From: a phage
Length of the DNA stretch: 64,000 nucleotides
Strand: one strand, 5' to 3'
Sequence record: PZ386953.1
Part shown: positions 1-64,000 of the stretch, piece after piece
How the letters are laid out: each line of letters begins with the position of its first letter
Numbering within the stretch: the first letter of the stretch is position 1
Translations under genes and position numbers: made by a program
Notes under the pieces: generated by a model
Told to the model about the DNA's origin: nothing
Databases searched by the model: none
The model's input: only the letters and a program-made list of their open reading frames with translations

Positions 1-1
1 T

Positions 2-2590
2 ACTAAAAAGGGTGGTGTCAAGGTAAAACTTCGTCAGGATGCTAAAGAGTGGAATGATGCCACAGGGCAACTTCCGGATTCTGGCGATGTAGATATTCCA
101 ATATCTCCATCTGGTGTAGCTCAACCGCAAAACTTCAGATATTCCGTTCTCCAAGCTGGAGAAGTAACTCACGGTGTTTTGGCTTGGGACAACGTTGGGA
201 CATACGCTCAAAATATTGTGCAGGTAAGAAAGAACGGAGAGATTGTTTGGACAGCACAGACAGTTGAGCAGTTTGTCCGTGTTGAGGGTCTGACTAAAGG
301 ATTCTACACAGCCACTGTTGTTGCAACATCTTATAAAGGTGGTGTATCTCCGGAAGCATATTGTGAGTTCAACATTCAGGCACCTGAAGCTCCTGTTTCT
401 GTGGAGGTTAAACAGGGATACTTTGCTATTACCCTGATCCCGCACAGCAGAGACTTGGCTAGTGTAAGCACCCAGTACGACTTTTGGACATCTGGGATGA
501 CAAGATTGCCAGATACCAGTGATGCAACCGTTACTTCAAAAGCCACGCGTATGGGTGTTGGTTCAACTTGGACATCTGAAGGTCTGCAGAACGATAAGAT
601 TTATTATTGGTACATTAGAACCACAAACGCTTTTGGTAGTTCTCAGTTTGTAGAATGCGCTGCACGCTGCTATACATCCATTGAAGATCTGATGCCTCAG
701 ATAGATGCTGAATTTAAAAAGACAGAAACTTATAAAGAGTTGATGAGCACTTTAGATTCCTCTATCGAAGAGGTTGAAAATCGGGTCACAGAGCTCAATA
801 AATACATGGATGGTAGGGTAGATGAAGCATTCCAGCAACTCGGAGATAGGATAGGCGCGGTAGTTACAGAGACAACTCAGAAGTTTGAGGATGTCAATGG
901 TAACATTACAGCACTGGATAAGAAACTTGTTGCTGCACAAAATAAGTTTACTAACGACCTGAACACTGAAAGTGGTAGACTGGCATCCCTGATCGAGACA
1001 ACCAATAAAGCAACTACTGATCTTTTGAACAAAAAGACAGAGGCTTTAGATGAAAAATTGGTTGCCGCCAAGGGTGAGCTGGTAGAGCAAATAGGGGGTG
1101 TTGAGAGCGGATACCTTGCTGGAGATAAAACTCTAGATGGCAAGATCAATACTCAGAGAACAGAGCTTGATGCAAGTATCCTAAGCACCAACAAGGCAAC
1201 AGTGGATCTTTTGAACAAGACCTCTGAAACCCTGGATCAAAAGATTAGTCAGACAAATGCGACGGTATCTAAGAACTATACCACGTTAGATGGTAAGATA
1301 ACCACTGCAAAAACTGATCTCAATACTTTGATCGCTAATACCAATAAGGCCACCACAGATTTATTGAATCAGAAAACATCTGCACTGTCAGAGCAGATAA
1401 CTTCTGCCCGTGGAGAGATCTCTACCAACAAGCAGGCAATTAAGGACTTGGATGGGAAACTTACCTCCACAAAAACAGCACTTGATGCTACAATTTCTGA
1501 TACTAATAAAGCCACTGTGGATCTTATTAACGGTACCGCGTCAGCTATTCGCCAAGAACTTGCGGTTGCTAAACAGGAAATAATTGATGATGTTGGTGAT
1601 GTATCTGAGCTTAGAGCTGCAGTAGCTACAACATCTAAGGCTGTAACCGACTTAGAGGGCAAAGTAAATGCTCAATGGGGAACAAAGATACAGGTAGACT
1701 CCGCAGGGAATAAGTATGTTGCAGGTATCCAGCTGGGCATGGAGGGGTCTGGGGGACAAGTTCAATCATACTTCATGGTTAGTGCAAACAACTTTGCGGT
1801 ATACAACCCCGGAAACGGAACAGCAACCCTTGCTTTCGCAATCAAGAACAACCAAGCGTTCTTGAAAGACGCTTTTATAGAGAATGGCACAATCTCCTCT
1901 GCCAAGATTGCACAAGAAATTTCGTCAAACAACTACGATGGCAACGGGTACCATAAATACGGTTGGTATATTAACAAGAACGGGCATGCCCAATTTATGG
2001 ATGTGTGGGTGAAAGGCAACATTAACGCCAGTTCTGGTAACTTCACAGGGGCAGTTAACGCCACTAGTGGTACCTTCCGTGGAGATGTTTATGCCAATAA
2101 TGGTAGCTTTAGAGGCACCATAGATGCAACCGGAGGTACATTCCGTGGTCGTGTAGAAGCTTCTGTTATCCGTGCTAACCAGTTTGAAGGTGCAATTGTT
2201 GCACACAGGACTTACGGAGATTGTGCTCCAGTATATAACTCCCAGCAGAGGGTTTGCCGTTGGAGGTGGAGATACGTAGATAACGTTTCAGGTCAAGGTA
2301 AGAACGTAACATTCTTCTTTAAACTGAACGGTACTCGTGCCAACTCCCAACTAAATGCGTGGATAGCTGGTCATCAACTCCTTGCTGGCAAGAAGTACGG
2401 AAACGACAATGATGGCATGTGTGCAGTTGGGATAACAGGTCTAGGTGAACAGACTATAGACATTATTATTGAAATCTACACCCCGTGGTCAACGTCAAAC
2501 GTGACAGGTATTACAATATCCTGTCCTACTGTGGTTGTTAGTCGTTCTAACTCCAGCTTCCAGGGACCTTGGAACGAGTCTCACGACTAA
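2..2590 (+). CDS. tail fibre protein, 5'-partial, coiled-coil shaft
   Basis: Frame is open from the window edge (tool start 179 is an internal TTG); about 4 tandem ~60-aa repeats (TNKAT-DLLNK); G/S/T/N-rich C-terminus; hairpin terminator follows. Confidence 0.6.
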   Translation, partial: TKKGGVKVKLRQDAKEWNDATGQLPDSGDVDIPISPSGVAQPQNFRYSVLQAGEVTHGVLAWDNVGTYAQNIVQVRKNGEIVWTAQTVEQFVRVEGLTKGFYTATVVATSYKGGVSPEAYCEFNIQAPEAPVSVEVKQGYFAITLIPHSRDLASVSTQYDFWTSGMTRLPDTSDATVTSKATRMGVGSTWTSEGLQNDKIYYWYIRTTNAFGSSQFVECAARCYTSIEDLMPQIDAEFKKTETYKELMSTLDSSIEEVENRVTELNKYMDGRVDEAFQQLGDRIGAVVTETTQKFEDVNGNITALDKKLVAAQNKFTNDLNTESGRLASLIETTNKATTDLLNKKTEALDEKLVAAKGELVEQIGGVESGYLAGDKTLDGKINTQRTELDASILSTNKATVDLLNKTSETLDQKISQTNATVSKNYTTLDGKITTAKTDLNTLIANTNKATTDLLNQKTSALSEQITSARGEISTNKQAIKDLDGKLTSTKTALDATISDTNKATVDLINGTASAIRQELAVAKQEIIDDVGDVSELRAAVATTSKAVTDLEGKVNAQWGTKIQVDSAGNKYVAGIQLGMEGSGGQVQSYFMVSANNFAVYNPGNGTATLAFAIKNNQAFLKDAFIENGTISSAKIAQEISSNNYDGNGYHKYGWYINKNGHAQFMDVWVKGNINASSGNFTGAVNATSGTFRGDVYANNGSFRGTIDATGGTFRGRVEASVIRANQFEGAIVAHRTYGDCAPVYNSQQRVCRWRWRYVDNVSGQGKNVTFFFKLNGTRANSQLNAWIAGHQLLAGKKYGNDNDGMCAVGITGLGEQTIDIIIEIYTPWSTSNVTGITISCPTVVVSRSNSSFQGPWNESHD
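900..1560 (+). repeat. tandem in-frame coding repeats (~180 bp period)
   Basis: Four imperfect copies encoding TNKATxDLLNKxTxALxxK in the fibre shaft. Confidence 0.55.
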
Positions 2591-2598
2591 CCTTTAAA

Positions 2599-2626
2599 GC
2601 CCCGCTTCGGCGGGGTTTATTTTTAT
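2599..2626 (+). terminator. intrinsic terminator
   Basis: CCCCGC-TTCG-GCGGGG hairpin then TTTATTTTTAT. Confidence 0.7.
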
Positions 2627-2695
2627 GCTCAGATTGACTATTGTTACAAAATTTGGTAAAATACCTTGTAGAGATTTTCATACCGGAGGAGTGAC

Positions 2696-4186
2696 GTGGC
2701 TAAGTATGGATTGACAGAGGCTGGTTTCGTTATACCAACCCTAAATGACCTAATCGTTGAAACTAAGCAAAGCCTGATCCGTGCTTTTGGCGAAAACTTC
2801 AACGTACAGAGTAACTCCGTTGCAGATAAGCTGACCACTATCTTCAACGAGCGAGAGTATCAACTTATTCTTATGGCAGCATCTGTATACGCATCACAGA
2901 CGCTGTATGGGGCAGAAGGTATTTACCTGGACGAACTTCTTGGAAGACAAGGTATTTACCGAAGAGGCCGTTCTAAATCATCAGGTACCTGCCAGTTGAC
3001 GATCAACACAACTGTGCCGTACAATATGATTTATGATTCCAAAACTTATACGCTGGATAGTGGCAACTTTGTTCTTAGCAATGATGTGCAAGTGGCAGGG
3101 AATCTTATTGCCCACAGAATAAATGCTCCAGACCTAAGGATTGGTAAATACAACTTTCAAATTACCAACCAGACAGATGGAAGTATCAAAACAAAAAGTT
3201 TGGTTTTAACAGATAAGGCTCTGGACTCTTCTGATCTGCCAAGCTTTTACGGAGAGATTAAGCAATTCATTGTCGATAATACAACCCTGTTGAACGACGA
3301 TTTGATTCAGATCGATATGTTGACAGGAACGTTGTGGATAGGGTACAATTCGAATCTTGATCAAGTTGGACTTAATAGTAGGGTAGATTTCAGAGTATCC
3401 CCGATTGTAGGGGAAAGAACCATCACCCTGGATGTTATCGCTAACGAGGCTGGTGAGCTGTCAAGAGAGGCAGAAACCGTGACAACAATGTCACCTACTC
3501 CCAGTGGATTTATCAAGCTTACCAACCGCGAAAGATTCAACGAGGGCAGGGATGTTGAGAAAGATTCCGAGTATCGCTTAAGAGCTTCCAGCACTAAACA
3601 GTTAACATCGAAGGCTACCCGTCCTGCAATCCTTAGCGCGGTAAGCGAGGTGAAAGGTGTTGAGAAAGTGAGAGTGTTCTCCAACAACACCGATAAAACT
3701 GATGCTAAAGGTATACCTCCTTACAAGTTCCAAGTGGTTGTGTTTGGTGGTGCAACGGAGGACATTTGCCAAGCACTTTACCAAACTATAGCCTGTACGA
3801 ACAGAACTTATGGTAATATTTTCTACGATGTAACTACATCTGACGGTCAAACTGAAAGAATTTATTATTCCAAGGCAAATACCTACCGCCTGGATGTAAG
3901 AATTACCTACTCAGGTGCTGCGCTTTCCACAACCGAAAAAGATGCCATTGTAGAGGCTCTTTTGCAGGTTGTTAACGGACTGGATGTTGCAGATACGTTG
4001 TACAATATCCAATTGGTTGGTGCTGCATCTGCTGCTGTGTCGATAGGTAGATTTAATAGACTGGTAATTCAAGTTAAACCTGTGGGGGCTTCTGATGAAG
4101 CTTACACTGCAAACGATATTGTTGCAAACATGACCGAGGTGTTTGACCTCGATGAAAGTAATATAACTTTCCAACAAACTATTTAA
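2696..4186 (+). CDS. hypothetical virion/tail protein
   Basis: 496-aa ORF, GTG start 6 nt after GGAGGA, inside the structural block; no recognisable motif. Confidence 0.4.
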   Translation: MAKYGLTEAGFVIPTLNDLIVETKQSLIRAFGENFNVQSNSVADKLTTIFNEREYQLILMAASVYASQTLYGAEGIYLDELLGRQGIYRRGRSKSSGTCQLTINTTVPYNMIYDSKTYTLDSGNFVLSNDVQVAGNLIAHRINAPDLRIGKYNFQITNQTDGSIKTKSLVLTDKALDSSDLPSFYGEIKQFIVDNTTLLNDDLIQIDMLTGTLWIGYNSNLDQVGLNSRVDFRVSPIVGERTITLDVIANEAGELSREAETVTTMSPTPSGFIKLTNRERFNEGRDVEKDSEYRLRASSTKQLTSKATRPAILSAVSEVKGVEKVRVFSNNTDKTDAKGIPPYKFQVVVFGGATEDICQALYQTIACTNRTYGNIFYDVTTSDGQTERIYYSKANTYRLDVRITYSGAALSTTEKDAIVEALLQVVNGLDVADTLYNIQLVGAASAAVSIGRFNRLVIQVKPVGASDEAYTANDIVANMTEVFDLDESNITFQQTI

Positions 4187-4197
4187 GGCGGCGAGAT

Positions 4198-4884
4198 ATG
4201 GCAGAGATTAAGTCGGATGTTAACCACATCCACACTCTGCCAGATTTTGTTCAGGGAGGTCTTGACTACCTGCCTGGAGATTTTCTGGCTGAGAAGGTTA
4301 ATTTAGTCACATTCTTAACCGTGTACCTTAAAAGGTTGGAGGATGTTGATAAGATGCTGGTAGGTTTGGCTGAAGGAAGATTGCTTAATAATGCCAGCGG
4401 AAGATACCTTGACGAAGTTGGTAATCAACTCGGTATTCTTAGGAATGGACTTTCAGATGCTGATTTTCGTGCCACACTAATTATTCAGCAGGCCGCAGCA
4501 TCAAGGGGCGGGACTCGCGAAGATGTCATCTCCACCTTGCGACAATTGTTCGGAAGAAACAATTTCGATACGTGGAAAGGAGACAACTTCAGGTTTGACA
4601 TAAATATTAGAAAAACTTGCTTTGACATATTGCAGTCTATTGATCAGATCTTAGACATGCTACCACTGCCTTGTCATTTGCGTCTTACAGAATCGCAAGG
4701 GCAAGCTTTTGGTTTTGAAGGTGACTCTACAGCTCTTGGCTTCGGATCAGTGTGGGAAGAAAACCAATTCGGAGTTGGTGGGCTGGCTACTTTGCTGTAT
4801 GTTCCTGACGTAAGACCTGATTGGGACACCACAACCATTTATTGTGAAAGTATTACAGTAAACGCAACTAGACAGGAGGGTTAA
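4198..4884 (+). CDS. hypothetical structural protein
   Basis: 228-aa ORF tightly packed in the structural operon. Confidence 0.4.
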   Translation: MAEIKSDVNHIHTLPDFVQGGLDYLPGDFLAEKVNLVTFLTVYLKRLEDVDKMLVGLAEGRLLNNASGRYLDEVGNQLGILRNGLSDADFRATLIIQQAAASRGGTREDVISTLRQLFGRNNFDTWKGDNFRFDINIRKTCFDILQSIDQILDMLPLPCHLRLTESQGQAFGFEGDSTALGFGSVWEENQFGVGGLATLLYVPDVRPDWDTTTIYCESITVNATRQEG

Positions 4885-6956
4885 TGGCAACAGCTGTTTT
4901 TAAACCTTACCGTGATTACTCTACAATGGCTGCACGGTTTCATTACCGCACAGTTCAGGATACTGCCGTTCCTGGTAGGGATTATGATCATGTTGAGGGC
5001 GATATAACTATCCCAGTTGGGGCAACCAGTATTGAAATCCCAGTGGAAATTGTTGACAAATTACCCAACAGGTTACCAAGAAGCTTCTTTATGGAGTTTT
5101 CATCAAAATCTCAAGGGGTGATGATTGGGACACAAAGGGCGAAATGTACAATAGTTTCAGATGAGAATCTTGACAGAATATCTTGGGATACTGTCGAGGA
5201 GAGAATGTTTCACCCAAGATATTGGGTTACAACCACTCAGCAGACTGAAAGTACCTGTATTGTTGCAGATGACAACTGTTGTATTAACCGTTTAGTGTCA
5301 AGAACATATGGAGGTATGGCTGGGTGCATTTGGGAAACAGTTGACAAGTATGACCATTTCGGTATTGGGTTTGATGATCACTATGAGATGAGAAACACCA
5401 AGCTTTGGTTCAGAATGTCAATAACCAATGCCAGCAACTTCTCCACTCCTGAAAAGATGATTATGACTGTAGACCTTGTTGATGGTACAATCATCTATGT
5501 TCCTTTAGCTCAATATGCTGTCAGCATCTCAGAGGATAAGAATGTTGCAGAGATTCATATTGATTTCGAGGACTGCGTCGGGATGGATCAGAACAACAAC
5601 ATGATGGGTGTTGATCCTCGACAGGTGAGAAGAATTTTAATACCGCTCATGCCTAAAGACTGGGTAAGTAATAGCACAGACCCGAGAACGGAAAATGTAG
5701 AGTGTGAGTTGCGCCTAGATCTGCTTCAGCCAGACACGGGCTGGAAAATGATGCAACTTAACAATATTCAGGTTAAAGAGCACGACGTTGGGATCTGCAC
5801 CGCATATGACGATATGTGGAACGTATCTCCTTTAAGGGTGTTGAACAATATCAAGCGTCTGGGCTATACCGGAACCATAAACCATTATGTTGGTATGAGT
5901 CATTATTATGACTACACATGGTCAGGAACCCAATGGTCTATAAACAGAACAGGAGCGCTAAACGCTGCAGCTTATAAATGGCATGATGATTTTATGTACA
6001 ATGCCAAACGACATAACTTCGACGTTATGCAATCTGTAAGTTTTGAGCTTTTCAGCGATGCCTGCCCGTTGGAATGGACCCAAAGAGACTGGAACGATAA
6101 CTACGCTAAAACAGGGTATACACCTTGTAGCTACCTCCTGTCTCCAACCATTGAAGAGGGTATGAATTTCCTTACTGCAGTATTTAAGAATTTTGCATCA
6201 GCCGCTATGAGAAACAACCTGCCAGTGATTATGCAGGTTGGTGAACCGTGGTGGTGGTACAATACCGATACTCGTAGACCTTGTATTTATGATTACCCTA
6301 CAAAACAGGCGTTTTATGATGAGACAGGCGAGTATGCCTTAGATATTGGGACTATTGACGATCCTAAAACTGGAGGTGTTTACGACAAGTATGTAGCATT
6401 TTGTCGTGGTAAGCTTGGCGCTCGTATTGCGGCTATTTCAAAGGCAATAAAGGCACACGCTGCATCAGCTCAGATGACAGCTCTGCTGTTTTTCCCAACC
6501 ATTATGGAAACCGAGCTTACGCAAAAGCTTAACCTTGCTGACCAATATAAAAAAGAAGCAGGCGCTCTTGATTTCTTCTGCACTGAGTGCTACGATTGGG
6601 TGATGCAGGGAGGTATTGAAAAGGCAAAAGAGTCTGTAAACATACCTATCGTTAAGTTAGGTTGGCAACCGTCTGAAATACAATACCTTGCAGGGTTCGT
6701 TCCTAGTAAAGAGCTTGCTCCGGTATATGGATACGACCCAACTAGGAATTACCAAGAATTTTTATGGAGATGTATTTGCGGAAACATGGCAACTATAGAG
6801 TATAGATACCCTGAGGTAAAACAGTATGTGTGGGCATACCCGCAAGTAATGTCTGACAGCATCACTGTTACCGCTAGAGATTCTACCGTGCTTCATATGG
6901 GGCAGGTTGCTCTGAAAGGGTATGTAGAAGATGTTGTCCCGCCAGACTTCTCATAA
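4884..6956 (+). CDS. hypothetical structural protein
   Basis: 690-aa ORF; TAATG stop-start overlap with upstream gene; AGGAGGG RBS. Confidence 0.4.
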   Translation: MATAVFKPYRDYSTMAARFHYRTVQDTAVPGRDYDHVEGDITIPVGATSIEIPVEIVDKLPNRLPRSFFMEFSSKSQGVMIGTQRAKCTIVSDENLDRISWDTVEERMFHPRYWVTTTQQTESTCIVADDNCCINRLVSRTYGGMAGCIWETVDKYDHFGIGFDDHYEMRNTKLWFRMSITNASNFSTPEKMIMTVDLVDGTIIYVPLAQYAVSISEDKNVAEIHIDFEDCVGMDQNNNMMGVDPRQVRRILIPLMPKDWVSNSTDPRTENVECELRLDLLQPDTGWKMMQLNNIQVKEHDVGICTAYDDMWNVSPLRVLNNIKRLGYTGTINHYVGMSHYYDYTWSGTQWSINRTGALNAAAYKWHDDFMYNAKRHNFDVMQSVSFELFSDACPLEWTQRDWNDNYAKTGYTPCSYLLSPTIEEGMNFLTAVFKNFASAAMRNNLPVIMQVGEPWWWYNTDTRRPCIYDYPTKQAFYDETGEYALDIGTIDDPKTGGVYDKYVAFCRGKLGARIAAISKAIKAHAASAQMTALLFFPTIMETELTQKLNLADQYKKEAGALDFFCTECYDWVMQGGIEKAKESVNIPIVKLGWQPSEIQYLAGFVPSKELAPVYGYDPTRNYQEFLWRCICGNMATIEYRYPEVKQYVWAYPQVMSDSITVTARDSTVLHMGQVALKGYVEDVVPPDFS

Positions 6957-6968
6957 TCAGGAGATAAA

Positions 6969-8009
6969 ATGTCAAAACCTAGTTTTCCATTAGAGATTTG
7001 GGCAGAGGAGGATCAGGTTCTGCCTAACACCCACAGACAGAACAGGCTACGCCCGATTGATGATTTGTGGAGAAAAGGTTGGGATCTTGGTCAAAAGCCC
7101 TCATGTGAAGAACTTAACTATATTTTCAATATGCTCGGAACTTGGGCAAAATATATTGCTGACGAGCAGATCCCCGCTCAAGAAGGCCGTTATCTGGTAC
7201 GCGATAATAACTTGAGTGATCTTTTGAACATTCCTGTTGCCCGTAGAAACCTTGGGATTATTACTAAGGAAGAGGCAGACGCCAGATATGTAAAAGTTAC
7301 AGGTGATACAATGACAGGCCCACTGGGTTTGCAACGTATCAACTTTAAAGCTGCCGAGACAGATAAGGCTTGGATAGAGACAACTATTGGCCCAGATAAG
7401 ACAACTCTCGACTTTGGGTTAAGTGATAATACCGGGTCGTTTGATGATGGTGGTACATCTACAGTAGATGCGTTCCGTTGGAGATTCCAGCCAACTCAGC
7501 CGGATATTAATCCAGAGTTCACTTTGATGTACCTTAACGCGATCACGGCTAACCGTGCGCTGTTGAAAGTGGTAGGCAATGTTGAAGTTGTCGATAACAT
7601 GAGGTGCAATAACCTTACTATCAGCAATACAGCAACATTCACCAACTGTAATGTGGCTAGTCAGTTGACGGCTGGGTCAGTATATGTTAATGGTGGTGCA
7701 AGTTGTGACAGCATGGTTGTAAGAAGCCAGCACTGTGTTGTCGGTAACAGAAATGTGGTGCGCTCTGTGAATGGGGTGACGGCTAACGGTAACGGTGATG
7801 TAACAATCACTATCCCGCAGACAGGTGTGCAAGACATCAGAATCGGTGCAAGACTTGTTGACGGCGTTTCTGAATCTCCAATTCGCAACGGCTACGTTGT
7901 CACAGGCTGGCATTTCGGTGACAAAAAAGAGATGCGTGGTTCAACCTACTGGGCAGGACCTTTACAAAAACTTGTAAATGGTCAATGGATCACTGTTAAT
8001 TATGCATAG
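6969..8009 (+). CDS. tail fibre / receptor-binding protein, paralog A
   Basis: 346 aa; N-terminus, central FRWRFQP motif and C-terminal LVNGQWIT shared with 9024..10067. Confidence 0.5.
   Translation: MSKPSFPLEIWAEEDQVLPNTHRQNRLRPIDDLWRKGWDLGQKPSCEELNYIFNMLGTWAKYIADEQIPAQEGRYLVRDNNLSDLLNIPVARRNLGIITKEEADARYVKVTGDTMTGPLGLQRINFKAAETDKAWIETTIGPDKTTLDFGLSDNTGSFDDGGTSTVDAFRWRFQPTQPDINPEFTLMYLNAITANRALLKVVGNVEVVDNMRCNNLTISNTATFTNCNVASQLTAGSVYVNGGASCDSMVVRSQHCVVGNRNVVRSVNGVTANGNGDVTITIPQTGVQDIRIGARLVDGVSESPIRNGYVVTGWHFGDKKEMRGSTYWAGPLQKLVNGQWITVNYA
7965..7994 (+). repeat. 30-bp direct repeat, copy 1 (3' end of fibre gene A)
   Basis: CAAAAACTTGTAAATGGTCAATGGATCACT, identical at 10023..10052. Confidence 0.8.
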
Positions 8010-8023
8010 ATCGGAGGACTAGC

Positions 8024-8608
8024 ATGAAAATACTTCAAGAGTTTAAACTTTACCAACCGGGATCTGGCGAATACCACCCTAACAAGGGAACCAAGGAGCT
8101 GACCCCTCAAGAGGTTGAGGATTACACCGCATACACTGGGTATTTTTTACGTAATGATGATGGCGATTGGTATGTGCAGTCACGAACATTACGACAAGAA
8201 AATCCGGGTTGTATCTTCCTACTTGTTGACGAGAAGGGAATTCTTAAGACATCTACAGAAGAACCTGATGCCCTATGGCCTGCTCCAGGTCTTCGTGTGG
8301 TTATCGCCAAAAAAGAAGAGGTACCAGAAAACATTATGCTTCACCACGACGCTTTGCGTTTAGTTGGTGATGAATTTGTCACAGACAATGAATTCTTTGT
8401 TCAACAGGCAGAGGGTGTCATAGAGACAGAACTTGCTTGGGCTACTGCTAGAATTGGTGCCTATCAAGACATGATTGACCTTGAATATGATCTTACTGAT
8501 GACCAGAAACGTAACATCAGAGATTTGAAAATGTACAGGGTAAAACTTCTTGAAATAGATACATCTAAAGCCCCTGACATTTTCTTCCCGGAGCGACCTA
8601 CCCTCTAA
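8024..8608 (+). CDS. hypothetical protein (fibre-associated?)
   Basis: 194-aa ORF with GGAGGA RBS directly after the fibre gene. Confidence 0.35.
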   Translation: MKILQEFKLYQPGSGEYHPNKGTKELTPQEVEDYTAYTGYFLRNDDGDWYVQSRTLRQENPGCIFLLVDEKGILKTSTEEPDALWPAPGLRVVIAKKEEVPENIMLHHDALRLVGDEFVTDNEFFVQQAEGVIETELAWATARIGAYQDMIDLEYDLTDDQKRNIRDLKMYRVKLLEIDTSKAPDIFFPERPTL

Positions 8609-8619
8609 GAGGAGGTGTT

Positions 8620-8934
8620 GTGGAGTTGGATTTGGCGGCATTGTACGGTATCTGCATGGGTACCGTTGTCCCGATCTGTGTATGGGCTTTCAACCAGTGG
8701 CACACCAAATGGAAAGGCATTTCCAAGAGGTTGGATGAACTGGAGAAAGACCTCATCTTAGTGAAAAACAGTATGGTTACAAAAGATAAACTTGATTCTA
8801 TTATCGAGACCCGGTTAAGCAAGCTAGAGGCCGATATTAACGACCTTAAGCAGGATGTTAGGACAGATGTCTCCGGCATCAGAGCTGATGTACAAAAGAT
8901 TTTGCACATGCTTGTAGAGCATAGTAAAAGGTAA
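8620..8934 (+). CDS. small membrane-anchored coiled-coil protein
   Basis: GTG start after GAGGAGG; N-terminal hydrophobic segment followed by heptad-like sequence. Confidence 0.3.
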   Translation: MELDLAALYGICMGTVVPICVWAFNQWHTKWKGISKRLDELEKDLILVKNSMVTKDKLDSIIETRLSKLEADINDLKQDVRTDVSGIRADVQKILHMLVEHSKR

Positions 8935-9023
8935 ACAAAGGTCAGGACGGAAAGGACTCCGTTCTTGCATTTTGTTCACTAAAGTGTTAAAATAGTCCTA
9001 AGGAATTTTCTCAGGAGAACGTG

Positions 9024-10067
9024 ATGACTAAACCAGTTATCCCTCTTGATATTTGGGCCAATCAGGATGTTGTGCTTGAAAATACGGGAGAATTGAATAA
9101 GTCCCAACCAAAAAAAGAAGAGAGACTGAAAGGTTGGGATATGACACAAAGAGTGGCATGTGAAGTTGTTAACTTTGAACTTCACATGCTTTCTGCGTGG
9201 TTAAAGCATTTAACAGAAGATGTTGTCCCAGGATGGGATAATAGATTCTTAAGGGTCACTAATAATCTGGCAGACGTTCCAGACAAAGCTGCTGCACGTC
9301 AAGTTCTCAATGTATACTCGCCTGAAGAAATGGATGACCTTTATGTTGACAAGGCTGGAGACACAATGATCCAGACTCAAACTTTAGGTCTTCAAAGAAT
9401 CGAGTTTGCATCCGCGTCAACAGACAATGCGGCGATATACACCACCATAACTTCAGACAAGACGATGATGGATTTCTGGATTATGGACAACATCGGTGGT
9501 GCTGACGGCACAGACCTTGATGATCCCTCTCACCAAATAGACGGTTTCCGTTGGAGATTTCAACCTTCTGGTGGGCAGCCTGTGTTTTCAGCTATGAAGC
9601 TCAATGCTATAACTGCCAACCGTGCAAGACTGGCTATCCAAGGAAATCTTGAATGCAACGACGCAAAAAGTTCCTCTGCAAATGCCAATGCAGCTACGAT
9701 ACCAAGAGCCACTGTTAATGGACAACAATCCTGTGGAAGCGCTCAAATAGGTGGAAGAGTTGATTGTAACGATGAAACCGTCAGGGGCCAATATGCAACA
9801 GTTGGTGGAAGAAACGTGGTCCGCAGGGTAAATGGTAACAGCGCAGACGGTAGTGGTAACCTTACTATCCCTATGCCCAGCAGAGGGGTTGATGATGTGA
9901 GGATAGCAAACCGTTTCAAAACCACCTACAGAGAGTCAAGAGTCTACCCTGGACATGTGATGTGCTCGGGTAACTACGCTTATAAACACCCTTATCAAGG
10001 TGATTACTGGACAGGTGCTATCCAAAAACTTGTAAATGGTCAATGGATCACTATATCTTATGCTTAA
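9024..10067 (+). CDS. tail fibre / receptor-binding protein, paralog B
   Basis: Paralog of 6969..8009 with identical 30-nt 3' segment; ATG 3 nt inside tool GTG start, CAGGAGA RBS. Confidence 0.5.
   Translation: MTKPVIPLDIWANQDVVLENTGELNKSQPKKEERLKGWDMTQRVACEVVNFELHMLSAWLKHLTEDVVPGWDNRFLRVTNNLADVPDKAAARQVLNVYSPEEMDDLYVDKAGDTMIQTQTLGLQRIEFASASTDNAAIYTTITSDKTMMDFWIMDNIGGADGTDLDDPSHQIDGFRWRFQPSGGQPVFSAMKLNAITANRARLAIQGNLECNDAKSSSANANAATIPRATVNGQQSCGSAQIGGRVDCNDETVRGQYATVGGRNVVRRVNGNSADGSGNLTIPMPSRGVDDVRIANRFKTTYRESRVYPGHVMCSGNYAYKHPYQGDYWTGAIQKLVNGQWITISYA
10023..10052 (+). repeat. 30-bp direct repeat, copy 2 (3' end of fibre gene B)
   Basis: Identical 30-mer. Confidence 0.8.
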
Positions 10068-10078
10068 AAAGAGGGTAA

Positions 10079-10345
10079 ATGAAACTAACTCAGTTTTTAT
10101 GGGGACTGGTTGCGGCATCTGATGACCCTACGAAAGTGTCCCAATCTAAGCTATGGTCAAACATAGGTATGGCGGTGATGACTGGGGTGTTTATTCATAT
10201 GGGGTATAATGATACGCTTCCTGAATGGTATGCGTGGATATATGCGCCTTCGGTAGCTTGCCCCCAGCTTATTAGCAAATTCATCTCGCTCCGGTGGGGT
10301 TGCCAGCACCCTGACCACGTTAAAAACGAAGAGCAAAAAGCTTAA
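10079..10345 (+). CDS. small membrane protein
   Basis: 88 aa with 2-3 hydrophobic segments; follows fibre gene. Confidence 0.3.
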   Translation: MKLTQFLWGLVAASDDPTKVSQSKLWSNIGMAVMTGVFIHMGYNDTLPEWYAWIYAPSVACPQLISKFISLRWGCQHPDHVKNEEQKA

Positions 10346-10354
10346 GGAGAGATC

Positions 10355-12100
10355 ATGGCGCAAGACATGACAAGCTTTGAGCAGGCGGTAGATCAAGTAA
10401 TTGTTGATTCTGAACGTTTGCACCTGATTGTCAACGGTAACGCTGTGGATGAGGTTGTCGTAGAGGATGGGACCACCATCCCTACGGTACGAAAAGCCAT
10501 GCTTGACACCCTTTATTTTAAAACGCCGCCGATCCCTTGGGCGTATGGTGCATCCACAACAGTTTTTAACCAGCTATATGAGTTTAAAGGGGACACAGGG
10601 CCCCAGTGGTGGTACGCTCCCGCAGCATCAAAATCTAACCCGGTTAGAATGCCAGCAGATCCTTCACAATCCCCAAACTGGAGATTATATACTGACTCTG
10701 CAGTAATGGCAAAATACTATGCAAAACTTAACAGCCCAAGGTTCGAAGGTGACCCGCGAGTACCTACACCTCCAATGGACGATAAGTCAGAGTCTATAGC
10801 AAACACAGAGTTTGTTGTTGACTATGTTGATAGTATATTTAAAGCCATGGAGGGGATGAAAGTTACTGTAGGATCTTTGGTGGTGAAAGGTCTTACAGAA
10901 CTCGCTAACACCATAGTTGGTGGCACCCTTACCTTACATGGACCTGTTAATGGGGCAGATTCTACTGCACGCTTTAGGAATCTAATCCTCACGGCAAATA
11001 CTTCTACACTTACTTTTGCGTGGAGCGATCCTAAGCATGCAGACTGGAGAAGTACAGAGCTGCAACCTCATGAAGTGTCCACCCACAGGGTTATAGCTGA
11101 CACTATAACTTCTGGGAAACCAGTGGCTAATAATAACGATGTACATTTTGATGGTCTGGGTAATAACTTTTTTGACTACGTGTACATTCGTGGTAATGCC
11201 ATGAAGGCAGCAACCGAACCGACATTGCAGGTCGATGGGACCACCAGGGTTAAGAACCTTGAGGTGACAGGTACCGTTACAGGGATAACCTACTCTGTTG
11301 ATGGCACCATGATCTACCCTAGCTATATTGAAAGCACGGGCGATGCATTGATAAACGGCGATTTGGAGGTTGGCGGGTCTGTAGTTATCCGAGGTACAGC
11401 CTCTATCCAAAATATAGCTCTGAATACTTTAAGAGTCAATGAGCGTGCAACTTTTGAAGGAGAAGGGCTTACAGCCAATAAAGGTACAATTACTGAGCTG
11501 ACCACCACCACTTTAACTGCAACAACTGCAAACTCTGAAAACTGCAACATTACCAGAAACTTGCAGGTAAATGGAGATGTTAGTTTAAACGCCGCAGGGA
11601 CTGGCACCACCTACCTTCACAATCTTGAAATATCCGGCACAGTGACCGGATGGCTGCCAGACTTCTCTAATGTCAACTTTGTCTGTAATGGTATTAACTC
11701 CAGTGGTAAGATAACCACCTCTCAAGAAATTGAGGCTGGTAAAACCATCACTGCCCCTACTTTCCACGCAGGGAAGGTAGATTTCGATTTAGAGGAGGTT
11801 GACGCGTCCAGTGGGACATGGACACCTAACGGGCAGGCCAGTATGTATGTTGTCCACGCTAAAGGGGATTTTACAATAGGGCAGTGGCCTGGGACATCAG
11901 CGGAAGATAAACCTTATCCATTTACTGCGGTTATCTATGTAATTCAGGATGCTGTAGGTCACAACGTGACTTTGCACGATAAGTATGCTATCCTGTCGGC
12001 AACACCTGTTATTAACAACAAGGCTAACAGTGTTACCTTGCTGCAATTAACGTATTGTGGTGTTGGTGATATCGTAGATGTAGTAATTGCACAACGTTAA
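10355..12100 (+). CDS. tail fibre / tailspike-like protein
   Basis: 581 aa, G/T/N-rich repetitive beta-type sequence; AAGGAGA RBS; terminator follows. Confidence 0.45.
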   Translation: MAQDMTSFEQAVDQVIVDSERLHLIVNGNAVDEVVVEDGTTIPTVRKAMLDTLYFKTPPIPWAYGASTTVFNQLYEFKGDTGPQWWYAPAASKSNPVRMPADPSQSPNWRLYTDSAVMAKYYAKLNSPRFEGDPRVPTPPMDDKSESIANTEFVVDYVDSIFKAMEGMKVTVGSLVVKGLTELANTIVGGTLTLHGPVNGADSTARFRNLILTANTSTLTFAWSDPKHADWRSTELQPHEVSTHRVIADTITSGKPVANNNDVHFDGLGNNFFDYVYIRGNAMKAATEPTLQVDGTTRVKNLEVTGTVTGITYSVDGTMIYPSYIESTGDALINGDLEVGGSVVIRGTASIQNIALNTLRVNERATFEGEGLTANKGTITELTTTTLTATTANSENCNITRNLQVNGDVSLNAAGTGTTYLHNLEISGTVTGWLPDFSNVNFVCNGINSSGKITTSQEIEAGKTITAPTFHAGKVDFDLEEVDASSGTWTPNGQASMYVVHAKGDFTIGQWPGTSAEDKPYPFTAVIYVIQDAVGHNVTLHDKYAILSATPVINNKANSVTLLQLTYCGVGDIVDVVIAQR

Positions 12101-12107
12101 TATATCT

Positions 12108-12136
12108 AACCGCTCCTGACGGGGCGGTTTTCTTAT
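12108..12136 (+). terminator. intrinsic terminator
   Basis: AACCGCTCC-TGAC-GGGGCGGTT hairpin then TTCTTATC. Confidence 0.6.
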
Positions 12137-12148
12137 CTGGAGAACACA

Positions 12149-15100
12149 ATGCTTCCAATCCCTTTGCTAAAACTTGGTCGTCATTTCCTCGATAAGAGGG
12201 GTGGAATTAAGGAACTTGCTGTTCTGTCATACCCAATAGACAACAGTGATGGTACAAGCAATACAGTATCCTATGTAAATAGCTTAGCTATACTTTTTGA
12301 TGATGGTCAGCTTAATATTACTGGTTATAATAGGTTCGGAGAGTGTCGGACTGGAGATCTTGATACAATAAACTATCCTAATGAGGCAGCTTGGAACGTA
12401 GACCATGTTTGGAGAGCTGACCGTGCATTTGTAATCCGCACATTCGATAATAAATTTTTCTATATTGGTTGCACAGCTGGTCTTATCGGATCGGAGGCAG
12501 CAGGTGGAAACGATGTTTGTGTCAGAGAGTGGACACCTTTGCCGGAACAGATCGTAACAGGGTTGCATTTGGACACCCATCCTGAGAGACTTGTTGAAGT
12601 AATGGGTGGCGTAAACAATACAGTGTGGGTAATTGCTGCACCAGAGGCTGATGGTATGCTTCACCTGTACGGCTCTGGCAATAATACTTACGGCTCTCTT
12701 CATGTTGACAAAAATCAACACGCTACTCCAGTTAAGATTGGTGAAACATCTGAAAGTCCAGAGACAGGTCCTTGGAAAAACCCAAGAATTAATTGTGAAG
12801 TTCATGACAACTCGGTTATTTTTGGTGGTCCTAACGGATTCTGGATTGCAGGTTACGATTTCTTAAGAAATAACAGCAAAAACACACTAATTTATCCAGC
12901 CGAGCATGCGACTCTTGACCAGTTTAAAGGCATCTCGGTGGGCGAGACATGGAAAGGGTTTATGTGTGGACCTAATGGTGCAATTATAGCCACAGAAAGG
13001 ATGCACAAACCTGATGACCAACAGCTTGTTAATGTGTTTTATGGTCAGGATGTTTGGGGTGACGACACGTGGAGAAGCCTTAACATCACCTATACCCATG
13101 AAGTAATTATGGCTCGCGGGTACGGGACTAGTGGAATTTTCTTCAATAATGGTACAAAACAGTACCGTGGTTTCTCCAGAAACCTGTGTAACGATATTGG
13201 TGCTCAATCTGCTAATAATAATCCTAGGGCCAATTTTATTCATTACAGAGCGCTGGCAACAGCTAAGTTTGTTGAACAGACAGAGCCAGTAAGCTGGACA
13301 GAAAGCGTTTATTTTCAAGGGATCCACAGGGAAGGTTTCTTAGGCACATTCTGTGTGGTAAATGGAAAGCTTTGGTGGTCAGGTATCCCAAGGGGCAGTT
13401 TTTCAGGCTCTAATAACCTGTTCGGCGGCAGACTTAACAGCCAAGGGTTCACAGAGATTCCTGAGAATTGGTATAAAAATGTTCCGGTAGATAGCTGGAG
13501 TATCGAAGACATCTTTGATGTCAATGGTGTAAGCAGTGTTAGCAATATATACATTGGCGACACTGTCAAAATGAAGTTGAAACCTCAACCGGAGGGTGCT
13601 ACGTTCATTATTGACAAGATTGAGCTCGTGAACGCTGCAGGTACTGTTGTTACAGATGCAAACTATCAGTTCTCTACTAGCTGGAACCATGGCGGTGCTA
13701 ACGAGGTTGTGGTTACCCAGCATAACCGTAACATCAACAGACGCGGTCTGTATTCTGTCAAGATCACCTATCATGATAAACATGGCGCTGGAAGAACCCA
13801 CACCACACGAAACTTAAACTGGAACATTGTAGTTCCTGCATATCCGTCAGACGGCAAATGGCACACTGTTGGCAGGAAGAAACAGTTCCATGTAAACGAT
13901 ACTGTATACTTTGGGCTTAACGGCTCTCAGCCTGCTCCAGAAAGCGATACAGCATATATGGTTAGGCTTCACAGGCAAGATGCCGGATCTACCACGTATG
14001 ATGTGACCCAGGAGATCTACGACCAGAGACGCAGTATCTATGACAATCTTGTGAAAACACAAGCCTTGTGGGAGTTCAACCCTAACGGCAAAGGCGGGAA
14101 GATGCTGCAGGTTAACGAGCAGAACGGAACATCGTTAACAGTGCACGAGCATGCTGATCCATGGCCTGATCCTGGTAAGCCTAACCCAGGTGCTCGCACA
14201 CTGAAAGTTGTTAGCCACAACGCAGGGTATTTCGGGATACGTTGGGAAGCTACAGTAAAATATGTTGATGGAACAACAAACAATATAGGTATTACTCTGG
14301 GTGGTACCAGTGAAGATAGTTCTCTGAAAATTGCCTACACCCCTAGAGGCATCTCTATTGACAATATGGATATAGTTCGTAACGGTTACGGTGATGTAAA
14401 CATCAAAGTTACCCTCGGTGAACATCTTGGTGGAGAAAGGATCATCATGTATGCCTTTGACCATGATCCTCGCACCAATGGAACCTATGCAAATCAGGCG
14501 TGGAGTTACCTGATAAATGCACCTGAGCCAAATACTAAAGAGTTTTATTATGGTATGAAGCGCGATGTGTGCAAGAAAACAGGAACACATGACTGGATCG
14601 CTATCTGCGTTAAAGATGAGCGGACAGCTTGGGACGAGCCTGTTAACAGATGGTTCATAGGAATCCCAACCAGAAGTGATAAATATGTCACAGAATATAT
14701 TGTGTGCATGGGCGGCACCAACCTGAACCTGTGTTGGAACGAAGATGCAAACAAATATTCCGATTATGACTATATGAGAGATATCTCTTGTAATCAGTGG
14801 TTTAACCAGACTACAGGTTACCCTCCGCGTCAGGCGAGAGTAAACCCTGCAATCTTCACAGATACGCAGGTTTTCTTGACAAAACAGGCCAACGAGGTTC
14901 AGACCTTCAAGAACAAATACGACCCTAACAAGTGGTTTTATAACTGTTATGGCGCATTTTTCTGGGGTCCGGGGGAACTACCTAACGGGGGATCTTGCTT
15001 CGAGGCTGCAACCTATGGCAGCGACTATATTATGGGGCAAGTCAAGAAATACAAAATGATCCCTGGTCCTGAAACCCTGGGTAATGCTGTTGACCCGTAT

Positions 15101-17785
15101 ATAGTCTTCTCGTCTGTCCATGCAAATATGAACGGAGAGAAGTATCCGTTCGACGTTCCGGTAGCCAATGGATACAGACGTGTCGTGATGATCATTAAGT
15201 GCGACCTGATAGGTAAGCAAGTTCCTGCTGAAAACGGAACATCAACACACCCGTTTGAAATTGCTCTGCACTACCAATTTGCAGATTCTCCTTTTGCAGG
15301 GGATAAGAGAATATCTGATACAGATGCACAGCGTTGTAAGAAGGTATTGTTAGGTGCTGGATGGTGGTGGTATGAGTTTGACTTGACAGACAAACTCACA
15401 GACAACACAAAAACTCTTACAGGTATTCGTCTGGACCTTGGTGAAAACATGCACAAAAGTGTCTGCGATGGCACCTATGGTGATCCTACAGTACACTTGA
15501 AATATGTTTCTCTTGAGCATCCGGAGGAAACTGTTATTGGCCCCAAACTGAGACTGTTTGGCAGCTGGATTGCTAAAGACAGAGTAGGAATGGGTAAAAA
15601 GGTAAGAGGATTCCTGATGGATGCGGGGACAGAAGACATGCTGGTTAATGCAGTGTGGCCTACTCTAGAGGGAACCGACTACAACAATGCTGCAAGATCT
15701 GTCAACTGGTTTAACATCCACAGAGCCATGTGGACTACCAACTGCTATTTGTGGAGAGAGCTTAACGATAATGCCTTCGGCTTCAGCAATGGCAGAAGGA
15801 TGGCTATCATTTGCTGGACAACACTGCAACGTTGCTATGACCACAACTATGAAATAGGTGGTAGAGCGTGGAAAGACACCAGGGATAGAATTGTGTACAA
15901 CTTTGCAGACGACAACGGTGGTGGAGCGTATAACTTCGGCACAAGCAGACTTATCCACTTAAACGGATCCTCGGCCTACAAGAAAGAAGGTTACTCTGGA
16001 TCCATGATTGAGTGGGGTCTGGTAAAAGATGCTCGCGTATTGATGGGCCAACAACTTGCTGCTGCAATAGGTCCTAACGCAGTGCAATCTGTTAAACCAG
16101 CGTGGTTCGATATTCCATTGTGGTCATCCGGCACACCAGGGACTGCTGCAATCAATCCTACCACGGGAGATCTGGAAATCTCTTGGGAAGACTTGAAGCA
16201 GGTTGGGGGCTGGGATAAGACAGGGTATCAGGTGCAGTGGTGGAAATCTGACGGATCGTTAGCAGCTGATGAGTTTGTTAAGGACAATTTCTACACCATG
16301 TCCTCTGCAAAAGCACAGGAATTGTTCGGTCAGGCAACTCCGTCAACGATCACCATGTCCATGTGCTGTAAAGACAACAGGACTGGAGCTTTGGGGCCAA
16401 GGGTTGCTAAGGTTTTCTCAGGTATTAAATGGAATCCCTCTGTTCAAAGTGTTTCATGGAAGCAAATAGGTGATAACAAGCTGCTAGTTACCCCCGCCTG
16501 TCAGTTCAACGCAACTCTTAACGTTGATCCTGCTGCTGCGGCAAACTCAGCTAAAGCTTCTGACTTCTCTGTGTCTAACACTGCTATGGCAGATGTGAGG
16601 AAGATTGACACACTGAACGCCAGAATTACCTGTAAAAACACTTATGGCACATTCCAAATCATCAACAACTTCACAGATGCTGATTCTAAGGTAGTGAGGA
16701 CAGCAAGCCAGACTCTGAGTTTAGGAACTCTGGCCTATGCGGCCCTGATCACCGAACAGTCGGCAACACTCCAAGGAGGTGGTGTAGGCAAGTCCATTAC
16801 AACACCTGTGTGGAAGCCAAATGAGTGGGTTGTGTTTGATTTGACTGTGGACTTCTCCAGCGATAATAACTGGACATGGGTAAGGAATTGCTTGTCACAA
16901 CTGATGGGTGGTCCAAGCTCCGTTAGTGATAGCTACGACTCCACTGACCCGAGTGTGTTTCAGGTGGGTAAAACTCACCCGGAGACTGGAGCAACGTTGC
17001 CTGACAGGAAGTATGCTTTGGTTTGCATCTCTTACGGGAAGGCAGATGTCACCTTCTCAGGGACACACACTTATAACGGAACCTACAACTTCTCAAGGAA
17101 GTATAGTCTCAAAGCAGGGAACATTATAGACGAGGTTGGTGTGCTGTATAATCCGGGCAACGGCATAGGGATTGTGGGTGGTAAACTGCAGATGCAGGAA
17201 CCTTCTATTACCCCTTCCAACGTATCCGGGATTAGAAAGACTTGGGAAAGTAGTAATACCAACATTGCAACAGTGGATGCCACCACAGGACTGGTAACAT
17301 TTAAAGCTACTGGGAATGTCACCATAAAGTTTGTAGTTACAGATGATGCAGGGCGCAAAACGTCTTCAACATCTTTTACTGTCAAACAGATGGCACCACA
17401 GTGGAGAATGTGGATAGGTACAGCAACAAACGGGGCATACCCTAATCCGGCAGGTACTTCTGGTATGAAGACTTTCTCTACAAGCAAACCGATGGAGTAC
17501 GGCAGCGGTCCTAAGGTAGGGCAGATGGTGTACTTTGGTGCGTATATTCCTGAAATTATAGGGCTTCCGAGAAGTCAGCTTCAGTTGCTGTTTGGGGCTG
17601 GTGTTGACGATCTTGCCACTTTCGGGTATAGCGACAACATCGAGGCTGCAAGGAGTTCAGGATGGGTAGGGTTCAGAATGGAGTCTGGAAAGGAAGGCAG
17701 GATTCTAGGGACAGCCTCTATAGGTGTTATGTTCCCTGGTGACCAGCAGTATCGTCTAGAAGCCTACGCAACCTTTTCTCGTTAA
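12149..17785 (+). CDS. giant virion protein with Ig-like segment
   Basis: 1878-aa ORF; Ig-like (Big_2-type) stretch near C-terminus (VTFKATGNVTIKFVVTDDAGRKTS); bidirectional terminator follows. Confidence 0.5.
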   Translation: MLPIPLLKLGRHFLDKRGGIKELAVLSYPIDNSDGTSNTVSYVNSLAILFDDGQLNITGYNRFGECRTGDLDTINYPNEAAWNVDHVWRADRAFVIRTFDNKFFYIGCTAGLIGSEAAGGNDVCVREWTPLPEQIVTGLHLDTHPERLVEVMGGVNNTVWVIAAPEADGMLHLYGSGNNTYGSLHVDKNQHATPVKIGETSESPETGPWKNPRINCEVHDNSVIFGGPNGFWIAGYDFLRNNSKNTLIYPAEHATLDQFKGISVGETWKGFMCGPNGAIIATERMHKPDDQQLVNVFYGQDVWGDDTWRSLNITYTHEVIMARGYGTSGIFFNNGTKQYRGFSRNLCNDIGAQSANNNPRANFIHYRALATAKFVEQTEPVSWTESVYFQGIHREGFLGTFCVVNGKLWWSGIPRGSFSGSNNLFGGRLNSQGFTEIPENWYKNVPVDSWSIEDIFDVNGVSSVSNIYIGDTVKMKLKPQPEGATFIIDKIELVNAAGTVVTDANYQFSTSWNHGGANEVVVTQHNRNINRRGLYSVKITYHDKHGAGRTHTTRNLNWNIVVPAYPSDGKWHTVGRKKQFHVNDTVYFGLNGSQPAPESDTAYMVRLHRQDAGSTTYDVTQEIYDQRRSIYDNLVKTQALWEFNPNGKGGKMLQVNEQNGTSLTVHEHADPWPDPGKPNPGARTLKVVSHNAGYFGIRWEATVKYVDGTTNNIGITLGGTSEDSSLKIAYTPRGISIDNMDIVRNGYGDVNIKVTLGEHLGGERIIMYAFDHDPRTNGTYANQAWSYLINAPEPNTKEFYYGMKRDVCKKTGTHDWIAICVKDERTAWDEPVNRWFIGIPTRSDKYVTEYIVCMGGTNLNLCWNEDANKYSDYDYMRDISCNQWFNQTTGYPPRQARVNPAIFTDTQVFLTKQANEVQTFKNKYDPNKWFYNCYGAFFWGPGELPNGGSCFEAATYGSDYIMGQVKKYKMIPGPETLGNAVDPYIVFSSVHANMNGEKYPFDVPVANGYRRVVMIIKCDLIGKQVPAENGTSTHPFEIALHYQFADSPFAGDKRISDTDAQRCKKVLLGAGWWWYEFDLTDKLTDNTKTLTGIRLDLGENMHKSVCDGTYGDPTVHLKYVSLEHPEETVIGPKLRLFGSWIAKDRVGMGKKVRGFLMDAGTEDMLVNAVWPTLEGTDYNNAARSVNWFNIHRAMWTTNCYLWRELNDNAFGFSNGRRMAIICWTTLQRCYDHNYEIGGRAWKDTRDRIVYNFADDNGGGAYNFGTSRLIHLNGSSAYKKEGYSGSMIEWGLVKDARVLMGQQLAAAIGPNAVQSVKPAWFDIPLWSSGTPGTAAINPTTGDLEISWEDLKQVGGWDKTGYQVQWWKSDGSLAADEFVKDNFYTMSSAKAQELFGQATPSTITMSMCCKDNRTGALGPRVAKVFSGIKWNPSVQSVSWKQIGDNKLLVTPACQFNATLNVDPAAAANSAKASDFSVSNTAMADVRKIDTLNARITCKNTYGTFQIINNFTDADSKVVRTASQTLSLGTLAYAALITEQSATLQGGGVGKSITTPVWKPNEWVVFDLTVDFSSDNNWTWVRNCLSQLMGGPSSVSDSYDSTDPSVFQVGKTHPETGATLPDRKYALVCISYGKADVTFSGTHTYNGTYNFSRKYSLKAGNIIDEVGVLYNPGNGIGIVGGKLQMQEPSITPSNVSGIRKTWESSNTNIATVDATTGLVTFKATGNVTIKFVVTDDAGRKTSSTSFTVKQMAPQWRMWIGTATNGAYPNPAGTSGMKTFSTSKPMEYGSGPKVGQMVYFGAYIPEIIGLPRSQLQLLFGAGVDDLATFGYSDNIEAARSSGWVGFRMESGKEGRILGTASIGVMFPGDQQYRLEAYATFSR

Positions 17786-17794
17786 CAAGGGGGT

Positions 17795-17830
17795 AAATAA
17801 AAAGGGGCCAAACGGCCCCTTTCTTTTTAT
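17795..17830. terminator. bidirectional intrinsic terminator
   Basis: AGGGGCC-AAAC-GGCCCCT hairpin flanked by A-tract and T-tract between convergent genes. Confidence 0.7.
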
Positions 17831-17832
17831 AG

Positions 17833-18033
17833 TTAGTAATACTCCCAACATGCCCCATCTTCAGACGGCTTGACGCGCTTACCTTTATGGTCAACATAGG
17901 TATAGCCACAACCTTCACAAATAACAGGTGCTGCATAGCCTTCCTTCCACTGATCCTCAGTGATCAGACCTTCCAAATCTTTGCAGTCAAAGCCAAACAA
18001 CTCTTCAGAGCAATCTTTACAAAAATCAGCCAT
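17833..18033 (-). CDS. zinc-ribbon protein
   Basis: 66 aa with two CxxC pairs; starts just after the bidirectional terminator. Confidence 0.4.
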   Translation of the reverse strand: MADFCKDCSEELFGFDCKDLEGLITEDQWKEGYAAPVICEGCGYTYVDHKGKRVKPSEDGACWEYY

Positions 18034-18036
18034 TTC

Positions 18037-18444
18037 TCAGTCCTCGCATTTAACAAATTTTTCTATAGATCCACCAAGCACAGCTTGTTGTTTGATGGCA
18101 CTTTCTTCATCATAGTGGATAGACTTATGTTCCGTACCTCCAAACTTACCTGTGTGGAAGGTGTGCACCCAAATCTCTTTAGGAAGGTATTTATTCTCTT
18201 CCTCCACCAACTCCCACATACCCCACAAGTGATCTGTGATATCTCTGATGAAATATCCCTCGCCGAGGTTTGTATTCACACTGTAAGCTGATTCGTGATC
18301 TCCGCAAATATAACGGAAGGCAGTGTACTCTTTACCTGGTGTGAAGTGAGTATCCATTAGTATGGCTGTTAAAGAATAAGGGTCTCGAAAGCCCAAGAAC
18401 TTTAGTTTAACAATTTCGACATTTACATCTGCAAGATTATCCAT
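18037..18444 (-). CDS. hypothetical protein, weak metallophosphoesterase-like motifs
   Basis: ATG preceded by AGAGGAG on the - strand (tool start is 57 nt upstream); MDTH and GDHE motifs. Confidence 0.3.
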   Translation of the reverse strand: MDNLADVNVEIVKLKFLGFRDPYSLTAILMDTHFTPGKEYTAFRYICGDHESAYSVNTNLGEGYFIRDITDHLWGMWELVEEENKYLPKEIWVHTFHTGKFGGTEHKSIHYDEESAIKQQAVLGGSIEKFVKCED

Positions 18445-18605
18445 GACGATCTCCTCTGTTTGGTTGGTGAGAATTATATATAGATCTGGTGGTGGTGTCA
18501 AGCTTAATTTTAAGAGATCTGAGAGGGTATTTTATTCAGGAAGGCAATCGCACAGGGTGGAGAAATTTATGAAGGAACAGGCCTCGTTTGAGGCCTTAAA
18601 TTCTA

Positions 18606-18986
18606 TTATGACACTTTGACATAGCGCTCTGACAAAGCTGGGAAGCCAAAAGTAGTGCCGATACTACCATAGGCTATCCACCATTGGAGTTCATCGTGAC
18701 ACCATTTTCCGATCAGGAAGGTGCTGGGATAGCGGGTCAGTATTTTGGCATAAGCTTTAGGATCTACATCTTCTGGGATAATGATGCTTGGAATATCTTT
18801 GTTATGACCACAGCAGCAGTTTAGCGTTTTCAAACCTGCTGCCCACAAACTCATGATAGGCTTAGCCATACACTTATCAAGGCACACACGTTTTTTGCCG
18901 TCACGAAGATTTTTAGGCACATCAACGATAACATTTGGATGCTTGGCACCTTTCACTTTCCAATTATAGGATTTACACTTGCACAT
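18606..18986 (-). CDS. Cys/His-rich protein, possible HNH-type nuclease
   Basis: 126 aa, CKCK...CCCGHN cysteine cluster; GGAGA RBS. Confidence 0.3.
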   Translation of the reverse strand: MCKCKSYNWKVKGAKHPNVIVDVPKNLRDGKKRVCLDKCMAKPIMSLWAAGLKTLNCCCGHNKDIPSIIIPEDVDPKAYAKILTRYPSTFLIGKWCHDELQWWIAYGSIGTTFGFPALSERYVKVS

Positions 18987-19036
18987 TTAATCAGTCTCCG
19001 TCTAGAAAGCCGCACTATACGTTTTTGAGGTATACT

Positions 19037-19207
19037 TTACTTAAAGTCTTTATCACCTGCCACGATTGCATGAATCCACTCATTGTGATGCTCAATAGCG
19101 GTGAGATGTAACATGATGTAGTGATCGTCATTGCCAAACATGATATGATAGGCTTTGGCAGCATTTTGATATAACTTCCACATCAGGTAATGATATCTTC
19201 GCCTCAT
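19037..19207 (-). CDS. small hypothetical protein (56 aa)
   Basis: ORF fills the intergenic gap, GGAG about 9 nt upstream; below tool size cutoff. Confidence 0.25.
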   Translation of the reverse strand: MRRRYHYLMWKLYQNAAKAYHIMFGNDDHYIMLHLTAIEHHNEWIHAIVAGDKDFK

Positions 19208-19212
19208 GGCTC

Positions 19213-19683
19213 TTACTCCGGTTCAGGATCTGGGTAATCTTCAATAATAAAGGGCCATCCGTTCCGCTTAGCCTCAGACTTATACTCAATCTCCTTCATT
19301 GCAAACTCTAACTGATTCTTAGCCGGAATACATGCCGGAGAATCATCAATCCAGATATCTGGGTAGATATCAAACTGCGCCAGGTAGGCTGCCTTCTGAA
19401 CACCACCTGTGTAGAACACACCAACATCGAGCTCCTTGCGCCAATACTCAATGTCTACATTGTCTTGAGTAATGAATCGGAAAGTCACAAGGTAGACTGT
19501 CCACCCCTCCTTCTTCAGATCCCTGATCAGGCTGGAGAAGATGAAAGGGCTCGCATTAAACGTTCCATCAAAGTCGATGGCAATGATGTGCGTGCCGTGG
19601 CGAGTCTCATATGGATTGCTCGTGGTAAGATTGCTGTAATTAAAAGGGACTTCTTCCCCGCAGTAGCTGTAGTCCATATTCAC
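19213..19683 (-). CDS. HAD-superfamily phosphatase-like protein
   Basis: IAIDFDGT near the N-terminus matches HAD motif I (DxDGT). Confidence 0.45.
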   Translation of the reverse strand: MNMDYSYCGEEVPFNYSNLTTSNPYETRHGTHIIAIDFDGTFNASPFIFSSLIRDLKKEGWTVYLVTFRFITQDNVDIEYWRKELDVGVFYTGGVQKAAYLAQFDIYPDIWIDDSPACIPAKNQLEFAMKEIEYKSEAKRNGWPFIIEDYPDPEPE

Positions 19684-19955
19684 ACCTTCTCGTTGATAAA
19701 TTTACGGGCGGTTTGGTGAGTTGTTTCTGCTGTCTTCAGAATGATATTAATTTTATCGTCAAGATCATTCATCTCGGCAGTTAATTCAGGAATCTCTCCG
19801 GCATGCATGGTGAAATCATACATAGACATGCCCAAGATCTCATTGATGCGGCGGTTGCATTCTGCAGCACGCTGGTTCATTTTCCAAGCTAACACCAAAG
19901 CCTCCTGCGTAGCCTCTAGTGCAAAATCTAATACGTCGGCCTCTTCTTTCGTCAT
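19680..19955 (-). CDS. hypothetical protein
   Basis: 91-aa ORF, 4-nt overlap with downstream gene. Confidence 0.35.
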   Translation of the reverse strand: MTKEEADVLDFALEATQEALVLAWKMNQRAAECNRRINEILGMSMYDFTMHAGEIPELTAEMNDLDDKINIILKTAETTHQTARKFINEKV

Positions 19956-20012
19956 CTTAGTCTCTCCTGTTGTATTGTTGGTAGGTGTATGAATACCTTA
20001 TAACTCACCTTT

Positions 20013-20579
20013 TTATTCAAACTGCAATAGTAAGTCCACCACCGCGCTAGGTCTGTCAACAAATTCCCCAGGTCCACATGCCCACAGAGGGTATCCGTCT
20101 ACATACCGCCAAATCCAACCTGCAGTGTGGAGTTCGAGCAGGGCAGTACCGTCCTTACTGTCAACCACTCTTTCCCACAGTGTCGGGCAGCGAAGCTTGA
20201 GGATCGGATCCCCTCCCTTATACCCATCCATGTAGATACCCATTGCAAAGTTCAGCATCATCTTTTTGTGCACTGATCTTTTACTGAGGGTACTCATCAC
20301 TTCCTCTTTGTGAATGTTTGTAAGCTTCTCCTTGGCTACCCGCAGATCGTTGCAACCATTGTTCAGCAGATCTTCCAGACACTTGATCCGAAGGTCGTGA
20401 ATGTCTTTGTCGTGTACCGTTGGCACAGGGTCGTAGCGGTATAGCACTGTTGATACAAGGTTGCTCGGGTGTGGGTCTGACAGCAACCCATAACCCCAAT
20501 ACTCTTCTGTATCTGAAAGGACAAGACACCCAATGTCTCTGTCAAGCTTTCCTGTGTTGTAAGCCACATTGACCGCCAT
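20013..20579 (-). CDS. hypothetical protein
   Basis: 188-aa ORF in co-directional packed block. Confidence 0.4.
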   Translation of the reverse strand: MAVNVAYNTGKLDRDIGCLVLSDTEEYWGYGLLSDPHPSNLVSTVLYRYDPVPTVHDKDIHDLRIKCLEDLLNNGCNDLRVAKEKLTNIHKEEVMSTLSKRSVHKKMMLNFAMGIYMDGYKGGDPILKLRCPTLWERVVDSKDGTALLELHTAGWIWRYVDGYPLWACGPGEFVDRPSAVVDLLLQFE

Positions 20580-20581
20580 GA

Positions 20582-20827
20582 CTATAGCTCCACTAGCAAA
20601 GTGCTTTCAAAGTGCCGTTCATGCAAACCGTTGTAAGGGACCACTTCTACAACGCCATCACGGACATATGGGGCCATCATGGTGGTATAATCTCCAAACG
20701 GGTTGGTATTGTCACTAACCACAACCACCTTCTGCCCTTCCTTGGCAGAGTGCCAAATAGATCTGCACTTCATCAGGTGTTCGAGAGCTCCAGGTAAAAT
20801 TTTGTTACGTTCTTTACGGGTCTTCAT
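20582..20827 (-). CDS. hypothetical protein
   Basis: 81-aa ORF, 4-nt overlap with upstream gene. Confidence 0.35.
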   Translation of the reverse strand: MKTRKERNKILPGALEHLMKCRSIWHSAKEGQKVVVVSDNTNPFGDYTTMMAPYVRDGVVEVVPYNGLHERHFESTLLVEL

Positions 20828-21273
20828 AGCAGGTATAGCTCCTTATGAAAGTGATCTTTTAATTTCTCACTGAGAAACCTCTTGATACCTTCCTCTAAAG
20901 TGTTTTCGATGTAGTCCAGCTTAACTGCTTCGATGGACATATCATAGATTGCCAGCTCTAAGCTGTCAAGTCCCATCATAGCATGAACCATAAGATTTTC
21001 ATCTTCAGATACATTCAGGGGACTTCCTATAACATCTGGAGGCAGAATAGTTTCCCAATTATTCTGGGTGGTAGTTCTCCCGCCATCTACTTTACGGCGC
21101 AGTTCGAATGTGTTCTTAGTGTAGAACACTTCATAAGAAACGATACGACTGTCACTCTCATAATAAACGAAGTTCAGGTAGGAGCCTAGCCGCAGTCGGC
21201 AAACTTCCACCCCAAACCATTGTTTCTTATAAGAATTCAGGCTAATGCTGTCGCATTCACGTTTGCTCAACAC
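20824..21273 (-). CDS. hypothetical protein
   Basis: 149-aa ORF. Confidence 0.35.
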   Translation of the reverse strand: MLSKRECDSISLNSYKKQWFGVEVCRLRLGSYLNFVYYESDSRIVSYEVFYTKNTFELRRKVDGGRTTTQNNWETILPPDVIGSPLNVSEDENLMVHAMMGLDSLELAIYDMSIEAVKLDYIENTLEEGIKRFLSEKLKDHFHKELYLL

Positions 21274-21289
21274 GGCTATCTCCTTTTTG

Positions 21290-21523
21290 TTAATCTTCGT
21301 AAATCAGGATTTCTGCTTTAGGTTTTCGTGCTTTCAGGTCCAGCTCTATCCAGTGCACCATAGCTGTTTCAAGAAAAACAGCTTGGATGCATCCGTCCTC
21401 AGCGTGCCCCACCAACATAACGAGATCTTCACCTTCGTCATCTGCATCACGAACATAAAGAATCTCTCCAGATTCGAAGTCTTTCACAACCTGATTGCTA
21501 GATAATTTTCTAATTTTTGCCAT
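21290..21523 (-). CDS. small protein, divergent member of tandem paralog family
   Basis: 77 aa; shares G-x-V/I...V...F/L...D...IL pattern with the three 87-aa genes downstream. Confidence 0.4.
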   Translation of the reverse strand: MAKIRKLSSNQVVKDFESGEILYVRDADDEGEDLVMLVGHAEDGCIQAVFLETAMVHWIELDLKARKPKAEILIYED

Positions 21524-21524
21524 A

Positions 21525-21788
21525 TCAGAAACCCTCTAAAAAGCTCTTGTAGAAAACAATCTCAGTATCCACACCAGTCACAATCTTGTCGTTCCTGATT
21601 TCATCGGTAAGATAGGTGTCAAAACGCAGAACCTGTGTGGTGTTGTCACACATCCACTCAGCTGTGACCATTGCGAAAATCTTAGCATCTTCATTATCTG
21701 GTGTGAATGTTACCACCTCACCGCACTTAAACTTTTCGATAGGCTGAGTGTTAGCTTTCGGTTCTGCGATAGTGATTTTTGTGGTCAT
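21525..21788 (-). CDS. small protein, tandem paralog 1
   Basis: 87 aa; FxCGxVV...FD...VTxxD pattern. Confidence 0.4.
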   Translation of the reverse strand: MTTKITIAEPKANTQPIEKFKCGEVVTFTPDNEDAKIFAMVTAEWMCDNTTQVLRFDTYLTDEIRNDKIVTGVDTEIVFYKSFLEGF

Positions 21789-22051
21789 TATTCTCCTCCT
21801 TCTTTTGAATAGCTTGTCTCTCCAAGGATGGTAATTTTGGTGTCAAGCTCTGTAACTTTCATGTTTGGCGGCAGATCGTACAACTCATTATTTTCTAAAT
21901 CGAACCCCCACACACAATGTTCTCCTGTTTTGACAATCATAACTATGTTTTGAATGCCGTCTCCGTCGCAACTTACCACGGTCCCACACGGAAAACTGTC
22001 TGCACGCTTTTTGTTCTTCACCTTAGAATTGAATACAATGCTGGTAGCCAT
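21788..22051 (-). CDS. small protein, tandem paralog 2
   Basis: 87 aa; same pattern; 1-nt overlap with neighbours. Confidence 0.4.
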   Translation of the reverse strand: MATSIVFNSKVKNKKRADSFPCGTVVSCDGDGIQNIVMIVKTGEHCVWGFDLENNELYDLPPNMKVTELDTKITILGETSYSKEGGE

Positions 22052-22314
22052 TATTGTTCCTCCACCATAACTTCGCCAAGAATTTCTATGCAGGCATCCA
22101 TTTCTGTAACAACCAAACTGTGAGGCAGTTCTACAAACACCTTTCTGAACAGGTCAAATACCCCAACATATATGTTTGCAGGATGTGATTTTACAACAAG
22201 TGCTGTATTCACATCCCCAAGTTCATCAACAAACATCACCACAGTGCCTGGAGCTACTGAGGACAGATACTTCTTAGTTTTACGGTTTGATGCAAATTTT
22301 AACTCTGTTGCCAT
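22051..22314 (-). CDS. small protein, tandem paralog 3
   Basis: 87 aa; same pattern. Confidence 0.4.
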   Translation of the reverse strand: MATELKFASNRKTKKYLSSVAPGTVVMFVDELGDVNTALVVKSHPANIYVGVFDLFRKVFVELPHSLVVTEMDACIEILGEVMVEEQ

Positions 22315-22329
22315 AAATAACCTCCTCTC

Positions 22330-23811
22330 TTACTTAGCGTACTCGATTAATTCCACAGTTTTCCCAAAGCTCGGGATATAATTTTTATTATACCCCTCAG
22401 TGAGGACCCATAGAGTATCGTACTTTTTCCACTTGTTGTCAACAACCTTTTGTTCAAAGTTATGCTCAAAGTATAGGTCGGTCAGGACGATGACATCTTT
22501 TGCATTAGGTATGTTGGCATCCAGATACTCGAACACGCAAGCAGCTGTTGTGCCCCATGTTGAGTGGACCTCATAGTTGACCATCTCGTCTATGTTGCCG
22601 CGAGTGTATACTTTAACCTCTCCAACCTCAGTTGACCAACAGAACATTGTAACCTTAAACTCTTTATACAGATTGCACAATCCGGTGATTTCATTGAACA
22701 TTTTCTTTAAAGTTCTTTGAGAGATCGAGCCAGAAACGTCTAAAGCCACCACAATATCTATAGTGTTTTCCGGATTACGACCAGGAACAATAACGTGCTG
22801 GTTCTTGTTTATAGCCCCAACTTTTCGCATTGTGCTGGTCAAAGACCCAGATCGGCGACCAGGTTTTCTGTAGGTCAGTTCGGCCTTTCTTTTAGACAAC
22901 ATACGTTGCTTAATGATGTCTATATAGTTGATTACAGGCTTACCTCTGTTCTTGACAAACTCACGCACCGCCTCAGGGCAACGGCCTCCGGACGCTTGCA
23001 TTGCTGCCTCCAGCATATCACCAGAGTCCTGCATGGCCTGATCTTTATCAGATTGGCTGATTACAGGTTGTGGCTGATCATACCCCATAGCCTTTCCAAG
23101 ATTATCACTGGTGCCACCGTTCCCACTCATGTGATCATCGGTTTGTCGCTTATCACTTTGAGAGTTCTCACCTTTACCGTTCTTACTTTTACCGTTATTC
23201 TGATCTCTTTGCTTATCAAGAACTGCATAAACGTTCTCAGCAATCCATCCATGAAACTTCATGTCGCAGTAGCAGCTGGCTAAGAAGCCAAAAGGCTTAC
23301 CTTTCATGAACGTAGTGCTTTTCCCCTTCGGGAAGAAAACACAAGGAGGTTTGCTAAAGTCAACCACAAGGCCTGTGTTGATAACGTGATCACAAGCAAT
23401 ATTGAACAGTTCCGGCTCAAAGCTTTTACCACGGACTAGGTGATCACAGATAATATGCCCCACCTCATGTGACAGAAGGAAGGCCACCTCTTTCACAGAT
23501 TTTGGGGAATAGAAAACTTCAGCCATCTCAAACTGCTCGTCAGTTAGAGAAGCCTTAAGAATAGCCTTGCGTTCATCAGCCAATCCCATAATGAACTCAG
23601 GACTGTAATAGATGCGTTTATGGTCGGTTGCCATGGTGGAGCACCATGTGTGGTTTTCTACGAACTGCAACCCTGACAGTAGTGTGCCATAAAACGGCAA
23701 CTTTTCAAGGAGATACATACGTGCAGCCTGCAACATTCTCAGGGCATCATCTTTCTGCGAGGCAATGATTTCTGAACTTCTGCTATCCATTAAAACTCCA
23801 GGAGGGGCCAT
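22330..23811 (-). CDS. putative zinc metallopeptidase - vWA domain protein
   Basis: HEVGH (HExxH) in N-terminal half; DVSGS (vWA MIDAS DxSxS) in C-terminal half; alternative start at 23790 has a better RBS (first ATG lies inside a hairpin). Confidence 0.6.
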   Translation of the reverse strand: MAPPGVLMDSRSSEIIASQKDDALRMLQAARMYLLEKLPFYGTLLSGLQFVENHTWCSTMATDHKRIYYSPEFIMGLADERKAILKASLTDEQFEMAEVFYSPKSVKEVAFLLSHEVGHIICDHLVRGKSFEPELFNIACDHVINTGLVVDFSKPPCVFFPKGKSTTFMKGKPFGFLASCYCDMKFHGWIAENVYAVLDKQRDQNNGKSKNGKGENSQSDKRQTDDHMSGNGGTSDNLGKAMGYDQPQPVISQSDKDQAMQDSGDMLEAAMQASGGRCPEAVREFVKNRGKPVINYIDIIKQRMLSKRKAELTYRKPGRRSGSLTSTMRKVGAINKNQHVIVPGRNPENTIDIVVALDVSGSISQRTLKKMFNEITGLCNLYKEFKVTMFCWSTEVGEVKVYTRGNIDEMVNYEVHSTWGTTAACVFEYLDANIPNAKDVIVLTDLYFEHNFEQKVVDNKWKKYDTLWVLTEGYNKNYIPSFGKTVELIEYAK

Positions 23812-23823
23812 TGGCCCCTGTCA

Positions 23824-24864
23824 TTATTTAACGTGTTTGAAAATACCTGCCAACTCGGTCATTGTCATGCGGGTGGTCTTCATAAGATCTGTCATAGCTT
23901 TCTCCATAATTGGAGATACTACCATAAAGTTTCCTTTAGTGAAACCTTTATTCCAGTCGGTCACCAACAGGGGTTTAAGTCCAGCTCCAAGACGTTCACC
24001 AGTTAAAGCACAGCATTTGCGAATATACGAACTCTTAAATTGGCTGAACGACAGATCAACTTTCATACCTACATCGTAGAACGTTTGACAATAGAAAGTG
24101 TAAGCTTTGGCAATCTCAACATCATCAGGTAGTGCAGGAACCTCTTCTGTAAGCCCCTCTTCGACCTCCTGAGTCTCTTTTTCCTCTTCATGCACCTGTT
24201 GCGTCATTTCTTCAATCTCTTCTGTGATAGGCTCGTTTACAATGTCGGAAATGTGCTTCTTGGGTGCACGATAAGTAACTTTAGACATCGGTAGCATATC
24301 TTCCTCCTCTTCTTCGTCAAAGAGTGCTAGTTTATCCTCTTCCGTTCCATATTGCAAGATGAAATCTTCAAAAGTATAATCACCTTTCAATTTCTCCATA
24401 CGCTCTTCGCTCAGGTGGAGCATCATCTGCTGGACAATTTTTCGATCAGTTTCGTCTTTAATCAAGACTGCAGTCTTTTTATCTACCAGACAGTCCTTTA
24501 GAGAGTTGCATCTCAATCCCACCACACAACAGTTATCAACCGCATAAGGACCTTCATCATCTATCCGCTCCAGGGATGGGTAGAAAGGATTCCCCAGCCC
24601 GTTTTCATCTGTGTGCATGTCAAAAGGTATAAGGGTATAGTCGCATACTCCATCTCCTAAAAGTTTTTTACCAAATAGGAGGTATTCTTCCCATGACAGG
24701 TCGAACTCTATATCTCGTTTCCGTGCGTTATTCTGTTTGCGTCTATATTTTTTGAGCAAGCGCTCTAACTCTTCTGGTGTATAATATTTTTCAAGATTCA
24801 TGAGTCGTCTCTCGTGCTCTGTAAGTGAAGAAATCGTATCAATTGTCTCAACAGATGTCAACAT
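23824..24864 (-). CDS. acidic protein with two related Cys-containing segments
   Basis: 346 aa; poly-E linker; N- and C-terminal segments both begin LSW/FxxY/F; internal MSKVTYRA encoded by a 29-bp repeat. Confidence 0.4.
   Translation of the reverse strand: MLTSVETIDTISSLTEHERRLMNLEKYYTPEELERLLKKYRRKQNNARKRDIEFDLSWEEYLLFGKKLLGDGVCDYTLIPFDMHTDENGLGNPFYPSLERIDDEGPYAVDNCCVVGLRCNSLKDCLVDKKTAVLIKDETDRKIVQQMMLHLSEERMEKLKGDYTFEDFILQYGTEEDKLALFDEEEEEDMLPMSKVTYRAPKKHISDIVNEPITEEIEEMTQQVHEEEKETQEVEEGLTEEVPALPDDVEIAKAYTFYCQTFYDVGMKVDLSFSQFKSSYIRKCCALTGERLGAGLKPLLVTDWNKGFTKGNFMVVSPIMEKAMTDLMKTTRMTMTELAGIFKHVK
24265..24293 (-). repeat. 29-bp inverted repeat, arm 1
   Basis: Reverse complement of TACCGATGTCTAAAGTTACTTATCGTGCA, inside the 346-aa - strand gene. 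Confidence 0.8.
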
Positions 24865-24874
24865 CAAAAACGTG

Positions 24875-24903
24875 TTGACTTTACTCTAACTCCACAATAT
24901 AGT
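24875..24903 (+). promoter_or_regulatory. sigma70-like promoter
   Basis: TTGACT-17 bp-TATAGT at the strand-switch region. Confidence 0.5.
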
Positions 24904-24943
24904 GCACCCATTCGAAAGAAAACTAACATAGGAGCACTTACTT

Positions 24944-25843
24944 ATGGCAAATCTTAACAGTTTTAGTACGCGGTGGAAACAGGACATAACAACCAATCTT
25001 TCAGCTGGGGACATCCTTTCTGCAATTTACGAGGCTTTAGATGATAAAGCTACTTCAAAAGCGGTTTGTACCAACCCATTAATTCCTATAGTGATGAAGG
25101 TTATTGAGCGTAGATTGGTATCTGGGTCTGATAAGTGGACATATTTAGATAATGAAGGACACACCTATTCCAATGGGTATGTCGATATAAAAGTAGAATA
25201 CGCGGTATCATACCGCCGGAGCGGTTCTGTAACTTTCAACTTCTCTGGAGGTTTTCGATCTCTGGCTACCTCACCTTTTGTTTCCTCGGAGGAGAAGTAT
25301 GAGCTGCCATTTCTTTGGATGATGGCTAACGCGACAGGAAAAACCCCCGTTAGCATCCGAGTAAAATACAACTACAACGGATCTAGTAAGATCTATGCCG
25401 AAAGTGTCTCAGCAAGTTTTTATTTTGTGATGGGGGATGGAATCCTCAAACATATAAAGATGTGCGATATGCATGATGTTATAAATGAAGTGACTGATAA
25501 GAATGTTCTAGTGAAAGACCTCAACAATTTTTATACACCTGGAGACTATTACGTCAGCCGTCCACTGTGCATCTTTAATGCCGCACACCCTCTAGGTGAG
25601 TATTTGATCGCCAATAGCGATATTGCCAATAACCGCTTCGAGGTAGCAAGAGTTCAGAATGAGGTATTGACATCTTGCAAGAGCGGTGATAAGTTTACCG
25701 AAGAAGAGATGGGTGTTTTAGAAATGATGGGATATAAGTGTAGCCTTTGGGTAGATGAGGTGTTTAATGATTGCATCTATGGACAGGATATTTACCCATT
25801 AAAGAAGTATACTGATACAAGTTTAATTTATGCGAGGGTTTGA
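24944..25843 (+). CDS. hypothetical protein
   Basis: 299-aa ORF; AGGAG RBS; consensus-like promoter 24875-24903 upstream. Confidence 0.45.
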   Translation: MANLNSFSTRWKQDITTNLSAGDILSAIYEALDDKATSKAVCTNPLIPIVMKVIERRLVSGSDKWTYLDNEGHTYSNGYVDIKVEYAVSYRRSGSVTFNFSGGFRSLATSPFVSSEEKYELPFLWMMANATGKTPVSIRVKYNYNGSSKIYAESVSASFYFVMGDGILKHIKMCDMHDVINEVTDKNVLVKDLNNFYTPGDYYVSRPLCIFNAAHPLGEYLIANSDIANNRFEVARVQNEVLTSCKSGDKFTEEEMGVLEMMGYKCSLWVDEVFNDCIYGQDIYPLKKYTDTSLIYARV

Positions 25844-25845
25844 CT

Positions 25846-26118
25846 ATGATGAAGGCATGTGGTAATGTATATTACGTCGGTGAACATGTTCAGGCAGACA
25901 GTGTGTGGAAATCTATTAAGTCCACCACTGACGATGCCTTTCTGAGTGGACTATGTTTCCCCAATCCGGGAGACATCCTCCCTCATCCTGGAGATTTTGT
26001 TGTCAACAAGATGGACGGTTATACCGTGTGCCTGATGGTTGAAAAAATCTTTTTAGACACTAGACACAATCACCGTCTTGTGTTAAAATTTCAAGAATGT
26101 AAAATGACAATTGCCTAA
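25846..26118 (+). CDS. hypothetical protein
   Basis: ATG 7 nt after GAGGG; overlaps upstream stop. Confidence 0.4.
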   Translation: MMKACGNVYYVGEHVQADSVWKSIKSTTDDAFLSGLCFPNPGDILPHPGDFVVNKMDGYTVCLMVEKIFLDTRHNHRLVLKFQECKMTIA

Positions 26119-26126
26119 GGAGACCT

Positions 26127-26155
26127 TACCGATGTCTAAAGTTACTTATCGTGCA
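26127..26155 (+). repeat. 29-bp inverted repeat, arm 2
   Basis: TACCGATGTCTAAAGTTACTTATCGTGCA spanning the start codon of 26132..26488. Confidence 0.8.
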
Positions 26156-26488
26156 GCTATTTACTGCAATGAACACCCAATCAATAATGATGGTCACTGC
26201 CTTTTTAAAGAAAATCAATTGGGCTGTATTGTCCTCCCCGATGAAGGGGAAGGTTATCTGATTGCATTGACAGGGTTTGAACCTGAGGCTCTGGAAGCCA
26301 ATCTGGACTACCTGGTAGAAGAGGGTGCTGCAGACCTGGTTGCCAATGGCCTCTCCATAAGCCTTGACGAAGTAGAGCGCTTCATGGGCAATTACCGTGT
26401 AGTGCGTGAGTTTACTATCGAGGTGGAAACTCCCGAGTGGGGTAGCCATGAAACTAATGCCGAAGAAAAAGAAGAGGAGGTAGAATAA
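26132..26488 (+). CDS. hypothetical acidic protein
   Basis: ATG after AAGGAGA; first 8 codons lie in the 29-bp inverted repeat. Confidence 0.4.
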   Translation: MSKVTYRAAIYCNEHPINNDGHCLFKENQLGCIVLPDEGEGYLIALTGFEPEALEANLDYLVEEGAADLVANGLSISLDEVERFMGNYRVVREFTIEVETPEWGSHETNAEEKEEEVE

Positions 26489-26745
26489 TGAAAGTGCAGA
26501 TCTTGACTAATGCTGAGAAGATGTTTATTGAAGATACACCTTTTGAAGCTGGTGAGCTACAGTTCGTTTATTTTGTTGACTTAGATAAGGTGTTTCCTGC
26601 ACTGAATCTAGGTTTGGATGAAGTTCCTCATAAGGTTTTGTGCCGAGTTGTTCGTGCCTTAGCGGCAGAGGGGGAGTTCCACACCCTTCAAGATGTCCAG
26701 ACCTACGGGTATCTTGAACTACAACGAGAAGAAGAGGTGGACTGA
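26488..26745 (+). CDS. hypothetical protein
   Basis: 85 aa; ATGA stop-start overlap. Confidence 0.4.
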   Translation: MKVQILTNAEKMFIEDTPFEAGELQFVYFVDLDKVFPALNLGLDEVPHKVLCRVVRALAAEGEFHTLQDVQTYGYLELQREEEVD

Positions 26746-26747
26746 TA

Positions 26748-27128
26748 ATGGCTCAGTGGAAGACAACAGTTGACCTTCATGATCAGTGGTTAGGACGCAT
26801 CACTGAAGACGGGAAGCTAGTGGAGTGGGACAATAAGCATGTTAGCGAGTTGGCAAGTATTGTGGCTGGCAAGTTACGCTCCAAGTTCCCTGAACAACTG
26901 GATCCTGATAGTTCAAAGTTCGATCCTGAGTTAGAGGATGTTGTATACTACTTCGACACCGTTGATGACTACGACGCGTGGTTTGCAGCACGGGAGCTTT
27001 ACCCACAAGGCTCTGCTATGCGCCAGATGGAAGAAGATTATCCTCCGTGTGAGCAATTCAATAGTGCAATGACTTGCCTCTATGATTGGGCAGATAAGAA
27101 CCTTGTCTGGATTCGGACTGCATTTTAG
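26748..27128 (+). CDS. hypothetical protein
   Basis: 126-aa ORF. Confidence 0.4.
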   Translation: MAQWKTTVDLHDQWLGRITEDGKLVEWDNKHVSELASIVAGKLRSKFPEQLDPDSSKFDPELEDVVYYFDTVDDYDAWFAARELYPQGSAMRQMEEDYPPCEQFNSAMTCLYDWADKNLVWIRTAF

Positions 27129-27172
27129 TGGGCAGGAATGGCGGCAAGGATGCTGCTTAAGGAGTAGTAGAG

Positions 27173-27442
27173 ATGTTATACCAGCAATATGAACTTCGTG
27201 CAGAAAAAGAGTTAAATTTTGACAAAGATATTCACAGATATTATTATGGGAAAGTTAGAGGGCAAGCAAGAAAGTGTACTCCAACACTCTTTTATGCCAG
27301 CAGACGACTAGCGCCAGAAGAGGCAACAGCAGAAAGGGTTGCGTACAACTGGAGAGTCACGTATGATATTGACAGATTCGATGTGATATCTGTTTTGGAA
27401 AACTTTGAAAACACTTACACACAAGTAGAGGACTTTTACTAA
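27173..27442 (+). CDS. hypothetical protein
   Basis: 89-aa ORF. Confidence 0.4.
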   Translation: MLYQQYELRAEKELNFDKDIHRYYYGKVRGQARKCTPTLFYASRRLAPEEATAERVAYNWRVTYDIDRFDVISVLENFENTYTQVEDFY

Positions 27443-28626
27443 TGTCAAGAAACGTATTCGAAAGTGGTCAAATCACTGTCCGTGAGTTGCCAGCTATTAT
27501 TCAGTTTGCCCAACGTCATAGCCGATCTGTCCTAATTTTGGGACCAATGGGTGTGGGTAAAAGCCAGGTGATGAAGCAGATCGCTGATAATATGTTCGGT
27601 GAGCGAGATGACAACCTTGTTGACGTGCGACTGTCAGATAAAGATCCTGCCGACTTATCTGGGCTACCTATCCCTGTAGAAGCGGATGGAACTACACGTA
27701 CAGTGTTTGCAATTCCAGAATTTTGGCCTGCGAATCCTGACTGGAGCGGAATTATCTTTCTGGATGAGCTCACTCATGCAGATAACTACCTGCAAAAGGT
27801 TGCAATGCAAATTATGCTTGACCACAAGTGCGGCACCTATGCATTCCCTAAGGGCTCTGTTTTTGTGGCTGCGGGTAACCGTTCTACAGATGGTGCGGTT
27901 CTTTCGGCGCTCGAAGCCCCTCTGGCTAACCGTTTTATCATTGTAGAGGTTACAAGCAATGCAGAGGTGTTTATTGAGGACTACGCATTCCTCAACGGGG
28001 TTCACTCCTCTGTAATTGGGTATCTGAAAAGAGTTCCATCAGCTATTGATAATTATGAGGCTATGGCTGAGATTAATTGTCCATCTTTTGCCACACCACG
28101 ATCTTGGGTTGCTGCATCTGACATCTTGCACGATTTTGACAGCGGTATTATTTCTGACGCTATGGCCCGTGTTCTTCTGCAAGGTGCTATTGGTCACACT
28201 GCAGCGGTAGAGATCTGGACTTACCACACCAAGAAACGTAATTTACCGGAAATCGGTCGGATTATGGCAGGTGGCTGCAAAGAATATGTAGGTCCTAAGC
28301 AGCCAGACATTTTGTGGATTCTTGGATCTGAAGGTTGTATCGCTATTCGCAATATGATGGAAAATGCAAGTATCTCAGACGAAGATCTTGTCAGCTGCGT
28401 GGCAAACTTCCTCGATTTCCTTTGGGAAAACTTCAAGGACGAGAACCGAGATTTTGTATTCTCAGTCTTTATGGCGATGATGAAACCTAATGCCTTAGGA
28501 AATGCCTTGCTTATCGGTAAAGGGCGTGACAAGATTGTTGCTCAGCTGATCAAAGCATACCCAAACCTGATGAAGATTGTAAAAGAGTTTGGTGAAGAGT
28601 TTAGCGCCATTTTGGCTAAAGCTTAA
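27442..28626 (+). CDS. AAA+ ATPase, MoxR-like
   Basis: Walker A GPMGVGKS, Walker B IIFLDELTHA; TAATG overlap with upstream gene. Confidence 0.6.
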   Translation: MSRNVFESGQITVRELPAIIQFAQRHSRSVLILGPMGVGKSQVMKQIADNMFGERDDNLVDVRLSDKDPADLSGLPIPVEADGTTRTVFAIPEFWPANPDWSGIIFLDELTHADNYLQKVAMQIMLDHKCGTYAFPKGSVFVAAGNRSTDGAVLSALEAPLANRFIIVEVTSNAEVFIEDYAFLNGVHSSVIGYLKRVPSAIDNYEAMAEINCPSFATPRSWVAASDILHDFDSGIISDAMARVLLQGAIGHTAAVEIWTYHTKKRNLPEIGRIMAGGCKEYVGPKQPDILWILGSEGCIAIRNMMENASISDEDLVSCVANFLDFLWENFKDENRDFVFSVFMAMMKPNALGNALLIGKGRDKIVAQLIKAYPNLMKIVKEFGEEFSAILAKA

Positions 28627-28636
28627 GGGGGGTTGT

Positions 28637-29017
28637 ATGGCTAAAGTAGGTAAGCGGGGAAACTACCTGGTGGTATTGACCGAGGAGCCGGAGAAGGAGT
28701 ACGAATGCAGCTCCACTTGCGTGATCGATATCCGAGAAAAAGATGTAGATGAAGTCTGGTTTAAAATATTGGACGCTTGCGATAGCAGTGATTATTTCTT
28801 CATTTATGTCAACGATAAGGCTGGATTCTTCCATGACGACGGAGAGTTGCCGTATGAAATCTATGAACTTGTAGAGGCTTGCCATCGTGGAGATGCGGAG
28901 TTGTTTGGCCTACGGCTGAAAAGCGGTAAATTCTTCTATCAAGATGAGTGCATGAATCTTCATAACTTTGTAGAGGGAACTTGCAACGATGGAGAGATTT
29001 TGGCACACTACGATTAA
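28637..29017 (+). CDS. hypothetical protein
   Basis: ATG after AAGGGGGG; tool start 28589 overlaps upstream gene; terminator follows. Confidence 0.4.
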   Translation: MAKVGKRGNYLVVLTEEPEKEYECSSTCVIDIREKDVDEVWFKILDACDSSDYFFIYVNDKAGFFHDDGELPYEIYELVEACHRGDAELFGLRLKSGKFFYQDECMNLHNFVEGTCNDGEILAHYD

Positions 29018-29028
29018 TTTCTAAGACC

Positions 29029-29057
29029 TCCCCCGCTTCGGCGGGGATTTTCTATTT
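29029..29057 (+). terminator. intrinsic terminator
   Basis: CCCCGC-TTCG-GCGGGG (same stem-loop as 2599) then ATTTTCTATTT. Confidence 0.65.
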
Positions 29058-29066
29058 GGAGTCATT

Positions 29067-29567
29067 GTGAAAATTAAGATCTTTGCTATTATTTTGAGCG
29101 CACTTTTATCGCTGCCTGTTGTTGCAGCACCAAAACAAAAAGTATATCATACTTGCAAGCCATCAGATACTAAGGAAAACATTCTGGCATGCAATATCTA
29201 CAGGGAAGCTAGAGGAGATGGCACGATGGGTATGCTGGCATCTGGGTTTGCCACACTAAACAGGAAATCCCACCCTAAATACCCAGACACTATAAGAAAG
29301 ATTGTCTACCAACCTAACCAGTTTTCGTGGACAAACCACGGCAAAACTTTTAAGGTGACAGAAAAAGATTCATGGGATCACGCTAAAAGTCTTGCAAAGA
29401 TGCTTCTAAAGGTCTATAATAACAACCATGTTGCATACATGGCTATGGACATAACAGGTGGAGCAACACACTACCATACAACCAAAGTACGACCGAAATG
29501 GGCAAAAAAGATGCAGAGGACAGCTCAATTCGGGAGCCATATCTACTACAAGGAGCGCAATAAATGA
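29067..29567 (+). CDS. secreted cell-wall hydrolase, SleB-like
   Basis: N-terminal signal peptide (MKIKIFAIILSALLSLPVVAAP); LNRKSHPKYPDTIRKIVYQPNQFSW resembles the SleB/CwlJ hydrolase core. Confidence 0.5.
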   Translation: MKIKIFAIILSALLSLPVVAAPKQKVYHTCKPSDTKENILACNIYREARGDGTMGMLASGFATLNRKSHPKYPDTIRKIVYQPNQFSWTNHGKTFKVTEKDSWDHAKSLAKMLLKVYNNNHVAYMAMDITGGATHYHTTKVRPKWAKKMQRTAQFGSHIYYKERNK

Positions 29568-31546
29568 TTGTAAACAGTAATGAAACTAAAGCAGTGCTGA
29601 CCGGAAATATGGAGGTCACCAGGGGCTCAATTTCTCTGAACAAAGAGACTTTTGGGCTAATCATTAAAGGGATTTACGAAGATAAGGTGCTGGCAAGCTG
29701 CCGTGAACCAATCTTCAATGCTGTGGACTCCCATGTTGAGTCTGGACGGGGTGATGTACCGATCATCATTCACTCTCCTACAGACCTTGAACCATACTTC
29801 TTTGTGCAGGACGTTGGATTGGGCATGTCAGAAGAGATGGTCCGCAACACTTTCATGAATCTCGGGGAGTCAACCAAGCGCAACAGCAACGCTCTGGTAG
29901 GTAATAAAGGTGTTGGTTCAAAGGCTCCGTTCAGTATGGTGGACACTTTCGATGTTATCAGTGTGCACAATGGTGTTGAAAGCACATATCTATTGTTCTT
30001 GGATCAGGGTATCCCAAACGTTACCAAGATCCGTGAGCGGAAGACTGAAGAGCACAACGGGGTAAAAGTTCAGTTCCATGTTAAGAAAGAGCATGTCCTG
30101 AAATATCGCACTGCTATTGCATCGTGCTTACGCTATGCGAAGTTTCCGTTCATCGTCACCGATCCTATGACCAGTAAGATGTTAGAAGGTGACAAGGTTG
30201 AGGCACAGTATCATTACGAGAAGGATGGCTGGAAAATGACCATCCTGAAAGGTTATACCAGTTCTGATGAGAGCCGTGTTGTGATGGGTCACCAACCTTA
30301 CCGCTCCAAGTTCCTGGAGACATTGACCGATTACCCTGCAATCTGCGTGGAAATTCCTATTGGGGATTGCAATATTAACCCTGGGCGTGAATGGACCATA
30401 GAGGGCCATGACGACGGTGGATTCCAGGATCGCCTGGAGGCCTTTGTCAAAGAAGGTATACGTCTTCGCGGGGCAGAAGTTATTGCAGAACTGGAGACGG
30501 CAAAAACCTCCGCAGAAGCACGTGAAATGATGAAGAATAGTGGAGTGTTCGGACACATCTTCGGCAAAAACTTTATGTGGAACCGTTGGGAAGAAACAGG
30601 GCTTGGCGACTTAGGCGATTGTGAAATTTTCGCTGGCGGCTTAAATAAAGGCCGCATAGGCTATGCTCGTTACGGAAAGTCGGAGTTCTTACGAGGTGTA
30701 TACCTTGTATTTAACGACGGAGATGGTAAATATAACCGAAATAAGTGTAACTACTTAAGCGAAATCACCGGACGCAACGTTTTCTATTGCCGGAACACGG
30801 ATCTGGTGAAAGAGTTTAAAGAGGCGGCACACCATCCGTTCTTTGCAGATACTGTCAAATTGTTATCAGAGCTCCCTCGCCGACCTGCGAAGAAAGGTGA
30901 AACAAAAACTCATTACGAGCCAGGTTATTGGGTTAAAAAGCTTGAGAAGGATGGTTACTTCCGTCGTGAACGTATTACTAAGGCAGAGTTCAAGAAGATT
31001 AAGCACTGCATTCCTTATGAGGGTGATATCCAACGTGGAAGTTGTTGGCTGGGACAGCTGAGTAACATCTACCAGCAAAATTATGACCGTGTGCGTGCTG
31101 CACTCCAGATTCCTGAAGGTGAAGATCTGTACTTGGTATCAGAATCTCGTCTGCTTTGGACTGATCCTGATTGCCAGTATGTTACAGAGAAGAATGTGGA
31201 ACACTTGTTGAAAGAGGATGCTTGGAAATTCTTACTGACTCGCGCAGCAAATGAAACTTCATATGACAGCTTGTATAGACAATTAGGGAAAATTATCCCC
31301 ATGCAGGATTTTGGAAATTATCGGCCACATTTCCACAAGTGGGAAGGTAACACCGCGTGGAAGCACAGTGAGCTAAATCATCGTGCCAAAATCTTAATCG
31401 CCAACCGGGTTAAGTGCGGGAAGGCCTATATTGCAAGATTGGAAAAGAAATATCCACTTTTGAAGCATGTGGGCTTGAAATATTGGGACACCCCTGCTAT
31501 GATTGAATACCGTGAGCTGATCGATACAAAGAATAACATCAAATAA
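29564..31546 (+). CDS. GHKL-type ATPase-like protein
   Basis: Bergerat-fold motifs in order: N-box EPIFNAVDS, G1 DVGLGM, G2 GNKGVGSK. Confidence 0.5.
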   Translation: MIVNSNETKAVLTGNMEVTRGSISLNKETFGLIIKGIYEDKVLASCREPIFNAVDSHVESGRGDVPIIIHSPTDLEPYFFVQDVGLGMSEEMVRNTFMNLGESTKRNSNALVGNKGVGSKAPFSMVDTFDVISVHNGVESTYLLFLDQGIPNVTKIRERKTEEHNGVKVQFHVKKEHVLKYRTAIASCLRYAKFPFIVTDPMTSKMLEGDKVEAQYHYEKDGWKMTILKGYTSSDESRVVMGHQPYRSKFLETLTDYPAICVEIPIGDCNINPGREWTIEGHDDGGFQDRLEAFVKEGIRLRGAEVIAELETAKTSAEAREMMKNSGVFGHIFGKNFMWNRWEETGLGDLGDCEIFAGGLNKGRIGYARYGKSEFLRGVYLVFNDGDGKYNRNKCNYLSEITGRNVFYCRNTDLVKEFKEAAHHPFFADTVKLLSELPRRPAKKGETKTHYEPGYWVKKLEKDGYFRRERITKAEFKKIKHCIPYEGDIQRGSCWLGQLSNIYQQNYDRVRAALQIPEGEDLYLVSESRLLWTDPDCQYVTEKNVEHLLKEDAWKFLLTRAANETSYDSLYRQLGKIIPMQDFGNYRPHFHKWEGNTAWKHSELNHRAKILIANRVKCGKAYIARLEKKYPLLKHVGLKYWDTPAMIEYRELIDTKNNIK

Positions 31547-31556
31547 GGAGACCAAG

Positions 31557-32762
31557 ATGATTTTCATCTACGAACATTTCAAAACCCGTAAAGAAGCACG
31601 AGACCGCCGTGCAGAACTTGAGAAGAAGGGTTTCACATGTGCCGTTGAGAAAGGCGACACAACCTGGACACTGGCAGTTGGTGCCCCAGAGTTGTTCGAT
31701 CCTGACCGTGACAGCGTCTGCTACACCCGTGAGGATTTTGAAACCCGCGAAGAGGCCCGTTTATTTCGATACGGTCTGGAAGATAACGGTAAGTACGCTA
31801 TGATCTTAGATTTAGGCGAAGGTTCCGTTAAACGTTGGGGCGTGGTATACCCACTGTGTGTTGTTCACGGTGTGGGGTTCACTGGGGTGGCAATCAAGTC
31901 AGAAGAACCTTTAGTAGAAGTCAAAGATCCGGTGCTGGAGGTGGTGAGCAGTGTGTCTCAGCAACAGACTCGAAACATCGAGCCTTTGGTGGTTATTTGT
32001 GGGGAACTCCTCCAGATCACCTGCAACGAAGGCATTTTTGAAATTCGCCGCAGCGAAAGTGAGGAAGTTTACCAGAAAGTCTTCGACCATATCTCTGTTC
32101 AGGAATATGACGAGGCAATTGGTGAAATCCTTGTCTGGTTGGAACGCAAGAATGAGTTCACTACACTTGCAGACAACCTGATTATGAAAGATGGTAAGCT
32201 CTATTACTACGGTGTAGAGATGCAATCTACCATTGCAAAGAAAATTGAGGAAGATTATATAGATGGAACACTGGACGACCGATATGTTAAATTCCTTGTC
32301 CGTCTGCTACGCAACCCGTCTGCAAAATCTGTGAACATGCTCTACGATTTCATGCAGGCTAATGACATCCAGGTTGCAGAAGATGGTCGAATCATTTGCT
32401 ATAAGGGGGTTCAGTTTAACGGAAGCAAGTGGGTGGATTGGCACAGCGGTAAAGTTCCACAATACCAGGGTGCTTTTGTATCCATGCCTCGTAACTTTGT
32501 AGAAGATGATCCGGAAGCTGCGTGTTCTTATGGCCTGCACTGCGCCAGCAAAGAGTATGCAGCGGGCTATGGCACCGTAATGATGGTTATGGTTGACCCT
32601 GCGGATGTGGTTAGTGTGCCATACCAACACAACAGTGCTAAGTGCCGTGCATGCCGCTACGAAATCGTAGCAGCACCGGAATCACGCAAAGATGGCGATC
32701 CGATTGAATACGTGGTTGACCGTGATGGTAACACTATCGACATTCTTTACGAGGAGGCGTAA
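31557..32762 (+). CDS. hypothetical protein
   Basis: 401-aa ORF, AAGGAGA RBS, tightly coupled to flanking ATPase and helicase genes. Confidence 0.45.
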   Translation: MIFIYEHFKTRKEARDRRAELEKKGFTCAVEKGDTTWTLAVGAPELFDPDRDSVCYTREDFETREEARLFRYGLEDNGKYAMILDLGEGSVKRWGVVYPLCVVHGVGFTGVAIKSEEPLVEVKDPVLEVVSSVSQQQTRNIEPLVVICGELLQITCNEGIFEIRRSESEEVYQKVFDHISVQEYDEAIGEILVWLERKNEFTTLADNLIMKDGKLYYYGVEMQSTIAKKIEEDYIDGTLDDRYVKFLVRLLRNPSAKSVNMLYDFMQANDIQVAEDGRIICYKGVQFNGSKWVDWHSGKVPQYQGAFVSMPRNFVEDDPEAACSYGLHCASKEYAAGYGTVMMVMVDPADVVSVPYQHNSAKCRACRYEIVAAPESRKDGDPIEYVVDRDGNTIDILYEEA

Positions 32763-34132
32763 TGGAAAAAGGGCAGTATGATGTAGGCACAGATGCTGCC
32801 CTCGTTGCAATCATGAGCGGTGAGAATGTCTTCGTTTCAGGACCCGCAGGTTGTGGGAAGACGTACCTCATCAACATGATCCAGTCAATGTATGGAGACT
32901 CTTGCATAACGGTTGCCCCGACAGGGGTAGCCGCTTTAAACGTTAATGGAGCAACAGCACACCGAACCTTCGATCTTGCAGCAGGTGTGAGCATGGAGTC
33001 AGACTGGACCGCAATAAGGGCAAAAACAGCAAAGCCTTTGAAGAGCAAGGCATTTACCATCCTAATTATCGATGAAATCTCTATGATCCGTGCTGATAAG
33101 TTTATAGAGATGGATAGGAAACTCCGCTTCCTTCGAAAAAATGACAAACCTTTCGGAGGCATACAGGTCATATTGTTTGGCGATTTTTACCAGGCACCTC
33201 CTGTTGTCTCTTCTATGGAGAAGGAAGCCTACTTCAACTTCTACCATACGGACTTGTGTTGCTATACCGAATCTTGGAAAGAGCTTGACCTCCACAACAT
33301 AGCCCTAATAGATCAGTTCCGACAGGAGTCTATTCGATTTGCTACAATGCTCAACTGTGTTCGTGAGGGTCGTCGTATAAAAGAGGTTGTAGCAGAACTT
33401 AATGCTCGCTGTTACAAAGGAGGTGTACCAACAGACGCTCTCACAATTTGCGCCACCAACAAACAAGCAGAGGAAGTGAACAGAAGGTTCTATGATGCCA
33501 TCAACGCCCCAGAGAAGGTATACACTGGTGAAATGAAGGGTAAGTTTCCCTCTACCTTGCCAGTTGAGCAGGAGATGAAGTTGAAAATTGGCATGAAAGT
33601 TATGATAACCGCCAACGATGTTGACCCGACGCACAAAGTACCTTATTATGTTAACGGAACACGTGCCACAATTGTTAAATTTAAGAACAAGGCGGTGGTG
33701 GTGGAGCTTGAAGATGGAACACAGGTTGACATAGAACAAAGGTTGTGGGAGAATAACGAGTATAAGCCATCTCAAAGATACAACATTGCAGAAAGGAAGA
33801 TGGAGAAGTTTATAGAGAGGGTAGTGATTGGATCATACAAGCAACTCCCTCTGAAATCTGGGTACGCCGTAACATCTCATAAAAGTCAAGGACTTACGCT
33901 AGATTGTTACAACCTGGACCTTGGAAAGAACGGAGCTTTCTCTCCTGGGATGACGTATGTTGCTTTGAGTCGAGTTAAGACAATACAAGGAATAAACTTG
34001 TTGCGTCCACTAAGAGAAGTTGACATTATTGTTGACCCGCGAGTAGTAGAGTTTTACAATACAACCTTTCCTGACTTAGACAAAATTGTCAGGAAAGATT
34101 TTGAAACCAGAGCAGAAGAGGGGGACGTATGA
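32762..34132 (+). CDS. PIF1/RecD-like superfamily 1 helicase
   Basis: Walker A GPAGCGKTY; Walker B IIIDEISMI; C-terminal SH3-like core. Confidence 0.6.
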   Translation: MEKGQYDVGTDAALVAIMSGENVFVSGPAGCGKTYLINMIQSMYGDSCITVAPTGVAALNVNGATAHRTFDLAAGVSMESDWTAIRAKTAKPLKSKAFTILIIDEISMIRADKFIEMDRKLRFLRKNDKPFGGIQVILFGDFYQAPPVVSSMEKEAYFNFYHTDLCCYTESWKELDLHNIALIDQFRQESIRFATMLNCVREGRRIKEVVAELNARCYKGGVPTDALTICATNKQAEEVNRRFYDAINAPEKVYTGEMKGKFPSTLPVEQEMKLKIGMKVMITANDVDPTHKVPYYVNGTRATIVKFKNKAVVVELEDGTQVDIEQRLWENNEYKPSQRYNIAERKMEKFIERVVIGSYKQLPLKSGYAVTSHKSQGLTLDCYNLDLGKNGAFSPGMTYVALSRVKTIQGINLLRPLREVDIIVDPRVVEFYNTTFPDLDKIVRKDFETRAEEGDV

Positions 34133-34470
34133 GTTTGTGGAGAAATATAGTTAACTACGTGTGTGGCAATCCAACTCCTGAAGAGAAGGATGTTGTGATT
34201 CACGATTTTACTAAAAGATCTCGTGAAAAAGATCTACTGCTGACAAAGGTGACTGATAAAGATCCTGCAGTAGGGGACTGGGCAGGTTTTGCGTTTACAT
34301 CGGACAAATACACCTTTAACAAAGGTGACTATCTTGTTGTGGATTTTAACGAAGACATCGAGGGTGCTGAACCTTACTATCAAACCCTTATTGTTGCAGG
34401 GTGTGTTAATCTCTCTGCAGGTATGCACAGTTTGATTCTTTTTGAGCTTGACTCTGAAGACCTTGAGTAG
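34129..34470 (+). CDS. hypothetical protein
   Basis: 113 aa; ATGA overlap. Confidence 0.4.
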   Translation: MSLWRNIVNYVCGNPTPEEKDVVIHDFTKRSREKDLLLTKVTDKDPAVGDWAGFAFTSDKYTFNKGDYLVVDFNEDIEGAEPYYQTLIVAGCVNLSAGMHSLILFELDSEDLE

Positions 34471-34531
34471 TAAGATGTGAGTATAAAGGGGAGGCACTCC
34501 TCCCCACAAAAACTAAGGAGAGCACCAAACG

Positions 34532-35857
34532 ATGAGTAAAACCAAATTAGAACTAACCTGGATAGGTAAAAACGAGCGCAAAAAGTTAGAGCCGCACATT
34601 TTGTTAGAAGATTCTAGCAAGTCTTACCACAGCCAGAAAGTGACTGAAAACGATATTTTTGATAATAAACTGATTTTTGGAGATAACTTATTAGCATTGA
34701 AGGCGCTAGAGCAAGAGTATGCAGGCAAAGTGAAGTGTGTTTACATAGACCCACCATTCAATACTGGAAGGGCTTTTGAGCACTACGATGATAGCCTTGA
34801 GCATTCCATTTGGCTGGGCTTAATGAGGGATAGGTTAGAAATAATTCGTAATCTTCTAAGTGATGATGGGGTAATATTCGTTCACTTAGATGATTGCGAA
34901 ATGGCGTATTTAAAAGTTTTGATGGACGAGATTTTTGGTCGTGCAAATCAGTTAAATACCATATCGATGACCACAAATTCCCCTTCGGGATTTAAGGCAA
35001 TAGGAGCCACAGTTTTCTCCACAGCAAACTTTTTGCTTGTATATGCAAAAGATCGCACCCAGAAACCGCTTAACAAAATCTATATACCTAAAGGGTATGA
35101 TACAGGATATAACAAATACCTATTAAACCCGGATGACCATTATAAAAATTGGACGTGGTGCGGTATTGCCGATGCGTTTGCAAAGGCCAATGGCTATAAA
35201 GATGCAAAAGAGGCCAAGAAAAAACTGCCTGATACATTCGATGATGAATTAGCACAATTCGCAATTGATAATGCAGAACGTGTATTTCAATCTGTTGCAA
35301 TCGGCGGTGGTGCTAAAATAAAGAGAAAAGAAACTATCGAGAAGTCAAAGAAAGATAGGGATAAGGTTTATGTACATCCAAATGAAGATGTTGAAGGATT
35401 TTATATCGTAAATGGTAGGCAAATGGTCTTTTACTCCAACAGGCTTTTGGAAATTGACGGTGATATGCAACCTGCGGAACTAATAACTGATGTTTGGACA
35501 GACATTAGTTGGAATGGAATAGCAAATGAAGGCGGCGTTAGTTTCAAAAATGGGAAAAAACCAGAAGCGCTTTTGAAGCGAATTTTCGAAATGTGTACGC
35601 GAGAAGGCGATTTGGTATTGGATTCATTCGGTGGTTCGGGAACTACTGCTGCTGTAGCTCACAAGATGAAAAGACGTTGGATCTCAATCGAGCTGGGTGA
35701 TCATTGTCATACCCATATTATTCCGCGCTTGGAAAAAGTGATCGATGGTGAAGATCAAGGTGGTATTTCTAAGTCTGTAAACTGGCAAGGTGGTGGTGGC
35801 TTCAGTTATTACAAACTTGCCCCGACCTTAATTGCGAAAGATAAGTCTGATCAATAA
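34532..35857 (+). CDS. DNA N6-adenine (or N4-cytosine) methyltransferase, beta class
   Basis: Motif IV IDPPFNTG precedes motif I LDSFGGSGTT. Confidence 0.7.
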   Translation: MSKTKLELTWIGKNERKKLEPHILLEDSSKSYHSQKVTENDIFDNKLIFGDNLLALKALEQEYAGKVKCVYIDPPFNTGRAFEHYDDSLEHSIWLGLMRDRLEIIRNLLSDDGVIFVHLDDCEMAYLKVLMDEIFGRANQLNTISMTTNSPSGFKAIGATVFSTANFLLVYAKDRTQKPLNKIYIPKGYDTGYNKYLLNPDDHYKNWTWCGIADAFAKANGYKDAKEAKKKLPDTFDDELAQFAIDNAERVFQSVAIGGGAKIKRKETIEKSKKDRDKVYVHPNEDVEGFYIVNGRQMVFYSNRLLEIDGDMQPAELITDVWTDISWNGIANEGGVSFKNGKKPEALLKRIFEMCTREGDLVLDSFGGSGTTAAVAHKMKRRWISIELGDHCHTHIIPRLEKVIDGEDQGGISKSVNWQGGGGFSYYKLAPTLIAKDKSDQ

Positions 35858-35870
35858 AGAGTACAATCAA

Positions 35871-36176
35871 ATGATGAAATGTTATAAACCATACACTTTT
35901 GAAATCGATTTCGAACTTGACGATATGTTCACTGTGGAAGCTCAGGCAGTTGTCCAGTTGCCAGACCCAGAGTGCCGTGATTCTGATGTTGACTATTACG
36001 GATTTAGACAAATTACCGATGTGCATGTTTACCACAACGGTGAAGAGGTGGACTTCCACCAATTGCCAAACGATATGCGCCACTCAATTTACAAACGTGC
36101 AGCCCGTGAACTAGAGTCCTATCTGGATGCAGCGACGACAGCAGCTGCATTTGCTGAAGAAGTGGGAGGTTTCTGA
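35871..36176 (+). CDS. hypothetical protein
   Basis: ATG downstream of tool TTG start; avoids overlap with the methyltransferase. Confidence 0.35.
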   Translation: MMKCYKPYTFEIDFELDDMFTVEAQAVVQLPDPECRDSDVDYYGFRQITDVHVYHNGEEVDFHQLPNDMRHSIYKRAARELESYLDAATTAAAFAEEVGGF

Positions 36177-36571
36177 TGATTACAGGTGTGAAGATTATCC
36201 AATACCACTTAACCAAATTGGAAGATGCTGAAAAAGAGCTTGCAGAAGTTCTAAATAGTGGATATACTTTGCTATCATGCGCCTGCTCAGACACCTACGC
36301 TGTGTGGACACTTATCCGGAAGGAGGAGCCTGCAGGGATCTTGGTGCCAAACCCTAAGATTATCAGTGAAGTGGATGACTGCTCTCAGGACGGCCTGTCA
36401 GAAGACTGGGAAGCATGGGAAGGTGGTGAAAACCCTGCACCAGGTAAGTGGGTAAAATACAAACTACGTAGCGGTGCACAGCACGCTGGATACTCTGATA
36501 ACCTGGACTGGAGTCATTCTTCACCGGAATCATTGGTAAGTGCATATGATATCGTTGCTTTTCAGGAATAA
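36176..36571 (+). CDS. hypothetical protein
   Basis: 131 aa; ATGA overlap. Confidence 0.4.
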   Translation: MITGVKIIQYHLTKLEDAEKELAEVLNSGYTLLSCACSDTYAVWTLIRKEEPAGILVPNPKIISEVDDCSQDGLSEDWEAWEGGENPAPGKWVKYKLRSGAQHAGYSDNLDWSHSSPESLVSAYDIVAFQE

Positions 36572-36583
36572 GGAGAGAGTGTT

Positions 36584-37066
36584 ATGTCAGATTTTATGTG
36601 GAAAGTAGGTTATGCCTCTCCTGAAATGTGCGAGGCTTGCTTTGTAAAAATAGGCCGCGAGGATATTGACAAAGTGATCTTTAAGTTTCGTGATGTATCT
36701 GTGATCGGCAACCGAGTGCTTAAGCACTTAAAGAATCTGAAGCTCACCAAAAAGAAGTTCTTCGGACTTTTCGAAGAGAAAGTTGATGCTTGGACCCATT
36801 GCATTCAGGAAGCTAAATCTCACTACAGTGCTATCGTTACCCCAGAACGGGTAGCCAAGATGGAAGGATTCATCAACAGCACAGAGTTTGAGTGCCTAAA
36901 GGCTGCCCTTAATAGTTATCCAAAGTGCCTCAAACACCTTGACAAGTATGTAGAAAAGGATGGGGAAATGTATCTCACCCTGGATGCATACTATGAGATG
37001 CAAGAAATTTTAAATTTAGATTTGACATTGGTATCCACCGAGTATACAATAGGTATCCGGGTTTAA
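36584..37066 (+). CDS. hypothetical protein
   Basis: 160 aa; AAGGAGAGAG RBS; terminator follows. Confidence 0.4.
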   Translation: MSDFMWKVGYASPEMCEACFVKIGREDIDKVIFKFRDVSVIGNRVLKHLKNLKLTKKKFFGLFEEKVDAWTHCIQEAKSHYSAIVTPERVAKMEGFINSTEFECLKAALNSYPKCLKHLDKYVEKDGEMYLTLDAYYEMQEILNLDLTLVSTEYTIGIRV

Positions 37067-37070
37067 CACT

Positions 37071-37100
37071 AGGCCCTGCCCGAAAGGGTGGGGCTTTTTG
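37071..37100 (+). terminator. intrinsic terminator
   Basis: GCCCTGCCC-GAAA-GGGTGGGGC then TTTTTG; same 22-mer at 47206. Confidence 0.7.
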
Positions 37101-37117
37101 CATTAGGAGACAGCAAA

Positions 37118-37882
37118 TTGAAATTTATCTATAAAGAACACTACCACAAAGGTGTTGTGTGGAGTCTATTTGACGGATCTGGCGGTGCAGTCATTGACTG
37201 GGCAAAAGCTGGATATCTGTGCCTGTGCTTTAACGCAGAAGGTGCTGACCACGGCAGTTATGCAGAGGTGATCACCGATCATCCCAACATTCACTATGTG
37301 GACTATTGGATTGACCCGTGGTTCCCTCAGGAAACTTTTTGCATGTATCCGGCTCCAGATTTTATTCTTGCATTTCCTCCGTGCACGCATTTAGCGGTAT
37401 CAGGTGCTGCACATTTTAAGAAAAAGCTGGCTAAGGACCCCATGATCCAAATTAATGCTGTAAAGGATGCTCGGGTTGCGGAAGAGCTGGGAGAGATTTA
37501 CGATTGCCCGTGGCATGTAGAGAATCCTGTGGGTGTTATGTCCACACTGTGGCGCAAACCTGATTACCGTTTTCACCCTTCGGATTATGGCGGGTATTTA
37601 CCGGAAGATGATGTAAACCCATGGTTTCCTGAATTTATAGCTCCACGTGATGCCTATCCAAAAATAACTTGCGGCTGGATAGGTAATGGATTTATAATCC
37701 CAGCCACAAAACCTGTCCCGCAAATAGTTGACGCGGTTAGCGGGTATTCCATGCAACACGCCAAGCTGGGTGGAAAGAGTGCAAGAACGAAGATGATTCG
37801 AAGCCTCACACCACGTGGCTGGGCAAAAGCCGTATTCCTAGCAAACGAGCCTGTAGTAAGGAGCAGAATTAATGGGAAGTAA
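37118..37882 (+). CDS. DNA cytosine-C5 methyltransferase-like protein
   Basis: Motif I LFDGSGG, motif IV PPC, motif VI ENP in canonical order; TTG start 7 nt after AGGAGA (tool GTG start lies inside the terminator). Confidence 0.45.
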   Translation: MKFIYKEHYHKGVVWSLFDGSGGAVIDWAKAGYLCLCFNAEGADHGSYAEVITDHPNIHYVDYWIDPWFPQETFCMYPAPDFILAFPPCTHLAVSGAAHFKKKLAKDPMIQINAVKDARVAEELGEIYDCPWHVENPVGVMSTLWRKPDYRFHPSDYGGYLPEDDVNPWFPEFIAPRDAYPKITCGWIGNGFIIPATKPVPQIVDAVSGYSMQHAKLGGKSARTKMIRSLTPRGWAKAVFLANEPVVRSRINGK

Positions 37883-39950
37883 ATTTATGGCATCTGCATA
37901 CAACCGTTTCGGTGAGCCAAACCCGAAAGCAACTAAGTATAAAAGTGGGGGAAGTGTGAAACGAGACTATCGTGATGAAAAAGAAGTTGAAACTGTAGAG
38001 ACTGTTTTAGAAAATACTAAAATTGTCCCTGTCCCACAACAAAATATCGGTCTGATGGCTGCACAATATTTTGGTGTGCGATCAGCATTGTCCCAAGAAG
38101 ACGGTGTGACAGTCACTGCAACATATTTCCCATATTACGACCGCTACGGAAATCTGTCTGGTTTCAAAAAGCGTGACTGGACTATTCCTAAAGAGCAAAG
38201 GGGCCATTTCTCCGTTGTTGGCATCGTAAAGGCCAACTCCCAGATGTTTGGTCAAAAGCTGTGTGCATCTTCCAACAACCGTAAGCAGATTAACGTTTGT
38301 GAGGGAGAAGGTGATGTTATTGCAGCATGGCAGGCTGCATATCAGATACAAGTAAAAGGGATTCTCACCAACGCTAAAGCCCCGGCAAAGGTGAAGCAGT
38401 GGGCTAAAGAGGTCCAGGACGGGATCGACGCAGTTATCAACGGTGGTGATCTGGCAGGAAAACCCTGCCTGCCTTTTGTTGGAATTAACTGTGGATGTGC
38501 AAACGCAGTAGATACTTTTGCAAACAATGAGAAGTTTATCCGTAGCTATGGAACAGTTGTGCTGGCAATGGATAACGATGCAGCTAACGAGGTAGAGAAG
38601 CAAAAACACGTCATTAAAGGTGTTGAGGCCACGCACAATATCGCAGCATTTTTGATGGCTGATAACGTTTACCACGTAGAATACCCTGGTGAAGTAAATG
38701 ACCCTGACGGTGTAAAAGATATCCGAGACATGCTGAAGGCTAAAAAGCTGGAAGATATTGTCAACATGTTCCGGCACCCTGTTAAATATGTGCCTGATGC
38801 TGTGTCGGATTTAGAAGACTTCTCTATCGAGTCTTTGCGGAAAAAGACTTCCAACGGGGTAGATATCAGTGCAGAGTTCCCAAAACTGCAAAAAATGCTA
38901 AAAGGCTTGCACAAAGGGACACTTGTAATGCTTACAGGTCCATCAGGCGGCGGTAAAACAACCGTGGCTAAAAAACTGGAACACTGTATTGCAAGATACC
39001 TAATGGACCCGACATGCCCGAAGGCCGATGACTATGAAGAGGATGATCGTCTATGCATGATTCATCTTGAGGAGGACCCAGAGGAAGCAATTAACTCCTT
39101 GTATGCAAACCAGTTAGGGTTTGATGTTAAAGAGTTTGTTGAAGATCCTAGCCAGTTTTTAACTGATCAAGAACACGCAGAGATTCACCAATCATGGGCA
39201 AAAGCTGGAAAAATCAAAGTGTTCAAACATTTCGGGTCTATTCCAGTGGACGAGTTGATTACCAAGCTTAAGCAAATGGTTTGCCTGTACCATTGTCGTT
39301 ATATTGTGCTGGATCACCTGTCCATGGTAATTTCAGGGCTTAATGTTAAGGATGAGCGAAAAGAACTGGACATGGCTATGACCCAACTGGCTGCGTTTTG
39401 TAAGCAGTTTAACGTGTTTATCTTGGTGATCGCTCACCTCAAACGTACAGAGATTGTGCCCCCTAAGGACAAGGATGGTAACCCATTACCTTTCTGGTAT
39501 CCTGTGCGAAAAGAGAATTTGCGAGGATCGGCTGGGCTTGAACAGTTGAGTTGGGTAGTCATAGGTGTCGAGGCCGAAGAAATGGTGGATCGTTCTCGTG
39601 GACGTGTCCGTCTGGTAGGTCTTAAAAACCGTCCAGCAAAAACTTTAGGTATTGCTGACACTTTAGTTATGGATCCGCATACAGGTAAGTTCCATGATGC
39701 CAGTAATTGGTACTGGGACAAAGAAATGCAGATGTTTACAGACGGAGAAGGTGGGGAGGTTGTTTGGAGACCTCAGGCTATGTTTGAGGATCAGGAGCAT
39801 GCAGTTGTAGAAACACCTATGGGCAAGGTTGTGGCTGATAAGGTTGTAACACCCACTGTCAAGCCTATTGACACGCAGGAAGACCTCCAATACGATGATC
39901 CATCCTCTGATCCGGTCCCTGGTTTTGAGGATGATGAAACACCTTTTTAA
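37872..39950 (+). CDS. primase-helicase (TOPRIM + DnaB-like)
   Basis: TOPRIM-like EGEGD and DNDAANE; Walker A GPSGGGKTT; precedes the polymerase. Confidence 0.7.
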   Translation: MGSKFMASAYNRFGEPNPKATKYKSGGSVKRDYRDEKEVETVETVLENTKIVPVPQQNIGLMAAQYFGVRSALSQEDGVTVTATYFPYYDRYGNLSGFKKRDWTIPKEQRGHFSVVGIVKANSQMFGQKLCASSNNRKQINVCEGEGDVIAAWQAAYQIQVKGILTNAKAPAKVKQWAKEVQDGIDAVINGGDLAGKPCLPFVGINCGCANAVDTFANNEKFIRSYGTVVLAMDNDAANEVEKQKHVIKGVEATHNIAAFLMADNVYHVEYPGEVNDPDGVKDIRDMLKAKKLEDIVNMFRHPVKYVPDAVSDLEDFSIESLRKKTSNGVDISAEFPKLQKMLKGLHKGTLVMLTGPSGGGKTTVAKKLEHCIARYLMDPTCPKADDYEEDDRLCMIHLEEDPEEAINSLYANQLGFDVKEFVEDPSQFLTDQEHAEIHQSWAKAGKIKVFKHFGSIPVDELITKLKQMVCLYHCRYIVLDHLSMVISGLNVKDERKELDMAMTQLAAFCKQFNVFILVIAHLKRTEIVPPKDKDGNPLPFWYPVRKENLRGSAGLEQLSWVVIGVEAEEMVDRSRGRVRLVGLKNRPAKTLGIADTLVMDPHTGKFHDASNWYWDKEMQMFTDGEGGEVVWRPQAMFEDQEHAVVETPMGKVVADKVVTPTVKPIDTQEDLQYDDPSSDPVPGFEDDETPF

Positions 39951-40008
39951 TGTTTAACAAAGAGTGGGAGGGGTAGTACAACCGCCTCCCCTTTAAGGAG
40001 AACTGTAT

Positions 40009-42786
40009 ATGAGCATGTGGTCGTTCGACTTTGAGTCATCCGGTTTGCTGGAAGATCCAGATCTTTATTATCACTGCGGCCTGTTTAAAGAGCTGAATAA
40101 GAACCGTTTTATGCTGTTCCTTCCTCTAAATGACCGCACACACTACTCCGAAGAGGATATAGAGAAGGCTAAGAACTTTATTCTGGCAAAGAAAACTCTT
40201 CATAAAGATTTTGAAGTTCGCATAGCAGATTTTTCGGAGTTGGAAGGTTGGCTTACAGGCAATTCCGACTGGTCACCAACAGCTTTGAACTGCCATAACT
40301 GCTACAGTTATGACTTTATGCTGATGGAAAGATTATCCGGTATTCATTTTGATATGTTCCGTGATCCTAAATGCATGGGGACTATCAACGACCACCAGGT
40401 TAACCTGTTTGATACGTTGGCGATGAGCAGAATCTTGTGGCCTGATCGCCCTTTACCAAAAGGTTGTCCGGACTCTGTATTCAACCCGGTTACTAAGAAA
40501 ATGCAGCCTGTTGGTCCTCACGGCCTTATGGCATGGGGCTACGCCCTTGGTAACCAGAAAGTTCAAATTGATGACTGGCGCGATCTTCCGTTGTGGAAGT
40601 ATGTGGATCGTGTATTCGAGGACGTTATCATCCAGGAGCTGCTCTGGAAAGAGCTGGTAGCGGAATCAAAAGGTGTATTCTACGGCAAATCTGACATGCA
40701 GAACTTTATGTACGATCCAGCCAAAGAGAAGCCGAAAGGGTTCAAGAAAATCACCTGGAAGAACGCATTACGCCGAGGCATGCTGCAGCACTTCCTGATG
40801 GAGCTGCAGGCCCGTCAGGGTGTATACTTCGACATAGATGGAGCTATTGCTTTACGTGACCGTTGTGATGCGTGGATGAAAGAAATCGCTGATCGTGTTG
40901 AACCTCAACTTCCTTTAAAAGAGCTGTCAATGTCTCAGCGGCCCAAGTTCCCTGAAAAGCCGTTTAACCAAGATGGGACAATCTCCAACAATGGTTGGAA
41001 ATGGTTAAAAGATAAGCTTGGCTATCCTGTGGACATGAGTGCTTTGGAGTTCAAAGCCCCGCCTAAGCGAGCATTTACCTCCACAGGAGATGTCAGCAAG
41101 ATGGGGATAAAATGGTGTGAAGAGATGGGCTGCAAAGACCCTGATAAGATGGCTGATTTCTTGAGAGGCTATATTAAGGGCACTTCCACACCACAACCTT
41201 TACCTAAAGAGCTGATGGATCAGGCAATAAGTGATCTACAGCAGAAGCGAATGCCGGACTGCAAGATACCTATGAAAATCAGCAATCAGGACGACATTAA
41301 GCGATACCTGATCAGTGCTGGTTGGCTTCCGACAATGTGGAGAACTAAGGATGTAACTAAAGACAGCAAGAAGAAAGCTCTACCTGATGCAGATGTTGAT
41401 GCACGAGTATATGCATACATGGACGAGCTTTTAGAGTCAGAGTATTGTGACCTGATTATCAACTTCTGGAACAAAACTGATGCTAAGTTTCAGACAACCG
41501 TGCACAAGTTCCGAAGCTTTCCTAACTCCGAAAGGATTAAAAAGGAAGTATTCGGGAAAATACGTAGAAAAGCCAGAGCACTTATTACTTCTCCGCAGCT
41601 GAAAGATACGTTTGGACACCTATGCCCAAATCTTGAAAAATTGAACGGAGAGATGGCTAAAGATATCGTCTTGTGGTTATCATTGCGAAACCGCAGATCG
41701 GTCCTTGATCCAATCAAGGAGGATAAGGTTGATACTGGTCTTCTTAATCACCCACGTTTGAAGATTGACCATAAGCTTCCTGCTAAAAGTTCTGGATTAA
41801 CAAACACTTCCCGACAGAAACACAGTATTTGTGCAAACATGCCTAAACCATCTCCTAAAGTGGTTATGGGTAAAGAGATGCGCAGTCTGTGGGGTGTTCC
41901 TCCAGGATACTTTGAGATCGGTATTGACGGGTCCAACTTAGAGCAGCTTATCGGGGCTTGGGGTGCCTTTGAGTTCGACAACGGCCTGTATTACGATGTT
42001 GTAAGTAACGGGGATGCCCACCAAAACAATGCTGAGGCATATACGAAAGTAGCAGGTAGAGAGGTGTCTCGTAACGACGGTAAACCTATCACGTACGGGG
42101 TTATGTATGGGGCACAAAAAGATAAAGTTGCAGACATGCTGGATATCTCCCCAGAGTTGGGGCAAAGGGTAATCGATGCGCTTTGGGATGCCAACCCTGG
42201 TCTTAAAGGGCGTAAAGAGGATCTGGAGAAATTCTGGGAAGCAACGGGTAAGAAGTTTATCTACTCTTTTGATGGTCATGCTATCTGGACCCGATCTAAA
42301 CACTCTTTACTTAATGCATACCAACAAAATGGTGGTGCATCGTTGTGTGACTTAGTTGGGATACTCATGCACCACCAAATGGTGAAGCGTGGGTGGTACG
42401 ATGAAGGTGTTCGTCGTATTATTTATTACCATGATGAGTACCAACTTCAGGTCCCTGACACGCCTAAGTATAAGACTGTGTACACCTTCGACACAATTGA
42501 AGAATTGGAAGCATTTAAGGCAGAGCAGGAGGCCAAACTTCATGTGTTTGACGGTCATAAGTACAAAAAGGCACGCAAGGATGAAAACGGAAACGAAGTG
42601 GTTGACAGAGACGGAAACACGGTGTACGATCCTATCCTGAACGATGACGGAAAGCTTGAACTTATCTGGAGCCCTGTGGGTGAAATGGTGGTGCATTGCT
42701 TCTGGCAAGCTTCTAAAATGATGGGCGTTCCATTCCAGATCACAGGTGAATACTTGTGTGGTCGGAACTGGGGTGATTGTCACTAA
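40009..42786 (+). CDS. family A DNA polymerase with 3'-5' exonuclease domain
   Basis: Exo I FDFES, motif B K-x3-YG (RNDGKPITYGVMYG), motif C YHDE; AAGGAGA RBS. Confidence 0.8.
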   Translation: MSMWSFDFESSGLLEDPDLYYHCGLFKELNKNRFMLFLPLNDRTHYSEEDIEKAKNFILAKKTLHKDFEVRIADFSELEGWLTGNSDWSPTALNCHNCYSYDFMLMERLSGIHFDMFRDPKCMGTINDHQVNLFDTLAMSRILWPDRPLPKGCPDSVFNPVTKKMQPVGPHGLMAWGYALGNQKVQIDDWRDLPLWKYVDRVFEDVIIQELLWKELVAESKGVFYGKSDMQNFMYDPAKEKPKGFKKITWKNALRRGMLQHFLMELQARQGVYFDIDGAIALRDRCDAWMKEIADRVEPQLPLKELSMSQRPKFPEKPFNQDGTISNNGWKWLKDKLGYPVDMSALEFKAPPKRAFTSTGDVSKMGIKWCEEMGCKDPDKMADFLRGYIKGTSTPQPLPKELMDQAISDLQQKRMPDCKIPMKISNQDDIKRYLISAGWLPTMWRTKDVTKDSKKKALPDADVDARVYAYMDELLESEYCDLIINFWNKTDAKFQTTVHKFRSFPNSERIKKEVFGKIRRKARALITSPQLKDTFGHLCPNLEKLNGEMAKDIVLWLSLRNRRSVLDPIKEDKVDTGLLNHPRLKIDHKLPAKSSGLTNTSRQKHSICANMPKPSPKVVMGKEMRSLWGVPPGYFEIGIDGSNLEQLIGAWGAFEFDNGLYYDVVSNGDAHQNNAEAYTKVAGREVSRNDGKPITYGVMYGAQKDKVADMLDISPELGQRVIDALWDANPGLKGRKEDLEKFWEATGKKFIYSFDGHAIWTRSKHSLLNAYQQNGGASLCDLVGILMHHQMVKRGWYDEGVRRIIYYHDEYQLQVPDTPKYKTVYTFDTIEELEAFKAEQEAKLHVFDGHKYKKARKDENGNEVVDRDGNTVYDPILNDDGKLELIWSPVGEMVVHCFWQASKMMGVPFQITGEYLCGRNWGDCH

Positions 42787-42835
42787 TGTAAACTATCAGC
42801 ACAGGGAGGTGCTGTTGAGCAAAGAGGGGATTTTT

Positions 42836-43120
42836 ATGGTAGTAGAACCAACAAAAACATTTACATCTATGACTATCCCTGTTATTATGCAGGTGGAGTG
42901 TGTTCAGGTATCTCAAGTGTGGCCTGGCACCAAAATCCCAACAGGGCCTGATTTCTTTCAGGTTGGGAAAGTGTACAATGTCTGGAAGGCACCAGATTGT
43001 TACCCTTTCATTAAAGATGACCGTGGAATGTTGTGGTATCTTGGAAATGATTTGACACTGCACCTTGGGAATGCTATTATTGCAGTATTCAGACTTAACA
43101 AGAAGGAGACCGATCAATGA
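42836..43120 (+). CDS. small protein, paralog family 2, member a
   Basis: ATG after AAAGAGGGG; G-x-Y...KD..G..W pattern shared with next two genes. Confidence 0.4.
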   Translation: MVVEPTKTFTSMTIPVIMQVECVQVSQVWPGTKIPTGPDFFQVGKVYNVWKAPDCYPFIKDDRGMLWYLGNDLTLHLGNAIIAVFRLNKKETDQ

Positions 43121-43344
43121 CAACTTTGGTTAAAGCTACTTTTGTAGAAGAAAAGATGACAGACCTGTCCTTCTTTAAAGAAGGAAAGACCTACGAGGTT
43201 TATTACGATAAAGCTCGTGCAAACAAAATGATTAAAGACGAGGAAGGGGTTGCCTGGTATATCTCTCACCTGGCAAACGGTGAGTATCATATCTACGGAA
43301 CCACTTTGCTTGCCAAGTTTGTAGTTGTTGAAGAGGACCTATGA
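43117..43344 (+). CDS. small protein, paralog family 2, member b
   Basis: 75 aa; ATGA overlap; shared pattern. Confidence 0.4.
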   Translation: MTTLVKATFVEEKMTDLSFFKEGKTYEVYYDKARANKMIKDEEGVAWYISHLANGEYHIYGTTLLAKFVVVEEDL

Positions 43345-43535
43345 AAGTAAAGTATCTTGCTGAAGGTATGAATAGGTATTTTACCCTTGGGGAAGAATAT
43401 TGGCCCTTTACAAACAACGGTGATGTCTACGTGAAAGATAATTTCGGCACGCCGTGGTTTCTGCACTCTAATGGGCTGGGATACTCCATTTACTGCGGTG
43501 CAGTGAACAACACAACTCTTGCAGAGTTCGTTTAG
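43341..43535 (+). CDS. small protein, paralog family 2, member c
   Basis: 64 aa; ATGA overlap; shared pattern. Confidence 0.4.
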   Translation: MKVKYLAEGMNRYFTLGEEYWPFTNNGDVYVKDNFGTPWFLHSNGLGYSIYCGAVNNTTLAEFV

Positions 43536-43545
43536 AGGAGGTAGG

Positions 43546-43917
43546 ATGTTAGTAAAAGGTACCCACACAGTCAAACAACGTATTGAAGTTGAGATTGATG
43601 ATTGTGAGCTGAAGCATATTTTACGGTCATGCTCCAACGTTTTGCTCCTTAGTATTCTTCAGGAGCGAGCGGAGAACGAGTTCTTAAATGCATTGGCAGG
43701 CCGTCCCGGTGACTTCTGTGTGCGTAAGCGTGGTGACAACAAGTCATGGTTGTGGGAAATCGATGCCGACTGGGATTACCACAAAAATGAGGGTATAGAT
43801 GAGCCTATTCGTGAACTGACTGACAAAGAGATTCAGATGTACAATGAAGTTTGTCATTGGGCAACACGCCAACAAATTTACCTAGACCCTGTGTGGCTGA
43901 TTGAAAATAGCCATTGA
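43546..43917 (+). CDS. hypothetical protein
   Basis: ATG after AGGAGG (tool GTG start is 27 nt upstream). Confidence 0.4.
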   Translation: MLVKGTHTVKQRIEVEIDDCELKHILRSCSNVLLLSILQERAENEFLNALAGRPGDFCVRKRGDNKSWLWEIDADWDYHKNEGIDEPIRELTDKEIQMYNEVCHWATRQQIYLDPVWLIENSH

Positions 43918-43993
43918 CAAGAAGTAAGATTAGATATAAGATGCTTCGCACAAACAGAGTGTTGATTTTTAAATAACTAAGGAGACTGCTAAG

Positions 43994-44248
43994 ATGAAAA
44001 TTACTTTGAAGTCAGAATGCGTTGCAAATGACCGAGCTTTTAAAGATTGCACAGTCGGTGCAATTTATGAAGCAGAGTTTTGTGAGAACCCTCTGGTAAA
44101 AGCCCTCCTGGAAGAAGGGGCCCCTTTATCACAAGAAGAGATCGATGAGCTGGAAAACTCAGCACAGTGCCTTACCTTTAAAGATGATGAAGGAGACTCT
44201 GTCTGGTGCACTGTTAATGAAGTAGTTTTTGTAAAACCTGAACATTAA
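43994..44248 (+). CDS. small protein, paralog family 3, member a
   Basis: 84 aa; D-x-AF-x-DCT motif shared with 44312..44572. Confidence 0.4.
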   Translation: MKITLKSECVANDRAFKDCTVGAIYEAEFCENPLVKALLEEGAPLSQEEIDELENSAQCLTFKDDEGDSVWCTVNEVVFVKPEH

Positions 44249-44251
44249 TAC

Positions 44252-44280
44252 TTGACAACAGTGATGGAGCCTAATATAAT
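44252..44280 (+). promoter_or_regulatory. consensus sigma70-like promoter
   Basis: TTGACA-17 bp-TATAAT, perfect consensus. Confidence 0.6.
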
Positions 44281-44311
44281 GGCCCTATCAAAACGAAAGG
44301 GGACCACAGCA

Positions 44312-44572
44312 ATGACCAAACAATACCAACGAATTAAAGCCAAGGTTAAGCCAGACTATCTGGAGAAAGACTCTGCTTTTCGGGACTGCACAGCCGACAA
44401 AGTTTACACAGGGGCTGTCCTGTTGAACGATAAACTTGAAGTAGATGTGCTGGGTAAAGAGGCCGTTATCGAGGATGACAACGGTGACTGTGTTTTCTGC
44501 ACCACACGGGAGCTAGAAGTCTTAGAATACTTCGGTGAAATCTTCAACTCTTTAGACGACGAGGAAGCGTGA
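44312..44572 (+). CDS. small protein, paralog family 3, member b
   Basis: ATG downstream of consensus promoter 44252-44280 (tool TTG start is the -35 box itself). Confidence 0.4.
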   Translation: MTKQYQRIKAKVKPDYLEKDSAFRDCTADKVYTGAVLLNDKLEVDVLGKEAVIEDDNGDCVFCTTRELEVLEYFGEIFNSLDDEEA

Positions 44573-44961
44573 TGAAAAATATTTGGGATATTGATATCTT
44601 TGAAGCCTCTAAGCTTGACGGTGCTGATGGAGTTATTATGGTGTCTGATGGCAAGGCAACACTAACTTCCGGAGATATCATCTATGCCTTGGACGAGCTG
44701 GCGCTTCTGAAATCTACCGGTAACACTTTAGAGGAGCGTCTTCAAGGCTTCGCCTTCAAAGAAGGCACAAATACCGCCATGATGTGCACCACACGGACAG
44801 TTCAGGTTGGTAACGGTGTCTATATGATCATTGCGGTGTGTCCTAAATTCAGCAACGTCAATAAAGATGATGCTGACGCTGTCAACGATGTGGTTGTTCT
44901 CTTCGGAGGTGACGCTATGGCAGACCTGATGAATGCAGGAGAAGCGGCAAATGAAGACTGA
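44569..44961 (+). CDS. hypothetical protein
   Basis: 130 aa; ATGA overlap. Confidence 0.4.
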   Translation: MMKNIWDIDIFEASKLDGADGVIMVSDGKATLTSGDIIYALDELALLKSTGNTLEERLQGFAFKEGTNTAMMCTTRTVQVGNGVYMIIAVCPKFSNVNKDDADAVNDVVVLFGGDAMADLMNAGEAANED

Positions 44962-45253
44962 AAACATTACCCCAGCAGGGTTCTTAAAAGTATACCGTGA
45001 ACTGCTATATACTACAGAGGACAGTGTTCTAGAGTATCCAGAATATCTTTTGCTGTATAAGTATCTGCAGGAGGCTGGTGAAAATCTGCCAGTTAGTGCA
45101 GAAGGTGGTCCGAACTGGATATACAGCGCATGGAGAAAGGTTGACATTCTCCCAGATCCAGGTAAAGATATGGTAGTTTGGCAGCTTATCAACAACATTG
45201 GGATTCCAATCTTTGATGAAGCTGTTAAAATCTATTTTGAACTTGACGATTAA
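44951..45253 (+). CDS. hypothetical protein
   Basis: ATG about 9 nt after AGGAG; short overlap with upstream gene. Confidence 0.35.
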   Translation: MKTENITPAGFLKVYRELLYTTEDSVLEYPEYLLLYKYLQEAGENLPVSAEGGPNWIYSAWRKVDILPDPGKDMVVWQLINNIGIPIFDEAVKIYFELDD

Positions 45254-45270
45254 TATCAGGAGACCTTAAG

Positions 45271-45516
45271 ATGACTGAAGTAGTTGCTCGCGCAGGACAG
45301 AAAGTACGTTGTGTTGAAGTAGGTTTTGGTGGCAAAGGGTGTCAAAACTTGACTCAAGGTAAGGAATACGCTGTTATTTCTGGTGGTGGCGACGAAAGTA
45401 TTGTGTTCGAGGGCCACATCCTGGATGCTGAAAACTTTGAAATCTTTGACGACGATGGGGATCCGATCACCTGCCTGCTGGACGGGAATTGGGGAACTTT
45501 CGAAGTGATTGGCTAA
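45271..45516 (+). CDS. hypothetical protein
   Basis: 81 aa; CAGGAGA RBS. Confidence 0.4.
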   Translation: MTEVVARAGQKVRCVEVGFGGKGCQNLTQGKEYAVISGGGDESIVFEGHILDAENFEIFDDDGDPITCLLDGNWGTFEVIG

Positions 45517-45599
45517 CAAATACCTATTGTAATTTGCAGAAGGGGATGCTAAAATAGTGTCTCCTTCTATGTTGTTCAAATAAAATCGGAGATTCCATA

Positions 45600-45965
45600 A
45601 TGGAACAAATGAACGATCAAGCGTCGGTTGCGATGAACGAGCAAGAACAACCTCAAGAATTTTTCTTAGGGTTAAGTAAAGATCAAGTGTCTCTTCTACT
45701 AGTGCTTTCTTCTTTCATGGGAAGACTTCAGGAGCTCACACAACAACCAGAGGCTGAACAATTATTTCAAGCTCTGCGTGAAGAAGAAAAATATCGTCGT
45801 TTGGACTATGCCTTAGGTTGGGTAGCTCAACAACGAGATATGCTGATGGCCCTCTCTGGGACCACAAGTTTTGCAATGGGGCTGTTGGCTCAAGTTCAGG
45901 ACAAATTAATTCAAGCAGGGTTTGCACACACGGCAAACACTAACGAAGAACAAGGAGACAAATAA
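45600..45965 (+). CDS. hypothetical protein
   Basis: 121 aa; promoter-like TTGTAA-17-TAAAAT at 45527-45555 upstream. Confidence 0.4.
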   Translation: MEQMNDQASVAMNEQEQPQEFFLGLSKDQVSLLLVLSSFMGRLQELTQQPEAEQLFQALREEEKYRRLDYALGWVAQQRDMLMALSGTTSFAMGLLAQVQDKLIQAGFAHTANTNEEQGDK

Positions 45966-47191
45966 TGAGCGTTATTCAACAATTCGCTAACCCGATGAAT
46001 CCGCGTGAAACTGTTTTACTGGCTCACGGCATGATTAAACGTGTCAGCATCAAGCCTATCAAAGGTGCTGATCCTACAACAGGTATTAAAACCACTGTGT
46101 GGCAAGGTAAGAAAATTGAATCCAGCCACACCATCTCTTTACTGATTTCTGAACTGGATTCCTCTGATAACCTGCTTCAAGGTGGTGAAGAAGTTTGGAT
46201 CAGCATGGGTGATAAGCTGCTTAAACCTGGTCATCAAGACTCTGTCTCTGTTAAAATTGATGACAAGTGGGAAACCGTAACGCCGGGATGGATCGTAAAT
46301 ATTCCTTTGAAGGCAAACGAGCATAACGGTAAGACCTATTACAAAGGCTCACTGGCTAAGATGGTCAAGCTGGGTGCAGGAGAGGCTCCAGCAGCGACTC
46401 AGCAGCAAAAACAGCAACAAGGTGCACAATCACAAGGCCAGAAGCAGAAACCTCAGCAGAATGCCAATCAGGACGTTTTACGCATCTATGGTGATGTGAC
46501 TCAGATTGTTGGCAACGTGGTTACTGTTAATGACCACAAGATTGGCGAAGGTGCTATGGTTGTAACTGATGAGCAGCTTAAAGACCTGGTGGTAGGTGGT
46601 CGTGTTGCAGCCATTGTTGACAAAGACACCGGAAACATTATCAGTGGTTTCAAGGCCTATCCTCCTAAGGCAGAGAACGGCACTCAAGGCTCTGGTGGCA
46701 AGCGTAAATCCTCTTACGACCCTATCGGTGTGGAAACGGGGCATAGCATCAATGCGTTGCAGATCATCCTGGATCGCGGGTTTAAGGTAGACGACCCACT
46801 GGGCGTGGCTAAAACACTGCACGTAGTCACCATTGAGCTTAAGAAAGAGTATGCTCAAGCCACCAACCGAACTGAAGATGAAGTAGGTGCCAGTGTCGGT
46901 AATGCGGTGTTGAACGCTTGTCGCCGTATTGACAAGAAAACGAAAGTTGATGATTTTGCAGTGGCAATTACTGCAGAAGCAAAAGATGTCTTGACTAATC
47001 TAGCTGAGCCGTTGTACGATTGGATCAAGAACGGTGCTGAGTCCACTGACCATCAAGAACCTCAGGCTGCCAAACAGGAAGCAGCTCCACAGCAAAACAC
47101 TGTAGACGCTCCTCCTGTAAATGATGCGGAAGATGACCCAATGGATCAGAATCCAGCACAGTACGTCTTTGATGATGACATCCCATTTTAA
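45965..47191 (+). CDS. DNA-binding protein with SSB-type acidic C-terminal tail
   Basis: 408 aa ending ...YVFDDDIPF (E. coli SSB ends DDDIPF); Q-rich and G-rich linkers; TAATG overlap; terminator follows. Confidence 0.45.
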   Translation: MSVIQQFANPMNPRETVLLAHGMIKRVSIKPIKGADPTTGIKTTVWQGKKIESSHTISLLISELDSSDNLLQGGEEVWISMGDKLLKPGHQDSVSVKIDDKWETVTPGWIVNIPLKANEHNGKTYYKGSLAKMVKLGAGEAPAATQQQKQQQGAQSQGQKQKPQQNANQDVLRIYGDVTQIVGNVVTVNDHKIGEGAMVVTDEQLKDLVVGGRVAAIVDKDTGNIISGFKAYPPKAENGTQGSGGKRKSSYDPIGVETGHSINALQIILDRGFKVDDPLGVAKTLHVVTIELKKEYAQATNRTEDEVGASVGNAVLNACRRIDKKTKVDDFAVAITAEAKDVLTNLAEPLYDWIKNGAESTDHQEPQAAKQEAAPQQNTVDAPPVNDAEDDPMDQNPAQYVFDDDIPF

Positions 47192-47203
47192 CATTTAGTT
47201 AAC

Positions 47204-47234
47204 ATAGCCCTGCCCGAAAGGGTGGGGCATTTTT
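47204..47234 (+). terminator. intrinsic terminator
   Basis: GCCCTGCCC-GAAA-GGGTGGGGC then ATTTTTG. Confidence 0.7.
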
Positions 47235-47253
47235 GTATAAGGAGATCTAAAAA

Positions 47254-47670
47254 ATGACATTAGAAGATATCATTGTTAAACCTGAGAACTATGACCAATA
47301 CAACCTGTCAACTCAATCTGTAGACCTTGGATGCGCCACGGTCAGTGCGTGGCTGGTTAACGGAAAAGAGCTGGATAAATGCTTAGAAGCTCACATGTCT
47401 ATTAACAAGTTTCTGGATGAAAATACTCACTGGCTTGAGGGTGCAGGAGTATATGCTTCATGGTTGGAAAGTATGGGATTCGACTACCAATCTGAAGAAG
47501 GGTGGTGGAGCTATTTAGCTATCTGCCCAGAGACGCTGCAATGCTTCATGAAATATTCTGAAGATTTGGAGTACCGGGCGGTGGTTGATAGTGCTATTGC
47601 CCGTTATAGCCGTAAACCTTTTTCCCACGACATTAAAACTGTGGAAGAGTTTGTTGAAGTTTTCTGTTGA
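47254..47670 (+). CDS. hypothetical protein
   Basis: 138 aa; TAAGGAGA RBS. Confidence 0.4.
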   Translation: MTLEDIIVKPENYDQYNLSTQSVDLGCATVSAWLVNGKELDKCLEAHMSINKFLDENTHWLEGAGVYASWLESMGFDYQSEEGWWSYLAICPETLQCFMKYSEDLEYRAVVDSAIARYSRKPFSHDIKTVEEFVEVFC

Positions 47671-47766
47671 CACAGGTGGAAAGGTGTGCAATTATAACTT
47701 CATAGAACGGGAGGACGTGATGAACGAAGAAAACTGGGATGTATAACTAACAGGAGGCCACTGCCC

Positions 47767-47964
47767 ATGATTTATCGAATCCGTGTAAGAGAAGATGCAC
47801 CAGGCTGTTACTTTGACTGGCGTGGGTGGTGGTTTCTCCACCCAATGGATGGACTCACGGATAGAATGCTGGATGCTGCCCTTTATACAGATACCGACAT
47901 AGAATATAATCTCTATCTGAAGGACGGTATAGATAACGGCCTGTTTGAAGCAATTCCTGTGTAA
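47767..47964 (+). CDS. hypothetical protein
   Basis: 65 aa; AGGAGG RBS; promoter 47667-47696 upstream. Confidence 0.35.
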   Translation: MIYRIRVREDAPGCYFDWRGWWFLHPMDGLTDRMLDAALYTDTDIEYNLYLKDGIDNGLFEAIPV

Positions 47965-48029
47965 GAGACTGTGATAGCTATGTTTTATGATCTTCCTGTA
48001 ACACCACCTGTTGAACCCGGAGAACTAAG

Positions 48030-48455
48030 ATGATCTATGAAATGCCAAAACTGATTCGTGACGATGCCCAAAACGCCCACACCTTTATCATGGGCAAGCG
48101 CATGGATATTATTTGTCATAAAGATTTCTGGGAAGGTAGTTACTTCACAGAATATTTTGGTAAACTGGATAATGGTCTGCTGATCCAGTTCTACACCGAT
48201 GCGGAAAACAATATCTGCTGGGAGTTCGAAACTGAAGATATCCATAAACTTTTCACCTTCCTAGGTATTAAGGTTGAGGCCAAGTTTGAAGAAGGCGAGT
48301 GCGACGATTGTGGATTCTACGAGGTAACAGATTTCTATCTCCCAAGTGGTGAGAACCTTTACTATGAAAGCCACTTCGGCAACTCAAATATGCCACAAGG
48401 TTGGGATGAGTTTTTTGAAATTGCGGAAGAGGAGCTGACATACCGTGATTATTGA
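48030..48455 (+). CDS. hypothetical protein
   Basis: 141-aa ORF. Confidence 0.4.
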   Translation: MIYEMPKLIRDDAQNAHTFIMGKRMDIICHKDFWEGSYFTEYFGKLDNGLLIQFYTDAENNICWEFETEDIHKLFTFLGIKVEAKFEEGECDDCGFYEVTDFYLPSGENLYYESHFGNSNMPQGWDEFFEIAEEELTYRDY

Positions 48456-48903
48456 TACTGTAGCGGGAGATTTAATCTCCCTTTTTAAGAGCGGTGCTGG
48501 TCACCTGATCCACGGTTGTAACTGCTTTCATACAATGGGTGCAGGCATAGCGAAAGATATTGCCCGTGAGTTCCCTCAAGCACTGGCAGCCGACAAAGAG
48601 ACTGCCTATGGTAATCTGGACAAGCTGGGTATGTTTTCTTGTTGGGAGCATTTTGCCAAGAACAGGGTCGTATATGGAATCAACCTGTATACCCAGTTCT
48701 ACCCAGGGCCCAATGCTGAATACTTCTCAATAATGAAAGGTTTTGAGCGAGTCAACGAGGTATTCAAAGGTGTGTCATTGCCGTTCTACATTCCTAAAAT
48801 TGGATGCGGTATTGGCGGTCTAAAGTGGGAACATGTAGAAGATGTAATTAATCTTGCAACCACAGATATTGATGTGGTTGTAGTAGAGTACAAAAAGTGT
48901 TGA
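48445..48903 (+). CDS. macro-domain-like protein (ADP-ribose binding/processing?)
   Basis: N-terminal HGCNCFHTMGAGIAKDI and later IGCGIGGL resemble macro-domain glycine-rich loops. Confidence 0.4.
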   Translation: MIIDTVAGDLISLFKSGAGHLIHGCNCFHTMGAGIAKDIAREFPQALAADKETAYGNLDKLGMFSCWEHFAKNRVVYGINLYTQFYPGPNAEYFSIMKGFERVNEVFKGVSLPFYIPKIGCGIGGLKWEHVEDVINLATTDIDVVVVEYKKC

Positions 48904-48928
48904 CGACCATCTTCTGAGGTGATATAGT
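48900..48928 (+). promoter_or_regulatory. sigma70-like promoter
   Basis: TTGACG-17 bp-TATAGT. Confidence 0.5.
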
Positions 48929-48957
48929 TTCCACAACAACTAAGAGAGGAGAGCACT

Positions 48958-49128
48958 GTGGAGACTAAAATCTTAATTCTTGCTGTGGTAGATACAACCG
49001 AAGGAGCTATATTCGAATCTGCAGGGGGGTATTTCTACCTACCATACGGAAAAAGAACTTCCGAGCCAAGTAAAGATTCAATCCTCAAGGTGTTCCCGTG
49101 TGCTTTCTGGCTGGAGATTTTGGTATAA
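48958..49128 (+). CDS. small hypothetical protein (56 aa)
   Basis: GTG 8 nt after GAGGAGAG, downstream of promoter 48900-48928; below tool size cutoff. Confidence 0.25.
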   Translation: METKILILAVVDTTEGAIFESAGGYFYLPYGKRTSEPSKDSILKVFPCAFWLEILV

Positions 49129-49155
49129 GATTGCAGAGGATTTGGGAGAGAATTA

Positions 49156-49349
49156 TGAGAAACAAGAAAGAGCTTTACTCTGGTGAGTGGATCAACGATC
49201 AACAGGTGGGAGAGGTAACCTGCTTCCGATGTTTTACCAGGTACAATCTTAAAACTGCACCAAAAAGTGTTCCAAAGACTGATGGTTATTACATAAAAGA
49301 ACCTCATTGCCCAAAATGTAAATGCCGATTATACTGGAGTAACCTATAA
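49156..49349 (+). CDS. small zinc-ribbon protein
   Basis: ATG after GGGAGAGA; CFRCF...CPKCKC pairs. Confidence 0.35.
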
Positions 49350-49353
49350 AAGA

Positions 49354-49381
49354 TTGACATCTGAAAACTGCAGTGTATAAT
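49354..49381 (+). promoter_or_regulatory. consensus sigma70-like promoter
   Basis: TTGACA-16 bp-TATAAT. Confidence 0.55.
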
Positions 49382-49412
49382 ATATGCATAAACTAACAGA
49401 GAGTGATGTATT

Positions 49413-49604
49413 ATGGTAATTTTTAACCGGGATGGTATCATAGTTAGACAGCACCCCTTCCTTGAATACTATCAAATTGAGCAATGGTGCTACGGGGATT
49501 GCAGTCACTCCTACGGGCAAAGTTGGGGATATCGCACAGTTTTTGAATCAACAGATCTTGATAAAGTAAAACAGAAAGTTTTAGAACTTCTTAACAACAA
49601 GTGA
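49413..49604 (+). CDS. hypothetical protein
   Basis: 63 aa; consensus promoter 49354-49381 upstream. Confidence 0.35.
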   Translation: MVIFNRDGIIVRQHPFLEYYQIEQWCYGDCSHSYGQSWGYRTVFESTDLDKVKQKVLELLNNK

Positions 49605-49614
49605 GTATCGTGCC

Positions 49615-49947
49615 ATGGTAACTTTGGAAAGACGTAAAGCTATCGCCGCCACACTGGCAGACATCTTTTGGGATTGCAACTTAAAAGATACCCGAAATTG
49701 TGGCGCATCTGTAGATGTATTATTCCCACGGCCCACCATTGTTGCAATGGGAAACCTGTTAAACGTAGTGTACGGAGCATGGGACAAAGAAGGTGGATTC
49801 TATATCTGGCAACCTGACTACGGAGCCTGGAAAGAGGTAAGGGGTGCGGATGACTTTGGGCCTACAGTTGCTAAGATGGATGGCTGGGAAATTTATGTTG
49901 GAAACGACATGAAGCTGAAAGGCGAGATTGTTTACTGGTTACCTTAA
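49615..49947 (+). CDS. hypothetical protein
   Basis: 110-aa ORF. Confidence 0.4.
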   Translation: MVTLERRKAIAATLADIFWDCNLKDTRNCGASVDVLFPRPTIVAMGNLLNVVYGAWDKEGGFYIWQPDYGAWKEVRGADDFGPTVAKMDGWEIYVGNDMKLKGEIVYWLP

Positions 49948-49967
49948 GAAAGTGCAGGAGATAAAGT

Positions 49968-50213
49968 ATGAACAAAGGGTGGACATTTGTAGACGGCGTT
50001 AAAAACATGCCTCTAGGAAAGTATATCGTAGCCATGGCTGATGAGGATGGCAATGTAGATTTCGGAGCTTGCGAGGTTGTTCTTGCAGGATCTGGTAACT
50101 ATGTGAGTAAAACCGGGATAATTAACGGTCAGTTCTACTTTGATCACAACCCTGTTGTAGCGTATATGGCTATGCCAGAGTTCAAGTTCCCAAAGGAGGG
50201 TGCAGATGTTTAA
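49968..50213 (+). CDS. hypothetical protein
   Basis: 81 aa; CAGGAGA RBS. Confidence 0.4.
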   Translation: MNKGWTFVDGVKNMPLGKYIVAMADEDGNVDFGACEVVLAGSGNYVSKTGIINGQFYFDHNPVVAYMAMPEFKFPKEGADV

Positions 50214-50403
50214 GCTTAAATCTGCATGGAACATCGCTGTGGGGGACGAGATCCGTATCCCAGGTGGAAAGACCATTATGAAGATATCTCGTATTGAGTA
50301 CGAAGGTGACCGTGTATTCCACATCTTCGCAGAAGATGGTCGAGAAATTTATATACAGGCAGGTTCTCACATCTATATCCGTAAGAAAGGGGACGACAAA
50401 TGA
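50206..50403 (+). CDS. hypothetical protein
   Basis: ATG 5-6 nt after AAGGAGGG. Confidence 0.4.
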   Translation: MFKLKSAWNIAVGDEIRIPGGKTIMKISRIEYEGDRVFHIFAEDGREIYIQAGSHIYIRKKGDDK

Positions 50404-50729
50404 CAGAGATCATCATTTCAACTGCAGGGTATGTGTTCCTGACAATCATTGCACTGACTATTTTGGTGACAGTGTATGGGTTTGTTATCCTTCCTATCCT
50501 TGAGACATTTAGTTTGTGTCGGTGTTGGAGAAAAGCTTACGGTCCACAACCATGGAAGGACTGGCCCCACCTGGTGCGCTTAGCGTTCTCTTATGCTTAC
50601 GATCACTACAGTAGTGCATGCATAACCGGATACCACGCCCACAACTGGAGCTGGGAAGGGTTGAGGAAATGGAATGTTACAAAGACCATACCTCTGCGCA
50701 TGTACAAACCTAAAAACAAAGACAACTGA
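50400..50729 (+). CDS. membrane protein
   Basis: 109 aa with long N-terminal hydrophobic segment; ATGA overlap. Confidence 0.4.
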   Translation: MTEIIISTAGYVFLTIIALTILVTVYGFVILPILETFSLCRCWRKAYGPQPWKDWPHLVRLAFSYAYDHYSSACITGYHAHNWSWEGLRKWNVTKTIPLRMYKPKNKDN

Positions 50730-50732
50730 TAC

Positions 50733-50761
50733 TTGAAAATTCCTGGCATATCAAGTATAAG
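50733..50761 (+). promoter_or_regulatory. sigma70-like promoter inside a palindrome
   Basis: TTGAAA-17 bp-TATAAG; embedded in TACTTGA...TCAAGTA inverted repeat. Confidence 0.4.
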
Positions 50762-51036
50762 GGGGATTTCTAAAATGGATTTCCTCCTTTTGATATTTCA
50801 CCGGGCTGGATATTTTAAAATTCTTAGAAAATCAGAAAATGGATCGAAAACTAAAATGTATTTTTCAGAGTAGGCGCGACAAGCTGAATAACTCATCCTA
50901 TCGTTTGCACCATATTCCAGGCCACCATTATAGATTTTCCCACACATGCTCACATCCTTCTACCAGAACTTTCCCACTCGCCCTTGGCCTTTTATGGCAA
51001 TAATCCAGCCACTATCTTGAAGTTGCGGTACAGCTT

Positions 51037-51128
51037 TCCAAGTACTCGATCTGTTTTTCGTTTCAAAGATTGAATTTTCTGAAAATTTTTCTCGATAAAT
51101 TTCCAAGTACTCGATCTGTTTTTCGTTT
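51037..51128 (+). repeat. iteron-like direct repeats
   Basis: TTCCAAGTACTCGATCTGTTTTTCGTTT at 51037-51064 and 51101-51128; partial third copy TCGATTTTTCGTTTT at 51189. Confidence 0.7.
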
Positions 51129-51332
51129 TCTGAATCGGATTTTCTGGAAATCGTTCCAGCTCTCTACCTGAAATTTTTGGGGACGAAATCGATTTTTCGT
51201 TTTCAGAAATGGATTTTTAAAATTTCTATATGGGAATATTTTATGGGATACTGTTTTATAGGAAATTGTTACGGAGGGTAATTAGCATGCTAATTAAATT
51301 TATTAAATGCGAGGAGTTCTCATTTAGAATTT

Positions 51333-51350
51333 TGAATGATAATCATTCTC
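51333..51350 (+). promoter_or_regulatory. Fur-box-like sequence
   Basis: TGAATGATAATCATTCTC matches about 15 of 19 positions of GATAATGATAATCATTATC; weaker copy at 51464-51480. Confidence 0.3.
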
Positions 51351-51365
51351 GTTTGCAGAATAACG

Positions 51366-51388
51366 GGCAGGCCCGGTGATTGTCTCCC
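51366..51388 (+). repeat. 23-bp GC-rich element, copy A
   Basis: GGCAGGCCCGGTGATTGTCTCCC; exact reverse complement at 60968..60990; diverged tandem copy at 51505..51540. Confidence 0.75.
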
Positions 51389-51745
51389 GGCCCCTGTTGC
51401 CCCGGCTTGTTATTATAGTATCACACAGGACAAAGAAGGCAAGGATTTTTTGCATAAATTTTTAAATGATAATGATAACCGTTCTCATTTTATGCAGCGC
51501 CCATCCCCGGTGGTTGTCTCCCCCGTCACCGGTGCCTGCCGTCCTTTCGATAGGTATATTGTGCCCCCCCTGGCGGGGCCGCTGTCAACACCTTTTCAAA
51601 AAATTTTTCTAACCTGATGCGCTAACCGTTGCAACCTGGCGGGGCCAGCCTGGCAGGACCTAACTGACCAGGTGGGAGAGGGTGAAATCTTGCAAACCTG
51701 GTAGGCCCATGCTGTAGGGTAAACAATTGAAGAGGAGGTACAAAA

Positions 51746-51886
51746 ATGAAAGGTAATGCTACTCACCTGGGAAATGTAGTGATTAATGATACAGAAGCGC
51801 GGGAACATAAAGAAGAGTACGAAAAAATGGTGGTTAACCTGGCGGGGGCGGCAGGTGGATTCTATCATAAAAATAATTTAAAATAA
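51746..51886 (+). CDS. small protein (46 aa)
   Basis: ATG after GAAGAGGAGG; below tool size cutoff. Confidence 0.35.
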   Translation: MKGNATHLGNVVINDTEAREHKEEYEKMVVNLAGAAGGFYHKNNLK

Positions 51887-51889
51887 TCG

Positions 51890-51918
51890 TTGACAACAAG
51901 GTTAATCATGGTATTATT
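51890..51918 (+). promoter_or_regulatory. sigma70-like early promoter
   Basis: TTGACA-17 bp-TATTAT. Confidence 0.5.
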
Positions 51919-51967
51919 ACCCTACAAGGTGAACAACACCGCACTAACCAGTAAAGAGGATAAAATC

Positions 51968-52165
51968 ATGAACGCATACGGGATCAAAGTACGTCGCAAC
52001 ACTCGCCAGGTGGTCACCGATCAAATGGTTTGCCAGGTGGACGTAACCATCAACAACGGGCAAGGCCTTTATAAATTCCGTCGCGGTCAGAGCTATACCC
52101 GGCAACAGCTTAATCGTTGCGCCCTGACAAAAGGACAGATCAACCACTGGTTTAATAAAAAATAA
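51968..52165 (+). CDS. small basic early protein (66 aa)
   Basis: ATG after AAGAGGATAAAATC leader; promoter 51890-51918 (tool start 51890 is the -35 TTG). Confidence 0.5.
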   Translation: MNAYGIKVRRNTRQVVTDQMVCQVDVTINNGQGLYKFRRGQSYTRQQLNRCALTKGQINHWFNKK

Positions 52166-52168
52166 GTA

Positions 52169-52197
52169 TTGACATATAGTCCGACACCAAATACACT
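52169..52197 (+). promoter_or_regulatory. sigma70-like early promoter
   Basis: TTGACA-17 bp-TACACT. Confidence 0.45.
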
Positions 52198-52229
52198 AAA
52201 AGCACAAAAGACACTAAGAGGATAAAATC

Positions 52230-52628
52230 ATGAAAACCACCACCTTTAATTTTGATAATGCGGACTTTTCTTTTTCTGATGTCAAGAACTGCCGCCGTGA
52301 TCGTGGATTTTACAAGGCTTATAATCTGGTGGGCCTGGACGATGACAATAATTTGCACGAAGTAGCTGAGATCCGGTATTATGCCGCCGCCAGCGGGAAC
52401 ACTCACTACTGCGTGTTTTGGATTCACGACAACAAGAACAATAAGTACGGTTATACTGGCGGCAAGGCGAGCGGTCACGGTTACGATAAAGCTAACGCAG
52501 CACTTGAGAGCGCATTAAATGCTATGGGGATCACTGCCGACGGCTGGATCTACGAAGAAGAGTTTTTGTCGGCACTTGCTGACCACCTGGGCTATAAAAA
52601 ACACATTGTAACATGCGCCCACGAATAA
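52230..52628 (+). CDS. hypothetical early protein
   Basis: 132 aa; identical AAGAGGATAAAATCATG leader; promoter 52169-52197. Confidence 0.5.
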   Translation: MKTTTFNFDNADFSFSDVKNCRRDRGFYKAYNLVGLDDDNNLHEVAEIRYYAAASGNTHYCVFWIHDNKNNKYGYTGGKASGHGYDKANAALESALNAMGITADGWIYEEEFLSALADHLGYKKHIVTCAHE

Positions 52629-52710
52629 AAATCATTGACACGCTGCAAAATTTAAGTAAACTAGACACAAAAGGCGGGAATGTTTCCCGCCAGCACAAAG
52701 GAAAAAGATC

Positions 52711-53106
52711 ATGAATAAGAACGTACGCCGCATCATGAACGAACTGGCAAACGATGAAAAAATTATTGATATGCATTTGGTCAACATTTGCCGCCGTTGT
52801 GTAACATATAACAACCGCGCCGCAAAAGCGCGTGAGATGAACGCAAAAGGCACCTTAAAGCCCTTTCAGGTGGTTGTAAAATCTATAACTAGCGCAGCAG
52901 GCCAGGCGCAGGACCACAACAACGAGAGCGCTAATATTGATCCGTCTTACGTAATGAAACGGATCCGGACTTGCAAGAATAAAGAGCAGGTATATAACGT
53001 CATAGATTGGCTGGACTCCCTGGGCGATGTGGTTTACAATAGGTTTTCTGCAGCTATCGAGATCCAGCTTGACAGATTGGACGGGAAAGTACTAAAAACT
53101 TATTGA
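52711..53106 (+). CDS. hypothetical early protein
   Basis: 131 aa; promoter 52635-52662, leader hairpin 52673-52691. Confidence 0.5.
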   Translation: MNKNVRRIMNELANDEKIIDMHLVNICRRCVTYNNRAAKAREMNAKGTLKPFQVVVKSITSAAGQAQDHNNESANIDPSYVMKRIRTCKNKEQVYNVIDWLDSLGDVVYNRFSAAIEIQLDRLDGKVLKTY

Positions 53107-53108
53107 GT

Positions 53109-53154
53109 TTATTTTTAGATGGCCTTGACACCAGGGCCATCAATAAAGTAAACT
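53109..53154 (+). promoter_or_regulatory. 46-bp palindromic promoter box, copy 1
   Basis: TTATTTTTAGATGGCCTTGACACCAGGGCCATCAATAAAGTAAACT; 7-bp inverted repeat GATGGCC/GGCCATC brackets the -35 TTGACA. Confidence 0.55.
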
Positions 53155-53186
53155 AACCACAGTTGAGCGGAAAAGGAGGCTTAAAG

Positions 53187-53306
53187 ATGAGCACTACACG
53201 CCAGCACACAAAGGTAACCATCATCGTTTGCATCATTGGGTACATCCTGGCGCAAATGTTGATGGGTAGCGCCAACGGTGTCGCAAAATTTTTCTTAAAC
53301 TTTTAA
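53187..53306 (+). CDS. small hydrophobic peptide (39 aa)
   Basis: ATG 6 nt after AAGGAGG, downstream of promoter box 53109-53154; one hydrophobic helix. Confidence 0.35.
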   Translation: MSTTRQHTKVTIIVCIIGYILAQMLMGSANGVAKFFLNF

Positions 53307-53334
53307 TTGACAAGCTAACTTAAATCGATATAAT
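53307..53334 (+). promoter_or_regulatory. consensus sigma70-like early promoter
   Basis: TTGACA-16 bp-TATAAT. Confidence 0.55.
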
Positions 53335-53385
53335 AAGCACATAAACGGGAAAACTTCCCAGAACACACAAAAGGAGAAAAACACC

Positions 53386-53727
53386 ATGACTACTATGACC
53401 GCCTCAGAAAAAGCTATGCAGATCGCTGAACTGAAAAAACAGATCGCAGACCTTGAGAATAAGATCGATAACTTTGAAATCGACGAGGACAAGTACGACG
53501 AAAACTATGATGAATGGTTAGACGAGATCTACGGCGAAATTATGATCGGAAACATTTCTTTTCTTCCGTCGCGTATCCTCAAGGAGCTAGATCCTATCGC
53601 TTACCGCTGCGGATTTAGCGACTACATCGACAGCCTGGATATTGAGAACGATGAAGAATACCAGGAATTACAGACAGAGTTAGAAGAAGCAAAAGAAGAG
53701 CTTGCGGAGCTGGAAGAAAACGAGTAA
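53386..53727 (+). CDS. highly acidic coiled-coil early protein
   Basis: 113 aa, D/E-rich, ends EELAELEENE; consensus promoter 53307-53334. Confidence 0.5.
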   Translation: MTTMTASEKAMQIAELKKQIADLENKIDNFEIDEDKYDENYDEWLDEIYGEIMIGNISFLPSRILKELDPIAYRCGFSDYIDSLDIENDEEYQELQTELEEAKEELAELEENE

Positions 53728-53729
53728 GC

Positions 53730-53775
53730 TTATTTTTAGATGGCCTTGACACCAGGGCCATCAATAAAGTAAACT
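53730..53775 (+). promoter_or_regulatory. 46-bp palindromic promoter box, copy 2
   Basis: Identical 46-mer to copy 1, immediately after a stop codon. Confidence 0.55.
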
Positions 53776-53816
53776 TTATACTGTTAACACTGAACGAATG
53801 CATAGGAGTTAAAACC

Positions 53817-54062
53817 ATGGCAGCACTAATCACCAAATATTATGCCCCTACCAATACCAAAAGCGCCCGTATCATGGTAAAAGGCTTCGGACGTAAAAAG
53901 GTGTACACCTGGGATTATGCCTTAGACACGGAAGACAACTACACCAACGCAATGACCGATTTTATTAATGAACTAAATAAGCAGATCTTGACAAGTTATA
54001 AAGTGACCGATATTGCTTATATAGGTGAAGGCGGGATCTGTTTTGTAGGCATTGTGAAATAG
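53817..54062 (+). CDS. hypothetical early protein
   Basis: 81 aa; ATAGGAGTTAAAACCATGGC leader repeated at 58407; promoter box upstream. Confidence 0.45.
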   Translation: MAALITKYYAPTNTKSARIMVKGFGRKKVYTWDYALDTEDNYTNAMTDFINELNKQILTSYKVTDIAYIGEGGICFVGIVK

Positions 54063-54110
54063 TTATTTTTTCGGTGGTCCTGGTTGCAGGGCCATCTATA
54101 AAGATAATTT
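54062..54110 (+). promoter_or_regulatory. diverged promoter box, copy 4
   Basis: TTATTTTTTCGGTGGTCCTGGTTGCAGGGCCATCTATAAAG: same layout, degenerate arms. Confidence 0.3.
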
Positions 54111-54136
54111 ATTAACACCATGAAAGGAGAAAGTAC

Positions 54137-54490
54137 ATGATCAGCGGGGCAAGTTTTATTATTGGCGCTATTGCTACGGCTTTAATTGTAAATAAGATCC
54201 AGGATAAAAAGGAAAGAGGAAGTACCGCCCTTGCAGAATATCCATTTTGGGCATTCAACGATAACGAAGATTATATTATAAAGTATAAAAATAAAGAAGG
54301 TGACCAAGTAACACCGCGACCGATCCCGGCTTACAAAATGCAGGAAACACTATACCGCCTGAAGGCGGGGGGCGCAAAAATTGTAGACTTTTGGGGATAC
54401 GACCACACAGATCAGGAAGTTATAAAGCGCCGTATCCGGGCTATTCAGGCCAATATTGAAGTTAGCAAGGGGGGAATATATGAAAATTAA
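54137..54490 (+). CDS. membrane-anchored early protein
   Basis: 117 aa, N-terminal hydrophobic helix; GAAAGGAGA RBS. Confidence 0.45.
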   Translation: MISGASFIIGAIATALIVNKIQDKKERGSTALAEYPFWAFNDNEDYIIKYKNKEGDQVTPRPIPAYKMQETLYRLKAGGAKIVDFWGYDHTDQEVIKRRIRAIQANIEVSKGGIYEN

Positions 54491-54677
54491 TTTCGAGAAA
54501 ATTGTAAAGCGCCCTCATGATTCCGAAGAGCTGCCAGAACGCCGCCAGCGTAACAATAAACTGAATAAGCCAAAAAGGTTTGGGAAGATCTGGCGTAATC
54601 ATTATGATCGTAAATTGCCCGGCCTACTTTTGGAACGTGAACGACAGGCAGAACGATACCGCCATAAAGACAAATAA
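54480..54677 (+). CDS. small basic protein (65 aa)
   Basis: ATG after AAGGGGGG, overlaps upstream stop; terminator follows. Confidence 0.35.
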   Translation: MKINFEKIVKRPHDSEELPERRQRNNKLNKPKRFGKIWRNHYDRKLPGLLLERERQAERYRHKDK

Positions 54678-54685
54678 CAACCAAC

Positions 54686-54715
54686 TCCCCGCCATTGTGC
54701 GGGGCTTTTTATTTC
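54686..54715 (+). terminator. intrinsic terminator
   Basis: CCCCGC-CATTGT-GCGGGG then CTTTTTATTTC. Confidence 0.65.
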
Positions 54716-54836
54716 TATCCTACGAATAGCGCCCCTGGTTGGCCCTGTAAGCGCCAAAAAGGCCCCCACCTATGCAATCGCCCCCCTTTAACCTGAAAAC
54801 ATCGCCCATGGCCGTTTCATGGCGTTAAAAATATCA

Positions 54837-54864
54837 TTGACATCGTCAACAGGTTAGCTATACT
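54837..54864 (+). promoter_or_regulatory. sigma70-like early promoter
   Basis: TTGACA-16 bp-TATACT. Confidence 0.5.
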
Positions 54865-54896
54865 AACCACATCAAAGAGAGAAAGGAGTAAACGCC

Positions 54897-55157
54897 ATGC
54901 GTAAATTAAAAAATTTTGATAAAGTTGATGTTATCCTGAATAATTTTTACTACTGCAACAACAAGGCTATTTGGTGGCGTGATAGTTCCACCGATAAAGT
55001 TAAGGCGCGCTTTCTTCAAGGGCACTGGCAAGGCCGCCCAGTGATTAAAATCATGGGGCAATTGGTAGCTTTCAAAAATTGCCGCCGTGCTGATGATATC
55101 GAAGATATCTTGAACGTTTTACGCTACAACAATTTTAAAAATAGTGTTGACAAGTAA
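54897..55157 (+). CDS. hypothetical early protein
   Basis: 86 aa; promoter 54837-54864; GAAAGGAG RBS. Confidence 0.45.
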   Translation: MRKLKNFDKVDVILNNFYYCNNKAIWWRDSSTDKVKARFLQGHWQGRPVIKIMGQLVAFKNCRRADDIEDILNVLRYNNFKNSVDK

Positions 55158-55174
55158 GATTAAACAAGTATACT
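55147..55174 (+). promoter_or_regulatory. sigma70-like early promoter
   Basis: TTGACA-16 bp-TATACT, overlaps upstream stop codon. Confidence 0.5.
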
Positions 55175-55231
55175 TAATCACATAGGCGGGAAAAATTCCC
55201 GCCACCGCCGAAGAAAATAGGAGAAAATATC

Positions 55232-55855
55232 ATGACTACCGTTAACATTACCGCAGGTTACAATTTATCTTTCGACGTGCTGACCGACGAACAAAAAGAA
55301 AAAGCCGTTGAAATGGTCCGCGAAAGAGAGGAAAACAGCGGTGATAACTTTTTCGCAGAAAGCGTAATTGAATACTATAAAGAATATGTTTTTCCAGAGT
55401 ATGGCCTTGAAGATACCGAAGTACATTGGTCAGGCTTTTGGTGCCAGGGTGACGGCGCGTCAATCAGTGCTGAAAACGTGGATTTAGAAAAATTTTTGCG
55501 TAAAGTAAAGGCCCTGACCAAGTTCCGATCAATTCGTCACTTGTTCGGCACAATGCACGATGGCGAGTTATCAGCCAGTGTTGAACGCGACAAGTACAGC
55601 CATTACAGCCATGAAAACACTGTAAGCGGGTACATTGATACCACTTGGCTAGATCTGACCGCCAAACAAGAAAACAAAGTGGAAGACCTGGAAGAACTGA
55701 TCACCGAGACGGTACGGGAGCTATCCCGCAAGGTTTACGTAGACCTGGAGGAGGCCTATCTAGAACAGTTCACCGCAGAAAACCTGATCGGCCTTATCGA
55801 GGCCAATAACTGGCGGTTTGATGTCGATGAATATGGTGAGATGACTTTTTCATAA
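55232..55855 (+). CDS. acidic early protein
   Basis: 207 aa, net acidic; promoter 55147-55174 and leader hairpin 55185-55203. Confidence 0.5.
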   Translation: MTTVNITAGYNLSFDVLTDEQKEKAVEMVREREENSGDNFFAESVIEYYKEYVFPEYGLEDTEVHWSGFWCQGDGASISAENVDLEKFLRKVKALTKFRSIRHLFGTMHDGELSASVERDKYSHYSHENTVSGYIDTTWLDLTAKQENKVEDLEELITETVRELSRKVYVDLEEAYLEQFTAENLIGLIEANNWRFDVDEYGEMTFS

Positions 55856-55863
55856 ATAAAGTG

Positions 55864-55891
55864 TTGCAATAACCTAAAAACCTGCTATATT
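55864..55891 (+). promoter_or_regulatory. sigma70-like early promoter
   Basis: TTGCAA-16 bp-TATATT. Confidence 0.45.
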
Positions 55892-55945
55892 AAAACTCAA
55901 GGGGGCAAGACGTTTGCCCCAACACAAAACAAAGAGGATAACATC

Positions 55946-56326
55946 ATGAAAAACACTACCAAGGCTATTGACACCGTTATGTTTAACCTGGTTACATTCC
56001 GTGAAGATATGAAAGATCTTCCTCGTGAAACAGTGTGCGACCATATCGAAAACTATCGCAAACTAATCAAAGAGTTGCCTTTAAAACGTGATCAATATGC
56101 GGCTAACGCCATGCTTAATGCCATGATCAAAAAGATGATCCAGTGTGATTTAACCCTGGCCTATGATTATGCAGGCGGTCGTTTTGCAGTATACAATCAG
56201 CCCGTGCCCGGTATGAGCACCACCGAAGAATTGCACGCGCTCAATCTAAAACAAGACGTGTGGGATAGTATGCCTCGCGTGGTGGTATGGGTAGAAAGCG
56301 GAAAGATTTACGGCGATAATTTTTAA
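55946..56326 (+). CDS. hypothetical early protein
   Basis: 126 aa; promoter 55864-55891, leader hairpin, AAAGAGGATAACATCATG. Confidence 0.45.
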   Translation: MKNTTKAIDTVMFNLVTFREDMKDLPRETVCDHIENYRKLIKELPLKRDQYAANAMLNAMIKKMIQCDLTLAYDYAGGRFAVYNQPVPGMSTTEELHALNLKQDVWDSMPRVVVWVESGKIYGDNF

Positions 56327-56390
56327 TCAGGTAGCAGGCGGCATATTTGCCGCCTTATTGTTAATCAGAACTGTAAAAGAGGTACATAGA

Positions 56391-56762
56391 ATGGAATTTA
56401 TTATTTTGGCTGTATTGGTTGCCTTGTTTAACGCCTGGATCGCTGGCAAGATGGGAAGATCCGCCTTTTTATGGTTTATTATATCTATTTTCCTGGGGGT
56501 GGTTGCAACTATTGTATTGGTTATCCTTGCAATTGTTGACAAGGGGAATAATAGAAAGGGTAAAGTATTTTCAGACCTGTACGACGCTCAAACGTTTGTC
56601 AACGCCTATTATAGTGATCTTCCAGTCTCCCTACGCTGCAGCCTGGCACAACAGGTTTTTGATGAGGCTAAAACCAGAGATCAAGCCCATGAGATATGTT
56701 TAACTGAGGCGGATCGCCTATTTGAGAGGAATAGAAAATATGTGGGCCAACCGTTTAAATAA
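56391..56762 (+). CDS. membrane protein
   Basis: ATG after AAAGAGG; two predicted TM helices. Confidence 0.45.
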   Translation: MEFIILAVLVALFNAWIAGKMGRSAFLWFIISIFLGVVATIVLVILAIVDKGNNRKGKVFSDLYDAQTFVNAYYSDLPVSLRCSLAQQVFDEAKTRDQAHEICLTEADRLFERNRKYVGQPFK

Positions 56763-56985
56763 TGCCACGTTAATTAATCCCTTTAGTGAAGATTTGAAGC
56801 CAGCCGCCTGGCGTGACGGATTCAATAACGAACGCTTTATTTTCAGGCCTGATCTTGAGGAATTTTATAACAATGGATCGAACAACAGCGGAGATAATTT
56901 TTCTTGTGGTGTGCGTGGTGATGGTACTCCTGGGGGCCATTGTAAACCACGTCACTACTACCAGAAGGAAAGGGGGAGACGATGA
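56740..56985 (+). CDS. hypothetical protein (frame uncertain)
   Basis: ATG after GAGAGGA; TGA overlaps next start (ATGA); an alternative 41-aa TM peptide ORF exists in another frame (56873..56998). Confidence 0.3.
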   Translation: MWANRLNNATLINPFSEDLKPAAWRDGFNNERFIFRPDLEEFYNNGSNNSGDNFSCGVRGDGTPGGHCKPRHYYQKERGRR

Positions 56986-57101
56986 CAACCAAGGATAAGC
57001 CATGTACCGATAAGGTGCGCCGCGTTATGGTATGGCTTGAGATTATCGCCCTTGAAATATTGCTAGGCGTAGGGATGTACTTTATCGCTGTAAGTAACTA
57101 A
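56982..57101 (+). CDS. small membrane peptide (39 aa)
   Basis: ATG 6 nt after AAGGGGGAG; one TM helix; terminator follows. Confidence 0.35.
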   Translation: MTTKDKPCTDKVRRVMVWLEIIALEILLGVGMYFIAVSN

Positions 57102-57104
57102 GAA

Positions 57105-57134
57105 CGGCCCCCGATCATGGGGGCCTATCTTTTA
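57105..57134 (+). terminator. intrinsic terminator
   Basis: GGCCCCC-GATCAT-GGGGGCC then TATCTTTT. Confidence 0.6.
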
Positions 57135-57240
57135 AAAAAATTTTTCTTCCGTGGTGTTGCAATCCGATCCGGAATGTGGATAATAACAATCAACGGGGAG
57201 CTAATCCCCACCACCACAAAAACCAGAAAGGAGAAACAAA

Positions 57241-57441
57241 ATGAGCAACAATATCCGCGTTATTAACTTCAAAAAAGAAGAAAAAATTGCCGTGCTGATT
57301 GACGGTCAAGAAATCTTCAAGGGCGACTATGAAGATCATCAAACGGCGATTAGTATCACTCGCGTGATTGGTTACCATAATTTCTACCCCCAAGGCGCTG
57401 AGGCAGCAGTTAAACGAATCAAAGAGATTGTAGGCCTGTAA
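57241..57441 (+). CDS. hypothetical early protein
   Basis: 66 aa; promoter 57157-57186; GAAAGGAGA RBS. Confidence 0.45.
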   Translation: MSNNIRVINFKKEEKIAVLIDGQEIFKGDYEDHQTAISITRVIGYHNFYPQGAEAAVKRIKEIVGL

Positions 57442-57444
57442 AAT

Positions 57445-57490
57445 TTATTTTTAGATGGCCTTGACTTCAGGGCCATCAATAAAGTAAATT
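57445..57490 (+). promoter_or_regulatory. 46-bp palindromic promoter box, copy 3
   Basis: Same box with 3 substitutions (TTGACT, TAAATT). Confidence 0.5.
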
Positions 57491-57532
57491 TAAACCCTGT
57501 TAAAATAATCAGTGCAAAAAGGAGTAATGGTC

Positions 57533-57832
57533 ATGTTTATACCCGCCAATAATCTTTATTTCTTTGATGGTCAGATCGTAGACGGTGTGGAAGTGGAGAT
57601 CACTGGGTGCCCTGGTGGTCAGGCTATGACTTTTCGGAATAATGCCTTTGATGATTCTCGTATCGTTATGAGAATGGAAGTTACAAAGCTGGACGACAAG
57701 AAAACACTCATTGACTATTCCGTGAAAGATCATCCAGACCACCACATGATCTATGGTGATTTGTGCATTGTTGACCGTGACAAGGTGAGCGGCATTGTGA
57801 TCGCTATTGTGAACGATGTTTTCTCAAACTAA
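57533..57832 (+). CDS. hypothetical early protein
   Basis: ATG 8 nt after AAGGAG (tool GTG start is 21 nt upstream); promoter box 57445-57490. Confidence 0.45.
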   Translation: MFIPANNLYFFDGQIVDGVEVEITGCPGGQAMTFRNNAFDDSRIVMRMEVTKLDDKKTLIDYSVKDHPDHHMIYGDLCIVDRDKVSGIVIAIVNDVFSN

Positions 57833-57849
57833 TTTCAGCAGGTGATTTT

Positions 57850-58200
57850 ATGAAAGTTAAATTATATTACCTCAATGAGCTTAACCCGCTTGCACAAGTC
57901 CACGCCCTGGATAACGCTGTTTATTGTGAAAAGTCTATATACAGTGTTGAGCTTAACGCTATGCGTGAACGCCTTAAAGGCGGTTACTTTGACATCCATG
58001 CTGCAATCAACGGCCTGAATATAGAATTTATCCGCTTACGTAACAGCCGCCAGAATCTGGCAAGAATGGAACAAGATCCGGCCCACCTTCGTAAGCTGGT
58101 TATTGAAAATCATCTGATGTTTAATGCCGATGGTGATTATTACCATTTTCACCGTAAACGCTGGTACCGTAGCGGCAATATAGGAAAGAATGCAAAATAA
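57850..58200 (+). CDS. hypothetical early protein
   Basis: 116 aa; terminator follows. Confidence 0.45.
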   Translation: MKVKLYYLNELNPLAQVHALDNAVYCEKSIYSVELNAMRERLKGGYFDIHAAINGLNIEFIRLRNSRQNLARMEQDPAHLRKLVIENHLMFNADGDYYHFHRKRWYRSGNIGKNAK

Positions 58201-58236
58201 GGCCCCTGGCAGGGCCTGCAGCGATATAATCACATA

Positions 58237-58270
58237 AAGGCTATGCGGTTGCATAGCCTTTATTATTTTG
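58237..58270 (+). terminator. intrinsic terminator
   Basis: AGGCTATGC-GGTT-GCATAGCCT then TTATTATTTT. Confidence 0.65.
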
Positions 58271-58406
58271 GCGTTACAGCGGCCCCCAAGGCGCTTAAAA
58301 AATTTTTAAAGAAGTACTTGCATCAAGTCCTACAATATGGATAATAAAGGGTGTCGGGGGGCGGTGAGGCCTCCAATCATTAACCGGATAGATAGGAGTT
58401 AAAACC

Positions 58407-58691
58407 ATGGCTATTGTTACCGTTGGCGATGTAGTAGAAATGGAAGCCAAATACTTAAAAGCTGGTATGCATATCATACGGAATGATCAAGAATTGTTAT
58501 TAACCATGGTTGAATATAATCCCGGTCAGGATTATCCAAGCATTGACTACTTTTTCCAGTATGTTGATGAAGAATTAAAAGAGGATGAGGCTTATCAGGG
58601 TGAATTTTGTAATTTCTTTTGCTCTGATGAGGTTGTAAAAGTTATCTATCAACCTGGCGTACCTTTCCCGCTGCACGCTATCAATAAATAA
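58407..58691 (+). CDS. hypothetical early protein
   Basis: 94 aa; promoter-like 58318-58346; repeated leader ATAGGAGTTAAAACCATGGC. Confidence 0.45.
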   Translation: MAIVTVGDVVEMEAKYLKAGMHIIRNDQELLLTMVEYNPGQDYPSIDYFFQYVDEELKEDEAYQGEFCNFFCSDEVVKVIYQPGVPFPLHAINK

Positions 58692-58747
58692 ACCTGGCGG
58701 GGCCGAAAAGGCCCCCCAATTATGAAAATAAAGAGAGGCAAATCATC

Positions 58748-58981
58748 ATGATGGAACAAATTAAACGCGCCGAGGCTATTAATGGCAACGTGATCTATTT
58801 TGTCAGCAAAAACGAAAAAGGCGTACCCTATGCGGCGGTAATAGTACAGCCTGACGGCGATTATTGGTGCACTGTGTACGGCGCTTATTCTTTTGGGCGT
58901 CCGGTGCATGATAAAATTTTGAAAGTAGCGAACCCTACCGGGAAAAATATTACAGCAGAAAAATTTTTTGAAAATAGTTGA
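58748..58981 (+). CDS. hypothetical early protein
   Basis: 77-aa ORF after hairpin 58699-58715. Confidence 0.4.
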   Translation: MMEQIKRAEAINGNVIYFVSKNEKGVPYAAVIVQPDGDYWCTVYGAYSFGRPVHDKILKVANPTGKNITAEKFFENS

Positions 58982-59005
58982 CATGACTATATAAAACTGT
59001 AGTAT
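58978..59005 (+). promoter_or_regulatory. sigma70-like early promoter
   Basis: TTGACA-16 bp-TAGTAT. Confidence 0.45.
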
Positions 59006-59057
59006 ATAAATCAAAGGGGGCAACAAGCCCCACCAACCACAAAGAGGATAAAAAATC

Positions 59058-59237
59058 ATGGCTATTATTGCAAAGACCGAGATCGTAGGCTTAGATTCTA
59101 TTCTCCTCGCATATGAGGAAGCTATAGAAATGTATGTGGTTTCCTATGGTGAGTATATCCGTGAATATGAATCTATTGATCTAGCTTTTGAATGTTATAT
59201 TCGCCAGGTTAATAAAGCGTACGATGATTATCGTTAA
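59058..59237 (+). CDS. small protein (59 aa)
   Basis: ATG after AAAGAGGATAAAAAATC; promoter 58978-59005; below tool cutoff. Confidence 0.4.
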   Translation: MAIIAKTEIVGLDSILLAYEEAIEMYVVSYGEYIREYESIDLAFECYIRQVNKAYDDYR

Positions 59238-59328
59238 AATAGTTTGACAACAAACAACCATCTAACAAAGCATAATACATAAGGTGGTAGAATGATCCGC
59301 CACCCGGAACAAAGAAGAGGTAAACACC

Positions 59329-59574
59329 ATGAAAAGCAATAAAGGTTATAACGGTTACAAAAACAAAACTCATTGGAATGTAAGCCTTTGGATTAATAAC
59401 GATGAGTCATTGTACCGGTTGGCCCAAGGATTTATTAACGCTAATGCTAATCGTAATGATGCGGCGCGGGATATGATGCTTTTTCTGGAGCTAACCGGAC
59501 AAGATAAGACCCCGGACGGCTTCAAGTACAGCACTACGGCGATCCGTGCCGCGATGGTTGGAATGAAACACTAA
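59329..59574 (+). CDS. hypothetical early protein
   Basis: 81 aa; AAGAAGAGG RBS. Confidence 0.45.
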   Translation: MKSNKGYNGYKNKTHWNVSLWINNDESLYRLAQGFINANANRNDAARDMMLFLELTGQDKTPDGFKYSTTAIRAAMVGMKH

Positions 59575-59651
59575 AAGCACATAGCCGCCTTACCCTGGGG
59601 CTGTAGTAGCGGCCCCATGAATAAGGTTACTAACAGAAGAGAATAAACACT

Positions 59652-59756
59652 ATGAAACAGAAATTAATCGATGCAGTGATCTTGGTTATTGCCCTGGGTA
59701 TTGGCCTGATTGCAACCATGTCTAATATGATCTTGTCTTCCAACGGTATCGGGTGA
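59652..59756 (+). CDS. small membrane peptide (34 aa)
   Basis: Single hydrophobic helix; weak RBS; below tool cutoff. Confidence 0.25.
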   Translation: MKQKLIDAVILVIALGIGLIATMSNMILSSNGIG

Positions 59757-59765
59757 GGTTGGCAA

Positions 59766-59981
59766 ATGATCACTAACAAAACAGGCAAAACAGAATTTTT
59801 ACGCAACTTACAGATCGGCAAGCCTGAGATCTGGTACTGCACTAAAACACCGCGTGACGAAATGAAAGACTTCACCGCCACGCTGCAACGGGTAAAGATA
59901 TCTATCACGCAGAAAAAGGCCTTACTAGTGGTGGAAGGGGAGATCCCCCAAACCGTTGTTATAGTTGAGCGTACAGCATAG
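59766..59981 (+). CDS. hypothetical protein
   Basis: 71-aa ORF. Confidence 0.4.
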   Translation: MITNKTGKTEFLRNLQIGKPEIWYCTKTPRDEMKDFTATLQRVKISITQKKALLVVEGEIPQTVVIVERTA

Positions 59982-60072
59982 TTTAATTTATACCGATACC
60001 CGAAAATTAACCAACAAAGCATAAACAGGCGGTTACCGCCGCCTTAAACGTAGCAGAAAGAGGATAGACACA

Positions 60073-60363
60073 ATGAAAAAGATGATCGCAGTGGTTGCCC
60101 TGGTTGTTGGACTTAGTGCGCCTGCAATGGCTAATGAGCTGGCAAAAGAGGTTAATCTAACGGATATTCATGCCGTCAATCGAATCGGGGTTACTTATCG
60201 CTTATGCCTTGCCACTAAAACTTTTAATGACGGTACAACAGAGTACTACGGGTTTGAGGGTATCCGGTGCGGTGAGCTTGCTCGCGACCTTAAGGAAGAT
60301 CCAGACCTGGAAGATCTGCCCATCACCGTAAACGGTAAAGCTTACGTAAACCGCCAACAATAA
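60073..60363 (+). CDS. secreted/periplasmic small protein
   Basis: Signal peptide MKKMIAVVALVVGLSAPAMA; AAAGAGGAT leader. Confidence 0.45.
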   Translation: MKKMIAVVALVVGLSAPAMANELAKEVNLTDIHAVNRIGVTYRLCLATKTFNDGTTEYYGFEGIRCGELARDLKEDPDLEDLPITVNGKAYVNRQQ

Positions 60364-60379
60364 GTAAGGGAGATGTAAA

Positions 60380-60571
60380 ATGAATACTGAACAAGTTAGA
60401 AAGGTATTGGCGGTACTGCGTTATCATAATCATAGAAAGGTCATAGACGATCCTGATTATGTAGATTCAAGCCTGGAAGAAGACACGCTACAAGCTATCA
60501 GCCATATGCAAGAATTGCTTAAGCGCATGACAGAGAAAAACCGACCGGACTACATAGGGGGTAAAATATGA
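60380..60571 (+). CDS. hypothetical protein
   Basis: 63 aa; AAGGGAG RBS. Confidence 0.4.
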   Translation: MNTEQVRKVLAVLRYHNHRKVIDDPDYVDSSLEEDTLQAISHMQELLKRMTEKNRPDYIGGKI

Positions 60572-60879
60572 TCGCTATTACGCCAACCGTTTTAGATTGG
60601 TATCGGCAACGCATAGCTCCTCCGCTGGCTATCTTCAAAGATGCGGAATCAAAACAACGCCGGATCTCAATACATGAGATCATCAACCTTAACGCTGGAG
60701 GCACACCATACCGCCCAGGGCCTGGCCGTGAGATGGACAATACGTTAGCGATCCTGAAGATACGCCGTAAACGGTCCTCCCTTACGCTGGACTCCTTACA
60801 CACAATGCAGTCTCCGTTCCAGGTGACCGGGAAACGGATCGCCAGGTCCTGGACAAAGGCCAATGATCGGACCGTATAA
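60568..60879 (+). CDS. hypothetical basic protein
   Basis: 103 aa; ATGA overlap. Confidence 0.4.
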   Translation: MIAITPTVLDWYRQRIAPPLAIFKDAESKQRRISIHEIINLNAGGTPYRPGPGREMDNTLAILKIRRKRSSLTLDSLHTMQSPFQVTGKRIARSWTKANDRTV

Positions 60880-60967
60880 ATAAAAAGTGCTTTGGTACTG
60901 ATTTTGGGGGTTGACTTGTTCGGCCCCTTTTGCTATTCTTATTAAACGGGCGGCACTTGGGAACAGG

Positions 60968-60990
60968 GGGAGACAATCACCGGGCCTGCC
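60968..60990 (-). repeat. 23-bp GC-rich element, copy C (inverted)
   Basis: GGGAGACAATCACCGGGCCTGCC is the exact reverse complement of copy A. Confidence 0.75.
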
Positions 60991-61098
60991 TGTCATATAA
61001 GAACTATAAAAACCGTTGACATCTGCCAGGTGGTGGGGTAACATTTATCTTGAAGGGGCAAAAGTGCCCACACAACAACCAGAAGAGAGGAAAACATT

Positions 61099-61371
61099 AT
61101 GTCAAGCTGGATTAATCAAGAAGTCGAATCACGTTTTAATGCTATTTGGGATCTCATCGAAAAAGAGGACGGAACATCAAGCCCTTATCTCAATAATCTT
61201 GAATTCCATTTCGTGGAAGCGATGAACGCAGAACATGATCACGAAGGTGGTGCGGATGAGTTCGCTAAAGGGTATGGCTTCAACAATGCCAACGAAATGA
61301 TCGAGGCGGTTGTACTCCAGGCTGAGGAAGATTATCAATTAAAAACGCTTGAATTCTGCCGCCGTAAGTAA
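61099..61371 (+). CDS. acidic early protein
   Basis: 90 aa, D/E-rich; promoter 61005-61034 and leader hairpin. Confidence 0.45.
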   Translation: MSSWINQEVESRFNAIWDLIEKEDGTSSPYLNNLEFHFVEAMNAEHDHEGGADEFAKGYGFNNANEMIEAVVLQAEEDYQLKTLEFCRRK

Positions 61372-61433
61372 TAAGATAATGACACGGGCCAAAAGGCCCA
61401 CTAAACAAAAACCACATAAAGAGGAAAAACATC

Positions 61434-61697
61434 ATGAAACGTCTTGACCAGCTCAAACTAGTTCAATATATGGCTTATCGTGTTCTGGAAGTCCAGAAAG
61501 GTAGCAAAAAAGAGGTTTGCGAGAAAGCTTATAAGATCTTTACCCGCAAAAAAGATGACTGGATGCTACGCCAGACCAAAAAGGCTGACATCTTGGGGTA
61601 CCTGGAAGAAGAGATCCGACTTGAAGAACAAGAAGAGATCCGCCGTAGTGAGGCAGATTATCAGGCAGCTTGGGAAAACTGGATGAGCAACAAATAA
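61434..61697 (+). CDS. hypothetical early protein
   Basis: 87 aa; AAAGAGGAAAAACATCATG leader. Confidence 0.45.
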   Translation: MKRLDQLKLVQYMAYRVLEVQKGSKKEVCEKAYKIFTRKKDDWMLRQTKKADILGYLEEEIRLEEQEEIRRSEADYQAAWENWMSNK

Positions 61698-61763
61698 TAC
61701 AACAAGTTACATGGTCAGGGGCAATAAAGCCCCTTGATCACATAAAAATTATGCTATCCTTGG

Positions 61764-61792
61764 TTGACAGGGATCGGCAGTTTTGCTATATT
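61764..61792 (+). promoter_or_regulatory. sigma70-like early promoter
   Basis: TTGACA-17 bp-TATATT. Confidence 0.5.
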
Positions 61793-61842
61793 CTTTTTTG
61801 AAGGGAAGTTGTAAGAAAATTAACTGAGAGGTAAAAAACACC

Positions 61843-62262
61843 ATGAACATTAAATCTGATAATCCGGCATATAGCTTTGATAACGCTTTTTGTCACGGTC
61901 CGGCGGCGAAAGGATTCGAAATCGATGGTAAACTAATTATTGTCAATGTTGACGGGGAAGAGGTTGCAGTATATCCGGTGGCGGACGTTAAAAGCCGTCT
62001 ACAATGCCGCATGGATGTTACCGCCTATCAGCTTGATCCGGTCCGCGTAGTTGCCCTGGTCCTGGAGGAAGAGATCAAAGCCATGCATCATAGCAACAAG
62101 TTTATCGGTGACGCGCAAGATAATATGAAGGTATGCCGCCATAAAGTTAACGAAGTTCTTAAAGAATACGGCTTCAAAGATCTGATGATCAAGCGTGATG
62201 AAAAATTCCGCTATCGTAATGACCTGGCAAATCGAATCTATCAAATATACGAATCATTATAA
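61843..62262 (+). CDS. hypothetical early protein
   Basis: 139 aa; promoter 61764-61792; terminator follows. Confidence 0.5.
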   Translation: MNIKSDNPAYSFDNAFCHGPAAKGFEIDGKLIIVNVDGEEVAVYPVADVKSRLQCRMDVTAYQLDPVRVVALVLEEEIKAMHHSNKFIGDAQDNMKVCRHKVNEVLKEYGFKDLMIKRDEKFRYRNDLANRIYQIYESL

Positions 62263-62280
62263 TTTCTTAACTGAACTATC

Positions 62281-62310
62281 AGGGGCTTTAAAAGGCCCCT
62301 TTCTTTTTGT
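62281..62310 (+). terminator. intrinsic terminator
   Basis: AGGGGC...GCCCCT hairpin then TTCTTTTTG, ends the early array. Confidence 0.65.
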
Positions 62311-62879
62311 CTGTATTTCTCCTACCACAAACGGCCCCACCTGGCAAGTGGAATAATTGACTAGCCATCAATCCCACACACTGTACAAATATACATGTAA
62401 AATAGCTATTGCATAATCTTTCATTGTGTGGTAGCAGGGCCATTTTTACACGTTTTTCCTTCCAAAATTGCACGTAATGCCGCTATTGCACAAAATTTAA
62501 CCTGATGCATATCTTCAGTGTCTTGTCAACAACTAAAAATCTTTATAAGTCATACACTTACACACTCACAAAAGCGTGTTCTACGTGAAAAATCGAGTAT
62601 AACTATAGCCGCCAGATCTCAGAATTTACGTACGTTCACCATTCTATAGTCTGCTAAGTATTTATTCCAACCATAGAATAATGGAATAGTCAATACCTGC
62701 ATAAAATAATTATTCGTGTAAACTGCATAACATAAATCAGCTTAGGTGTCAACATTTTTCGTAAACAGCCTGAAATTATCACGGTGAGTTATCATAAACA
62801 GAGAAATCTTTAGTCGTCTAATGTTTACTGTACATTACTATACTTACTGGAATCATTAGATGACTAAGAGAAAGATAAG

Positions 62880-63360
62880 AAATAATTAACAATACAATTA
62901 TTTTATCTGTAACAATAAGGCAACTATGCAAACGAATGGCATGGCGCGACGGAGTCGCGACATAATATAAAAGCAGTAACCATCACCCCCGTGATAGTTT
63001 GTCTGCAAACTATTAATCAGATCATAGTTGCCTTGTATTTAGTTAATCATGACATAACAAGCAAGGCAACTATAGATCTGCTAATAGTTGCCCTGCTTTT
63101 ATATTATGTCATATATTATTAACCTGTTAATTGTCAGCTTATTGGCTGTTAGCTTGTCAATTGTTAACTTGTTAATTGTTATCATGCAAACGAATGTCAT
63201 GGCTTATCATCTTTGTGTAAACAGTCAATCATGTAAATGATAAGTATGTGAACAGTTATCCATGTAAACTATTAGACATGTAAACAATCAGGTGTGCAAA
63301 AGTGTCATAGTATGTCACTATTGTGTCTAAAGTGTCACCAGTATGTCAGACAAGTTTTTC
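62880..63360. repeat. repeat-dense AT-rich non-coding region
   Basis: AAGGCAACTAT in alternating orientation x4 (62918, 63026, 63063, 63085); GCAAACGAATG(G/T)CATGGC x2; several (T/C)GTAAAC motifs; TTAATTGT repeats. Confidence 0.6.
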
Positions 63361-64000
63361 TCCTCTTTGTCAAGTGCTGCATGAAAAATTTACAAACTGG
63401 TATGGTAGCATTTTTGCGGCCCTGTTTACATTCAGCGATGTATGTATAAACCTTGCTGTGTGGGCGTTTAGACGTCTAGACGGTTGGAAGTCTGCAGGTC
63501 AATATCTAATCTATTGGCTGCTAACCATATCCCACACAAATAGTAATAAATATAATTGTTATATGCGTAAACAGTAACTCATGTTATCAATCCCTGTATG
63601 TATCGCCAGTGGTGCGCATAATGGGTATTATGTTAAATTGCCCGTAATGATAACTATTCTCACAATGATAGGTATTCTCATTCACCCCCACAAGATAGGT
63701 TGCAAATGTTGTGCCACTGTGTGAACGGCCTAGCCTATTAATTTGCCTCACTGCCTTGATATTTGAGAATTGTTATAAGAATGAGAAGTATTCCCATTTC
63801 GTCCGCTTGGCAGCACTCCAGTCGCTACCGGCTCCTGACAGGGCAGCACTCCTGTCGGTCAGGTCAAAATCGTGGTATAACTGGACCTGTTCAGATATTT
63901 CTGGCTGACTCTTCAGGCCTGTGTGGGAAAAGCCGACCCCTCCGGCGGCGGGGAGGGGGTCAATTAAAAAATTTACGGGGTATATGAAGCGCTCTTCAGG

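Follow-up and report, generated by a model that had tools for sequence, protein, structure and literature searches.

A conserved pair of short tail fibre genes in an rV5-like phage and the probable conversion origin of their shared 30-nt end

Two paralogous genes of an rV5-like phage, here called A and B, are the fixed short tail fibre pair of the genus Vequintavirus, and the 30 nt that are identical near their 3′ ends are most likely the decaying remnant of an old gene conversion. The genes lie in a window of 64,000 nucleotides, which is the whole stretch of phage DNA that was analysed (record PZ386953.1). The original prediction of paralogous fibre genes within a multi-fibre adsorption apparatus is supported and had already been published for rV5-like phages (PMC3606486). 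Its proposal that the 30-nt repeat is a ‘ready substrate for cassette exchange’ fails within the genus, because both genes are near-invariant in ∼116 genomes with varied hosts. The genes themselves, their paralogy, their Mu-like nature (homology to Mu gpS/gpU) and their lack of allelic variation are likewise known (PMC3606486, PMC8594841). The 30-nt identity, the local drop in synonymous divergence and the homogenization of tips in a sister lineage are absent from the published work on rV5 and Bas54.

The fibre locus

By sequence comparison, the window is assigned to Vequintavirus, as an rV5-like Escherichia coli phage. It is ∼99% identical to Pr121LW (99.3% across the fibre block), and its counterparts in rV5 and Bas54 (MaxBurger) show 97–99% nucleotide identity with equal gene order and lengths. 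The order fibre A, chaperone, 104-aa protein, fibre B, 88-aa protein and 581-aa fibre is conserved with near-identical sequences, and the gene order of the block is colinear in 111 records. An assembly artefact is ruled out by the presence of this arrangement in >100 independent genomes. The features are as follows, all on the + strand.

2–2590, +: 3′ part of a gene for a ∼1279-aa lateral fibre of the rV5 gp37 type (annotation in rV5 and MaxBurger)
4884–6956, +: 690-aa lateral fibre, rV5 gp34 / bas54_0034 (Pfam PF23845, E=4e-80; PF23844; Calx-beta)
6969–8009, +: paralog A, an ORF of 346 aa (PHROG 4465 ‘tail fiber protein’, E=1.8e-171; annotation of near-identical records)
6969–7292, +: predicted N-terminal baseplate-anchor domain of A, residues 1–108 (match to phiTE ‘Short tail fiber’)
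7821–8006, +: predicted C-terminal tip domain of A, Mu gpS-like, residues 285–346 (profile match)
7965–7994, +: 30-nt exact repeat, copy 1, codons for QKLVNGQWIT (extended repeat 7947–8008)
8024–8608, +: tail fibre assembly chaperone, 194 aa, rV5 gp32 / bas54_0036 (Pfam PF02413 Caudo_TAP, E=1.3e-11)
8620–8934, +: 104-aa protein, rV5 gp31 / bas54_0037 (PHROG 5345, unknown function)
8944–8965, +: terminator-like hairpin and T-rich tail, located after the 104-aa gene and before paralog B (pattern scan)
8985–8994, +: TGTTAAAATA, which matches the late-promoter motif of rV5 (TggTAaAAtA) and lies 30 nt ahead of paralog B
9024–10067, +: paralog B, an ORF of 347 aa (PHROG 4465, E=1.7e-164)
10023–10052, +: 30-nt exact repeat, copy 2 (extended repeat 10005–10066)
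10079–10345, +: 88-aa membrane protein, rV5 gp29 / bas54_0039 (PHROG 1322 ‘membrane protein’, E=2.7e-32)
10355–12100, +: 581-aa fibre gene of the phiTE_241 type (annotation of near-identical records)
12149–17785, +: 1878-aa Ig-like/intimin-domain lateral fibre, rV5 gp27 / bas54_0041

All ORFs from 4884 to 12100 can be assigned to fibres, a chaperone or small membrane proteins. The chaperone also falls into PHROG 136 (E=3.6e-36) and is the sole chaperone gene in the block. The 104-aa protein is hydrophobic over an N-terminal stretch and gives weak matches of coiled-coil type, and its gene is kept in every related locus examined. Counterparts of the 581-aa fibre in related loci carry PF26208/PF26209 (Phage_phiTE_241_N/C). 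The 690-aa lateral fibre contains a TIM-barrel/deacetylase domain of the N4 gp65 type, and its counterpart has been proposed to bind the N4 glycan receptor (preprint 10.64898/2026.04.02.716166). The ‘803-aa protein’ of the original prediction (179–2590) is indeed part of a fibre, but not a whole gene, its frame being open from base 2 and cut by the start of the window.

Two elements between the 104-aa gene and paralog B may separate transcription units. The hairpin at 8944–8965 is a putative terminator by consensus match, and the RNA fold of 8930–8985 reaches −19.4 kcal/mol (z = −4.2). The motif at 8985–8994 is a putative late promoter, defined after the rV5 motif (PMC3606486); the pattern TGKTAAAATA has three matches in the window (2654, 8985 and 57498) against 0.46 expected, a number reached in 0/100 shuffles. 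An in-frame GTG at 9021 lies just before the start of paralog B at 9024.

Two paralogous short tail fibres in the virion

A and B are paralogs, with 43% identity over their full length (BLASTP, E=4e-95), membership of the same PHROG 4465 and the blocks FRWRFQP, LNAITANRA and LVNGQWIT in common. By similarity and position they correspond to rV5 gp33 and gp30, and to short tail fibres 1 and 2 of Bas54. The rV5 proteins were noted in 2013 as virion proteins of 42.3% identity (Kropinski 2013, PMC3606486), and the Bas54 pair was described in 2021 (Maffei 2021, PMC8594841). The same codon is used at only 37.5% of 144 positions with identical, degenerate amino acids. A recent duplication as source of the repeat is rejected, synonymous sites being saturated everywhere except in the last 20 codons.

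Proteomics detected gp30, gp32 and gp33 in rV5 virions (PMC3606486). In a transposon screen of Bas54, insertions occurred at 3/61 and 1/57 TA sites of the short fibre genes, and both were scored ‘Essential’, as were the chaperone, the 104-aa gene, the 88-aa gene and the counterpart of 10355–12100. Non-essential were the 1878-aa fibre, dispensable on K-12, and the gp37-type fibre. Insertions in an operon can have polar effects on essential downstream genes; the authors of the screen describe such effects as rare, with a transposon that has no terminator. In phi92, the single homolog gp147 is fibre III, a proposed mediator of irreversible adsorption. This literature suggests that every virion incorporates both fibres and that infection requires both; they would then serve the irreversible-binding (LPS core) stage without being redundant, and would not be alternative host-range cassettes.

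Domain organization

The N-terminus of A matches residues 1–111 of PDB 9CUY chain c with E=1.4e-19 as a single sequence and 4.9e-28 as a family profile. In the phiTE short fibre, residues 3–92 form a joint that binds wedge protein 1 (PMC11972413), which suggests a baseplate location for A and B. The tip matches residues 438–503 of Mu ‘Tail fiber protein S’ (5YVQ_A; E=1.3e-11 with the family profile, E=1.7e-6 with the single sequence), and the tip profile also matches the C-terminus of the phiTE short fibre (1.4e-8) and 8JU3_A (5.5e-4). Homologs from Mu gpS to phiTE keep a motif Q-K/Y-x-V/I-N-G-x-W, and the tip of A is 59% identical to that of the Rosemountvirus BP63 fibre. The tip loops of copy B (CSGNYAYKHPYQG) depart from the Mu-like consensus. 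A match to T4 gp12 by HHpred was reported in 2013 (PMC3606486); our profile search of the PDB returned no gp12 chain at E≤0.01. ‘Short tail fibre’ is a functional name and not a family assignment. An AlphaFold2 monomer of copy A, from an alignment of 22 sequences, was poor (mean pLDDT 61, pTM 0.29).

In the proposed architecture, a joint of ∼100 residues would dock each trimeric fibre on the baseplate wedge, followed by a shaft with blocks conserved across the family. The C-terminal tip of ∼60 residues, of the Mu gpS type, would be folded by the tail fibre assembly chaperone, which may stay bound. Chaperones of the Caudo_TAP type bind the distal fibre tip. The chaperone gene lies directly downstream of copy A, and the gene for the 88-aa membrane protein follows copy B. 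The lack of an adjacent chaperone gene of its own for copy B, and its divergent tip loops, speak against a shared chaperone.

Conservation and host range

The protein of copy A has ≥99% identity in 101 records and 95–99% in 15; that of copy B has ≥95% in 116 records, with 95–99% in 114 of them. Among nine sampled genomes, dN/dS is 0.025 for copy A and 0.059 for copy B, and no indels were seen in either gene. Isolation hosts of the compared records varied, and invariance across relatives with different hosts, named in advance as evidence against the exchange proposal, is what is found within Vequintavirus. Variability resides elsewhere, as nucleotide identity among relatives is 85–91% for the 1878-aa lateral fibre versus 93–99% for neighbouring genes, and the gp37-type fibre gene (2–2590) is also variable. 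Host-range variation sits in the large lateral fibres, not in the A/B pair.

Cassette exchange does occur in this fibre family, with other boundaries. Between Av-05 and the metagenomic relative L020, the last ∼60 fibre codons and the whole chaperone gene are replaced, with flanks 97% identical. The 5′ junction lies at about codons 285–297, and the 3′ limit is the 3′ end of the chaperone gene and not the 30-nt motif. A tip replacement is also seen between two further relatives (P0003 and L017), and tip identity tracks chaperone identity in most pairs compared. The unit exchanged in sister lineages is the fibre tip together with the chaperone gene. Allelic replacement of the tip (and chaperone) among close relatives was not found in Vequintavirus, across ∼116 records and nine aligned genomes.

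Distribution of the second copy

Copy B occurs only in Vequintavirus and in the sister lineage L014, among the loci examined. The sister genera Avunavirus and Seunavirus, as well as phiTE and phi92, have a single copy, and a search for a second paralog in four distant homologs (P0005, P0009, P0016 and P0024) found all four loci to be single-copy. In the sister genera, the site of copy B is occupied by a 157-aa membrane protein (PF26221). In a tree of the N-terminal domain plus shaft, copy B branches outside all single-copy relatives, which also speaks against a recent duplication. Its tip is confined to Vequintavirus in a search of a phage collection, the next best match being 45%.

In L014, the tip of copy B has been homogenized with that of copy A across the whole tip. 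The two tips are 77–82% identical versus 42% for the remainder, the tip tree joins them with 100% bootstrap, and the two proteins have ...VQTL in common in place of the end shared by A and B of Vequintavirus. Over the last 20 codons the L014 proteins are identical with saturated synonymous sites (0.96), so strong selection on the protein can hold this end identical for long without recent conversion. The consistent difference between A and B in both two-copy lineages lies in anchor and shaft, not in the tip.

The 30-nt repeat

As originally noted, positions 7965–7994 and 10023–10052 are identical; the match is exact, keeps the reading frame and codes for QKLVNGQWIT. The next longest exact match of A and B has 14 nt, and the 30-nt one belongs to an extended repeat of 62 nt at 84% identity. 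The motif is inside the coding sequence and ends 12 nt upstream of the stop codon. Under the codon usage of the window, ten identical codons have a chance probability of 1.3e-4, and two resampling tests with an unchanged protein alignment give P(longest run ≥30) = 0.0002 and 0.0001. The codons used are not strongly preferred (frequencies 0.25–0.56). Synonymous difference between A and B falls to 0.27 over the last 20 codons, against 0.79–0.89 in four gene segments (about 0.85 outside the end; Fisher p = 6.5e-5); these statistics rest on about 13 synonymous sites because the conversion tract is short.

The repeat is exact in 4/9 genomes compared (the window, MaxBurger, Pr121LW and rV5), and its copies differ by 1–4 substitutions in the other 5/9. 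Substitutions occurred independently in the two copies within the genus, and one of them, L to F in copy B, is non-synonymous. Ongoing homogenization is discarded on these grounds. Beyond the genus, Av-05 shares 24/30 nt of the motif. A and B share the end ...QKLVNGQWIT..YA, and single-copy relatives end in ...QY[LY][VI]NG.W.TV.N... Other lineages encode the same residues by other codons, and copy A of L014 departs from the motif at eight bases, spread over 7/10 codons, with the protein sequence unchanged. Constraint at the nucleotide level is rejected for this reason.

Since identity decays in other Vequintaviruses, the repeat resembles a short tract left by an old gene conversion. A short non-reciprocal recombination would have homogenized the last ∼20 codons before the known Vequintaviruses diverged, and ordinary substitutions would have eroded the tract since. 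The converted state was plausibly kept because both tips must fit a single chaperone.

Alternative explanations

Without conversion, the repeat would be a coincidence of strong protein constraint on QKLVNGQWIT and codon preference. The conservation of the motif from Mu gpS to phiTE, the identical but synonymously saturated L014 ends and the 24 nt shared with Av-05 speak for this explanation, which is nevertheless improbable given the chance and resampling values, the moderate codon frequencies and the use of other codons for the same residues in other lineages. Selection could instead have kept the 30 nt as a functional nucleotide element (such as an RNA structure, a binding site for a protein or a hot spot of recombination), in line with exact identity in four genomes. 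This idea is barely tenable, as synonymous changes and a non-synonymous one are seen within the genus, L014 recodes most of the motif, and the motif is within the coding sequence, just short of the stop codon. That the repeat and the shared 5′ blocks form an active recombination substrate, through which fibre genes or incoming alleles are exchanged as host-range cassettes, is very unlikely and already largely refuted by the invariance across relatives. In its favour are the existence of an exact repeat, the exchange of tip cassettes elsewhere in the family and the homogenized L014 tips; against it, neither allele replacement nor chimera was found in the ∼116 records or the nine aligned genomes, the copies gather independent substitutions and the documented swaps use other junctions. 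Moreover, a crossover between direct repeats such as these would remove genes scored essential in Bas54, namely the chaperone, the 104-aa gene and most of B. Thirty nucleotides are also a very short substrate for homologous recombination. Switching by an invertase or a retroelement-type system is rejected too: the repeats are direct, such genes are absent among the ORFs of 4884–12100, and inverted repeats in 6000–11000 are only short and imperfect.

A different question is whether A and B co-assemble as one fibre type, in heterotrimers or by alternation around the baseplate, which is unlikely but deserves more weight than the preceding alternatives. Co-assembly would account for the essential status of both genes and for the continued likeness of their chaperone-facing ends, and it agrees with paralogs that differ in anchor and shaft but not tip in both two-copy lineages. 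Low-resolution cryo-EM of Bas54 was reported to show three fibres in each baseplate repeat, only one of them a short-fibre density, in which A is not distinguishable from B; short fibres of the phiTE/phi92 type would be expected as six trimers pointing down from the wedge. On the other side, identity between the N-terminal domains is only 38%, the known fibres of this kind in Mu, phiTE and phi92 are homotrimers, and A and B seem to belong to different late transcription units. A broader version, about as doubtful, is a composite short-fibre system (A/B heterotrimers, or A3 and B3 strictly alternating on equivalent wedge sites) in which the single shared chaperone folds both fibres and drives repeated concerted evolution of the C-termini, limited to a short tract in Vequintavirus and spanning the whole tip in L014. 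If true, this would be an unusual myovirus baseplate architecture and a case of chaperone-imposed gene conversion.

Related systems and significance

The closest known system is rV5 gp33/gp32/gp30, equivalent to bas54_0035/0036/0038 (short tail fibre 1, chaperone and short tail fibre 2), which are the same genes with no material difference. phiTE (PDB 9CUY chain c) and phi92 gp147 have a homologous wedge-binding joint and tip in the same neighbourhood (wedge genes, fibre, chaperone, small proteins and phiTE_241-type fibre), but a single fibre copy versus two in Vequintavirus. Mu gpS/gpU (PDB 5YVQ) shares the homologous tip, including the Q-K-x-[VI]-N-G-x-W motif, and the presence of the Caudo_TAP chaperone in virions, as for the rV5 chaperone; its N-terminal anchor is not detectably related in sequence to that of A and B. 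In Mu, a single fibre gene alternates between S and S′ tips through inversion by Gin. Unlike Mu, the locus has two complete fibre genes in direct orientation with a single chaperone gene between them, and lacks an invertase. Alternative tips flanked by inverted repeats, together with a recombinase, mark the invertible systems of Mu (Gin) and P1 (Cin), and diversity-generating retroelements combine a template repeat with a reverse transcriptase; the direct repeats of the locus show neither arrangement. Tip-plus-chaperone host-range cassettes of mosaic myovirus tail fibres (P2/Mu/lambda type) are paralleled by the Av-05 and L020 swap, whereas tips and chaperone are fixed in Vequintavirus.

In these therapeutic-candidate phages, the short fibres form a fixed core together with their chaperone. 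Engineering of host range should target the lateral fibres, or swap tip and chaperone together as in Av-05-like phages. Local synonymous identity and tip homogenization in the sister lineage suggest that sharing a chaperone constrains both paralogs. Enteric adenoviruses 40/41 carry two paralogous fibres with a common anchor in the same particle, a parallel for the way two paralogs such as A and B may occupy equivalent sites that is conceptual only, the proteins and the viruses being unrelated.

The paralogous pair

Copies A and B are short tail-fibre genes flanking a chaperone gene (8024-8608):

6969-8009, + strand: copy A, ORF of 346 aa
9024-10067, + strand: copy B, ORF of 347 aa

The two proteins align over their full length with 43% identity (E=4e-95), have the FRWRFQP, LNAITANRA and LVNGQWIT blocks in common and are both assigned to PHROG 4465. 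These ORFs and blocks, together with an exact 30-nt 3' repeat (7965-7994 = 10023-10052), had been proposed from sequence and are confirmed. The surrounding 6.2-kb block is 99.3% identical to Escherichia phage vB_EcoM-Pr121LW and is colinear, at identities of at least 90%, with 111 phage records, nearly all from Vequintavirus (rV5-like myoviruses). In the rV5 annotation, copy A is gp33, copy B is gp30 and gp32 is a tail fibre assembly protein; the rest of the block comprises gp31, gp29 (membrane protein), gp28 and gp27. In the BASEL phage Bas54 (MaxBurger), bas54_0035 and bas54_0038 are annotated as 'short tail fiber protein', with a 'tail fiber chaperone' (bas54_0036) between them. A 2021 paper (PMC8594841) described the pair as paralogous short tail fibres, named a chaperone with them and noted homology to Mu gpS/gpU; the multi-fibre apparatus of phi92 and rV5-like phages is known as a 'nanosized Swiss army knife'. 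The original prediction was therefore correct, if already known, as regards paralogous fibres in a multi-fibre apparatus; its reading of the repeat as a working substrate for cassette exchange lacks support. The '803-aa protein' that it included is no whole gene: the ORF at 2-2590 is the 3' part of a ~1279-aa gp37-type lateral fibre gene truncated by the window start. The allele at 2-2590 varies among relatives, with coverage of only 38% in Pr121LW and 45% in JeffSchatz. The 6000-12200 / 1-18000 block also has ~98% identity to 16-21 GenBank 'Campylobacter phage' records (MG0656xx, host C. jejuni), names that probably reflect mislabelling or contamination and no real host.

Conservation and essentiality

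Within the genus Vequintavirus, the pair is not a swappable cassette. For the copy A protein, identity is 99% or higher in 101 records and 95-99% in a further 15; for copy B it is 95% or higher in 116, and B accompanies A in these records. Isolation hosts of these records include K-12, O157:H7, O121, O177, LF82, E. fergusonii and a Klebsiella strain. Neither gene changes length across nine aligned genomes; their nucleotide identity tracks the genome background (93-99%), and dN/dS is 0.025 for copy A and 0.059 for copy B. No considerable allelic variation in the paralogous short tail fibres was reported in 2021 (PMC8594841). Variation lies in the lateral fibres of gp37 and gp27 type, whose genes show 85-92% identity or are covered only in part. 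The orientation of the repeat also matters: since its copies are direct, a crossover between them would delete the chaperone, gp31 and most of copy B. Near-invariance across relatives from varied hosts, direct orientation and a decaying identity collectively argue against an exchange substrate.

In a transposon screen of Bas54, 3/61 TA sites were hit in bas54_0035 and 1/57 in bas54_0038, and both genes were scored 'Essential', a score shared by the chaperone, the two small proteins, bas54_0034 and bas54_0040. On K-12, the variable fibres bas54_0031 and bas54_0041 were 'Non-essential'; on other hosts, certain lateral fibre genes show conditional essentiality. There is no terminator in the transposon, and polar effects are argued by the authors to be rare, if not completely excludable. 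Low-resolution cryo-EM of Bas54 reported a single short-fibre density.

Origin of the 30-nt identity

The 30-nt match is in frame, encodes QKLVNGQWIT and is embedded in 62 nt that are 84% identical. No other exact match between the copies comes close to it in length, the runner-up having 14 nt. Where the aligned proteins have identical, degenerate residues, the codon is the same in only 37.5% of cases; given the codon usage of the window, the probability of ten consecutive identical codons is 1.3e-4, and runs of 30 nt or more have P = 1-2e-4 under two resampling schemes conditioned on the protein alignment. Synonymous difference is saturated in four gene segments (0.79-0.89) and falls to 0.27 in the last 20 codons (Fisher p = 6.5e-5). 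Constraint on the nucleotides themselves is an unlikely cause, since other lineages write the same QKLVNGQWIT residues in different codons. Nor is the identity kept up across the genus: the copies still match exactly in four genomes (the window, MaxBurger, Pr121LW and rV5), but differ by one mismatch in JeffSchatz and by two to four in JEP1, ECP26, FV3 and SYGMH1, among them an L-to-F substitution in copy B. The 30-nt match is best read as a short gene-conversion tract that formed before the sampled Vequintaviruses diverged and is now decaying. The statistical case for this old 3' tract is a modest new point, as are the tip homogenisation and the clean tip-plus-chaperone swap described below.

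Anchor, shaft and tip

A profile built from 22 members of the short-fibre family matches both termini of the phiTE short tail fibre (PDB 9CUY chain c; N-terminus E=4.9e-28, C-terminus 1.4e-8), and also the Mu gpS tip (5YVQ_A residues 438-503, E=1.3e-11). In the phiTE fibre, N-terminal residues 3-92 are the joint binding wedge protein 1. The sole homolog in phi92, gp147, is fibre III, proposed for irreversible adsorption, and LL12 gp29, which is copy B by gene order, aligns to it over nearly its full length. The AlphaFold2 monomer of copy A was of too low quality for use. The product of 8024-8608 is a Caudo_TAP chaperone; chaperones of this type attach to the distal fibre tip, and that of Mu remains in the virion.

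A divergent Vequintavirus-like lineage, L014, carries its own pair on a metagenomic contig (ENA ERZ15185469 NODE_327):

116-1156: short-fibre paralog A'
2190-3254: short-fibre paralog B'

Its gene order (A', chaperone, 104-aa protein, B', 117-aa protein, 583-aa fibre) follows the layout of the window, the 117-aa protein being a longer counterpart of the 88-aa membrane protein. Trees of the N-terminus and shaft join each copy to its counterpart (A to A', B to B'; 100% bootstrap each), so the duplication is older than the split of the two lineages. In the ~60-residue C-terminal tip, B' joins A' (100% bootstrap), and A'/B' identity reaches 77-82%, versus 42% elsewhere. Both L014 paralogs end in ...VQTL, the window pair in ..YA, and single-copy relatives differ again. 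Thus, the C-terminal end evolves in concert within each genome lineage. The last 20 codons of the L014 pair encode identical protein with saturated synonymous sites, which indicates that homogenisation is old and that selection on this end is strong.

Tip exchange elsewhere in the family involves the chaperone. The relevant genes of phage Av-05 are, in locus coordinates:

4001-5071: fibre gene
5081-5626: chaperone gene

Av-05 and a metagenomic relative (L020) share 97% nucleotide identity over Av-05 positions 1-4890 and 5624-9024. The interval 4891-5623, covering the last ~60 fibre-gene codons and the whole chaperone gene, is replaced in the relative. Identity is 98% in the fibre N-terminus and shaft, 36% in the tip and 29% in the chaperone; the incoming chaperone and tip are 53% and 71% identical to those of a further locus (L019). 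P0003 (L021) and L017 show a similar pattern (N-terminus and shaft 87%, tip 40%, chaperone 21%). Fibre tip and its own chaperone travel as one unit in the short-fibre family. A single chaperone serving two fibres could therefore plausibly force their ends to stay compatible. In the two-paralog lineages (window and L014), paralogs are consistently set apart by anchor (the N-terminus) and shaft, not by tip, suggesting that the duplication has more to do with two structural roles in the baseplate than with two receptor specificities.

Neighbouring genes and transcription signals

In Avunavirus, Seunavirus and other single-copy lineages, the position of copy B is filled by a 157-aa membrane protein (PF26221). 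The small-protein genes 8620-8934 (104 aa, with a hydrophobic N-terminal stretch) and 10079-10345 (88 aa, annotated as a membrane protein) are conserved beside the fibre and chaperone genes in every related lineage examined. Two signals lie upstream of copy B:

8944-8965: hairpin with T-rich tail, in the 89-nt gap 5' of copy B (-19.4 kcal/mol, z = -4.2)
8985-8994: TGTTAAAATA, 3' of the hairpin, matching the published rV5 late-promoter motif

Because a hairpin and a promoter-motif match separate the genes, copies A and B are probably transcribed in separate, successive late units, as judged from consensus matches only. A second such pair (2600-2627 and 2654) precedes the wedge gene; in both gaps (2600-2663 and 8944-8994) the hairpin is GC-rich, carries a T-run and lies ahead of TGKTAAAATA. 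This motif occurs three times in the window (0.46 expected), the third at 57498. Four 49-nt direct repeats, 71-98% identical (53106-53154, 53727-53775, 54061-54109 and 57442-57490), have an inverted GGCC...GGCC core, and the last ends 8 nt before TGTTAAAATA at 57498; they are probably regulatory intergenic repeats. Near-identical terminator-like hairpins occur in distant intergenic pairs (37073-37099 / 47207-47233 and 2600-2627 / 29031-29058). Finally, the 690-aa fibre at 4884-6956 contains an N4 gp65-type non-contractile tail sheath TIM-barrel (PF23845, E=4e-80) with its N-terminal domain; a PF23845-type domain was proposed in a 2026 preprint as the N4 glycan receptor binder in Vequintavirus.

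Follow-up and report, generated by a model that had tools for sequence, protein, structure and literature searches.

The window analysed here, a 64,000-nucleotide stretch of phage DNA (sequence record PZ386953.1), belongs to a Vequintavirus, an rV5-like myophage. As a preliminary description had noted, its largest open reading frame (ORF) encodes 1878 residues (12149..17785, plus strand; the runner-up has 925) and stands at the end of the fibre module: it follows a gp28-type fibre gene, closes the tail-fibre cluster and precedes convergent early genes. We assigned the following features to the gene and its flanks:

12108..12137, plus strand: terminator-like GC hairpin and T-run, from scanning and folding (the hairpin itself at 12108-12129)
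12139..12142, plus strand: ribosome-binding site GGAG, 6 nt 5' of the ATG, read directly from the sequence
12149..17785, plus strand: coding sequence of 1878 aa, ortholog of rV5 gp27 (phrog_15684)
12149..13483, plus strand: aa 1-445, highly conserved RCC1-like region, from profile comparisons
13484..14338, plus strand: aa 446-730, two or three Ig/PKD-like beta-sandwiches, from AF2 and a weak PKD_4 match
14342..16423, plus strand: aa 732-1425, module related to N4 gp65 and the phi92-type 'tail carbohydrate esterase'
15053..15520, plus strand: aa 969-1124, CBM-like beta-sandwich inserted in the alpha/beta domain of that module
16436..17188, plus strand: aa 1430-1680, variable beta-sandwich domains, from the family alignment, AF2 and Foldseek
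17192..17383, plus strand: aa 1682-1745, Big_2 Ig-like domain ('intimin domain'), from Pfam, PDB and AF2
17384..17782, plus strand: aa 1746-1878, tip domain at the C-terminus, present as different alleles in Vequintaviruses, from record identities and dN
17801..17822, both strands: bidirectional intrinsic terminator closing the structural operon

The ORF begins with ATG, and the N-terminus of the protein (MLPIPLLKL) matches that of phAPEC8 gp180 (MFPIPIFTI), a conservation that backs the ATG at 12149 as the start. Comparison with the rV5, Bas58 and FFH2 copies gave dN/dS values of 0.09-0.13, with dS of 0.4-2.6 over codons 401-1400, and both the intact full-length frame and the identical order of the genes around it persist in relatives as low as 41% identity. 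The gene evolves under purifying selection, and a dN/dS of about 0.10 excludes that it is a decaying pseudogene. These results confirmed that the 1878-aa ORF is a real and strongly conserved gene rather than a chance ORF.

The giant protein is the ortholog of rV5 gp27 (YP_002003529), the phrog_15684 profile matching it over residues 1-1878 of 1878 with an E value of 0. Both rV5 gp27 and Bas58_0041 are also 1878 aa long, share about 91% nucleotide identity with it, occupy the identical site before a shared bidirectional terminator and show no essential difference from it. Relative to rV5 the window copy is a mosaic: it hardly differs over the N-terminal 400 codons and the C-terminal tip, and its middle part has accumulated synonymous differences. 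The catalogued phage genomes with this gene already number more than 100, and 108 phage records span at least 80% of it at 80-99% nucleotide identity. Database names for it include "Ig-like domain-containing protein" and "lateral tail fiber protein with intimin domain". The preliminary description was made unaware that the gene is the ortholog of a catalogued protein. Beyond the family, word-indexed homolog searches returned only 15 family clusters with the full-length query and fragments only with the N-terminal 460 aa or with phi92 gp153, and an exhaustive phmmer search of aa 441-1640 against 1.84 billion representative proteins recovered the protein's own family only. PDB sequence searches with the single sequence and with the family profile gave merely Ig-domain noise. 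When clear full-length homology to a characterised protein family was looked for, none appeared, and our search of the literature found no functional study of gp27 and none tying it to adsorption.

The gene lies between a terminator-like hairpin and a terminator. Downstream, the site at 17801-17822 reads GGGGCC-AAAC-GGCCCC with an A-run on one side and a T-run on the other and folds at -18.7 kcal/mol; its rV5 counterpart is annotated as a terminator on both strands, which bears out the earlier statement that the structural operon ends at a bidirectional terminator. The sign of the GC skew flips at about 18 kb, as expected where the direction of transcription switches. Upstream, the fibre gene stops at 12100 and is separated from the giant gene by the 12108 hairpin, which has a 9-bp stem in an intergenic region folding at -16.7 kcal/mol. 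This hairpin, an addition that the preliminary description did not mention, is listed in the rV5 paper as t028. A terminator-like hairpin lies directly 5' of this gene slot in six lineages, with unrelated stem sequences.

Profile comparisons of the N-terminal region pointed to a likeness to RCC1. First, hhalign aligned aa 1-491 with phAPEC8 gp180 (Prob 99.6, E 1e-24), which is 39% identical over aa 1-207 and itself matches Pfam RCC1 (24.0 bits against a cutoff of 21.7) and WD40_RLD (6e-11). Second, the giant protein matched phrog_4219, 'regulator of chromosome condensation', at 2.5e-8, and scored below the cutoffs for WD40_RLD (2e-4, 21 bits, cutoff 150) and RCC1_2 (13.7 bits, cutoff 22), with weak WD40_RLD matches recurring in 12/16 family members. 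Profile self-comparison detected no blade repeats in the region, and the AF2 model of aa 1-445 was not confident. We read aa 1-445 as RCC1-like and probably a beta-propeller, and propose that it is the virion-proximal anchor. RCC1-domain proteins have been detected in virions of related Vequintavirinae. The gene closing the tail cluster in phAPEC8- and PVP-SE1-like phages also encodes this region, which is missing from the positional counterparts in phi92 and Av-05 and is therefore not a universal anchor.

In other genera the same slot holds related modular proteins, each sharing either the N-terminal region or the central module with the giant protein. Both phAPEC8 gp180 (891 aa) and the Seunavirus/PVP-SE1 gp40-type 'tail protein' (595 aa in Seunavirus) have the homologous N-terminal region followed by Big_2, but they are less than half the size of the giant protein, and in neither was an esterase-like module detected. 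Conversely, Av-05 gp106 and the phi92-type 'tail carbohydrate esterase' (ALITA WWP17711, 719 aa; in phi92 itself divided between gp152 and gp153), each likewise the final gene of the tail-fibre cluster and directly 3' of a terminator-like hairpin, carry the module of SASA-like and FN3-like domains as well as Big_2 domains, but have no RCC1-like N-terminus, no inserted sandwich and little of the Ig arm.

The remainder of the protein is rich in beta-sandwich domains, of which there are at least nine. AF2 returned an all-beta model for aa 446-730 (pLDDT about 60-84 at aa 450-560) and beta domains for aa 1430-1680, where identity to the query in the family alignment drops to 22-48% per 40-residue window and Foldseek retrieved strings of Ig-like domains (Sap S-layer protein, cadherins, NUP210). 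The Ig-like segment that had been noticed near the C-terminus is a Pfam Big_2 domain (PF02368; aa 1682-1733, 33.5 bits, cutoff 22.8), with PDB sequence matches to intimin and Sap Ig domains and an AF2 pLDDT of 80-93. Domain-wise structure prediction and HMM searches were among the checks named in the preliminary description. The domain analysis divides the protein into four parts, namely the RCC1-like N-terminal region, the beta-sandwiches, the central module and the variable tip. AF2, run on two halves modelled separately from 16-sequence alignments, reached a mean pLDDT of only 51 and 53. Its models of the N-terminal region and of the alpha/beta domain were unusable, so that we claim no fold from them for either.

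The database label 'intimin domain' simply denotes Big_2. The giant protein shares with intimin/invasin adhesins one such Ig-like domain, at aa 1682-1745; it has neither their beta-barrel anchor nor a C-type lectin tip. An intimin-type adhesin was rejected, as the NCBIfam match (NF033627) covers that single Ig domain and scores 22.5 bits against a cutoff of 1400.

Across the family the N-terminus is conserved and the C-terminus variable. The last 209 aa are at least 95% identical in 74 records and 60-80% identical in 37, and dN in the tip is about 0.2 against the FFH2 allele. A conserved N-terminus combined with an allelic C-terminal tip is the variation pattern of a host-recognition appendage, a conclusion that these comparisons support. 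The same pattern is typical of fibres and, together with the position in the fibre cluster and the BASEL label 'lateral tail fiber protein', would fit a classical homotrimeric lateral tail fibre or tailspike. We nevertheless consider such an architecture very unlikely: the proteins matched in structure are single-chain strings of Ig-like domains and N4 gp65, the latter not a trimer, and Pfam, PHROG and NCBIfam searches found no coiled coil, collagen, triple beta-helix, Peptidase_S74 chaperone or fibre-tip domain in the giant protein, whereas such domains are present in neighbouring and phi92 fibre genes.

The many Ig-like domains also raise the possibility of a Hoc-like decoration or environment-adherence fibre on the head, neck or tail, perhaps binding mucus or glycans, which would improve persistence in the gut and play no part in bacterial receptor recognition. 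On phage particles, Ig-like domains are widely seen as accessory (Fraser et al. 2006; Barr et al. 2013). The C-terminal 280 aa, comprising Big_2 and the tip, match phrog_215 (E 2e-41), a 'structural protein with Ig domain' that PHROGs places in the category head and packaging. Moreover, the gene is apparently split in at least one isolate grown on K-12: a 2-nt deletion splits it in phage ime, and fragments of it are catalogued for V18 and APECc02, which suggests that the full-length protein may be dispensable on laboratory K-12. On the other hand, the gene lies within the tail-fibre cluster in every lineage examined, its central module is common to tail receptor-binding proteins such as N4 gp65, and the allelic tip looks like host-driven variation. 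We therefore regard a decoration role as distinctly unlikely.

The central module (aa 732-1425) is laid out as an Ig/FN3-like domain, a SASA-like alpha/beta domain split by the inserted sandwich, and an FN3-like domain. From about aa 838 to 1425 it is a distant homolog of the module, SASA-like plus FN3-like, that N4 gp65 and the phi92-type 'tail carbohydrate esterase' have in common. When the family profile was aligned directly with the lone N4 gp65 sequence, hhalign gave no significant match; the link needed a bridging alignment of gp153-type modules. N4 gp65 serves a podovirus as non-contractile tail sheath and as receptor-binding protein (PDB 9lc0, 9yf4), pairing with gp64. While the two modules of its C-terminal part, the SASA-like alpha/beta domain and the FN3-like domain after it, have equivalents in the giant protein, gp65 lacks the RCC1-like N-terminus and the long Ig tail; searches for the NCTSP_N (PF23844) and TIM-barrel_NCTSP (PF23845) domains in the giant protein gave no match at E <= 10, and both are found in a separate gene of the window phage (4884..6956).

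The homology of this module raises the question of whether the protein is an active tail-borne carbohydrate esterase or deacetylase that modifies surface polysaccharide (O-antigen, capsule, ECA or NGR-type glycan). By analogy with what is thought for G7C and N4-type esterase fibres, such a modification might let the virion move towards the cell surface. Residues at three SASA blocks are invariant in the family (G855 G856 T857 N858; G1160 E1162 D1163; S1285 M1286 I1287 E1288 W1289 G1290), which suggests a functional site. However, the catalytic Ser of block I (GQSN) aligns with Thr857 in GGTN and the catalytic His of block V with Glu1288 in SMIEWG, in an alignment that is remote, whose block I support is a 29-column match and whose register at these two residues is uncertain, across a region whose fold is not confidently predicted. 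Pfam SASA, SGNH and Lipase_GDSL found no match in the giant protein or in 16 family members, even at E <= 10. The nucleophile Ser is also absent from phi92-type proteins (Asp) and from the second copy in N4 gp65; the phi92-type proteins and Av-05 gp106 nonetheless retain a QGEND block and a weak Pfam SASA match, both of which the giant protein lacks. We therefore judge esterase activity unlikely. The earlier suggestion of a large receptor-binding or enzymatic tail protein is supported in part: the tail assignment is upheld by the place in the fibre cluster, by the variation pattern and by detection of the rV5 ortholog in virions, receptor binding is a candidate role, and Thr857 and Glu1288 speak against the enzymatic part.

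Size was the one property that could have placed the protein among internal components such as a tape measure, an ejection protein or a virion RNA polymerase. Searches of Pfam, PHROG, PDB and NCBIfam gave no tape-measure, RNA-polymerase or beta-helix depolymerase signature, in agreement with the preliminary description. The giant protein is instead rich in beta structure and contains Ig-like domains, and another gene, that of rV5 gp49, supplies the tape-measure/minor tail protein, so we attach next to no probability to an internal protein; its domain content effectively refutes tape measure and virion RNA polymerase. A beta-helix depolymerase was dismissed for want of such a signature.

On the basis of the orthology, the position in the tail-fibre cluster, the detection of gp27 in rV5 virions, the related proteins in the slot, the allelic tip, the upstream hairpin and the RCC1 proteins of related virions, we favour, with somewhat better than even confidence, that the giant protein is a low-copy, virion-associated accessory appendage of the tail, adhesin-like and composed of globular domains strung one after another, not a trimeric fibre of the classical kind. 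Mass spectrometry of rV5 virions detected gp27 weakly (3 peptides, 9 spectra, 3.1% coverage). Against this reading stand that thin coverage, the low pLDDT of the AF2 models, the sub-threshold RCC1 scores of the giant protein and its lack of blade repeats, the missing N-terminal region in phi92 and Av-05, the split gene of phage ime and the fibre count made in phage LL12. In such an appendage the RCC1-like region would dock on the baseplate or the fibre network, and the run of Ig/FN3-like beta-sandwiches would form an extended, flexible arm of roughly 50-70 nm (our own estimate, from about 12 domains at 4-5 nm apiece). The central module with its CBM-like insertion and the variable Big_2 and tip domains could contact surface glycans, and this contact might aid host recognition or retention on the cell. 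The upstream hairpin would keep the dose of the protein low, expression occurring through read-through.

A bolder, and as a whole doubtful, conjecture extends this appendage reading. It would make the gp27-type protein a single-chain fibre of about 50-70 nm that corresponds in a myovirus to the receptor-binding arm N4 gp65 and is fixed to the baseplate by an RCC1-like propeller, and would account for the thin fibres of about 70 nm occasionally seen on rV5 particles. Slot proteins would likewise explain fibre density such as phi92 fibre II, which candidates picked for fibre- or spike-like architecture did not fit. As parts of the same conjecture, the SASA-like domain would be an esterase fold re-purposed for glycan binding, in which Thr and Glu occupy the once catalytic positions, and the dose would be set by conserved terminator read-through.

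rV5-like phages belong to the most frequently isolated coliphages and find use in cocktails for therapy and biocontrol. The BASEL paper describes it as unclear which tail gene builds which fibre in these phages. The largest protein of the cluster, being modular and related to N4 gp65 rather than fibre-like, offers a concrete candidate for an uncharacterised appendage, and its tip domain and the Thr857/Glu1288 site are targets for host-range engineering. The upstream hairpin, recurring in six lineages, provides a testable case of dose control within a late operon. A genetic study of phage LL12 did not include the giant protein among the fibres that it counted, and the "gp27" of that paper appears to be a different gene, a gp28-type fibre.

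The window derives from a Vequintavirus, and its largest ORF (1878 aa, compared to 925 aa for the runner-up) is the ortholog of rV5 gp27, which is listed as a conserved hypothetical protein of 1878 aa and 208 kDa with a Big_2 domain. Already catalogued as such, it is not new as a gene, and the interest of the finding is modest: what is new is the domain map of this giant protein, its distant relationship to N4 gp65 and to esterase-type modules, with non-canonical residues at the site, and the idea of a common genomic slot (the last-gene position of the tail-fibre cluster) with a conserved upstream hairpin. The features discussed here are:

4884-6956 (+): rV5 gp34-type fibre gene
10355-12100 (+): gp28-type gene, upstream of the giant gene, 581 aa
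12108-12129, with T-run to 12137: terminator-like slot hairpin, t028 in rV5
6 nt 5' of the giant-gene ATG (+): ribosome-binding site GGAG, read from sequence
12149-17785 (+): giant ORF, ATG start, 1878 aa
17801-17822 (both strands): terminator GGGGCC-AAAC-GGCCCC, a symmetrical hairpin with A-run/T-run flanks, 15 nt past the giant-gene end

The giant ORF is a real gene. Its ATG start is supported by the MLPIPLL N-terminus, which is kept in a distant homolog, and strong purifying selection acts on its reading frame (dN/dS 0.09-0.13 versus three relatives, dS 0.4-2.6 over codons 401-1400). GC skew changes sign at the 17801-17822 hairpin, and terminators are annotated on both strands at the equivalent rV5 site. 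The preliminary description, which had the largest ORF of the window ending at a bidirectional terminator and carrying an Ig-like segment near its C-terminus, was thus right on all these points, the Ig-like segment being the sole Pfam domain above threshold (Big_2, aa 1682-1733).

Of the 121 phage records returned by megablast with the giant gene, 108 span 80% or more of its length. About 15 of the best nucleotide matches (MG0656xx records) are titled Campylobacter phage with Campylobacter jejuni as host; these are coliphage genomes of rV5-like or phi92-like type, which makes the host labels look doubtful. Database names for the gene are "Ig-like domain-containing protein" and "structural protein with Ig domain", and in the BASEL collection "lateral tail fiber protein with intimin domain"; the BASEL paper describes gp27 as the final large lateral tail fibre gene, with moderate allelic variation. 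Evidence for virion association is direct but weak, gp27 having been detected in the rV5 virion proteome (3 peptides, 9 spectra, 3.1% coverage), and we found no functional study of gp27 in the literature.

Full-length homology to a characterised family was sought and found absent: PHROGs gave a full-length match to the protein's own family only, PDB sequence searches Ig-domain matches only (intimin, Sap S-layer protein), NCBIfam a single intimin Ig repeat (22.5 bits versus a cutoff of 1400), and an exhaustive phmmer search of aa 441-1640 against 1.84 billion representatives again its own family only. This family is narrow (15 clusters, 41-91% identity), with gene order unchanged in its most distant member. 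Domain matches comprise strings of Ig-like domains (S-layer proteins, cadherins, NUP210), phage Ig-bearing tail proteins and carbohydrate-binding modules, and include no beta-helix or coiled coil.

Conservation peaks in the N-terminal region (aa 1-445), where the family alignment averages ~75% identity to the query. Residues 1-207 share 39% identity with the N-terminus of phAPEC8 gp180, hhalign extends this match to aa 491 (Prob 99.6, E 1e-24), and a Seunavirus 595-aa tail protein shows weaker kinship. Because gp180 lies above the Pfam RCC1 cutoff and matches an RCC1-like domain model (6e-11), and because the giant protein itself matches the PHROG family "regulator of chromosome condensation" (2.5e-8) and the Pfam RCC1-like model (2e-4), with weak matches of this kind in 12 of 16 family members, we call aa 1-445 "RCC1-like"; no internal repeats were detected in this region, and the AF2 model has low confidence over it. 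RCC1-domain proteins have been found in virions of related Vequintavirinae. The slot counterparts of phi92 and Av-05 are without this N-terminal region.

The central module is remotely linked to N4 gp65. Residues 1218-1419 match phi92 gp153 (25% identity, 41 bits) as well as the ALITA 719-aa tail carbohydrate esterase and Av-05 gp106, and gp153 in turn matches N4 gp65 (E 1e-24). We compared the family profile by hhalign with a bridging alignment of eight phage proteins, using column-shuffled nulls:

hhalign scores of the central module
aa 730-1440 (whole): 58 (Prob 89.7), E 1.8e-6, top null 26.9 (30 shuffles)
aa 838-866: 31.9, E 0.0015, top null 16.9
aa ~1147-1322: 36.2, E 0.00028, top null 22.2
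aa ~1338-1421: 28.4, E 0.0016, top null 18.9

On the basis of these scores above the nulls, the module reads as an Ig/FN3-like domain, then a SASA-like (esterase-type) alpha/beta domain with a sandwich inserted into it (aa 969-1124), and lastly an FN3-like domain. Whereas phi92-type proteins have weak Pfam SASA matches and a WGQGEND block, the giant protein has no Pfam SASA match and carries GGTN, GTED and SMIEWG at the aligned positions, all family-invariant. The module thus holds a conserved site, in which Thr857 aligns to the nucleophile Ser and Glu1288 to the His; with these replacements, canonical serine-esterase chemistry is unlikely. The earlier suggestion of a large tail protein that binds receptors or acts as an enzyme is supported in part.

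N4 gp65, the non-contractile tail sheath protein, has 10 domains and acts as the receptor-binding protein; it pairs with gp64 in heterodimers that surround the tail in six-fold symmetry, and it is not a trimeric fibre. Its N-terminal domains are NCTSP_N and TIM-barrel_NCTSP, whereas the giant-gene module is akin to its C-terminal half. In the window, the gp34-type fibre gene matches Pfam NCTSP_N and TIM-barrel_NCTSP (E 4e-80), so that this phage has its gp65-like parts in two separate genes.

The C-terminal region (aa 1430-1878) is the most variable in the family alignment, and its PHROG match is phrog_215 ("structural protein with Ig domain"). Vequintaviruses carry one of two alleles over the last 209 aa (74 records at ≥95% identity, 37 at 60-80%), with dN ~0.2 between them. 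Codon-wise dS against rV5, Bas58 and FFH2 revealed the giant gene as a recombination mosaic: codons 1-400 are near-identical between phages (dS ~0.03), and the last ~180 codons are identical to rV5, FFH2 having the other allele. In phage ime (MN850576; L013 393-6027), the giant gene has lost 2 nt at codons 1052-1053 and is thereby broken into two ORFs (1055 and 829 aa), and the BFVD entries of V18 and APECc02 are fragments of 141-396 aa; accordingly, the full-length protein may be dispensable on K-12, or these records may contain sequencing errors.

From the N4 gp65 analogy, the conserved N-terminus and the allelic tip, we propose that the giant protein could be a single-chain arm, which would be anchored through its RCC1-like region and would bind surface glycans with its central module and tip. 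By our arithmetic estimate, a chain of ~12 domains would approximate the length of the thin 70 nm fibres occasionally seen in the rV5 paper.

Six lineages were examined, and in each the slot is occupied by a protein of this modular type:

Vequintavirus: 1878 aa
Relative at 41% identity: 1976 aa
Phapecoctavirus: 891 aa
Seunavirus: 595 aa
Avunavirus: 647 aa
Justusliebigvirus: 719 aa, split in phi92 as gp152 + gp153

Likewise in 6/6 lineages, a GC-rich hairpin and the T-run behind it separate the ribosome-binding site of the slot gene from the fibre gene before it (rV5, L011; Bas58, L001; phi92, L003:13276-13324; further loci L014:7960-8004, L002:11955-12004, L006:4838-4888, L015:5950-6004 and L005:1454-1502). 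Since the hairpin recurs with stem sequences that are unrelated between lineages, it suggests conserved attenuation of the slot. We infer expression through terminator read-through at a lowered dose, which fits the low gp27 spectral count in rV5.

In phi92, gp152 (two Big_2 domains) and gp153 (L003 13321-14983) are the two ends of one 655-719-aa protein in relatives (phrog_32204; ALITA, 719 aa), and gp153 is annotated without a ribosome-binding site. Either a split gene or an annotation error in phi92 may lie behind this; the gp152/gp153 protein is not among the fibre candidates of the 2026 phi92 cryo-EM paper. In FFH2 (L012 6014-6399), a gap of ~385 nt separates the giant gene from the upstream fibre gene, compared to 48 nt in the window. 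The upstream gp28-type gene of the window matches PHROGs 4549 and 15437, both tail-fibre families, its L014 homolog matches Pfam Phage_phiTE_241_N and _C, and it appears to be this gene, not the giant gene, that is the fibre "gp27" of the LL12 paper.

Follow-up and report, generated by a model that had tools for sequence, protein, structure and literature searches.

The array and its predicted operon

The DNA analysed here, a 64,000-nt stretch of sequence record PZ386953.1 called the window in what follows, belongs to the genome of a Vequintavirus (rV5/Murica-like) Escherichia coli phage. Over 20000-25000 it shares 99.8% identity with Escherichia phages Murica and CM1, and this segment has matches in 119 phage records, nearly all of them from Vequintavirus (rV5-like myoviruses). 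Within a minus-strand gene block, where GC skew is negative from ~18000 to 25000, four small open reading frames (ORFs) stand in tandem, here termed A, B, C and D (Table 1). Three encode 87 aa and one 77 aa, just as an initial annotation of this DNA had described them; all are annotated CDSs in more than 100 GenBank phages, where each is a 'hypothetical protein'. That annotation had also reported 1-nt overlaps throughout the row. These are present at the A/B and B/C junctions, but C and D are separated by a 1-nt gap (TGAtATG).

Table 1. Features of the array region (window coordinates)
Feature	Coordinates	Strand	Remarks
Gene A, 87 aa, first array member	22051..22314	-	phrog_10698, E 7.6e-43; variable slot
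Gene B, 87 aa, second member	21788..22051	-	phrog_10698; variable slot; start overlaps stop of A (TAATG)
Gene C, 87 aa, third member	21525..21788	-	phrog_12861; corresponds to rV5 gp15; start overlaps stop of B (TAATG)
Gene D, 77 aa, fourth and most diverged member	21290..21523	-	phrog_12046; corresponds to rV5 gp16; starts 1 nt after stop of C
Exchangeable cassette, nearly all of A and B	21800..22299	-	in rV5-type phages ~230 nt with one gene (gp14 type)
Gene for putative metallopeptidase with DUF2201 and VWA-like domain	22330..23811	-	upstream, same operon; conserved left-hand anchor
Gene for Srd-like putative anti-sigma factor	23824..24867	-	operon gene 1; ORF start TTG
149-aa gene	20824..21273	-	downstream of array; conserved right-hand anchor
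Sigma-70-like promoter candidate (TTGACA-17-TACGAT with TG)	24833..24861	-	consensus scan; predicted for the leftward operon

A GGAGG-like ribosome-binding site precedes every start codon of the four genes. Gene A has a strong Shine-Dalgarno sequence, GAGAGGAGG, at 22321-22329. The sites of B and C fall within the last codons of the preceding gene, and the Glu/Gly-rich tails of the proteins result from this overlap. The four proteins have masses of 8.7-10 kDa and are acidic (pI 4.2-5.0); they contain no membrane or signal segments and no hydrophobic run of more than 7 residues. They are small, soluble proteins and, we infer, translationally coupled and made together.

Two larger genes lie ahead of the array. 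The first matches phrog_4592 'decoy of host sigma70' (E 5.6e-15) and phrog_1400 'Srd anti-sigma factor' (E 4.5e-10); it is shorter in GenBank records, which annotate a 325-aa version. Its product in rV5, gp11, has been named an Srd homolog, and rV5 genes 11-26 have been proposed to form one transcription unit (PMC3606486). The second has Pfam matches to DUF2201_N (E 4.4e-28) and DUF2201 (E 2.9e-11), and is syntenic in a sister clade and in other Vequintavirinae genera. Homologs of the 149-aa gene directly follow the DUF2201 gene in Seunavirus, Henunavirus and Certrevirus, and in the sister clade follow a single member of the array family.

At a place equivalent to that of the promoter candidate in Table 1, rV5 has an annotated sigma-70-type promoter, P11. 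Our scan of the region found no minus-strand terminator-like site before 19659. On the promoter consensus and the gene order, we infer that A-D are transcribed early, from a promoter of sigma-70 type that precedes the Srd-like gene. Other sigma-70-like matches lie inside the operon on the minus strand (22414-22442, 22050-22079, 21679-21707 and 20941-20969), one just upstream of A and one, an 11/12 match, within the 149-aa gene; the region has 21 such matches in total against a shuffled expectation of 15.9 (sd 3.6), which is not clearly above.

Homology of the four genes

The initial annotation had taken the four genes to be highly diverged paralogs with a weak common pattern, G-x-V-V ... F-D ... 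V-T-E-x-D ... I-L-G. The pattern is complete in A and B (GTVV, FDL, VTE[ML]D, ILG) and partial in C (GEVV, RFD, VTGVD); of its elements D has only the first (GEIL), with VTE-x-D and ILG both missing. Pairwise, A and B are obviously related, with 37% identity and a Smith-Waterman score that exceeds shuffled sequences at p ~4e-11. The same test gave p 0.0015 for B-C, 0.003 for C-D and 0.012 for B-D; scores for A-C, for A-D and for D against rV5 gp14, the protein whose gene takes the place of A and B in rV5, were not significant. PHROG assigns the proteins to three families: A and B match phrog_10698 over their full length (E 1e-41 to 1e-43), C matches phrog_12861 (E 9e-62) and D matches phrog_12046 (E 5e-55). 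A faint match of C to phrog_10698 crosses these boundaries.

Profile alignment with hhalign, using a profile of 11 sequences of A, B, gp14 and sister-clade types, brought in the two remaining members. C was aligned with a probability of 93% (P 3.2e-7, 72 columns, score 39.9) and D with 85% (P 6.5e-6, 69 nearly ungapped columns, score 32.8), while column-shuffled controls (200 for D) reached at most 18.9 for C and 22.3 for D. These probabilities depended on the inclusion of diverged members: that of C rose from 84% with the A/B/gp14 profile to 93%, and that of D climbed from 2% through 54% to 85%. When 300 ORFs of the window were scanned with the profile, the top four were B, A, C and D, the last with a score of 29.1 over 74 columns; the fifth-best scored 19.7 over 7 columns.

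We also built separate HMMs for the three groups (A/B/gp14, C and D) and ran each on the 313 ORFs of the window. With the A/B/gp14 HMM, C was found at E 3.5e-5 and D came third among ORFs outside the family of the HMM (E 0.22). The C HMM ranked B and D first, and the D HMM put C and B at the top of 312 other ORFs. A single-copy protein of the sister clade, P0044, is matched by all three HMMs (ABX 2e-11, C 6.9e-4, D 1.7e-3), and by these matches it acts as an intermediate sequence that links the groups.

The proposed paralogy is thus borne out, by plain pairwise similarity for A and B and, for C and D, by profile alignments that exceed both shuffled and real-ORF controls; similarity is significant for all members, and D, at 85%, is the weakest link. 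Judged by sequence comparison, A, B and C are certainly homologous and D is very probably homologous to them. The comparisons show that three PHROG families treated as unrelated (10698, 12861 and 12046) make up one superfamily. No other ORF of the window matched the family profile, the 81-aa gene at 20582-20827 included. An 86-88 aa gene just upstream of the DUF2201 gene in Seunavirus, Henunavirus and Klebsiella phages was considered as a displaced member and rejected (hhalign P 0.03-0.47).

Predicted fold

AlphaFold2 gave an all-beta model of eight strands for B (pLDDT 76.8, pTM 0.61), from an alignment of A, B, gp14 and C types, and an all-beta model of seven strands for D (pLDDT 69.8), from an alignment of D sequences only; both models are of medium confidence and have the same order of strands. 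When they are placed in the hhalign register, strand agreement is 69-72% of positions at shifts of 0 to +2, compared with 25-59% at all other shifts. The result speaks for a common architecture of B and D, one that on the side of D was modelled independently of the sequences of the other paralogs.

The model of B resembles SH3-like (Tudor/KOW) small barrels, and the family is predicted to fold as an SH3-like beta-barrel of the Tudor/KOW class with an N-terminal beta extension. A profile search of the PDB is in agreement, although at sub-threshold level: its best matches had E-values of 0.14-1.3, and the sub-threshold ones included SPT5 KOW and eS4. The likeness to the small barrels of the Tudor, KOW and ribosomal uL2 class is one of predicted fold; searches of Pfam and NCBIfam gave no match and so no signature of a specific family, such as a KOW motif or a Tudor aromatic cage.

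Among the predicted viral structures of BFVD, the B model retrieved A and the gp14 type first and then many uncharacterised phage proteins of 70-90 aa, while the D model retrieved its own family and then, weakly, several targets common to the list of B. Many of these proteins with a predicted small-barrel architecture come from unrelated large phages (for example N4 gp21 and proteins of SU7, LAMP, Erwinia phage Cronus and Proteus phage 3H10_20; TM 0.5-0.75). N4 gp21, A0A8F3C9H7 of phage SU7 and A0A2I6PD60 of phage LAMP are similar in size and predicted fold to the array proteins (Foldseek E 1e-3 to 5e-2, TM 0.5-0.75). Sequence identity is 10-20% and no sequence search links them; the likeness may be at the level of the fold only. 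The predicted architecture may represent a widespread class of small phage proteins.

These models also bear on the place of D. Only A, B and probably C might be true paralogs, and D an unrelated small beta protein adjoining the array that came to resemble them by convergence in size, beta periodicity and acidic composition. The missing motifs, the pairwise scores of D with A and with gp14, the early hhalign runs at 2% and 54%, and a BFVD comparison in which the D model met a gp14-type model at E 0.51 only would all fit such an origin. It is disfavoured by the result with the enlarged profile, which lies above all 200 shuffled controls and the 296 other ORFs, by the D HMM, which puts C and B ahead of every other ORF and also reaches P0044 in the sister clade, and by strands that match B in register in a model made without the other paralogs. 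We regard separate ancestry of D as quite unlikely, and treat the four genes as one family below.

Distribution and copy number

With A/B/gp14, C and D as queries, word-indexed searches of 5.8 billion proteins returned only close relatives, all on rV5-like contigs. An exhaustive HMMER scan of 1.84 billion representative sequences found six real clusters only, again on rV5-like phage contigs; it added two distant members (P0043 and P0044) and one spurious repeat protein (P0045). Among cultured phages, family members occur in Vequintavirus only.

The number of family members in the slot flanked by the DUF2201 gene and the 149-aa gene is 0, 1, 3 or 4. Other genera of the Vequintavirinae have none there: the slot is empty in Seunavirus GAP31, Henunavirus Hena1, Certrevirus CR8, Klebsiella phage K54_rec4 and Serratia phage Kashira. 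One member is present in five uncultured contigs of the sister clade (L005 and L024-L027), whose flanking proteins are 48-65% identical to those of the window. Three members (gp14 type, C and D) are found in rV5, FV3, Pr121LW and the IMG/VR contigs L028 and L029, and four in the window, LL12, CarlMeissner, Aya, phita32 and a more distant lineage, L016. In BASEL phage CarlMeissner the four genes bear the locus tags bas48_0051 to bas48_0054. Outside the slot, lineage L019 has a lone C-like gene at another position, and L008 a gp14-like gene in another context.

Since one and the same syntenic slot carries 0, 1, 3 or 4 members in related lineages, the simplest reading is that the array arose by tandem duplication at one locus, stepwise from a single copy; the direction of the series is unrooted and losses could explain part of it.

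An exchangeable cassette

Where the window has A and B, rV5 has the one gene gp14, whose product is ~40% identical to both. Genes A and B (A at 90% identity or more) are present in 44 of 118 Vequintavirus records and a single gp14-type gene in the other 74. The rV5 proteins gp15 and gp16 share 99-100% identity with C and D. A blastn comparison of the window with rV5 shows 94.5% identity over 24999-22300 and 97.2% over 21799-19900, with no similarity between; from these boundaries, the exchanged block extends from ~15 nt into the first gene to ~12 nt before the start of C. Phage Pr121LW, whose flanking proteins are 98-100% identical to those of the window, nevertheless carries the single-gene cassette, and such near-identical flanks around a different cassette point to replacement by recombination. 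The idea that the array is unusually variable therefore holds for the A+B segment, which is swapped in 74 of 118 records with sharp boundaries and flanks of 94-100% identity, but not for C and D.

The records compared include 16 named 'Campylobacter phage' (MG0656xx, host C. jejuni) that are ~97-99% identical to E. coli rV5-like phages in this region. Their host or name assignment looks doubtful.

Selection

Within each gene type, synonymous differences prevail: the ratios of synonymous to nonsynonymous counts are 44/7 for C (against phage Aya), 29/8 for D, 22/0 for the gp14 type, 15/10 for B and 7/6 for A. Pairwise dN/dS within types is 0.00-0.29; A and B have 0.15-0.29, compared with 0.02-0.15 for neighbouring genes, and D about 0.04. 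C is 93-100% identical across 118 phages. On these counts every paralog is a real gene under purifying selection. The opposite notion, that the phage could do without these ORFs, that none has a function under selection and that their similarity is the remnant of a recent duplication, could appeal to the lack of known domains, the tiny size and the patchy distribution. It is scarcely credible: the strong synonymous excess in every member contradicts it, intact frames occur across 118 phages and in several metagenomic lineages, and all four genes have good ribosome-binding sites.

Compared with lineage L016, pN is 0.015 for C and 0.028 for D, against 0.25 for A, 0.23 for B and 0.12-0.30 for the flanking genes; pS is saturated in the flanks (about 0.8) and about 0.42 in C and D. 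Both low values indicate that C and D are more constrained, and more recently shared, than their surroundings. Gene C of phage Aya (L013) differs from the window at 44 of about 55 synonymous sites, with a protein 93% identical, and gene D of phita32 (L014) has a dS of about 1.1, with a protein 90% identical. These two are deep allelic lineages held by strong constraint and moved by recombination.

The initial annotation had attributed the divergence of the paralogs to selection, for example against a host defence or receptor. An ongoing arms race of this kind, with positive diversifying selection as the driver, would suit the presence of three cassette types, 37-41% identical, in the same slot of genomes otherwise 94-100% identical, and the dN/dS of A and B, somewhat above that of their neighbours. 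The substitution data do not bear it out: every pairwise dN/dS within a type lies well below 1, and few genes of the region are as constrained as C and D. Comparisons between the A, B and gp14 types meet saturation at synonymous sites (pS about 0.8); the divergence of the paralogs is therefore old, and dN/dS between types is uninformative on positive selection in the past. Nor is a receptor a likely target, since the proteins are small and acidic, have no membrane or signal segments and are encoded in a predicted early operon, not among the tail genes; for proteins that are cytoplasmic, receptor binding is implausible. We consider an ongoing arms race rather unlikely as the source of the divergence.

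Proposed function

Searches of Pfam, PHROGs, NCBIfam, PADLOC, the PDB and BFVD gave no match of known function for A-D, and in the same resources no homology to a characterised inhibitor or host-takeover protein. The literature we searched contained no functional, transcriptomic or anti-defence data on these genes and no transcriptome for the genus.

The best explanation of the whole, to which we give a probability of roughly 0.55, is that A-D represent a lineage-restricted family, expanded in tandem and made early, whose members have divided roles and bind host factors. The family would have grown by tandem duplication from a single copy, and its paralogs would have divided their roles, C and D taking on fixed and strongly constrained jobs. 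The first slot, filled by A and B or by the gp14 type, would be a cassette swapped between phages by homologous recombination at conserved edges. At an early stage of infection each protein would most likely bind to a protein or a nucleic acid of the host, in host takeover or counter-defence, and the variable slot would track a host factor that differs between strains. Host-factor binding is suggested by the position behind the Srd-like anti-sigma gene, the translational coupling, the predicted fold and the pattern of conservation taken together. The idea of a strain-tracking slot comes from the cassette polymorphism and not from substitution rate, as A and B (pN 0.23-0.25) have changed no faster than their early neighbours (0.12-0.30). 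An anti-defence role is possible, though PADLOC, Pfam and NCBIfam gave nothing in its favour.

The main alternative holds that the paralogs are subunits of one hetero-oligomer: an ancestral homo-oligomer of a single barrel would have been duplicated, and the duplicates specialised, with fixed ratios maintained by translational coupling. SH3-like and Sm-like barrels often oligomerise. The 1-nt overlaps and individual ribosome-binding sites amount to tight coupling, and C and D always occur together, conserved together in the three- and four-gene arrays. Co-adapted subunits would, however, fit poorly with a first slot that accepts either one gene or two very different ones while C and D stay nearly unchanged. 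The array moreover works with 1, 3 or 4 members, and L019 carries a lone C-like gene elsewhere. A common complex seems to us a doubtful account of the array.

Taking the preferred reading of host-factor binders further, one may picture the array as a modular early 'binder set', with C and D acting on conserved host targets and the swappable cassette on a host factor, for example a defence protein, that varies between strains. This more specific picture is speculative and we hold it to be improbable as it stands. If it were true, the type of cassette would help to set which E. coli strains support growth of an rV5-like phage after adsorption.

Relation to known systems

Large lytic phages commonly have lineage-specific tandem clusters of paralogous small early 'accessory' genes, for example in the variable early regions of T4-like phages. 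The array is like these in its small, non-structural, promoter-proximal genes, its variable copy number and its cassette exchange; it is unlike them in that two of its four copies, C and D, are unusually conserved. Lineage-specific tandem expansions of such genes are well known from large phages, and in this respect the finding is fairly ordinary.

The genes themselves were already on record: as hypothetical proteins, under the names rV5 gp14-16 and in three PHROGs. New with respect to the literature searched are their status as a single family, the 0/1/3/4 copy series and the cassette exchange, for which we found no earlier report. The family assignment is corrected, in that three database families are merged into one expanding family. 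The rV5-like phages are common coliphages of broad host range and are employed for biocontrol and in therapy cocktails. No role is known for most of their early genes; two conserved members and one swappable slot make a small, defined set of candidates for host range after adsorption.

Observations on neighbouring genes

RefSeq labels the Srd-like and DUF2201 genes as 'HNH endonuclease' and the 149-aa gene as 'tail protein', apparently copied PHROG labels. A Pfam search found no domain in the 149-aa gene, and in the DUF2201 gene DUF2201_N and DUF2201 only.

The reference genome of rV5 (NC_011041; L003 1757-3218) has the DUF2201 gene as two overlapping ORFs, gp12 and gp13. In the window and in other relatives it is a single ORF of 493 aa, and the split in rV5 is a frameshift or a sequencing error.

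Sister-clade contig L005 has a TnpB-like gene (OrfB_IS605 / Cas12f1-like TNB) at 1119-2258, also present in L006. In L005 its neighbours are the homolog of the fucosyltransferase-like gene on one side and the Srd-like gene on the other, and this is where the divergent promoter region lies.

The same operon contains a second local tandem duplication. The 188-aa gene of the window (20013-20579) has a doubled homolog in the sister clade, at 5938-6531 and 6577-7128 of L005 and likewise in L024-L027; these tandem copies are diverged, with 27-30% identity to the protein of the window.
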